Made by a program: the position numbers and the translations under genes. From Candidatus Bathyarchaeota archaeon (GTDB taxonomy: Archaea > Thermoproteota > Bathyarchaeia > 40CM-2-53-6): a stretch of 23,133 nucleotides of DNA. Shown piece by piece: positions 1-23,133 of this stretch (positions are counted from its first letter, which is position 1; every line of letters begins with the position of its first letter). The stretch is from the NCBI GenBank assembly GCA_963833125.1, contig CAWHWX010000025.1, positions 1 to 23,133 of the forward strand. Reading direction: 5' to 3'. The notes beneath the pieces are model-generated. The model was not told where the DNA came from. It saw nothing but the letters and a program-made list of their open reading frames with translations, and ran no database searches.

Positions 1-10
1 ATTAAGCGTC

Positions 11-51
11 CGAGCACCCCACAAGGGTGCCCGTACCCTCTTTCTCTTTTT
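11..51 (+). terminator. Putative terminator of an upstream gene (hairpin plus pyrimidine tract)
   Basis: GCACCC (14-19) pairs with GGGTGC (25-30) and is followed by TCTTTCTCTTTTT. A TAA lies at 3-5. Confidence 0.4.
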
Positions 52-153
52 CAAAACCAAGAAGAAAACTCCCTAAACGAAATCACAGATGAAAGATGAA
101 CAACCTTCGCAGAGTGACGTTTCAAGCGCTACAATGGGAAGAAGCCTGACCAA

Positions 154-2008
154 TTGAAAAATCGAGCCAGATCAGAATACGACAAGACACTTACCCGACT
201 CATCAATGAATTACGGCGCATTCATTCAAACCTGCTAGAAGCAGAAGAACGATTCGCTCAACTCATAGAGTCAACCGATCCCTCTTGGAGAGAGAGTGCT
301 CGAAACCTAGTTCACTATCTCGCGCTCAGGCGTTTCGACATGCGCGAGTTACAGGCTGACCTAGCCGAGATTGGTTTATCTTCACTTGGGCGAAGCGAAA
401 GCCACGTCCTGATCACCATTGAATCCGTTCTCAACATTCTCCTACGCCTGGCAGGCCAGGAACGGCTGCGCCCGGCCAAGCATCCTGCTCTGAAGTTCCA
501 AGAAGGCATGAGACTCCTCGAAGAACACACCCGGAAACTCCTAGGACGCAAACCGATCGCTAGGTCCGTACGCATAATGGTGACTGTACCCACTGAGGGT
601 GCTGACGACTACACATTTGTTCGTGATCTACTTGCCAGCGGCACCGATTGCGTCCGCATAAATTGCGCAAGAGACGATGCATCTGTCTGGCGTCGAATGG
701 TGCGTAATCTGCATCAAGCATCGAACGAACTCGGGAAGGATTGCAAAGTCGAGTTCGACTTGCCAGGACGCAAACTACGCACAGGCCAAATCAGACCTGG
801 ACCCCGTGTGATAAAATGGGGACCGAAGCGAGATGAGCTCGGACAGGCGATTCGCCCCGCACGAATTTGGTTAACCCCTTATGAACAACCAAGCATGCCC
901 GGCGACAACGCAGATGCATGGTTGCCCGTTCAAGGCGACTGGTTGGCAAGGCTGACAGTCGGTTCAGAGATTAGTTTAACCGATCTTCGCGGGAAAAAAC
1001 GAGTTCTAAAGGTCACAGAAGAAGTGGAGGAATCACGCTGGGCTGAAGCTCAGACTACCGCATACGTTGGCCCAGAGACTCTGCTGAGAACCAAACAGGA
1101 AACCGAATCTCAGCCGACTGAGAGCAGAATAGGCGACATAAAGCCGCTAGAAACTAGCATACTCCTTCAAGTCGGCGATAGGCTACTTCTGACGAGGAAC
1201 TCTGCGGCCGAATCAGACGGTCAAGTAGCTGAAGAATTATCGAAGATCGGGGGTCTCTCCCAGGAAGCCCTCGCGGGTCTGAAACCCGGTCAATCAATCT
1301 GGTTTGACGACGGCAAGATCGGTGGCATAATTGAAGCAAAGACGGAAGATAATGCGTGCGTCCGAATAACATACGCTAAACCGGGCGGATCGAAGCTAAG
1401 ATCCGACAGAGGAATTAATCTGCCTGACACTCCGATGAATGCGGACGCTCTTGGTCAGAAGGATATCGAAGCTCTATCAGTTGCAACCAAGTGCGCCGAT
1501 AGTGTGGCTCTCTCCTTTGCAAAAAATAGGGAAGATGTTGAAGCGCTGCTAAAACACCTCAAGAAGCTGAAGAGCCGCCGAATGGGGATCGTATTGAAGA
1601 TCGAAACTAGAGAAGGCTTCGAAAACCTTCCATCGATGCTGTTCGCAGCAATGCGATGGACAGATGCTGTTGGGGTGATGATAGCACGCTGGTGACCTCG
1701 CCGTCGAATGTGGTTATGAAAGGTTGGCTGAAGTGCAGGAAGAGATTCTATGGATCTGCGAAGCAGCCCACACGCCGGTCATTTGGGCGTCAGAAGTTCT
1801 CGAATCTCTAGCTAAGAAAGGCATGCCCTCAAGAGCTGAAATCACAGACGCCGCGATGGGTGTCCGCGCAGAGTGCGTGATGCTGAACAAAGGGCCATAC
1901 ATGGTGAAAGCCGTGAGTGCGCTCAACGACATACTGCGAAGAATGGAAACTCATCAAAGAAAGAAGACTTCGATGCTACGACAGTTGCATTCCTTAAACC
2001 TCAGCTAG
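154..2008 (+). CDS. pyk: Long-form (~617 aa) pyruvate kinase-family protein; one extra base at ~1690 splits it into ORFs 154-1695 and 1724-2008
   Basis: Motifs [37 protein letters not shown] and CVMLNKG are present. Removing one base at ~1690 restores [27 protein letters not shown]. The N-terminal extension [18 protein letters not shown] and the large central insertion mark the long subtype. Confidence 0.88.
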
Positions 2009-2020
2009 ACTAAGCATCAG

Positions 2021-2440
2021 TCATGTTGACTCGGTTTTGTTATCTTGGTAACGAAATGTTGGGTTTTCAAGTTGCTTCGACGCTAGATCCCAATCCACTG
2101 CTCCGTTCGCTGCATTCCATTCAACGAATGCTGCGCCTTCTCCTGCCCAAGCCGGAAAATTAGATATTGCGTCCGCATGCGGATGCATCTTCACGAAGTT
2201 CTCCATAGAATCTCTATCTCTCCATACAGAGAACGTCCAGAAACGCTTGTGCAGCAAATCAGTTTTGACTCCATATCTGACCAGTCCCTTCGACTGTTCC
2301 AGTTGCTTCTGCACCTTTCCAGTCAGCTGGAAGAATGGAATTATGTCCCACCAACTTCGGATGGGTAGTACGGTCGCGACGCAGACGAGTTCACGGGAAC
2401 CCTGTTCGCCTTCCACATCAACTGTTCTTTGCGGCGACAT
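2021..2440 (-). CDS. DUF3291 / antibiotic-biosynthesis-monooxygenase-like alpha-beta barrel protein
   Basis: 139 aa, with an FWTFSVWRDRDSMENFV..HPH pattern typical of ABM/DUF3291-like proteins. Confidence 0.65.
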   Translation of the reverse strand: MSPQRTVDVEGEQGSRELVCVATVLPIRSWWDIIPFFQLTGKVQKQLEQSKGLVRYGVKTDLLHKRFWTFSVWRDRDSMENFVKMHPHADAISNFPAWAGEGAAFVEWNAANGAVDWDLASKQLENPTFRYQDNKTEST

Positions 2441-2816
2441 ATCGGGACCTTAGTCCCTTAGGGCGAACATACTTAACAGATTTGGAACCATGCGAAGACA
2501 CTATTTAGTTTCTCCTTAAGGTGGAACAGTTCGTTTGCAGTTACGGTGTCGAGCAGTTTCCTCTCTGACAACCGTGATTGAACGGACAATATCGCGTTCG
2601 TTTTCAGAACGGGTGCATCTCAATGAAAACTTTGTATACGTTTTGTAATGAATGGATTACTGCGAATAGGAAAGCCGTATCGACACTCAGTGCTGCTAGA
2701 CCGGTTTCACTTGCATCCTATATCATAACGTGACTCGCGTGTTGTAGCGGATCGACCCGAGTTCTATGTGGGATTCGACTAAAAGTCCCCGTTCCGTATT
2801 GCGTTCGCGATGCAAG

Positions 2817-2978
2817 ATGAATACAGCAGAGATGCACCGATACCCAGTTGGAGTTTCAAGAAATAGTGACTCGGAATATTTTTCGCTTGAGGCGCTCGTT
2901 TGTGACAATTGCGGATTCTGGGCTTCCAATGAGGAGGTCTACCTGTATCATGTGGAAATTTGCTCGATTCCGGCATAG
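2817..2978 (+). CDS. Small C2HC zinc-finger protein (53 aa; alternative start 2766)
   Basis: CDNC-GFWASNEEVYLY-H-VEI-C gives C-x2-C-x12-H-x3-C spacing. Confidence 0.55.
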   Translation: MNTAEMHRYPVGVSRNSDSEYFSLEALVCDNCGFWASNEEVYLYHVEICSIPA

Positions 2979-2988
2979 GGAGAGGCGA

Positions 2989-3354
2989 TTGACATCCGAA
3001 GCTCCCAAAACCGTCCGTCGAGACAACTCAATGTATTCGTCGAGATCAACACTCAACGCTCAAGCTCCTACACCCCCGCCCGAAAAGAAGTCAATTAGCG
3101 GGTCTTGGTTAAGGATCTCCAAATTAGCCAGGGCGGTGGTCGTCGAACTTGGAAATAACTCAGAGATAGGCAACTACCACGTGTACAAGGCTCAGCCGCA
3201 GCATGTGCATGGATGGAATTCAGGAGAATCTCAGACGGATAAGCGGGATCATGGCCAGACGGCATCTATAATAGCTGATCCGTACGGGCTGATTGGTCGT
3301 TGGAGAACGAGAACGGATGGCAATTCTCCCGAATTACTTGCATCAAACCCTTGA
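2989..3354 (+). CDS. Hypothetical protein (121 aa)
   Basis: TTG start 10 nt after the zinc-finger stop, preceded by an SD-like GGAGAGG. No recognisable motif. Confidence 0.25.
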   Translation: MTSEAPKTVRRDNSMYSSRSTLNAQAPTPPPEKKSISGSWLRISKLARAVVVELGNNSEIGNYHVYKAQPQHVHGWNSGESQTDKRDHGQTASIIADPYGLIGRWRTRTDGNSPELLASNP

Positions 3355-3368
3355 TTTTCGAGCGGTGG

Positions 3369-3442
3369 TTTGCCGGTGCAGGTCGGCAAATTGATTTGCC
3401 ATATATAACGGAATAATGGCAATTCACATAGAGATATGTGAA
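3369..3442. promoter_or_regulatory. Three consecutive inverted repeats upstream of ppx (candidate operators or hairpins)
   Basis: TTTGCCG-N8-CGGCAAA (3369-3390), TTGCCAT-N13-ATGGCAA (3396-3422) and TTCACATA-N4-TATGTGAA (3423-3442). Confidence 0.45.
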
Positions 3443-3497
3443 GAAACTATAGCTTACGAACTTTTGATAAGGCAAGAGGTCAGGCATATTGTTCCCC

Positions 3498-3503
3498 TTT
3501 AAG
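3498..3503 (+). promoter_or_regulatory. Putative TATA box for a leaderless ppx-operon transcript
   Basis: TTTAAG lies 21-26 nt upstream of ATG 3524. Confidence 0.4.
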
Positions 3504-3523
3504 GTGCAACAGAGGTTCAAAGT

Positions 3524-5035
3524 ATGCCCAAGCTTGCCGCAATCGATGTTGGTTCGAACGCGATGCGGCTCGCTATTGCGTCAGCTGATGATGATGGCCG
3601 AATTCACATAATCCAGACAGATCGCGAGGCTGTCCGCTTAGGTGAAGATGTATTCGCGAGTGGCGAGATATCCGATGCTCGCCTTGTTGAAGCGATGAAT
3701 GCGTTTCTCAAATTTCGGAAATTGATTAATCAGCATAATGTCAAGTCGGTGAGGGCAGTTGGGACCAGCGCGCTAAGGGAAGCTAGGAACCGAGAGTATT
3801 GCATTGGGCAAATTTCCAAGGTCACAGAGATAGCTATAGATGTAATCAGCCCAGAGGAGGAAGCTCGCCTAGTCTACGTAGCTGTATCAAGAACCCTTAG
3901 GCTTGAAGGAAAAGTTGCACTTCTCGTTGATGTTGGCGGCGGCAGCGTGGAGGTTAGCCTCGCAACGGAACGTGAGATAATTGCTACTGAGAGCTTCGGG
4001 ATTGGTACTGTAAGGCTACTACAAATGCTCGACCACCGGAAACGCGGAGACAGAGTTTTCCGGCAACTTGCCCGCGAATACATCAACGTTTCCGGAACCC
4101 GACTCAGGAAGGAAATTGGCGAACACGCCATAGATCTCTGCATCGCGACGGGAGGCAATGTTGAATCACTCGGAGATCTTCGCGTGCAATTGTGTGACGC
4201 CGACAGCGACACTTCAATTTCATTGGATGAACTCGACTCGATTCTCAAACAATTGCAATCAAGGTCGTACGAAGAAAGGGTCAAAGATTTCGGGCTTCGA
4301 CCCGACAGAGCTGACGTCATCATCCCAGCCATAATAGTGCTCCAAATTGTGGCGAAGGAGGCGAAGATTCAAGAAATCGAGATTCCTCGGGTTGGGGTCA
4401 GAGAAGGACTACTCATCGACATGGCACGGGGTTTAGGCCGCGACTCGGGTCCACCTGATAGAATTCAGCTCGTCACGTCGGCGAGGCTTTTGGGAAGAAA
4501 ATATGATTATGAGGCCGAACATGCACAAACTGTTGCAAGATTTGCTGTTGCTCTGTTTGACGCGACCAAGAAACTCCACAGATTAGGTACGACCGAACGA
4601 ACTTTCCTTGAGGTCGCCGCACTCCTTCACGACATAGGATATTACATTGGGACGTACAATCACCACAAGAATTCGTGGTATCTCATCAACGCATCACCAC
4701 TAGTAGGAGTGGATGACTCCGATAAGGGAATCATCGCCCTAGTAACCCGTTACCACAGTCGTTCCTTCCCCAAGCCGAGTCACAAGGAGTTTATGGATCT
4801 ACCGCCGAAACGACGGAGGACTGTTGTAAAGTTGGCCAGTATTCTTCGATTAGCGGAGGCGCTGGATCGTGAACACTCCGGTAGAATCGAAAGTGTGAAG
4901 GTCACGGTGAGGAAGAAGAAGGTAATCTTGTTGCTTAAAGGCAAGGGAGACTTATTGCTTGAAAGGTGGGCGTTGAATTACGGGTCTCGCCTCTTCGAGA
5001 AGACCTACAAGAAGAAGATAGTGATCACGATATGA
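3524..5035 (+). CDS. ppx: Ppx/GppA exopolyphosphatase with C-terminal HD domain
   Basis: Motifs AAIDVGSN, AVGTSALREA, EEARL, DVGGGSVE, GTVRL, RADVI and GVREG, plus the HD motif ALLHDIG. 503 aa. Confidence 0.95.
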   Translation: MPKLAAIDVGSNAMRLAIASADDDGRIHIIQTDREAVRLGEDVFASGEISDARLVEAMNAFLKFRKLINQHNVKSVRAVGTSALREARNREYCIGQISKVTEIAIDVISPEEEARLVYVAVSRTLRLEGKVALLVDVGGGSVEVSLATEREIIATESFGIGTVRLLQMLDHRKRGDRVFRQLAREYINVSGTRLRKEIGEHAIDLCIATGGNVESLGDLRVQLCDADSDTSISLDELDSILKQLQSRSYEERVKDFGLRPDRADVIIPAIIVLQIVAKEAKIQEIEIPRVGVREGLLIDMARGLGRDSGPPDRIQLVTSARLLGRKYDYEAEHAQTVARFAVALFDATKKLHRLGTTERTFLEVAALLHDIGYYIGTYNHHKNSWYLINASPLVGVDDSDKGIIALVTRYHSRSFPKPSHKEFMDLPPKRRRTVVKLASILRLAEALDREHSGRIESVKVTVRKKKVILLLKGKGDLLLERWALNYGSRLFEKTYKKKIVITI

Positions 5036-6615
5036 GTTCGTCAGAGCAGAACCCTCTGCCCGGAAAACTAATCGCAGTAGAAGGTATTGACGGGTCGGGA
5101 AAATCCACTCAGATCTATCTTCTCCGCCGATGGCTTGAGTTAGAACGCTACAAGGTTATTTTCACCGAATGGAATTCATCATCTCTGGTCAAGAAGGCGA
5201 CACGGAAGGGAAAGAAGAAACGCCTTCTGACGCCAACGACATTTTCTCTGATCCATTGTACTGACTTTGCAGACAGGTATGAGAGACAAATTCTGCCGTT
5301 GTTACGAGCCGGCTACCTTGTACTTGCCGACCGCTACGTATACACGGCGTTCGTTCGTGATGTGGTTCGTGGATGCGATGCGGAATGGGTAAGGAATCTA
5401 TACAGTTTCGCCCGACACCCAGACGTCACATTCTTCTTTGATGTCCCATTGGAGACGGCTCTCTCGCGGATTCTAGAAGGCCGCCCGGAGTTGAAGTATC
5501 ATGAGGCCGGCATGGACCTCGATCTGTCCCCCGATCCCTATGAAAGCTTCCGAAGATTTCAAGGTATGCTGAACAACGAATACCACAACATCGCCACGAA
5601 GTACAACTTCATAGTAATAGATGCAAGCCGCCCCCCCGACGATCAGCAACAATCAGTCCGCGATTTTGTTAACCAGCGAATAGATCTATCAAAACATAAG
5701 GCGAAGGGACCACTGCCGTTTCCACCTGGACTCCTCGCGGCTCGCTTCCCGGAACAGAAGTTTAAGAGTGCTCTAGGAGAGGCGCCTCAAGGGAAACCGC
5801 TGCAAACCGTGGCTCCCGCTAATGATGTGCTGACATTAGCGGATGCTGGAGACGTGACATTTCCATTCCAGATTAATGGGTCTGAAAAGCATTTCTTTGG
5901 CAAAGGTCTTCCTAAAGTCAACCTCGCACAACTCAAGGGAAAACTGCTCGTCGTCGAAGGGTCAGATGGATCTGGAAGATCTACACAGATCGATCTATTG
6001 CACAAACATCTGGAAGTTCTCGGCTATCCGACAATAGACGTCGGTCTAAAACGGTCACGTCTCGTATCCGGGAGTTGCAGGAAGCTCTTCTGGGGAATAC
6101 GCTAAGCCCTGTGACAATGACCCTCTTTTATACGACCGACTTTGCGGATCAGCTCGAGAATAACATCCTTCCCGCCCTGAAGGCTGGTTTCATAGTCCTT
6201 GCTGACCGCTACATCTACACGTTGATGGCCCGTGAAGTCGTCCGGGGGATGAGTAGGGAGTGGGTTCAGAAAATGTACAGTATTGCCTTGGTTCCCGATG
6301 CTGTATTCTACCTCGCTGTCAGCCCCCGCATTCTCGCGGAACGCAACCTCATGAAGAGCGGATTGCTCGACTTCTGGGAATCGGGAATGGACATTCGCCG
6401 TTCGGGGGACATGTACCAATGCTTCGTCGATTATCAACGAAAAATGCGCAGCAGAATTCCAACGCATGGCCTTGGACTACAAATTCGAAACCATTAACGG
6501 AAACAGATCCCCCCTGGCTATACACCGAGAACTGAGATCCAAGGTCGAAAAAGTTCTTTCCAGATTACCCCCGATTGAGACTCATCACGATAAGGAGCCT
6601 GCACCCAGCAGTTGA
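5032..6615 (+). CDS. Tandem thymidylate-kinase-fold fusion protein (~527 aa), probable family-3 polyphosphate kinase; two compensating indels at ~6071 and ~6450
   Basis: Domain 1 has VEGIDGSGKST and VLADRY. Domain 2 has VEGSDGSGRST and VLADRY. The ATG overlaps the ppx stop (ATGA 5032-5035). Restoring a G in GGG 6070-72 and removing one base at ~6450 gives LVSGELQEA...KMRAEFQRMALDYKFETINGNRSPLAIHRELRSKV, ending at TGA 6615 which overlaps the next TTG. Confidence 0.8.
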
Positions 6616-8302
6616 AAAAAAGAAAGAGTTCGATAAGAAAGAAACAGGTCCCGCAAACTCGCAGAGCCCCGACGCCGCGCAGATTGAGCCGCTCAAGAAG
6701 AATATTGCAAAATAAATCCCTGGTGATAGGTAAATCGAGGAAAAGGCAACCCAAACCCGGACGCGTTCGACAAAAGCCCTCCAAAAAACCAAAACCCAAA
6801 CCAAGACTGAGACCAAAAACAACACAGAAACCGAAACCGGATTTGAAACCTGTAAGGCCTGTCGCTCTCAAGAAAGCCCCCAAACGCACAGTCGCTGTGA
6901 AGGCACTCATTCGACGAACGTCCGGCGGGGGTAGGGACGTCCTGAATTTCATTATTCTAGCCCTAGACAAGCGATGGAACGATTACCTAGCAAGTTTGAA
7001 GCGCTATCAGCAGCTAGCTTCGGTTAAGAATGTCCACGATCTCCGCGTTAGCATTAGACGCCTCACCACAACCATAGATTTGATCGATAGATTCAATCCG
7101 GATAACGTAGTCCGGCAGGCTCGCGTCAAACTCAAGGACCAACTCCAAGAGCTAAGTGTTCTTCGAGACGTTCACATCGAAATGGTTAGGATGCGTGGTT
7201 TTCTGAAAGAACTACCCGAGACGAAGGAGTTCTACGACGAGCTACGTGACAAGGAAACCAAGTATCTAAAGTCCGCCGATAAGATCCCCTGGAAATCGGA
7301 TAGAAGATTCATTGAGAACGCCGTCAACAGAGCTAGGATTAGACTCAACGCCGGCGCGCCACTACTACGACAGAGAATTCTCGCAGAATAGTTGACGCCG
7401 CGTTAGACGTTTCTTTTGATAACTTGAGCAAGAAACTCGAAGATGTTACGCCCGCGGATTATGCCTCGATTCATAGAGTCCGGCTTGCCTTCAAGCCACT
7501 GCGGTATACAATCGAAATGCTGCAGCCAGTGGTGGGACTGGATAGCCGGCAGCTTAGAACCGCCACACTTCTCGCCCGACTAATGGGACAAATTCAGGAT
7601 CTCGAGGTTCTCATGAAAGATCTAGTTGAGTTCAGATGGAAAAAAGGAAATGTGCCTGGTGCGGTAGTAGAGATATGGTTGGACCTCGAACGACGGAAAA
7701 TGGAAGCGACCCAACGCTTTCTAAGATCTATTCCAAAATTCGGTAACATCTGGAAGCCAGTTATTCATGAACAAACAGGCGCAGCATCCTCAGCTTCCAA
7801 GACAATATTCATTCTTCGGCATGGGATAGCTGTTACTCGTGGCGATGCAGCTTACCCGTTGGATTCGGATCGACCTCTAACCATGAAGGGTATGAAGAGG
7901 CTTCGTCGGATCGCCAAAGGCTTGCGTCACTTGAATGTTCAGTTTGACTTGATCCTGACGAGCCCGTATAGGCGAGCTTTGGAGACGGCGTTCGTCGTCG
8001 GGCGCGAGTACGGAGTGGGACAGATAATTCAAACCTCACAGGCGCTTAGACCCGAGGTACTTCCGGAGGAAGCCATCAGAGCAGTGCAAGAGAAATACTC
8101 GCCGTGCCGGCGCTTGCTCTTGGTGGGACACGAACCTCAGCTGAGTGCGTTGATCTCAACCTTGACAACGGGAAGCGCAAGCGCGAGGCCAGTGCTTAAG
8201 AAGGGAAGCGTTTGCAAGCTTCAAGTAGAGAAATTGCAAATGGGTAAGTGCGCAACCCTGATCTGGCTGCTCACTCCAAGGCAACTGATCAACATCGCCT
8301 AA
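6612..8302 (+). CDS. sixA: Fusion of a basic N-terminal tail, a CHAD (polyphosphate-binding) domain and a SixA-type phosphohistidine phosphatase (~563 aa); one missing base at ~7351
   Basis: CHAD repeats are VHDLRVSIRRL/LSVLRDVHI and IHRVRLAFKPLRY/MGQIQDLEV. SixA motifs are RHG, DSDRPLT, TSPYRRALETA, LVGHEP and LIWLLTP. Adding a C at 7351-52 joins ORFs 6612-7391 and 7424-8302. Confidence 0.85.
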
Positions 8303-8311
8303 GACCGACAC

Positions 8312-8470
8312 TCACAAAGACGAAAGGACAAGGCTCAGATTGAAGTAGAGCCCAGCAAGGCTCGCTGGAGCCAAAACTCCTTTGCTCATAACTGTGGCGA
8401 AACCCCAGCAGGCCGCGGCGAGCACAATGAAAACAAAGATTCGCAAATTCCGCAGTGGCTTCGCTCTCAT
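8312..8470 (-). pseudogene. 52-aa remnant resembling an internally deleted EamA/DMT transporter
   Basis: MRAKPLRNLRIFVFIVLAAACWGFATVMSKGVLAPASLAGLYFNLSLVLSSL. The first helix resembles EamA TM1 (LAAACWG..V.SK) and the second resembles the ASxAG..NL segment. Confidence 0.5.
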
Positions 8471-8512
8471 TAGACTGTTTATCTGGGGCTTGGTAGCGGA
8501 TGAGGAGTTTCC

Positions 8513-8905
8513 CTAACCTTTCTTGAGCAATTCCATGATTTTGTTCTGAATCTCGCTTGCTATCTTCCTGACTTCCTCAATCTTCTTTCCCTTCGGGTCT
8601 TCGATGTGCCAATCTACGAGCTTCTTCTCCATCTGTTCAACCATGGGCTTAGGGCAGACTTCTTGGACGGAGCAACCCATAGTCACAATTAGGTCTGCTT
8701 CATTGATCATTTCTTCCGTAAGCATCTTCGGTTTACCAGGAAGAGGGATGTTCTTCTCTTGCATTACTTGAACGACGGTTGGGTTCACTTTCTCGGCTGG
8801 GACGGTTCCTGCGCTCGTCGCTTCTATTCCGTACGCCCTGCCGAAGGCTTCAGCCATCTGGCTTCTTCCTGCATTTTCCACGCAGACAAACAATACTTTT
8901 TTTAT
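8513..8905 (-). CDS. arsC: Arsenate reductase, LMW-PTPase fold
   Basis: CVENAGRSQMAEA P-loop, SAGT, TMGC..VCP and DW.IEDPKG. The frame extends to (ATA)KKVLFVC at 8905, and the first standard start is TTG 8893. Confidence 0.88.
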   Translation of the reverse strand: MKKVLFVCVENAGRSQMAEAFGRAYGIEATSAGTVPAEKVNPTVVQVMQEKNIPLPGKPKMLTEEMINEADLIVTMGCSVQEVCPKPMVEQMEKKLVDWHIEDPKGKKIEEVRKIASEIQNKIMELLKKG

Positions 8906-9324
8906 GATATTGACACCCCCACCAACCCGAATCCTTTATCGATCAGGTTGTGGACTCGGGAGTTCGCTATCTTGTAGAACACCCACTTGCCGTTTCGTCT
9001 TGAACTGAGAACTCCAGATCTTTCCAGTATTCCTAGATGGTGTGACGTCGTGGGTTGTGTCAGCTCAAGAGCCGCCATAACCTCACATGAGCATAATTCT
9101 TCGTCAGCGATTATCTTGAGCATTCGGAGCCTAGTGGCGTCCCCGAGGGCGGCGAAGAAATCCTCCAGACGTCGGAAACTTCCTTCATCTTCGCTGATTC
9201 TGGATTTCAACTGATTGATGCGTTCAGTCGGGGTACAACTTGTATCCACTAGACCGAGATTCACTAGGCGTTTCACCCTAGCCTGAGCGATGGTTTGACT
9301 CAACTTAATCAACAAAGGAACCAT
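8902..9324 (-). CDS. arsR: ArsR/SmtB family metalloid-sensing repressor
   Basis: Motifs ALGDATRLRML, ELCSCE (helix-3 CxC site), QPTTSHHLGIL and RRNGKWVFY. The exact start is uncertain. Confidence 0.92.
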   Translation of the reverse strand: MVPLLIKLSQTIAQARVKRLVNLGLVDTSCTPTERINQLKSRISEDEGSFRRLEDFFAALGDATRLRMLKIIADEELCSCEVMAALELTQPTTSHHLGILERSGVLSSRRNGKWVFYKIANSRVHNLIDKGFGLVGVSIS

Positions 9325-9344
9325 ACATTAACATTCTTAAATGT
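9325..9344. promoter_or_regulatory. Putative ArsR operator overlapping a TATA-like box in the 44-nt divergent arsR/arsM spacer
   Basis: ACATT (9325-29 and 9331-35) pairs with AATGT (9340-44). TTAAAT at 9337-42 lies about 27 nt upstream of the arsM ATG. Confidence 0.45.
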
Positions 9345-9368
9345 GTTGCCTTGATATACTTGGTGTGA

Positions 9369-10112
9369 ATGAACGTGAGTCTAAGTGAAGAACAAATCAA
9401 AAATGCAGTTAGGGAAAGGTATAGTCGATTAGCCGTACTGAATCAGACTTGCTGCGGAAATGAGGCTGAAAATGTCTGCTGCGGCTCATCAACCAAAGAG
9501 GCGGATCTTCCAAGTGAGGCGTTGAGCGTCCTTGCGAGCTGCGGAAGTCCTCTGGCATATGTGCAGGTTCATGAAGGTGAGACCATTCTGGACTTGGGTA
9601 GCGGTGGAGGCATTGACGTTTTCCGCGCATCAAAATTAGTAGGCGACAAGGGCAGGGTGATCGGCCTTGACGCGACACCTGAGATGATCTTCAGGGCACG
9701 TGAAACCGCTAAGAAGTATGATTACAGAAATGTTGAGTTTCGGCTTGGAGAAATCGAGCACATGCCGATTGAAAGCGATTCGGTGGATTTGGTTATCAGC
9801 AATTGCGTGCTAACCCTAGTTCCTGATAAGGGATTGGCGTTCAACGAGATTTACCGTGTTCTCAAACCTGGCGGTGGCATTTCCATATCGGATATGGTTG
9901 CGACTCAAGAAGCTAAGAAAGTGATCAAACCAGAAGAATGGGCAGCTTGCATTGCAGGAGCGGTTACCTTCAACGAATACAGCAGCATCCTAGAAGAAGT
10001 AGGCTTCGTTAACATTCATGGATCGGATGAATCCAACCCAATAAACGAGGAAATGACTTCGAAAGGACTCGATGTAAAAAGCGTGACATGGAAGGCTAGG
10101 AAACCCCTCTGA
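9369..10112 (+). CDS. arsM: Arsenite S-adenosylmethionine methyltransferase
   Basis: Motifs VRERY, SCGSP, LDLGSGGGID, EFRLGEIEHMP, ISNCV, PDK, EIYRVLKPGG and WAACIAGA, with N-terminal CC pairs. Confidence 0.93.
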   Translation: MNVSLSEEQIKNAVRERYSRLAVLNQTCCGNEAENVCCGSSTKEADLPSEALSVLASCGSPLAYVQVHEGETILDLGSGGGIDVFRASKLVGDKGRVIGLDATPEMIFRARETAKKYDYRNVEFRLGEIEHMPIESDSVDLVISNCVLTLVPDKGLAFNEIYRVLKPGGGISISDMVATQEAKKVIKPEEWAACIAGAVTFNEYSSILEEVGFVNIHGSDESNPINEEMTSKGLDVKSVTWKARKPL

Positions 10113-10155
10113 ACAAGTGCCGCCAGAGCACTAAACAAGAAGAGATCGGAAAGCT

Positions 10156-11256
10156 TTGGCAAAACAGCTTTCGCTCCTCGACAGATTCCTTGCAGTATGG
10201 ATTTTCCTAGCGATGGCCATCGGAGTAGCCGCAGGAGCTGTTTTTCCGCAACTCCCGAAGCTTCTTGAAACATTCAGCGTCGGCACGATTTCGGTTCCAA
10301 TCGCGGTTGGATTGCTCTGGATGATGTACCCACCGCTAGCACGCGTGAAGTATGAAGAGCTTCCGAAGGTGAAGAAGGCTTGGAAGATGTTCAGCGTTTC
10401 CCTATTCCAGAACTGGCTCGTAGGGCCGTTCCTGATGTTCGGTCTTGCATGGTTATTCTTGCCCGATCTGCCCGAATATCGAATAGGAATAATTATCGTC
10501 GGATTAGCGAGGTGCATTGCCATGGTCCTAGTGTGGAACATGTTGGCGGGAGGGGATAGCGAGTATGCAGCGGTCCTTGTGGCGCTTAACTCGATCTTCC
10601 AGGTTGCATTATACTCGGTTTACGCGTGGTTCTTTGTTACGTTGCTCTCGTCTTGGGTCGCCCATGGGTCGGGCGTAACGGTTGCGATCTCCATCTGGGA
10701 CATTGCCAAAACCGTCTTCATCTACCTAGGCGTTCCATTTATCGCCGGAATGCTCACCAGGTACGCGTTGGTGCGGAAGAAGGGGAAGGAGTGGTATGAT
10801 GGAAAGTTTGTGGAAAAGTTGAGTCCGACAGCATTGATAGGGTTACTCTTCACGATTGTGGTGATGTTTTCGTTGAAAGGTGGGTATATTCTGGCGTTGC
10901 CATGGGATGTTGTAAGAATCGCGATACCCCTCGTCAGCTACTTTCTCATCATGTTCACACTCTCATTCGTCATGTCCAAGGCTTGGAGATTTTCCTATCC
11001 TGAGACTGCAACGTTATCGTTCACAGCGGCGAGCAATAATTTCGAGCTTGCAATAGCGGTGGCAGTCGGAGTGTTCGGAATAAACTCGGGCGAAGCCTTC
11101 GCCGCGGTGATCGGGCCGCTGTTCGAAGTTCCGGTTCTGATCAGTCTCGTGAGCGTGGCATTATGGGCGAAGAAACACTACTTCCGGGAGTCGCAGCTCG
11201 AGTTGGCAACAATCGATGCAAGATCGATGAAACAAACGATGCCTACCAAAGACTAG
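10156..11256 (+). CDS. acr3: ACR3 family arsenite efflux transporter
   Basis: Motifs [44 protein letters not shown] and [10 protein letters not shown]. Multi-pass membrane protein. Confidence 0.96.
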
Positions 11257-11424
11257 CGTAACGTGAATATCCTACGAAAACATGCACCAAACAGAGTTCG
11301 TCCTGGGGAGTAGAACTTAAGAGAATTCAGCTGACTCTAGTCTACGGCGGTTAGTTCAATTTTCACGGTAATTGACCCTGTGAATTGCTATCCCTACTTG
11401 ACCCTGGCAGTTCTGAGGAGAACA

Positions 11425-11526
11425 ATGATTGTGGAATTACATATAGCATCAGGAGAGAAATGCTGCACGCTAAACGATGATGTGGTCAATTTGCTACGTG
11501 GGTTTGAGCAGACACCTGCGTCTTAA
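11425..11526 (+). CDS. Possible 33-aa peptide with a vicinal Cys pair
   Basis: GAGGAG lies just upstream of the ATG. Translation is MIVELHIASGEKCCTLNDDVVNLLRGFEQTPAS. Confidence 0.2.
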   Translation: MIVELHIASGEKCCTLNDDVVNLLRGFEQTPAS

Positions 11527-11572
11527 GAAAACTATTGACCAGGCAAATCATGGAACTGGGAACAGGAGCGAA

Positions 11573-12418
11573 TCATATGGGGACGGTGGGTTTCAATCTT
11601 GACGCGGTTCGGACTATGATGTTCAGCCCCAAGACTATCATCAGTAGTATGAAGGCTGCCCCCCAAGCGAAAGCATGCGCGTTCGGGTACGGGGAAGTTC
11701 CGAAGTCAAAGATAAGCACGGTCATAGTGGCTGTAGGATCGAAAACAGTATTCATCATGAATTGGCCGCCGAGAGCGGTGAAGAGTAGGGGAGCGGTTTC
11801 CCCCATGATTCGAGCAACAGCCAGAGCGATGCCTGTAACAATTCCGCTCTTAGCGCTCGACACGAGGATGTAGAGGAGCGTCTTTGACCTCGATATTCCG
11901 AGGGCCAAACCACCTTCCTTGATAGCAGAGGGCACCAGCCTCAGGGACTCATGTGTCGATATCGCGACAATAGGTATCATCATGAAACTCAACGCAATTC
12001 CCCCGGCGATGGCTGAAAATCTGTGTAAGGTGGCCACAACCAAAACATACACAACGATCCCCGTCACAATGGACGGAACGCCCGTCAGAACCTCCGCAAT
12101 CAGCCTAACATTCTTTGCAACTCTACCGGGGTATTCGGATAGATACGCCCCAGCGAAGAGTCCTATGGGTACACCAATCATAGATGCTATTCCGACCACT
12201 ACCAAGCTACCCTCTAACGCATTCAATATGCCTCCGCCACTTCCGCCGATTGGAGGAGTAACCTGTGTGAAAAAGCCGAGATTCAGCACGCTATATCCTA
12301 GGGTCGCAGTTTCGTAGAGAATCGAGGCAAGTGGGATTATCGGAATTAGAAAAGCAAGTGTGGCTAGAACCGTAAATAACCTGTTGCTAAACCGTCGTCC
12401 ACTCAGGGATTTAAACAT
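11573..12418 (-). CDS. pstA: Phosphate ABC transporter permease PstA
   Basis: Motifs GGGILNALEGS, GVPSIVTG, EGGLALG, ARIMGETAPLLFT and AWGAA. Confidence 0.95.
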   Translation of the reverse strand: MFKSLSGRRFSNRLFTVLATLAFLIPIIPLASILYETATLGYSVLNLGFFTQVTPPIGGSGGGILNALEGSLVVVGIASMIGVPIGLFAGAYLSEYPGRVAKNVRLIAEVLTGVPSIVTGIVVYVLVVATLHRFSAIAGGIALSFMMIPIVAISTHESLRLVPSAIKEGGLALGISRSKTLLYILVSSAKSGIVTGIALAVARIMGETAPLLFTALGGQFMMNTVFDPTATMTVLIFDFGTSPYPNAHAFAWGAAFILLMIVLGLNIIVRTASRLKPTVPI

Positions 12419-13385
12419 CCGTTGAACTCCCGGGATGGAAACTTAGTCTAGAAATTAATACTCGCCCTACTAAATTCATTAGAAATGCGATCGCGAAAAG
12501 AATCAGACCGAGCTCGAATAGAGCAGCGAGGTAAATGTTGTTGCCTGCTACTTCTGTGAACTCATTGGCGATCACACTTGGAATGGTTTCTGCAGGAAGG
12601 AAGAGTGACGGGGTGATTCTTGCGACGTTGCCGATGACCATTATGACCGCCATGGTCTCTCCGATGGCTCTACCCATTGCTAGAACGATACCCGCAATTA
12701 TGCCCGTGCTGGCATAAGGAATGACGGCCATTCGAATTGTCTCTAACCTGGTTCCACCCAATGCGACGCAAGCCTCTCGCTGACTACGCGGGACCGCCGC
12801 GACAACTTCCCGCATAACTGCTGACGCATAAGGGGTGATCATGATCGCCAAAATGAGACCGGCGGTGAGCATTCCGAGTCCATTTGTTTCACCCGAGAAT
12901 ATTGGAATGAATCCAAGTGAGCCTATAAGTCCTGGATCTATGTAATCTCTCATGAAGGGAACGAGGAAGAATAATCCCCACAGTCCATACACTACGCTGG
13001 GCACGGCAGCAAGCAGTTCAACTAGAAAGATCGAAGGAAGTCGTAGTTTGCTAGGAGCTAACTCTGATTGAAATAGGGCAACACCCAAGCTTATTGGAAC
13101 CGCAAATAACAAGGCAATCAACGTCGTGACTATTGATCCATATATTGCGGGGAGTGCTCCCAAGATTGGAGTTCCACCGCTGGGAGGATTCGGAATCCAT
13201 AAGGTACCAGTCAAAAAGCTGAAGCCCAGGGCTTGAATAGAGTCTAAGCTTCCAGCGTAAAGAGAATACACGGTAAGAGCGGCGATGACTGGAATCGCAA
13301 CCGCTGCAACAATTAGGACAAAGTGCAAAAAATCGTGGTGCCGTGACCTTTGGCGGGCACGGCTTTTTTCAAGTTGCTTTTGCAT
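12411..13385 (-). CDS. pstC: Phosphate ABC transporter permease PstC
   Basis: Motifs ELLAAVPSVVYGLWG, REACVALG, GRAIGETMAVIMVIGN and IANEFTE. Confidence 0.95.
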   Translation of the reverse strand: MQKQLEKSRARQRSRHHDFLHFVLIVAAVAIPVIAALTVYSLYAGSLDSIQALGFSFLTGTLWIPNPPSGGTPILGALPAIYGSIVTTLIALLFAVPISLGVALFQSELAPSKLRLPSIFLVELLAAVPSVVYGLWGLFFLVPFMRDYIDPGLIGSLGFIPIFSGETNGLGMLTAGLILAIMITPYASAVMREVVAAVPRSQREACVALGGTRLETIRMAVIPYASTGIIAGIVLAMGRAIGETMAVIMVIGNVARITPSLFLPAETIPSVIANEFTEVAGNNIYLAALFELGLILFAIAFLMNLVGRVLISRLSFHPGSSTDV

Positions 13386-13401
13386 TATACGTCGCTGGCT
13401 T

Positions 13402-14688
13402 CTATCCGGTCAGGAGGACTGTGCCTTGATAGTTGAGAGTCATCAGTAATTGTTCGTCAGCTGCAACAACGTTTGCTGGGAGTGGTACGTAGTCCAATGG
13501 CATTGAATACTGCTGTCCATCGTGGATTGCCCACCAAAGGAAGTGTACTAGGGCTTGGGCCTTGGCGAGAGTTGTGCTAGGGTTTGCGGACAAGTCTTTG
13601 TAGACGAGTATGTAGGTGTAGGTTGAGATCGGATAGGATTGTGCTCCTGCAGCTTCTACTAGGTGTATTCTAAGATCGTTGGGGTTCGGCGTGCCCGTCG
13701 CGTTCTGAGCTGCGTAAAGGATTGTTTGTAGCGTTGGTACGATGAAATTGCCTGCTGGGTTCTTGACTGCGCCTACTCCGAGTTTGTTCTGGACCGCGTA
13801 GATAAGGTCAACATAGCCTAAGGCTCCGTTGGTGTTCGCAACCGTGCCCGCAACTCCCGAATTACCCTTTGAGCCAACGCCATAAGCCCCAAGCTTCGTA
13901 TCAACAGGCCAAGTCACTGAAGTGCTGTAACCAACCTGTGCTGCCCAGTTTGGGACGGCAACTGACAAGAAGTTCGTGAAGGCATATGTGGTTCCGCTGC
14001 CATCTGATCTATGCACGGCGGTGATGAAGCCGTTCGGTAATGCGACACCAGGATTGAGGGCCACGATGGCTGGGTCGTTCCATTTGACTATGTTTCCCAT
14101 GTAGATGTTAGCTATGACCTCTGGTGTGAAGTTCAGTGTGGCCGTGTTATTGACGCCCCATGCTTGCAAATTGTATGTAACGGCTACCCCACCAAGCGTC
14201 TCAGGGAAAAGAGTGATACCTGGCGCGGCCGCTAACTGTTGGTTATTTAAGGGAGCGTCGGAGGCACCAAAGTCGACTGTCTTTGCTGATATCTGTTGGA
14301 TTCCGCCGCCGCTACCAATGGGATTGTAGCTTATGGTAACTGCGGGGTATAGCTGGTTGTATGTGACCGTCCATTTCTGAAGTAATGGGGCGGGAAACGT
14401 GGCCCCCGCTCCAAGAAGCGAGACGGGCGTCGTTGGTTGGTATCCTGCTACAGAAGACGTTGCTGACGCCATAGAGGTTTCGGTCATGGTTGCTGAAGTC
14501 ATCACCGATGACGCTGACGACATCATCGACGATTCAGAAGACATTACTGATGTTGCTGACATGCTCTGAGATGTGCTACTGTTCATTGTCGTGAAGTAGT
14601 ATCCTCCTGCAACTGCCGCCAGTATGACGACAACAAGAGCTACTATTCCGACATTACGCTTGTTATTCTTGCTCGACATGCGAATCAT
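13402..14688 (-). CDS. pstS: Phosphate ABC transporter substrate-binding protein PstS, membrane-anchored with a Ser/Thr/Met-rich stalk (start could be 14679, 14688 or 14697)
   Basis: Motifs GAGATFPAP, GSGGG, DFGASD, HRSDGSGTT, GNSGVA and YPISTYTY, with an N-terminal hydrophobic helix. Confidence 0.96.
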   Translation of the reverse strand: MIRMSSKNNKRNVGIVALVVVILAAVAGGYYFTTMNSSTSQSMSATSVMSSESSMMSSASSVMTSATMTETSMASATSSVAGYQPTTPVSLLGAGATFPAPLLQKWTVTYNQLYPAVTISYNPIGSGGGIQQISAKTVDFGASDAPLNNQQLAAAPGITLFPETLGGVAVTYNLQAWGVNNTATLNFTPEVIANIYMGNIVKWNDPAIVALNPGVALPNGFITAVHRSDGSGTTYAFTNFLSVAVPNWAAQVGYSTSVTWPVDTKLGAYGVGSKGNSGVAGTVANTNGALGYVDLIYAVQNKLGVGAVKNPAGNFIVPTLQTILYAAQNATGTPNPNDLRIHLVEAAGAQSYPISTYTYILVYKDLSANPSTTLAKAQALVHFLWWAIHDGQQYSMPLDYVPLPANVVAADEQLLMTLNYQGTVLLTG

Positions 14689-14756
14689 CGAACGCACGTA
14701 GCGGCCTATTCTTATTTAGCGAAAACGCATTGTGAACATGTGTGTGCACCACGATC

Positions 14757-14771
14757 TATATGATTCATATA
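14757..14771. promoter_or_regulatory. Perfect 7-1-7 palindrome between divergent pstS and pstB
   Basis: TATATGA-T-TCATATA. Confidence 0.5.
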
Positions 14772-14823
14772 ACTCGTATTCAATTACTCAATCATCACAG
14801 TAATCGATGGTCGGTAACTAATC

Positions 14824-15654
14824 ATGACTTCAGAACTCTTAACGGAGTTGGGCAGTGCACAGGTAGCCGACAAGAGTGTTATTGATATGTCTAACTTAAA
14901 GGAAAAAATGCAGGTAGCCAGCCTCAGCGCTGGATTTGGCCGAAAAAAAGTCTTGGATGACATTTCAATATCGTTTAAGGAAAATACAGTCACGGCGATA
15001 ATCGGTCCCTCTGGGTGTGGGAAGTCCACATTCATCCGTTGCCTAAACAGAATGCATGAGGTCACACCAGATGCGTGGACCAACGGCCACATAATCCTGG
15101 ACGGCGACGACATTCTCGACCCCTCCATGGACCCCGTCGTAGTCCGACGAAGGATAGGGATGGTATTCCAAAAGCCAAACCCATTCCCAACCATGTCAAT
15201 ATACGATAACGTGGCGGCAGGCCTTCGACTGAACGGAGTTCGCAATCACAAGGTTATCGCTGAGAAGGTTGAAGAAAATCTCAGAAAATCTTTCCTTTGG
15301 GACGAGATCGGTGACAGGATCAAAGAATCCGGAACAAGCATTTCAGGTGGACAACAACAGAGACTATGCATCGCACGAACCTTGGCGGTTGAACCAGAAG
15401 TAATTCTCATGGACGAACCATGCTCAGCGCTCGATCCCATCGCAACTGCAAAGATCGAGGAACTCATAACTAAACTGAAGACCACCTACACAGTAATCGT
15501 TGTAACGCATAATATGCAACAGGCAGCACGCATCTCCGACCTTACTGGATTCCTGTACCTAGGCAGGCTCATCGAGTATGGACCGACGACGGAGATATTT
15601 CAGAATCCCCACAACGAACTCACGGAGCGCTACATCAGTGGAAAGTTCGGGTGA
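14824..15654 (+). CDS. pstB: Phosphate ABC transporter ATPase PstB
   Basis: Motifs [53 protein letters not shown] and YISGKFG. Confidence 0.97.
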
Positions 15655-15660
15655 AATTCA

Positions 15661-16287
15661 GTGCCGCGGCTCATGGATATGGGAGAAGAACGGCTCTCGA
15701 ATGCCATCGTGGACATGGCAAACCTAGCTCAAGACTCAGTAGTCAAGGCCATAGAAGCCTACGAGAAGGGGCAAAAAATCACCGACACAGCGCGTAAGAG
15801 GGCAGCTCAGCTCTCGCAGTTAAGCGCGGAAGTTGAGGAACTCGGCGTCGATCTCTTGGCGGGTTATCAACCAGTAGCCACAGATTTACGTTTCATTAAA
15901 TCCTGTCTTGAAATTGCTTATGGTTTTTCACGGTTCGGCAGATACGCCTTCGACATCGCACTAGTTCTAGAAACCTATGGAGACTTGTCTATTTGTGACA
16001 AATCAGTCGTTCACGACTTAAGTGAGAAAGTCACCGGCATGATCGAACGAAGTATCCAATCGTTCAGGACTCGCGACACGGAACTCGCTCGGTCATTACG
16101 AAAAGACGACGATGAGGTTGACAAAGTGTACTACAAGTACACCGCCGCGATGGCCACCGATAAGTCCGCATCAGTTCGATGCGCCCTCGCATCTACCTTG
16201 GTGTTACGGTATCTGGAGAGAATTGCTGATCACGCCTGTTACATCGGAGACTCCGTTGTCTACATTGTAACTGGATCGAAGGCCTGA
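15661..16287 (+). CDS. phoU: PhoU phosphate-signalling protein
   Basis: Motifs YQPVATDLR, DDDEVD and RYLERIADHA..I. It lies directly after pstB. Confidence 0.93.
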   Translation: MPRLMDMGEERLSNAIVDMANLAQDSVVKAIEAYEKGQKITDTARKRAAQLSQLSAEVEELGVDLLAGYQPVATDLRFIKSCLEIAYGFSRFGRYAFDIALVLETYGDLSICDKSVVHDLSEKVTGMIERSIQSFRTRDTELARSLRKDDDEVDKVYYKYTAAMATDKSASVRCALASTLVLRYLERIADHACYIGDSVVYIVTGSKA

Positions 16288-16291
16288 GACC

Positions 16292-17410
16292 ATGAAAGTG
16301 GATACACAGGATCCAAAGAAGGAGACAGAGGAAGAGCAATCTCAGCCTGAGGATCGGTATGTTCGACGGGTACAGGTCACGGGCCGCGGGTCCTACATAG
16401 TATCCCTGCCGAAACCTTGGGTCCAGGAAGCAGGGCTGAGAAAGGGCGGTAGGGTTGAATTTAGTAAGCAGGAAAATTGGGGCCTCACCCTTACACCATT
16501 CGGCAGCACGAAGTACGATGACGAACGCACCCGATGCGTCATGTCACTTAATTCCAATATTGACCCGGATGCTCTAACCAGAATGATCATCTCACTCTAC
16601 GTTGCTGGGTATTCGACGATTGAGATTAGGTCGAAGGCAGGAAACCTCTCATCTAAGATTCGAGACACGATTCGTGATGTTGCGAGAGGTAAGCTCGTGG
16701 GCACGGAGTTGGTTACTGAATCTGCCCAGAGCGCAACCCTGCAGGTGCTCTTAAGCTACCCTCAATTGCTCGTACCGGACGCTCTGAGAAGAATGCTTTC
16801 AATTCTAAACGCGATGCAACAAGATTCAATGCAGGCCCTTTCAAGACTGGACAAGGACTTAGCAAATCAGGTTGTCAAGATTGACGATGAGATCGACAGG
16901 TTCAGCCTGTACGTAATCAGGCAACTAAAATGGGCCGTAAAACACCCCACCCTACTCTCTAGAATCGGTTTATCCTCGCCCGTGGAATGCCTAGGATATA
17001 GGATCATCAGCAAGAGCGTTGAGCGTTCTGCAGATCATGCCGCAAGGATCGGAGTGAACGTACTTCTACTGCAGCAGGCACCTGGGGCATCGTTATTCAA
17101 GGACGCAAATGCGCTAAGCCAGCAATCGTCAAGAATGATGGAGACTTCGCTGCGAGCTTTGTTCGCCAGCGATTACAAACTTGCCGAAAGCGTGCTTTTT
17201 GAAGGGGCGAAAGTTACTGATCTCGAATCGAAACTGGTTGAGAGGTTACTTAAGGAGAAGATTCCAGCGGGCGACCTCTCCGCAATGCGCTTAATCTCGG
17301 AGAGCCTGAGAAGAATCGGCGAATATGCAACCGACGTTGCGGAAGTCGTCCTGAATTCAACTATTCAAAAAATGTTGGACCAATCGGACGGTATCGAGGC
17401 CCAGCCATAG
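16292..17410 (+). CDS. phoU: Archaeal phosphate uptake regulator (N-terminal AbrB/MazE DNA-binding domain plus PhoU repeats)
   Basis: RRVQVTGRGSYIVSLPKPWV is AbrB-like, followed by ISLYVAGY, DDEIDRF, ERSADHA and RRIGEYATDVAE. Confidence 0.9.
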   Translation: MKVDTQDPKKETEEEQSQPEDRYVRRVQVTGRGSYIVSLPKPWVQEAGLRKGGRVEFSKQENWGLTLTPFGSTKYDDERTRCVMSLNSNIDPDALTRMIISLYVAGYSTIEIRSKAGNLSSKIRDTIRDVARGKLVGTELVTESAQSATLQVLLSYPQLLVPDALRRMLSILNAMQQDSMQALSRLDKDLANQVVKIDDEIDRFSLYVIRQLKWAVKHPTLLSRIGLSSPVECLGYRIISKSVERSADHAARIGVNVLLLQQAPGASLFKDANALSQQSSRMMETSLRALFASDYKLAESVLFEGAKVTDLESKLVERLLKEKIPAGDLSAMRLISESLRRIGEYATDVAEVVLNSTIQKMLDQSDGIEAQP

Positions 17411-17424
17411 AGTGCACGTTCGCA

Positions 17425-17613
17425 CTAATCGGATACCGAGACGACATGGATTCTGGGTCGAAAGATCGCTCTTGCGGTGATATTGGCCGCATAGCCTCCA
17501 TGCAGACCGCAGAATTCCTCACAGGATTCAGCGACCTCAACATCCGTATACCCGAACCCGCAAAGCTCGCAGACAAAGATGATCCCATATCTACTATGTC
17601 TTCGATCAACCAA
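17425..17613 (-). CDS. Small Cys/His-rich putative zinc-binding protein (62 aa)
   Basis: CELCGFGY....AESCEEFCGLH. An SD GGTGA lies 6 nt upstream of the TTG. Confidence 0.65.
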   Translation of the reverse strand: MVDRRHSRYGIIFVCELCGFGYTDVEVAESCEEFCGLHGGYAANITARAIFRPRIHVVSVSD

Positions 17614-17630
17614 TCTGTTTCACCAAGCTG

Positions 17631-17789
17631 TCATACCGCGGCTAGCGGGACGAGATCCTCCCTCATGTAGAATCCCTTGAAACCGCAATTGTCGCATTTC
17701 GCTCCAATCGGTGAATCACCGTCATCATAGTACATGTTGAGGCTTAGGAGTCCACACTTCGGGCACTCGGATCCGACCTCTTTCTCCAT
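17631..17789 (-). CDS. CPxCG-type zinc-ribbon microprotein (52 aa, absent from the ORF track)
   Basis: MEKEVGSECPKCGLLSLNMYYDDGDSPIGAKCDNCGFKGFYMREDLVPLAAV gives C-x2-C-x19-C-x2-C. Confidence 0.75.
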   Translation of the reverse strand: MEKEVGSECPKCGLLSLNMYYDDGDSPIGAKCDNCGFKGFYMREDLVPLAAV

Positions 17790-17819
17790 CGGGCCAACCA
17801 TCCGATTGTGGTATACTAC

Positions 17820-17900
17820 TTACTCCGCGAACCAGGCGTCGCCTTCAGAAGGCGCAACTTCGGATTCGAGGTTCACGTGTTTTTTCCTTGTCCGTGTCAT
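17820..17900 (-). CDS. Possible 26-aa peptide heading the microprotein cluster
   Basis: ATG..TAA encoding MTRTRKKHVNLESEVAPSEGDAWFAE, co-oriented and 30 nt upstream of the zinc-ribbon ORF. Confidence 0.3.
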   Translation of the reverse strand: MTRTRKKHVNLESEVAPSEGDAWFAE

Positions 17901-18169
17901 TTTTTCGCCACGGTAAATACGTTGTTCCAGGGATTTAGCAGGTTTCCTCGTAATTCATTGCAGTAACATGATTTCCCATAATTCATGGTACCGAAACTTG
18001 ATGTTGTGCGGCGGGCCAGCAATCCACCTATAACTTGGTAATCAAGGGGTGTTGATTTGAGCGCTTAATTGGGTCGGCTTAAGCGTCTGCTTGGTTATGT
18101 CAAAACTTCCCTTGGAATCTATATTTTAGTCGCACAGCTCAACGTCGTGAGAAAAGCACCTAGAACTGC

Positions 18170-18406
18170 CTAAGAAAGCCGAAGACTAGAAATCGATTGT
18201 CTTTCAGGAGTTCCCGGACTGAATATGTGTTCAGGGTTGTGGATTCCGCAGCATTCGCATGATGACTGAACCGTTCCCCGACACTTCTCATGGTCATTCG
18301 ATAGACATGAAGGGCAGATGCCTGTCCAATCGTTGCATTGGTCGCCTAGTTGGGTTGACATGGTCAGTGGAAATATGTCAGTGGAGGTCAAATTTGTTCC
18401 CTGCAT
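18170..18406 (-). CDS. Small Cys/His-rich protein (78 aa, or 63 aa from ATG 18361)
   Basis: QC..WTGICPSC..DHEKC...SCECCGIH..EH holds 7 Cys and 3 His in about 37 residues. Confidence 0.5.
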   Translation of the reverse strand: MQGTNLTSTDIFPLTMSTQLGDQCNDWTGICPSCLSNDHEKCRGTVQSSCECCGIHNPEHIFSPGTPERQSISSLRLS

Positions 18407-18624
18407 GAATTCCGTGAGGTGTTGTTACTCACATTCCGAAGCTACATCTCAAGTCGGGTCAGAATCATAGCCATGCCACGCTAATGCTACGGGGTGAGTA
18501 ACGCCCCGTCTACGCAACTGAGCCCATAAACTGCAACCGCAAGCCAAAATGCGACATTTAACAGAACCTCTTATCCGACGGAACTTTACAGCAACAATTG
18601 CGTCCATCCGACAGAGACTTGACG

Positions 18625-19980
18625 TTACCGAAAAAAGGTAACGGATCGTAAGCGGACGATTAACCGGTGTTCTTCTTCTCGCAGTCGGCGGGAAGACAGG
18701 ACTAACGCTGCTAACCCAACTACTAGGCCGACGATTACAGATTCGATTGGAAAACCCGCAGATCGGTAGGCCGCTCCCTGTGCTCGCACTCGTCGATGTC
18801 ATTGATGTCGAGGCTGAGGAAGTGGTAACTGTTGGGGGTTGGGTTGGTACGAAGAGCAATCCCTTAGGGCTTTGGAACACGTTACTCAAGGGAGTTATCT
18901 TTCCGGTAGACAAGTCGAGGGTGCCCACGAGAGGGTTGGCGTTGTCATTAGGTTCCCCTACAAACACCGTACCGGCTGGCCACCCGGCCGTGTTGAGGGC
19001 TTGGATTGCGTTCGCTGCGCTGTCGACGACGTAGAGCGTTCCTTGATTCGCGGGTTGCGACTGCAAGACCGTCGATCGGAGGGACATTGCCAGGCTTGTT
19101 GTCGCTGAGGTTCAGAACATTCAGAACGGTAAGCGTGGGGTTAGTTCCGCTGAGTGACGCGGAATATGATCTGGCCGTCGGCTTGGCTGATAGTCGCGAG
19201 GTCTCCAGCAAACATGGGGCTTTCCGACGGCATGATGAAGTTTGTATCAGGGTCGGTGAGGCCGAGTTTAACGTTCGCACCAGTGGTGACATTCATAGCC
19301 ATACCATTGTTGTAGAAGAGTGCCGTGAGGTTGGCGGTGTGAGTCGAGTTGTCGAGCGTGACGAGATAGTCCGTGTCCTGAGTAGTGTCATTTGGGTTGG
19401 AGTGAATCACGTAAATTTGGTCTCCACTCACGGCAATGCTATCTGTTCCTCCGTTCCCCGGAAACTGCGGGGTCGGGACTGTACATGAATCTAATCACTG
19501 TTCGCGTGGCAGGTTCTATCAAGTTGAAGGCTGAGTAATCGTCTTCGTTGACGGTCGCAATCAACCGACCCCTCGCAGGGTCGGCGATTAAGCCGTCACA
19601 CTTGCCGGCCACGGATACATTTTCAACTAACGTACCTGTTGACGGGTCGTATCCTGCTACGGTACACAATGTCGGTCCTCCGGAATGACCGGCTGTGCCG
19701 TTTGGCATGATCCCGTTTTGGAAGGCGGTCCAAATGAGGGCCGCACCGCCGTCCAAGCCGGGGATTGCTAGTAATGTGATATCATCCGGTCCTTTCGAGC
19801 CCGCTGGCGGTGAAGAGACAAAGGCGTGCTCGGTAGGGAACTCGGCTGGGCCAGGGTCGTTGATCCAGGGAACATTAGACTTAGAGTTAGAGCGCAGAGG
19901 AAAGTAATGAGGCAAATATATCCTAATGTCTTGCACCGACTGAACGAACTCATGGGATGTCGGTCTTGTTGGGCGACCAT
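18625..19980 (-). CDS. Secreted/surface beta-rich protein with Ser/Thr linker and PGF-CTERM-like tail (~450 aa), broken by five single-base indels
   Basis: Pieces join in order: signal peptide (19980) / ~19830 / GPDDI..GKCDGL..ATVNED / ~19457 / NGGTDSI..LTDPD..SQADGQIIF / ~19161 / ASLSG..PPIDGLAVAT / ~19052 / GTLYVVD..SPKGLLFVP..TTSSASTS / ~18760 / AGFPIESVIVGLVVGLAALVLSSRRLR. Confidence 0.72.
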
Positions 19981-20146
19981 TTAACGCCCTTCAATGGAGA
20001 ACATGTGAGGGTATGGTACACGACATATCCGTAGTGAAGGACTGAGAAGTGAAACTGACTGATTGAACAGTTCTTCATGCGGTCCGCTTACGGGGCAATC
20101 GCTGACGTTACCCTATTTAGTAATGAAAATGCCCGTAAGCCTGATG

Positions 20147-20356
20147 TTACTTTTTCTTTCGCAACCGGCGTTCTAGGTCGGCTACACGTTTCTCCAGCTT
20201 AACGATTCGTTGCGCATTTTTCTTCGATTCTCGGTTAATATCCGTGCTCAATTTCCTAGCGTGCTGATCTAGCTTCGTCGCAAACGCTTTAGCAGCCTGT
20301 TCCTGCCTCTGTTCGATTTGGCTGAGATGATCGCGCAGTTCCTTGAACTTACCCAT
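20147..20356 (-). CDS. Small coiled-coil hypothetical protein (69 aa; alternative GTG start 20371)
   Basis: Heptad pattern IVKLEKRVADLERRL, with a purine-rich GAGTGAGG upstream. Confidence 0.6.
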   Translation of the reverse strand: MGKFKELRDHLSQIEQRQEQAAKAFATKLDQHARKLSTDINRESKKNAQRIVKLEKRVADLERRLRKKK

Positions 20357-20702
20357 GTCGCAGAGCCTCACTCATAATACAGCAATCAAGTGCTATAAGG
20401 CATTAGAATTAAGCGAAACGACCATCCTGTATCTCGTTCACTTCCTGAACTATGAAGCGTATAGAGAGTCCTAGCGCCACACGATTCACCGCCAACACAT
20501 TTTTCTCATCCTCTTGGCTATTGTGAAGATGTGAAACAATCGTGAGCGACCAACCTATCTCAAAGAAGTTACACTGGATGGAAGGTCAAGTCTTCCTACC
20601 CTACAGCAAGAAGATCATTGGCTTCAGTCGAATCGGCCCACACATAACAGCGGAATCAACCAAAAGTGACCCAAAACATCGATCCATGGAGGTTTTGAAT
20701 TG

Positions 20703-20825
20703 ATGCCCTGGTTGTATCCTGAACTCGACCATCCGCACATGCTGAATGAGGAGACGGTACCAGAAGGATACAGACGTTACGCCGGTCGGAGGGCCTGGAC
20801 CCTTCCAGTTACTTCCAGACAATAA
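20703..20825 (+). CDS. Possible 40-aa microprotein
   Basis: GGAGGT at 20688-93, with a TGATG overlap to upstream ORF 20542-20703. Translation is MPWLYPELDHPHMLNEETVPEGYRRYAGRRAWTLPVTSRQ. Confidence 0.35.
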   Translation: MPWLYPELDHPHMLNEETVPEGYRRYAGRRAWTLPVTSRQ

Positions 20826-21023
20826 AGCAACACCCCTCTCTTTCGAATAATCAAGGAATCGAATCTGCCGGCGGAGGATTCGAGTCGTCATGGAAACCGA
20901 TCTGGCGGCTTCTTAGTAATCTCCGACACTAGTGCGACTAGTTCTTGTGTGTGGGCCTGGTGGTGCCCACCCAAACGCCTGCCTTATGAAACAGTTAGCC
21001 ACTAGCCAAGCCGGGAAAACGAA

Positions 21024-21986
21024 ATGCAATTGGTTCTGGGTGCGACGGGTGGGATTGGCCACTGGGTCGTTGAGAAATTACTCGACCGAAAGAACTACGT
21101 TCGCATCATGGTACGTGACCCCACGAGGGCGAAAACATTTTCGAACATGGAGCAAGTCGAGATTCTTCAAGGTGACGCCGTTAATATTGATGACGTGAGG
21201 AAAGCGGTCGCAGGGACAGATCCAGTCTACCATTGCGTAAACGTGCCATATCAGGAATGGAAATCGAAAGTCATTCCCATGCTTCAGAACACTATCACTG
21301 CCGCTACGGAAAGCGCGGCAAAGATAGTGTTCCCCGGAAACGTGTACGTCTACGGACATATCCAGTCCGAGCTCGTTCGAGAAGATCACCCATTCGCAGC
21401 CTACACCAGAAAGGGCAAGATACGCATTCGAATGGAACAGATGCTCAATGATGCCTGGAAATCAGAAAAGGTTCCTTATACCATTGTGCGTTTCCCAGAC
21501 TTCTACGGCCCGTTTGTCGTCAACGACATCTACGCACCAATTTTCCGCAATGCGCTTCAAGGTCGACCGATGGCGTGGTATGGAAGGTTGAATGTTCCAA
21601 TTGAGTTCGCGTACATCGAAGATGCCGCCGAAGCACTTGTCATGGCGGGCTTGGACAATGGTACGAGCGGGGAATCTTACAATGTACCGGGGGCGGACGT
21701 TACAACACCTCGACGGTGGCTGGAGCTAGTGGCTTCAACTGCAGGAACAAAAGCGAGGATACGCACCGTCCCGAAATTCATGGTCGCGCTCGCTGGAATC
21801 CCTAATTCCCAAGTGCGTGAGTTCTACGAGATGCTGTACTTCAAAAGGGAACGCTTAATCCTCGACGGGACCAAGTTCGGAAAGACGTTTGGCAAAATAC
21901 CGACCACTCCATACAAGGACGGAATCAAGAAGACACTTGACTGGTTCCGAATCAATAACAAACCAGAAATCGACTCTCGCGCCTGA
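21024..21986 (+). CDS. NAD-dependent epimerase/dehydratase (atypical SDR) family protein
   Basis: VLGATGGIG Rossmann motif, plus PGNVYVYG, TRKGKIR..ME, RFPDFYGP, YIEDAA and TPYKDGIKKTLDW. Confidence 0.9.
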   Translation: MQLVLGATGGIGHWVVEKLLDRKNYVRIMVRDPTRAKTFSNMEQVEILQGDAVNIDDVRKAVAGTDPVYHCVNVPYQEWKSKVIPMLQNTITAATESAAKIVFPGNVYVYGHIQSELVREDHPFAAYTRKGKIRIRMEQMLNDAWKSEKVPYTIVRFPDFYGPFVVNDIYAPIFRNALQGRPMAWYGRLNVPIEFAYIEDAAEALVMAGLDNGTSGESYNVPGADVTTPRRWLELVASTAGTKARIRTVPKFMVALAGIPNSQVREFYEMLYFKRERLILDGTKFGKTFGKIPTTPYKDGIKKTLDWFRINNKPEIDSRA

Positions 21987-21996
21987 AAAAGGTGGG

Positions 21997-22566
21997 TCAC
22001 AGCTGCACCGCAGCAAGCTTGCCAAGATTCTCCACAGAGTTCCTCCCCTTCGGGTTCGCGAGCATGGCTGAAGCATAGCTCCAATCTGTGCGCGATTTGC
22101 GGTTGTGAAAGGGAGCGATGATGATTACCCCAAGGATATTATCTGAATTCTCGTCAAAAAATCTGTCTCCAAAAGCGCGGGTAATTGCAATCCTACTTGA
22201 CGCCATTTCTCTGTCTGCCGAGGTAGATGTCGAGAGGACAGCTAACGCTGACTCTCTTCGTGGTAATTGTTTTATCGAGTGGGCTCGAAGGCGCAACATT
22301 TCTCGTAGAGCGGTCTTTCGGAAAGAGATGTTTCGTTTGACTACTCGAACATCGTGAGTTTTGACTTCTACGTAGGTCCAATCCCCTTCCAGATCTATAG
22401 CCAAATCAGCGCATCTTCCTCCCGGAACAGGGGGTTCAGACCTAACGGCAATGCCTCTCTGTGTATAGGTTCGCGCGATGCCGTTCACCACGGCGGAGTG
22501 ATCGAAGTCCATTGCGTGCTCCAGTGTGGAGACGTAGATCTCGTTGTCCGAGATTGGGGTTGACAT
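21997..22566 (-). CDS. Hypothetical protein with a PD-(D/E)XK nuclease-like motif
   Basis: VRSE...ADLAI......YVEVK, followed by a helix ending in QLP and a hydrophobic strand. Confidence 0.55.
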   Translation of the reverse strand: MSTPISDNEIYVSTLEHAMDFDHSAVVNGIARTYTQRGIAVRSEPPVPGGRCADLAIDLEGDWTYVEVKTHDVRVVKRNISFRKTALREMLRLRAHSIKQLPRRESALAVLSTSTSADREMASSRIAITRAFGDRFFDENSDNILGVIIIAPFHNRKSRTDWSYASAMLANPKGRNSVENLGKLAAVQL

Positions 22567-22786
22567 CTCGGATGCGGCTTCTGGGCATCACTTATCTTCG
22601 TTTCCTACGAGATTTCATTAGATCACAGTGTCCCTATGCGATTCACGTGCAGGGTTTAGCAGTAGCATTTGAACTCAATATTGTCCGTTGCTATGCTGTT
22701 CATGTGAACCACTAGCGGATCCGTGATTGCAGTGAGGATCATTCATATTCTTCCGCAAGTCCCCCACGCAATCAGAGGTGAACGAT

Positions 22787-22877
22787 TTGGGAAAGAACAA
22801 ACAAGTTCGTGTCGTGGATAAAGAGGATGAGGAAGCTTCTAAAGAAGAGAGCGAAGATGCGGAGTAACTCGCCCTAA
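22787..22877 (+). CDS. Small ORF region behind a strong SD: an acidic 26-aa peptide (22787-22867) or an eL41-like basic peptide in the +1 frame (22809-22877)
   Basis: GAGGTGA at 22775-81. The frames read MGKNKQVRVVDKEDEEASKEESEDAE and VSWIKRMRKLLKKRAKMRSNSP. Confidence 0.3.
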
Positions 22878-23133
22878 AGATCCGAAAATCTCAGCCCTAT
22901 TCTCTCCCTGCTTCTTCCATTCTTCAAAGTCCAAGGCAACATGAAGTATCTCTATTGTCTAATGGATGACCAAACCCACTTCGGAATTGCTCGTAGATTT
23001 TTCTCGCAGATAGCTGACCCTACGAAGCTGAGTCAGCAGACGAAAAATAGCAGTTAAACCAACTGACGAGAAGGTATCGCTACCTCTTCGAGGCAGGCAC
23101 TGGTTTCTGAGTTTCCCCTCGGAATCAGGCTCC

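Follow-up and report, generated by a model that had tools for sequence, protein, structure and literature searches.

The window, as we call the whole stretch of 23,133 nucleotides analysed, contains between positions 3524 and 8302 three genes on the forward strand, which encode in this order an exopolyphosphatase (ppx), a kinase with two thymidylate-kinase folds, and a protein in which a basic tail is followed by a CHAD and a SixA domain. Genes 1 and 2 overlap by 4 nt (ATGA, 5032-5035), and so do genes 2 and 3 (TTGA, 6612-6615); open reading frames, domains and overlaps lie where the first-pass annotation had put them. ppx, CHAD and SixA are all found in a translationally coupled operon with the kinase, the operon context by which a PPK3-type polyphosphate kinase is recognized. 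The module adjoins pstSCAB-phoU, a neighbourhood consistent with a function in buffering phosphate and energy. A pyruvate-kinase-like neighbour was considered as a conserved ATP-regenerating partner and rejected, being present in just 2 of 80 related loci.

Gene 1 (ppx, 3524-5035) is an intact open reading frame of 503 amino acids encoding a long-form exopolyphosphatase with domains I-II and an HD-like domain III; its product matches the Pfam families Ppx-GppA (PF02541) with 168.6 bits and Ppx-GppA_III/HD (PF21447) with 97.9 bits. Two unusual multi-domain fusions had been proposed for the locus, and the kinase-kinase and tail-CHAD-SixA fusions are indeed real, while the 'Ppx-HD' protein described alongside them has the ordinary long Ppx/GppA architecture, with PF21447 as domain III. 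As the score against the NCBIfam exopolyphosphatase model TIGR03706 is 220 bits, under the cut-off of 307, gene 1 may have the specificity of either Ppx or GppA. A TTTAAG-like box seen by eye some 21-27 nt ahead of the ppx start codon (ATG) is a candidate archaeal promoter.

The same five functions occur in one co-directional cluster in Sulfolobus acidocaldarius, published as the PPK3 operon sixA-ppx-cPPK3-rPPK3-CHAD (bioRxiv 2024, 10.1101/2024.08.28.610084; J Biol Chem 2026, PMC12995831), so the earlier suggestion of an undescribed system does not hold. The Sulfolobus genes are saci_2017 (sixA), saci_2018 (ppx), saci_2019 (cPPK3), saci_2020 (rPPK3) and saci_2021 (CHAD), and Saci_2019 and Saci_2020 together form a heteromeric polyphosphate kinase (PPK) (PMC12995831); an oligomer of the alpha2-beta2 type with an r-dimer as its base counts among the criteria of the PPK3 family.

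Gene 2 (5032-6615, forward strand, ATG start) encodes 527 amino acids if two 1-nt indels are read through. A profile search finds two Thymidylate_kin domains in one reading frame, that is, c- and r-type dTMPK-fold paralogues encoded together as a single-chain PPK3. The cPPK3-like catalytic domain, K1 (5062-5688), has a Walker A motif with lysine, a basic patch that is conserved, and a DRY motif. It is connected by a linker (5716-5880) to the rPPK3-like domain, K2 (5920-6567), which keeps the DRY motif, has arginine in place of the Walker A lysine, lacks the basic patch of K1 and is cut at ~6068 and ~6450 by the two indels. Intact orthologues of 527 and 526 amino acids are present in the related loci L016 and L017. 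In the AlphaFold2 model of the former (mean pLDDT 82.8, pTM 0.80), two confident TMPK folds (pLDDT > 90) flank a linker that is predicted to be disordered (pLDDT < 50, residues 229-283); linker identity between the two orthologues is just 54%.

Residues 11-219 of K1 align end to end with S. tokodaii STK_15430 (2plr/5h70) with 223 bits and an E-value of 7.6e-65, compared with ~1e-13 for true TMPKs; K2 gives only weak TMPK matches of ~1e-10. STK_15430 (PDB 2plr, 4nzy, 4rzx, 5h70), named a 'probable thymidylate kinase' and a cPPK3 homologue according to PMC12995831, differs in being a stand-alone protein of 213 amino acids with no fused r-domain. In a tree of the kinase domains (FastTree, 216 rows, local supports), a branch with a support of 99 separates all 109 K1-type rows, among them those of the group that shares the Sulfolobus gene order, from the K2-type rows. 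K2 groups with r-type proteins, and the genome's own tmk is placed outside the K1 group. The basic patch is conserved across all K1 groups and absent from K2; it is a candidate for the polyphosphate cleft that PMC12995831 describes as conserved in cPPK3 only.

In rPPK3s the arginine of the DRX motif is replaced (PMC12995831), and the Sulfolobaceae-type (f36) group has a glycine at this position. The K2 domains of the window clade retain the arginine, as DRY, and a near-complete P-loop; of the 78 K2 rows taken from the 80 related loci, 90% or more share both features, as do the 14 archaeal K2 rows of the f21/f65 group. This makes K2 a less typical rPPK3 and leaves its membership in the PPK3 family untouched. 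Judging from these motifs, the catalytic/regulatory split in the fused kinase may differ from that in Sulfolobus. Carried further, the retained DRY motif and near-canonical P-loop, both of which the Sulfolobaceae-type r-subunit has lost, would fit a protein in which both halves are catalytic, with two active sites per chain that possibly take AMP to ADP to ATP. We regard this as quite unlikely: 90% or more of the K2 rows in the alignment have no basic patch of the K1 kind and carry arginine for the Walker A lysine, an exchange that in P-loop NTPases usually cripples phosphoryl transfer, and K2 falls with the r-type proteins in the tree.

Gene 3 (6612-8302, forward strand, TTG start) encodes 563 amino acids if one 1-nt indel is read through. 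It opens with a polycationic N-terminal tail of 112 residues (6612-6947; 37.5% K+R, 1.8% D+E, 13% P); tails of at least 30 residues are found in 50 of 97 homologues, with a median length of 89 residues and a median K+R content of 25%. The tail is followed by a CHAD domain, a polyphosphate-binding helical domain (6960-7648), detected here as two PF05235 fragments of 35.1 and 30.5 bits (cut-off 25.6) and on intact orthologues with 63.8-72.9 bits. The C-terminal part is a SixA-type histidine phosphatase domain (7805-8278) with 38.8 bits to His_Phos_1 (PF00300) and an RHG motif in the translation. Both PF05235 and PF00300 are present in the orthologues from L017 (563 amino acids, intact) and from the relative G016 (603-residue frame), and the former scores 78.8 bits against the sixA model TIGR00249, above the cut-off of 74.5.

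As assembled, genes 2 and 3 carry three 1-nt indels (-1 at ~6068, +1 at ~6450 and -1 at ~7350), which justifies the advice of the first-pass annotation to correct them. At 6068 one base is missing relative to G016, L016 and L017, and the X2 and X3 contigs have an extra base at 6070/6071. At 6450 the window has one base that none of the five copies compared contains and that is also missing from an X1 contig otherwise identical over 6346-6525. At 7350 one base is missing relative to G016, L017 and C19 and C37, two further copies of the locus in the same assembly, and all covering X2 and X3 contigs have an extra base at 7350/7351. The public contigs aligned to the window restore the frame at all three sites, and the remaining X2 indels are compensated or multiples of 3. 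Same-strain evidence (X1, 4.1x depth) covers 6450 only, X1 being without cover at 6068 and 7350, where the evidence comes from relatives that are ~90% alike and not from the same strain. As for sequencing runs, the best one has just 0.16 of the sampled words in common.

The three frame breaks are most likely assembly errors and not biological. The assembly is 87.8% complete, with 7% estimated contamination and three diverged copies of the locus. If the frameshifts were real, the locus would be a decaying pseudogene cluster in this strain with ppx alone functional. Such decay would agree with the three breaks in two of the three genes, with the broken state of C19 and C37 (~90-92% identical to the window, with different indels) and of G016 (its own indels at other places), and with the patchy occurrence of the module in the family (7 of 59 genomes, G000 counted). 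Yet the break sites differ from copy to copy, many of them in CG-rich contexts, and an unrelated gene of the window, the pyruvate-kinase-like one, is likewise frameshifted near 1690. Considering also the contig that lacks only the 6450 insertion, the relatives that restore 6068 and 7350 while keeping frame at their other indels, and the long open frames that survive substitutions between copies, we judge decay to be very improbable.

The neighbourhood was surveyed in the 80 best related loci of genome_contigs, with partners found by BLAST, so that the counts are lower bounds: PPX is encoded at no fewer than 56, SixA at no fewer than 30 and CHAD at no fewer than 18 of them. ppx is located directly upstream of K1 in 29 of the 80, and 14 loci of family f36 have the order SixA-PPX-K1-K2. 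The gene order is conserved in relatives, which bears out the proposal that the three genes are one polyphosphate module. The c- and r-domains form one chain in only 2 of the 80 best related loci and are split in the other 78. Overall, c-r fusions have at least three independent origins, and among the 120 database proteins listed, 32 span 95% or more of the fused query. The split pairs, bacterial and archaeal (Nitrososphaeraceae-type pairs among them), are 53-76% identical in K1 and 56-67% in K2, and often follow the order ppx-K1-K2-(CHAD)-(SixA), differing in that c and r are two genes. A relative is encoded on 451 genome_contigs stretches, compared with PPK3 in 'a few bacteria' in PMC12995831.

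Two further ideas on the origin of the locus were given up. The closest non-identical relative, L017, is labelled 'Candidatus Acidiferrales bacterium', and a transfer from Acidobacteriota was considered. Its flanking genes, CTP synthase among them, are 65-83% identical to genes of the window genome, its GC content is 50%, and its sequence recurs as G463, assigned by the genome collection to the genus of the window; L017 is therefore regarded as an archaeal contig with a wrong label. A split copy in G009 was rejected as proof of an ancestral split form in the genus, as this 2,970-bp contig, with a GC content of 62% compared with about 50%, is a possible contaminant.

The first-pass annotation had also foreseen that the kinase would be mislabelled as dTMP kinase. 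Database sources do name the homologues so, and the fused kinase scores 156 bits against TIGR00041 (cut-off 83.25). The refuting condition named there, that this kinase be the genome's only functional dTMP kinase, does not apply: a separate canonical one, a 211-residue open reading frame on contig C4, reaches 98.9 bits with the same model and cut-off. That gene 2 is instead a tandem NMP kinase (dTMP or other) unrelated to polyphosphate, with coincidental neighbours, is extremely unlikely despite these names and the Pfam Thymidylate_kin and TIGR00041 scores, given the canonical tmk, the position of K1 in a clade whose Sulfolobus member has PPK and no dTMPK activity (PMC12995831), the 63 of 80 loci that show linkage with ppx, CHAD or SixA, and the occurrence elsewhere of K1-type domains in fusions with Ppx domain III, NUDIX, inorganic pyrophosphatase and SPX domains.

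Neither PPK1 nor PPK2 is encoded within the window, as had been noted, whereas contig C16 of the genome encodes a PPK2. A search of the 87.8%-complete genome gave no PPK1 (PF02503), which does not prove its absence. Because of the PPK2, the PPK3 locus is not the genome's only route to polyphosphate. Most genomes with PPK3 have neither PPK1 nor PPK2 (PMC12995831).

The tree assigns K1 to the cPPK3 side and K2 to the rPPK3 side; as in Sulfolobus, the housekeeping dTMP kinase is separate, elsewhere in the genome, and phosphate-transport genes, listed as PPK3 neighbours in PMC12995831, adjoin the cluster. The window differs from the Sulfolobus operon in having c and r joined by a disordered linker in a single polypeptide, CHAD and SixA combined in another with a polycationic tail, SixA last in the operon and not first, a long-form PPX with domain III (the Sulfolobaceae-type PPX aligns to ~residue 290 only), the DRX arginine still present in K2, and a PPK2 in the genome. 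The host class, Bathyarchaeia, differs too: 23 of 23 Bathyarchaeota genomes score 0 for PPK3 in Data S1 of PMC12995831. A chain that pairs an active P-loop kinase domain with an inactive one is also known from two-domain class II PPK2 (P. aeruginosa PA3455; PMC12995831), which belongs to the PPK2 family and not to the dTMPK superfamily, and has the opposite domain order, with the inactive domain N-terminal and the r-like domain of the window C-terminal.

On sequence grounds, we are confident that the locus is a polyphosphate operon of the PPK3 type in which the usual five genes are condensed to three, and the TMPK-fold gene beside ppx very probably encodes the polyphosphate kinase. The guess that this gene is a polyphosphate enzyme was thus sound in function, though its rationale via the PPK2 fold was loose. 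For its activity we extrapolate from a single Sulfolobus enzyme, and relatives of the c-subunit type of that enzyme share ~50% identity with K1. In the compacted PPK3 operon, ppx would hydrolyse polyphosphate from its ends, and K1, as the cPPK3 orthologue, would move phosphate reversibly between polyphosphate and ADP/ATP; the equilibrium of the Sulfolobus enzyme favours ATP formation from polyphosphate (PMC12995831). K2 would be the counterpart of the regulatory rPPK3, tethered to K1 by the disordered linker of ~55-75 residues. In gene 3, the CHAD domain behind the polycationic tail may serve to hold the SixA-type phosphatase on polyphosphate. The analysis demonstrates homology, the order of the domains, their motifs and their conservation; enzyme activity, oligomeric state, granule association and the target of SixA are inferred.

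New here are the host, Bathyarchaeia, the single-chain c-r kinase, the fusion of CHAD and SixA behind a 112-residue polycationic tail, and the DRX arginine kept in the r-half; the biology is otherwise as published and should surprise a specialist only modestly. How archaea without PPK1 and PPK2 make polyphosphate had long been a gap, which PPK3 filled (PMC12995831), and the range of PPK3 now extends to an uncultured lineage abundant in sediment and soil and scored by the same study as lacking all three PPKs. Public pipelines still call these kinases 'dTMP kinase'. The c-r fusions, with their several origins, are Rosetta-stone evidence that both subunits work as one unit, and expression for ATP-regeneration biocatalysis may be simpler with a single-chain PPK3. 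The CHAD-SixA fusion with its polycationic tail argues that SixA acts at the polymer, a handle on a question left open by PMC12995831. More speculatively, and in our view unlikely, the module may be a covalently consolidated polyphosphate machine in which the DRX arginine of the r-half marks a second nucleotide site (e.g. AMP to ADP to ATP), the polycation-CHAD part anchors SixA, and synthesis, use and trimming take place on the granule surface. If so, the repeated independent c-r fusions would mark a selectable functional gain, beyond gene tidying.

The polyphosphate (polyP) module comprises three genes on the forward strand. The first, ppx (3524-5035, 503 aa; Pfam Ppx-GppA 168.6 bits, Ppx-GppA_III/HD 97.9 bits), shares the overlap ATGA (5032-5035) with a kinase gene that starts at ATG 5032 and carries two Thymidylate_kin domains (Pfam). 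This gene in turn shares TTGA (6612-6615) with a third, which starts at TTG 6612 and encodes a K/R/P-rich tail, a CHAD domain and a SixA-type His_Phos_1 domain. ORF calls, Pfam and the sequence itself thus agree with the first-pass annotation on the layout and on both overlaps. Ppx-HD is the ordinary long Ppx/GppA architecture; the true fusions are the second and third genes. An antisense ORF of 150 aa (6518-6970, reverse strand) overlies the region coding for the basic tail and is most likely a low-complexity by-product rather than a gene.

Two 'thymidylate kinases' of Sulfolobus acidocaldarius (Saci_2019, Saci_2020) were described as the catalytic (cPPK3) and regulatory (rPPK3) subunits of the heteromeric reversible polyphosphate kinase PPK3 (PMC12995831; J Biol Chem 2026; preprint 10.1101/2024.08.28.610084). 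Their operon has the order sixA-ppx-cPPK3-rPPK3-CHAD, and a third, true dTMPK is encoded elsewhere in that genome (PMC12995831). The window resembles this system point by point. Residues 11-219 of K1, the N-terminal kinase domain, match the cPPK3 homologue of S. tokodaii, whose structure is solved (2plr/5h70), with an E value of 7.6e-65; K2, the C-terminal domain, gave weak TMPK matches only. In a tree of 216 rows (K1, K2 and tmk; FastTree, local supports only), a support-99 branch separates every one of the 109 K1-type rows, 14 of them from family f36 with the locus order SixA-PPX-K1-K2, from the K2-type rows and the genome's own tmk. A separate canonical dTMP kinase is encoded on another contig of the genome, C4 (TIGR00041, 98.9 bits, cut-off 83.25), so the refuting condition named in the first-pass annotation, a kinase gene that is the genome's sole dTMP kinase, does not apply.

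Gene neighbourhoods were surveyed in the best 80 of 451 genome_contigs stretches that encode a relative, with partners detected by BLAST, and the counts are therefore lower bounds. Within these 80 loci PPX was found in at least 56, SixA in at least 30 and CHAD in at least 18. The gene order is kept in relatives, and 29 of these loci have ppx immediately upstream of K1. The functional part of the earlier proposal of an undescribed polyP system is retained, while the system as such is already known as PPK3 (PMC12995831).

In Sulfolobus PPK3 the c and r parts are separate subunits, whereas in the window they form one polypeptide (5032-6615). K1 and K2 share one frame in only two of the best 80 of 451 loci (L016 and L017) and are two genes in the other 78. 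In a search of 5.8 billion proteins, 32 of the 120 matches listed span 95% or more of the fused query; the database proteins P0001-P0018 are 67-96% identical to it, and other groups, including an Alicyclobacillus tolerans 'dTMP kinase', 37-58%. When the fused forms are placed on a tree, well-supported branches force at least three changes, and the linkers differ in length (about 65-75, 48-52, 27-40 and 17-18 aa), which indicates that the c-r fusion occurred repeatedly. AlphaFold2, run with 35 fused sequences, predicts two confident TMPK folds (mean pLDDT 82.8, pTM 0.80) and a disordered linker (residues 229-283). We found no description of a single-chain PPK3 with a tail-CHAD-SixA protein in the literature; the text of PMC12995831 contains 'fused' 0 times and 'fusion' twice, and its Figures S15, S16 and S19 and Tables S2-S3, which lie outside this count, could bear on the matter. 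That paper has one 'possible gene fusion', which may belong to one of the fused clades described here. Other K1-type fusions occur in public data (P0227, P0238, P0241, P0299, P0310, P0357, P0329, P0356, P0350 and P0354), among them K1-K2 with Ppx domain III/HD (650-696 aa), SPX-K1-DUF2252, MFS-K1-DUF2252, inorganic pyrophosphatase-K1 and NUDIX-K1; all of these link the kinase clade to the metabolism of phosphate or polyP.

K2 keeps the DRX arginine (as DRY), which is replaced in the rPPK3s described in PMC12995831 and is Gly in the f36 group; compared with published rPPK3, more catalytic motifs are kept in the window's r-half. The window's K2 nevertheless has Arg for the Walker A Lys and is devoid of the basic patch conserved in K1, and each of these traits is found in 90% or more of the K2 rows in the alignment. 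A further difference from the Sulfolobus operon is the fusion of CHAD and SixA (6612-8302). Both PF05235 and PF00300 are present in 95 of 97 homologues of this protein, the named ones being Bathyarchaeia MAG proteins. N-terminal tails of at least 30 aa are found in 50 of the 97 (median 89 aa; K+R 25%, D+E 4%) and tails of 15 aa or less in 45, part of which may be truncated gene calls. The window's tail has 112 aa with 37.5% K+R.

As assembled, the kinase gene lacks one base at ~6068 and has one extra at ~6450, leaving it out of frame in between, and the third gene lacks one base at ~7350. Public contigs were aligned to window positions 5000-8300 to check these breaks. The extra base at 6450 is absent from a contig of set X1 that is otherwise identical over 6346-6525 (4.1 of 4.1 depth); X1 coverage spans neither 6068 nor 7350, giving same-strain proof for one of the three breaks. 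In sets X2 and X3 (~90% alike to the window) every covering contig has an extra base at 6070/6071 and 7350/7351, and the other X2 indels either compensate each other in pairs (5519/5522, 5774/5778) or have lengths divisible by three (18 nt at 6656, 3 nt at 6930). Two further copies of the locus in the same genome, on C19 (232 kb) and C37 (~90-92% DNA identity), and the relative G016 are broken at other sites, many in CG-rich contexts, and the genes are intact in L016 (ppx 503 aa, kinase 527 aa) and L017 (502 aa and 526 aa, CHAD-SixA 563 aa). Since public contigs restore the frame, the copies are broken elsewhere and L016 and L017 are intact, the three breaks are most likely assembly errors, and the indels could be corrected as the first-pass annotation had envisaged. 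A pyruvate-kinase-like gene unrelated to the module is also frameshifted, near 1690. The single-base indels (window ~1690, ~6068, ~6450 and ~7350; other sites in C19, C37 and G016) cluster in CGCG-like contexts, a pattern suggestive of a systematic basecalling error in long reads, perhaps where motifs are methylated. The window is the complete 23-kb contig C25 of a genome of 39 contigs (87.8% complete, 7% contamination), which holds three versions of one 5-12 kb region (C25, C19:127659-132568 and C37:708-5600; ~90-92% DNA identity); sequences of related strains or species apparently ended up in one bin, consistent with the contamination estimate.

A phosphate-uptake cluster (11573-17410) adjoins the module, with two Pst permease genes (11573-13385) and pstS (13402-14697) on the reverse strand and pstB (14824-15654), phoU (15661-16287) and a gene for a PhoU protein with an AbrB/MazE-type domain (16292-17410) on the forward strand. 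In eight of the best 80 of 451 loci, PstB-like genes are no more than 5 kb away from the kinase pair. Between module and pst genes sits an arsenic-resistance island (8513-11256) of an LMW-phosphatase-type ArsC (8513-8893) and ArsR (8902-9324), both reverse, and a SAM methyltransferase (9369-10112) and an ACR3/SBF-family transporter (10156-11256), both forward. The stretch 8302-11565 is missing from the sister copies on C19 and C37 and therefore represents an insertion or a strain difference. The pyruvate-kinase-like gene (154-2005; NCBIfam PRK14725 543 bits, below the cut-off of 642) lies upstream of ppx, as it does in L016 and G016 (617 aa there), and only two of the best 80 of 451 loci have it close to the kinase pair. 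From 17410 to 21024 there are short ORFs only (18449-19087, 19006-19488, 19439-19936), with no Pfam matches.

A genome search for ppk1, ppk2 and tmk, as the first-pass annotation proposed, yielded PPK2 (TIGR03709, 386.6 bits, cut-off 247.2) in addition to the tmk; PPK1 was not found in the 87.8%-complete genome. The PPK2 is another point in which the window's genome departs from the published system. Among named records, L016, a Candidatus Bathyarchaeia MAG, is the nearest. L017 is titled 'Candidatus Acidiferrales bacterium', but its flanking and housekeeping genes show 65-83% identity to genes of the window's genome, and the sequence is found again as G463:C136, in a genome that the collection places in the window's genus; its public acidobacterial label is probably wrong and we took it as archaeal. 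At E ≤1e-30 the module is matched in seven of 59 genomes of the window's family, the window's own included: the fused form in G000 (the window's genome), G016, G463 and G464, all of its genus g1 (three of the 22 other g1 genomes), and a split form, 58-59% identical, in G009, G430 and G436. Across a phylum sample of 401 genomes, K1-type matches occur in 29 (14 of 15 in f36, 12 of 56 in f21, two in f65, and G000), with none in the five same-order genomes or in the 43 genomes of families f11-f15 listed as the same class. In Data S1 of PMC12995831 all 23 listed Bathyarchaeota genomes score 0/0/0 for PPK1/PPK2/PPK3, and Bathyarchaeota go unmentioned in the main text. The closest split K1 relatives on the tree bear bacterial labels, which would agree with the repeated bacteria-to-archaea transfer of PPK3 favoured in that paper.

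Judging from homology, motifs and context, K1 would transfer phosphate between polyP and ADP/ATP, and K2, which probably dimerises, would stabilise or activate it. PPX would trim polyP. The polycationic tail and CHAD may bind polyP and thereby place the SixA-type phosphatase on it. The adjoining pstSCAB-phoU genes fit a phosphate-homeostasis island. The module is very probably a PPK3 variant, with a single-chain kinase and a tail-CHAD-SixA protein, in a lineage previously not credited with PPK3.

Follow-up and report, generated by a model that had tools for sequence, protein, structure and literature searches.

Polyphosphate kinases of the PPK3 family were first described in 2024-2026, and then solely as two-subunit enzymes. 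The Sulfolobus acidocaldarius enzyme, SaPPK3, consists of Saci_2019 (cPPK3) and Saci_2020 (rPPK3), encoded beside ppx (PMC12995831), in line with the background given in an earlier note on this DNA. Saci_2019 works as a PPK, Saci_0893 is the dTMPK, and dTMP-binding residues are conserved in neither c nor r PPK3 (PMC12995831). Saci_2020 alone is inactive, and section 7 of the same paper states that the DRX arginine is replaced in rPPK3 (PMC12995831). The main text mentions a single possible PPK3 fusion and leaves an assembly error possible (PMC12995831). Bathyarchaeia, Alicyclobacillus, Verrucomicrobia and a characterised fused PPK3 do not appear in the main text of the PPK3 literature; the supplement of PMC12995831 may name the one "exception". 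In the available text of that literature, measured activity is confined to S. acidocaldarius, with none for a fused PPK3.

The locus analysed here lies on the 23,133-nt stretch of DNA that we call the window, where one gene holds both a cPPK3-like and an rPPK3-like domain. Its features and those of its neighbours, by nucleotide position and with the strand where assigned, are:

3524-5035, plus strand: ppx, exopolyphosphatase (Ppx/GppA and HD), 503 aa; PF02541 2.6e-49, PF21447 7.8e-28, PF01966 1.6e-5
5032-6615, plus strand: fused ppk3, ATG at 5032, stop at 6613-6615, length 1584 nt
5032-5715, plus strand: domain 1, cPPK3-like, catalytic by prediction, aa 1-228; PF02223 7e-27, c clade
5083-5109, plus strand: Walker A GIDGSGKST of domain 1, P-loop lysine K24
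5191-5223, plus strand: basic patch KKATRKGKKKR of domain 1, K54-R64
5329-5337, plus strand: DRY of domain 1
5716-5880, plus strand: interdomain linker, aa 229-283, 8 prolines in 55 residues, predicted disordered
5881-6615, plus strand: domain 2, rPPK3-like; PF02223 4.6e-11 on the frame-3 piece, r clade at support 99
5887-5913, plus strand: conserved r-head motif KHFFGKGLP of domain 2
5959-5985, plus strand: degenerate P-loop GSDGSGRST of domain 2, lysine replaced by arginine
6068-6072, plus strand: frame break 1, one base lost, CCGCGG to CCGGG, from the DNA alignment
6204-6212, plus strand: DRY kept in domain 2, in frame 3 (ADRY at 6201-6212)
6450, plus strand: frame break 2, one base gained, GCGC[A]GCAG, absent in 5 of 5 homologous sequences
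6612-8302, plus strand: CHAD-SixA fusion gene; by Pfam, CHAD halves on two ORFs and His_Phos_1
11573-13385, minus strand: pst permeases, BPD_transp_1; 11573-12418 named by position only
13402-14697, minus strand: pstS, PBP_like_2
14824-15654: pstB, ABC_tran
15661-16287 and 16292-17410: phoU-type ORFs, PhoU and MazE_antitoxin; 15661-16287 named by position only

The motifs and the two thymidylate-kinase-like domains that the earlier note had quoted are thus all found in their places, by sequence and by Pfam (PF02223), and its Pro-rich linker is present between them. The neighbourhood known for PPK3 (ppx, CHAD, SixA, pst) is found at the window locus, in the order ppx, fused ppk3, CHAD-SixA, with pst/phoU genes nearby. 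The ppx stop overlaps the ppk3 start (ATGA), and the ppk3 stop overlaps the TTG start of CHAD-SixA. The N-terminal tail of the CHAD-SixA product is rich in Lys and Pro and strongly basic. In the window the gene loses its frame at about 7350, yet in the relative G022 it forms one 563-aa ORF, which scores 78.8 bits with TIGR00249 sixA (cut-off 74.5).

Clade membership, PDB matches and motif states support the earlier proposal that the gene joins a catalytic and a regulatory PPK3. FastTree separated 144 c and r rows from 7 Tmk rows at support 100, with domain 1 in the cPPK3 clade, domain 2 in the rPPK3 clade and neither grouped with Tmk. The protein of the relative G019 matches PDB 2plr/5h70 at 6.9e-66, and its domain 2 alone matches 2plr at 1e-36; searched by domain, 2plr/5h70 gave 225 and 130 bits, as against at most 57 for Tmk structures. 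These two PDB entries are S. tokodaii st1543, the cPPK3 homologue to which domain 1 is 51% identical and which is also the best Foldseek match (TM 0.94 at 1.7 A). Every one of the 129 c sequences has the Walker lysine, the DRX arginine and K61. AF2 folds the G019 protein into two confident domains (pTM 0.80), residues 229-283 having pLDDT below 50; a two-copy prediction for fused residues 8-505 (alignment A1), made without controls, scored 0.01 and counts neither as support for binding nor as an argument against it. The TIGR00041 dTMP kinase model scores 156 bits (cut-off 83.25) and PF02223 matches as well, but neither model separates PPK3 from Tmk. The genome has a canonical tmk at another locus (G000:C4:114712-115236, a 219-aa open frame, PF02223 118.9 bits). 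PF03976 (PPK2) is not among the Pfam families reported for the fused protein. A PPK2 gene is also present in the genome, on C16, so PPK3 is not its sole possible polyP kinase.

In this group of soil archaea, c and r are genuinely fused. Stop-free two-domain ORFs run from an ATG in G019 (527 aa, 93% identical to the window type) and in G022 (526 aa), and no stop interrupts the frame across the junction in either the window or G016. The open junction is common to four assemblies of different species (77-93% identity) and to many independent metagenome proteins (67-96%); the 90% cluster of the protein P0001 has 527-aa members from NCBI, JGI, ENA and Logan. Among the database matches listed, 40 of 120 clusters reach a query coverage of at least 80%, and the fused proteins already public bear the name dTMP kinase. 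Trees of c, of r and of both concatenated each give the fused clade support 99. The fusion is a minority state, yet recurrent, having arisen several times: c and r are separate genes at 107 of the 112 loci examined, at all 107 in c-to-r order. In these split relatives, the c stop and the r start overlap by 4 nt in 36 of 106 cases and share a frame in 34 of 106; with c and r touching or overlapping at their boundary, one indel or stop loss would merge the genes. Two fused clades are robust: the window type, probably a bathyarchaeal genus, and a group of Alicyclobacillus isolates. Long open frames of family f21 (G220, G371, G395) were rejected as fusions, c and r being in the same frame there but with an intervening stop. 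In the tree, the window type sits closest to bacterial split pairs, and the fused gene apparently came from bacteria into what is probably a Bathyarchaeia genus. Bacterial contamination as the source of the contig was rejected, because an archaeal L19e gene lies close to the locus in two assemblies (about 29 kb away on G000:C19 and about 34 kb on G016:C2).

The uninterrupted reading frame that the earlier note had described can be followed from domain 1 across the linker as far as the domain-2 P-loop, but not over 5032-6615 as a whole, where frame 1 is interrupted by 8 stops, the earliest at 6103. Homology to domain 2 leaves frame 1 after about 6068, continues in frame 3 over about 6069-6449, and is back in frame 1 from about 6451 to the stop. 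Both breaks were placed by a DNA alignment of the window with G019, G016, G022, C19 and C37, and the net length of 1584 nt is that of the 527-aa relatives. At the site of the first break, two sister copies of the same assembly have deletions too. At the second, a 179-nt contig from public run X1, of depth 4.1 and possibly derived from the same sample as the window, spans 6346-6525 without a single mismatch and lacks base 6450 alone. X1 contains 15% of the sampled words, three public runs hold little of the stretch, and read support concerns the break at 6450 only, 5228-6139 (linker and break 1) being without high-identity coverage in public runs. Read in its ancestral frame, the out-of-frame segment has a dN/dS of 0.081, with differences by codon position of 10/1/26, and is under strong purifying selection. 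Alignments of sister contigs over 23.9 kb contain 112 indels, 95 of them of 1 base, and in each of the three copies 1-base indels lie scattered through coding DNA, roughly one in every 210 bp. CGCG is an indel hotspot (9.3-fold enriched); as it touches just 15 of the 112 indels, a methylation-type motif was rejected as their only cause. The assembly has three diverged ppk3 copies, all three frame-broken, so no intact copy is visible in the window genome itself, and the public record of the contig holds only a truncated 357-aa product (P0132). We conclude that both breaks are probably 1-base assembly errors, that the window copy would thus look broken because of sequencing errors, and that ppk3 is most likely intact in the organism, at 527 aa. 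Programmed frameshifting and readthrough were rejected, since relatives have no frame change here and the stops of same-frame split pairs are mostly TAA. Users of this assembly should be aware that its broken genes are largely indel artefacts.

In the regulatory half, the Walker lysine is missing from 124 of 129 r sequences, with arginine in its place in 118 of 129. Domain 2 lacks this lysine and the basic patch, the position of KKATRKGKKKR being (A)ELQEALLGNTL in r; EWN has become G[LI]K, and the lid lysine an aspartate (K155 to D). Domain 2 keeps the DRX arginine, R109 and R113, as do r sequences outside Sulfolobaceae, which also keep lid R146. The published mark of the regulatory part, replacement of the DRX arginine, is thus not found in the window (ADRY). 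As 115 of 129 r sequences keep this arginine within the same clade, and all 14 Sulfolobaceae r have glycine, the published loss seems to be a feature of the Sulfolobaceae lineage. The explanation published for the inactivity of rPPK3 therefore fails for domain 2; we infer by homology to SaPPK3 that this domain is not catalytic, a view that, with the DRX arginine kept, rests on the Walker lysine-to-arginine change and the lost basic residues. Against G019, dN/dS is 0.16 for 5719-5937 (linker and r-head motif); for domain 2 it is 0.04-0.11.

Several other accounts of the locus deserve consideration. A tandem of true thymidylate kinases, or of some other nucleotide kinase, would agree with the above-cut-off PF02223 and TIGR00041 scores and with the dTMP kinase name in public sources; it is very improbable given the split from canonical Tmk at support 100, the better Tmk match at another locus of the genome, the 51% identity to the S. 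tokodaii cPPK3 homologue, the operon of polyphosphate and phosphate genes, and the division of labour between Saci_2019, a PPK, and Saci_0893, the dTMPK (PMC12995831). A spurious fusion, produced when an assembly indel close to the c stop codon ran two genes together, is an idea to which the abutting gene ends of split relatives and this indel-rich assembly lend themselves, and some lone fused database proteins do adjoin near-identical split loci (P0021 beside L064, for example). However, the junction reads open across four assemblies, each of another species, and across numerous independent metagenome proteins, and three trees recover the fused clade, which makes this account extremely improbable.

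We also regard it as quite unlikely that the window copy has truly decayed into a pseudogene, with frameshifts that are real in one strain and function kept only in sister genomes. The in-frame stops of the assembled sequence, the first break (about 6069) over which no read passes, the 357-aa public annotation and the three diverged copies, one of them possibly redundant, are what such a gene would present, but the otherwise identical X1 contig without the extra base, the low dN/dS of the shifted segment, the scattering of 1-base indels over all three copies, the likewise broken CHAD-SixA next door and the exact mutual offset of the two indels, which restores the 527-aa length, all argue against decay. 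Finally, both domains might be catalytic or ligand-binding, domain 2 serving as a second functional site, for instance a sensor of nucleotide or polyP ends. The arginines retained outside Sulfolobaceae, the selected rather than randomly decayed P-loop arginine and the strong constraint on domain 2 speak for this; the near-universal absence of the Walker lysine from r, the replaced EWN, basic patch and lid K155, and the inactivity of Saci_2020 alone, where the DRX arginine is also missing (PMC12995831), speak against it and leave it unlikely. Since all catalytic arginines are kept and an arginine or histidine is selected at the Walker lysine, the r half outside Sulfolobaceae could, as a possible though doubtful proposal, form a second ligand site for a nucleotide or polyP chain end that sets direction or processivity; if so, recurrent c-r fusion would fix a 1:1 two-site machine.

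Together, our data suggest a model, which we hold with considerable confidence, of a single-chain PPK3 encoded by an intact 527-aa gene whose apparent breaks are assembly errors, with activity assigned by homology. Its ppk3 would be the middle gene of a translationally coupled operon of ppx, ppk3 and CHAD-SixA. In this single-chain PPK3, the N-terminal cPPK3 domain is the predicted catalytic polyP:ADP phosphotransferase, and the C-terminal rPPK3 domain its predicted activating and oligomerising partner. Between the two would lie a disordered stretch of about 55 residues, a linker made up of the former c tail and the former N-terminal extension of r. By homology to SaPPK3, the reaction would be reversible, with ATP formation from ADP and polyP favoured, and the protein would form a (c-r)2 dimer, the equivalent of alpha2beta2.

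The window type represents a known enzyme in a new domain architecture, its activity predicted from sequence. Fused PPK3 is real, recurrent and present in cultured Alicyclobacillus. As a single chain made by nature, it lends itself to biochemical work, to structural study of the c-r interface and to ATP regeneration driven by polyP. The fusion is independent genomic evidence for c and r acting 1:1. Our comparison also corrects the family-wide mark of r, which is the loss of the Walker lysine and not of the DRX arginine, and widens the known range of PPK3 by a soil genus, probably within Bathyarchaeia, that apparently acquired it from bacteria. Databases still label such fused proteins dTMP kinase.

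Among known systems, SaPPK3 shares with the window its family, its gene order (ppx, c, r) and its CHAD, SixA and pst neighbours, but it is made of two polypeptides in an alpha2beta2 arrangement, whereas the window, G019 and G022 have c and r in one ORF. Domain 1 of the window resembles st1543 in keeping the P-loop lysine, the DRX arginine and the basic residues. Sulfolobaceae r proteins have a DRX glycine, and the two heads inspected lack the r-head motif, while domain 2 of the window has both the arginine and the motif; Saci_2020, inactive alone, likewise differs from it in lacking the DRX arginine. The window lineage is closer to bacterial pairs than to the archaeal pairs of Sulfolobaceae or the Nitrososphaeria type. 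Split pairs of Verrucomicrobiota, Chloroflexota, Acidobacteriota and Nitrososphaeria-type archaea have the c and r motif states of the window, including the Walker lysine-to-arginine change in r and the kept DRY; they are two translationally coupled genes, whereas the window type has no gene boundary and a longer linker. Alicyclobacillus tolerans and its relatives (WP_072874994.1, 459 aa), cultured isolates with complete genomes, have the same c-r single chain. Their fusion is independent (an own clade at support 100, 44-47% identity to the window type), with a histidine instead of the arginine in the domain-2 P-loop (GSDYSGH) and a shorter linker. Class II PPK2 proteins such as P. aeruginosa PA3455, to which the PPK3 paper draws an analogy, likewise combine an inactive and an active P-loop kinase domain in one chain (PMC12995831); they belong to a different family, and in their published order the inactive domain is N-terminal, the reverse of the order in the window.

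Relatives of the window gene show that the fusion of a catalytic (cPPK3) and a regulatory (rPPK3) polyphosphate kinase domain, proposed in the earlier note, is real. Stop-free two-domain ORFs are found in the sister genomes G019 (527 aa from ATG, 93% identical to the window type) and G022 (526 aa from ATG, 77% identical), and no stop interrupts the junction in the window or in G016, a third sister genome. The cluster of P0001 at 90% identity has 527-aa members from NCBI, JGI, ENA and Logan. A search of 5.8 billion proteins returned 483 at E <= 1e-10, and among the 120 matches listed 40 had at least 80% query coverage; some fetched proteins (P0025, P0027, P0048, P0052, P0075) include stretches of obvious frameshift garbage. 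The single open frame over 5032-6615 described earlier holds only in part: it is open from the ATG at 5032 into the P-loop of domain 2, but there is a stop at 6103, with eight internal frame-1 stops before 6613, and the continuous reading in effect ran across two frameshifts. The motifs GIDGSGKST, KKATRKGKKKR and GSDGSGRST all lie in the open part of the frame. Both thymidylate-kinase-like domains are located 3' of ppx on the + strand, and hits to Pfam PF02223 fall on domain 1 (7e-27) and on the piece of domain 2 in frame 3 (4.6e-11). The public record for the window contig holds only a 357-aa stump (P0132).

Features of the fused gene
5083-5109, + strand, frame 1: Walker A of domain 1, GIDGSGKST
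5191-5223, + strand, frame 1: basic patch of domain 1, KKATRKGKKKR
5329-5337, + strand, frame 1: DRY of domain 1
aa 229-283, + strand: linker, 8 Pro in 55 residues, frame open
5959-5985, + strand, frame 1: P-loop of domain 2, GSDGSGRST
6069-6449, + strand: domain-2 homology, frame-3 piece including ADRYIYT
6451-6612, + strand: domain-2 homology, back in frame 1

DNA alignment of the window with its sister copies on contigs C19 and C37 of the same assembly, and with G019, G016 and G022, places the first break at one base lost within CCGCGG, at about 6069-6071, and the second at one surplus base, 6450; combined, they bring the gene back to 1584 nt, as long as in the 527-aa relatives. A 179-nt contig from the public sequencing run X1, which may originate from the source sample, matches 6346-6525 with 0 mismatches and omits exactly base 6450 (depth 4.1); the first break and the linker, unlike 6450, are not covered by public-run contigs. 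Read in the ancestral frame against G019, the shifted segment has codon-position differences of 10/1/26 and a dN/dS of 0.081, versus 0.021 for domain 1. Mutual alignments of C25 (the window contig), C19 and C37 contain 112 indels in 23.9 kb, 95 of them single-base, with the strongest hotspot at CGCG (20 of 226 occurrences, 9.3x the mean). The PPK3 gene is broken in all three copies of the assembly, at different places, the G016 copy has a separate 1-base deletion, and the downstream CHAD-SixA gene, a single 563-aa ORF in G022, has a break of its own in the window, near 7350. The X1 contig without 6450, the low dN/dS, the indel-rich assembly and the broken neighbour and copies together speak strongly for assembly errors, rather than mutations, as the cause of both breaks in the window. 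The indel pattern suggests systematic long-read basecalling error, perhaps with a methylated motif behind the CGCG hotspot, and other "broken" genes in this genome may be artefacts too.

A 513-aa ORF at 154-1695 has a match to only part of the pyruvate kinase barrel (profile 70-247, residues 322-512) and may be another frame-damaged gene or carry an unusual N-terminal extension. The window and C37 are syntenic, 90-93% identical copies of part of the 232-kb C19 (G000:C19:126974-139475), and may represent strains binned together or duplications, with contamination estimated at 7%.

Structure and phylogeny both point to PPK3. Domain 1 matches st1543, the cPPK3 homologue of Sulfolobus tokodaii (2plr/5h70), at 6.9e-66 and domain 2 at 1e-36, whereas true Tmk structures reach 1e-12 or weaker. 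The AlphaFold2 model (mean pLDDT 82, pTM 0.80, residues 229-283 below 50) has 5h70 as its best PDB match (TM 0.94, 1.7 A, 51% identity). In a FastTree phylogeny of 151 rows, the comparison with Tmk that had been called for, catalytic and regulatory rows split from the 7 true Tmks with support 100. All first domains fall within a catalytic clade (99, 63 rows), and all second domains within the regulatory clade (99, 72 rows) that also holds the Sulfolobaceae regulatory subunits. Family f36 was identified as Sulfolobaceae because the catalytic protein of its locus L116 is, compared by eye, the same sequence as 2plr. The genome has a canonical tmk on contig C4 and a PPK2 (G000:C16:411693-412370, 240 bits); PPK1 was not found in it at 88% completeness. 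The NCBIfam name for the fused protein is still dTMP kinase.

The operon order is ppx (3524-5035), ppk3 and CHAD-SixA, with 4-nt overlaps, and the operon adjoins pstSCAB and phoU. The third gene (6612-8302; L131:161-1852) is a fusion too, combining in this order a very basic Lys/Pro-rich tail, CHAD and a SixA-type phosphohistidine phosphatase. At 16292-17410, an AbrB/MazE-type DNA-binding domain stands N-terminally in a PhoU-domain protein that may regulate the island in response to phosphate. Inserted between the operon and the pst genes are 3.3 kb (8303-11564) that the C19 and C37 copies lack, with two genes:

9369-10112: SAM methyltransferase
10156-11256: SBF/ACR3-like transporter

Fusion is rare among 112 loci: 107 are split c-then-r pairs, 2 are incomplete and 3 are fused (G019, G022 and L035, from a bacterial MAG); the G016 gene, counted as split, is of the fused type and interrupted by its 1-base deletion. 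Of 106 split loci, 36 have a 4-nt overlap between c stop and r start, and in 34 the c and r genes share a frame, so that stop loss or a small indel would be enough for fusion. The linker consists of the former c tail (RIDL..K) and the former r head, whose motif [RK][FH][FY]G.G[IL]P, ordered in the model, is kept N-terminal of the first strand in split bacterial and f21-type archaeal r proteins and does not occur in the two Sulfolobaceae r heads compared. A concatenated tree of c and r (72 pairs, IQ-TREE quick search, support by SH-aLRT only) requires 9 changes of the fused state, at least 7 of them forced by branches with at least 95% support. A lone fused protein whose neighbours are almost identical split loci may be an artefact. 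Robust fused clades number two: the window type, with 8 rows and support 99, and the Alicyclobacillus type, with 6 rows and support 100, among them isolates with complete genomes.

In the genus, 5 of 23 genomes have PPK3-level matches, 4 of them fused and one (G009) a diverged split pair; none was seen in 2 other genomes of the family or 16 of the order (41 related genomes). In the phylum sample, 29 of 401 genomes have a match: Sulfolobaceae 14 of 15, f21 12 of 56, f65 2 of 2 (f21 and f65 being families known by the label "same phylum" only) and the window's genome itself. P0124, whose identity is 90% or more, carries the label Candidatus Bathyarchaeia, and the relative P0141 instead bears a bacterial label, Acidoferrales. 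The locus is archaeal, since an L19e gene lies about 29 kb off on G000:C19 and about 34 kb off on G016:C2. The window-type clade is nested in a clade (99) of bacterial split pairs from Ignavibacteria, Terriglobia, Chloroflexota and FCPU426, and the two other archaeal clades of the concatenated tree lie elsewhere. This placement suggests that the gene was transferred separately, apparently from bacteria, and that fusion took place on the stem. The G009 pair (L005, G009:C234:575-2970) is GC-rich, 59% and 44% identical, and has ppx downstream, not upstream; it represents a second acquisition or else sits on a contaminant contig.

Motif states in 129 c/r pairs, 110 from loci and 19 from fused database proteins
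Walker Lys: c, K 129/129; r, R 118, H 6 (Alicyclobacillus type), K 5
DRX Arg: c, R 129/129; r, R 115, G 14 (all Sulfolobaceae)
K61: c, K 129/129; r, mostly lost
Lid K155: c, almost invariant; r, D in most
EWN motif: c, almost invariant; r, G[LI]K

The Lys-to-Arg replacement noticed in the domain-2 Walker motif is the common regulatory state (118/129), and the window domain also follows the common pattern in retaining DRY and having lost the basic patch. Across this census, the published regulatory mark, replacement of the DRX arginine (PMC12995831), is valid in Sulfolobaceae only; the family-wide hallmark is loss of the Walker lysine. Fused PPK3 is a real and recurrent architectural variant, so far undescribed, within a known enzyme family. 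By homology to the two-subunit PPK3 of Sulfolobus acidocaldarius, domain 1 would transfer phosphate between polyP and ADP/ATP, domain 2 would act as its activator, and a (c-r)2 dimer would take the place of the alpha2beta2 complex in the fused form.
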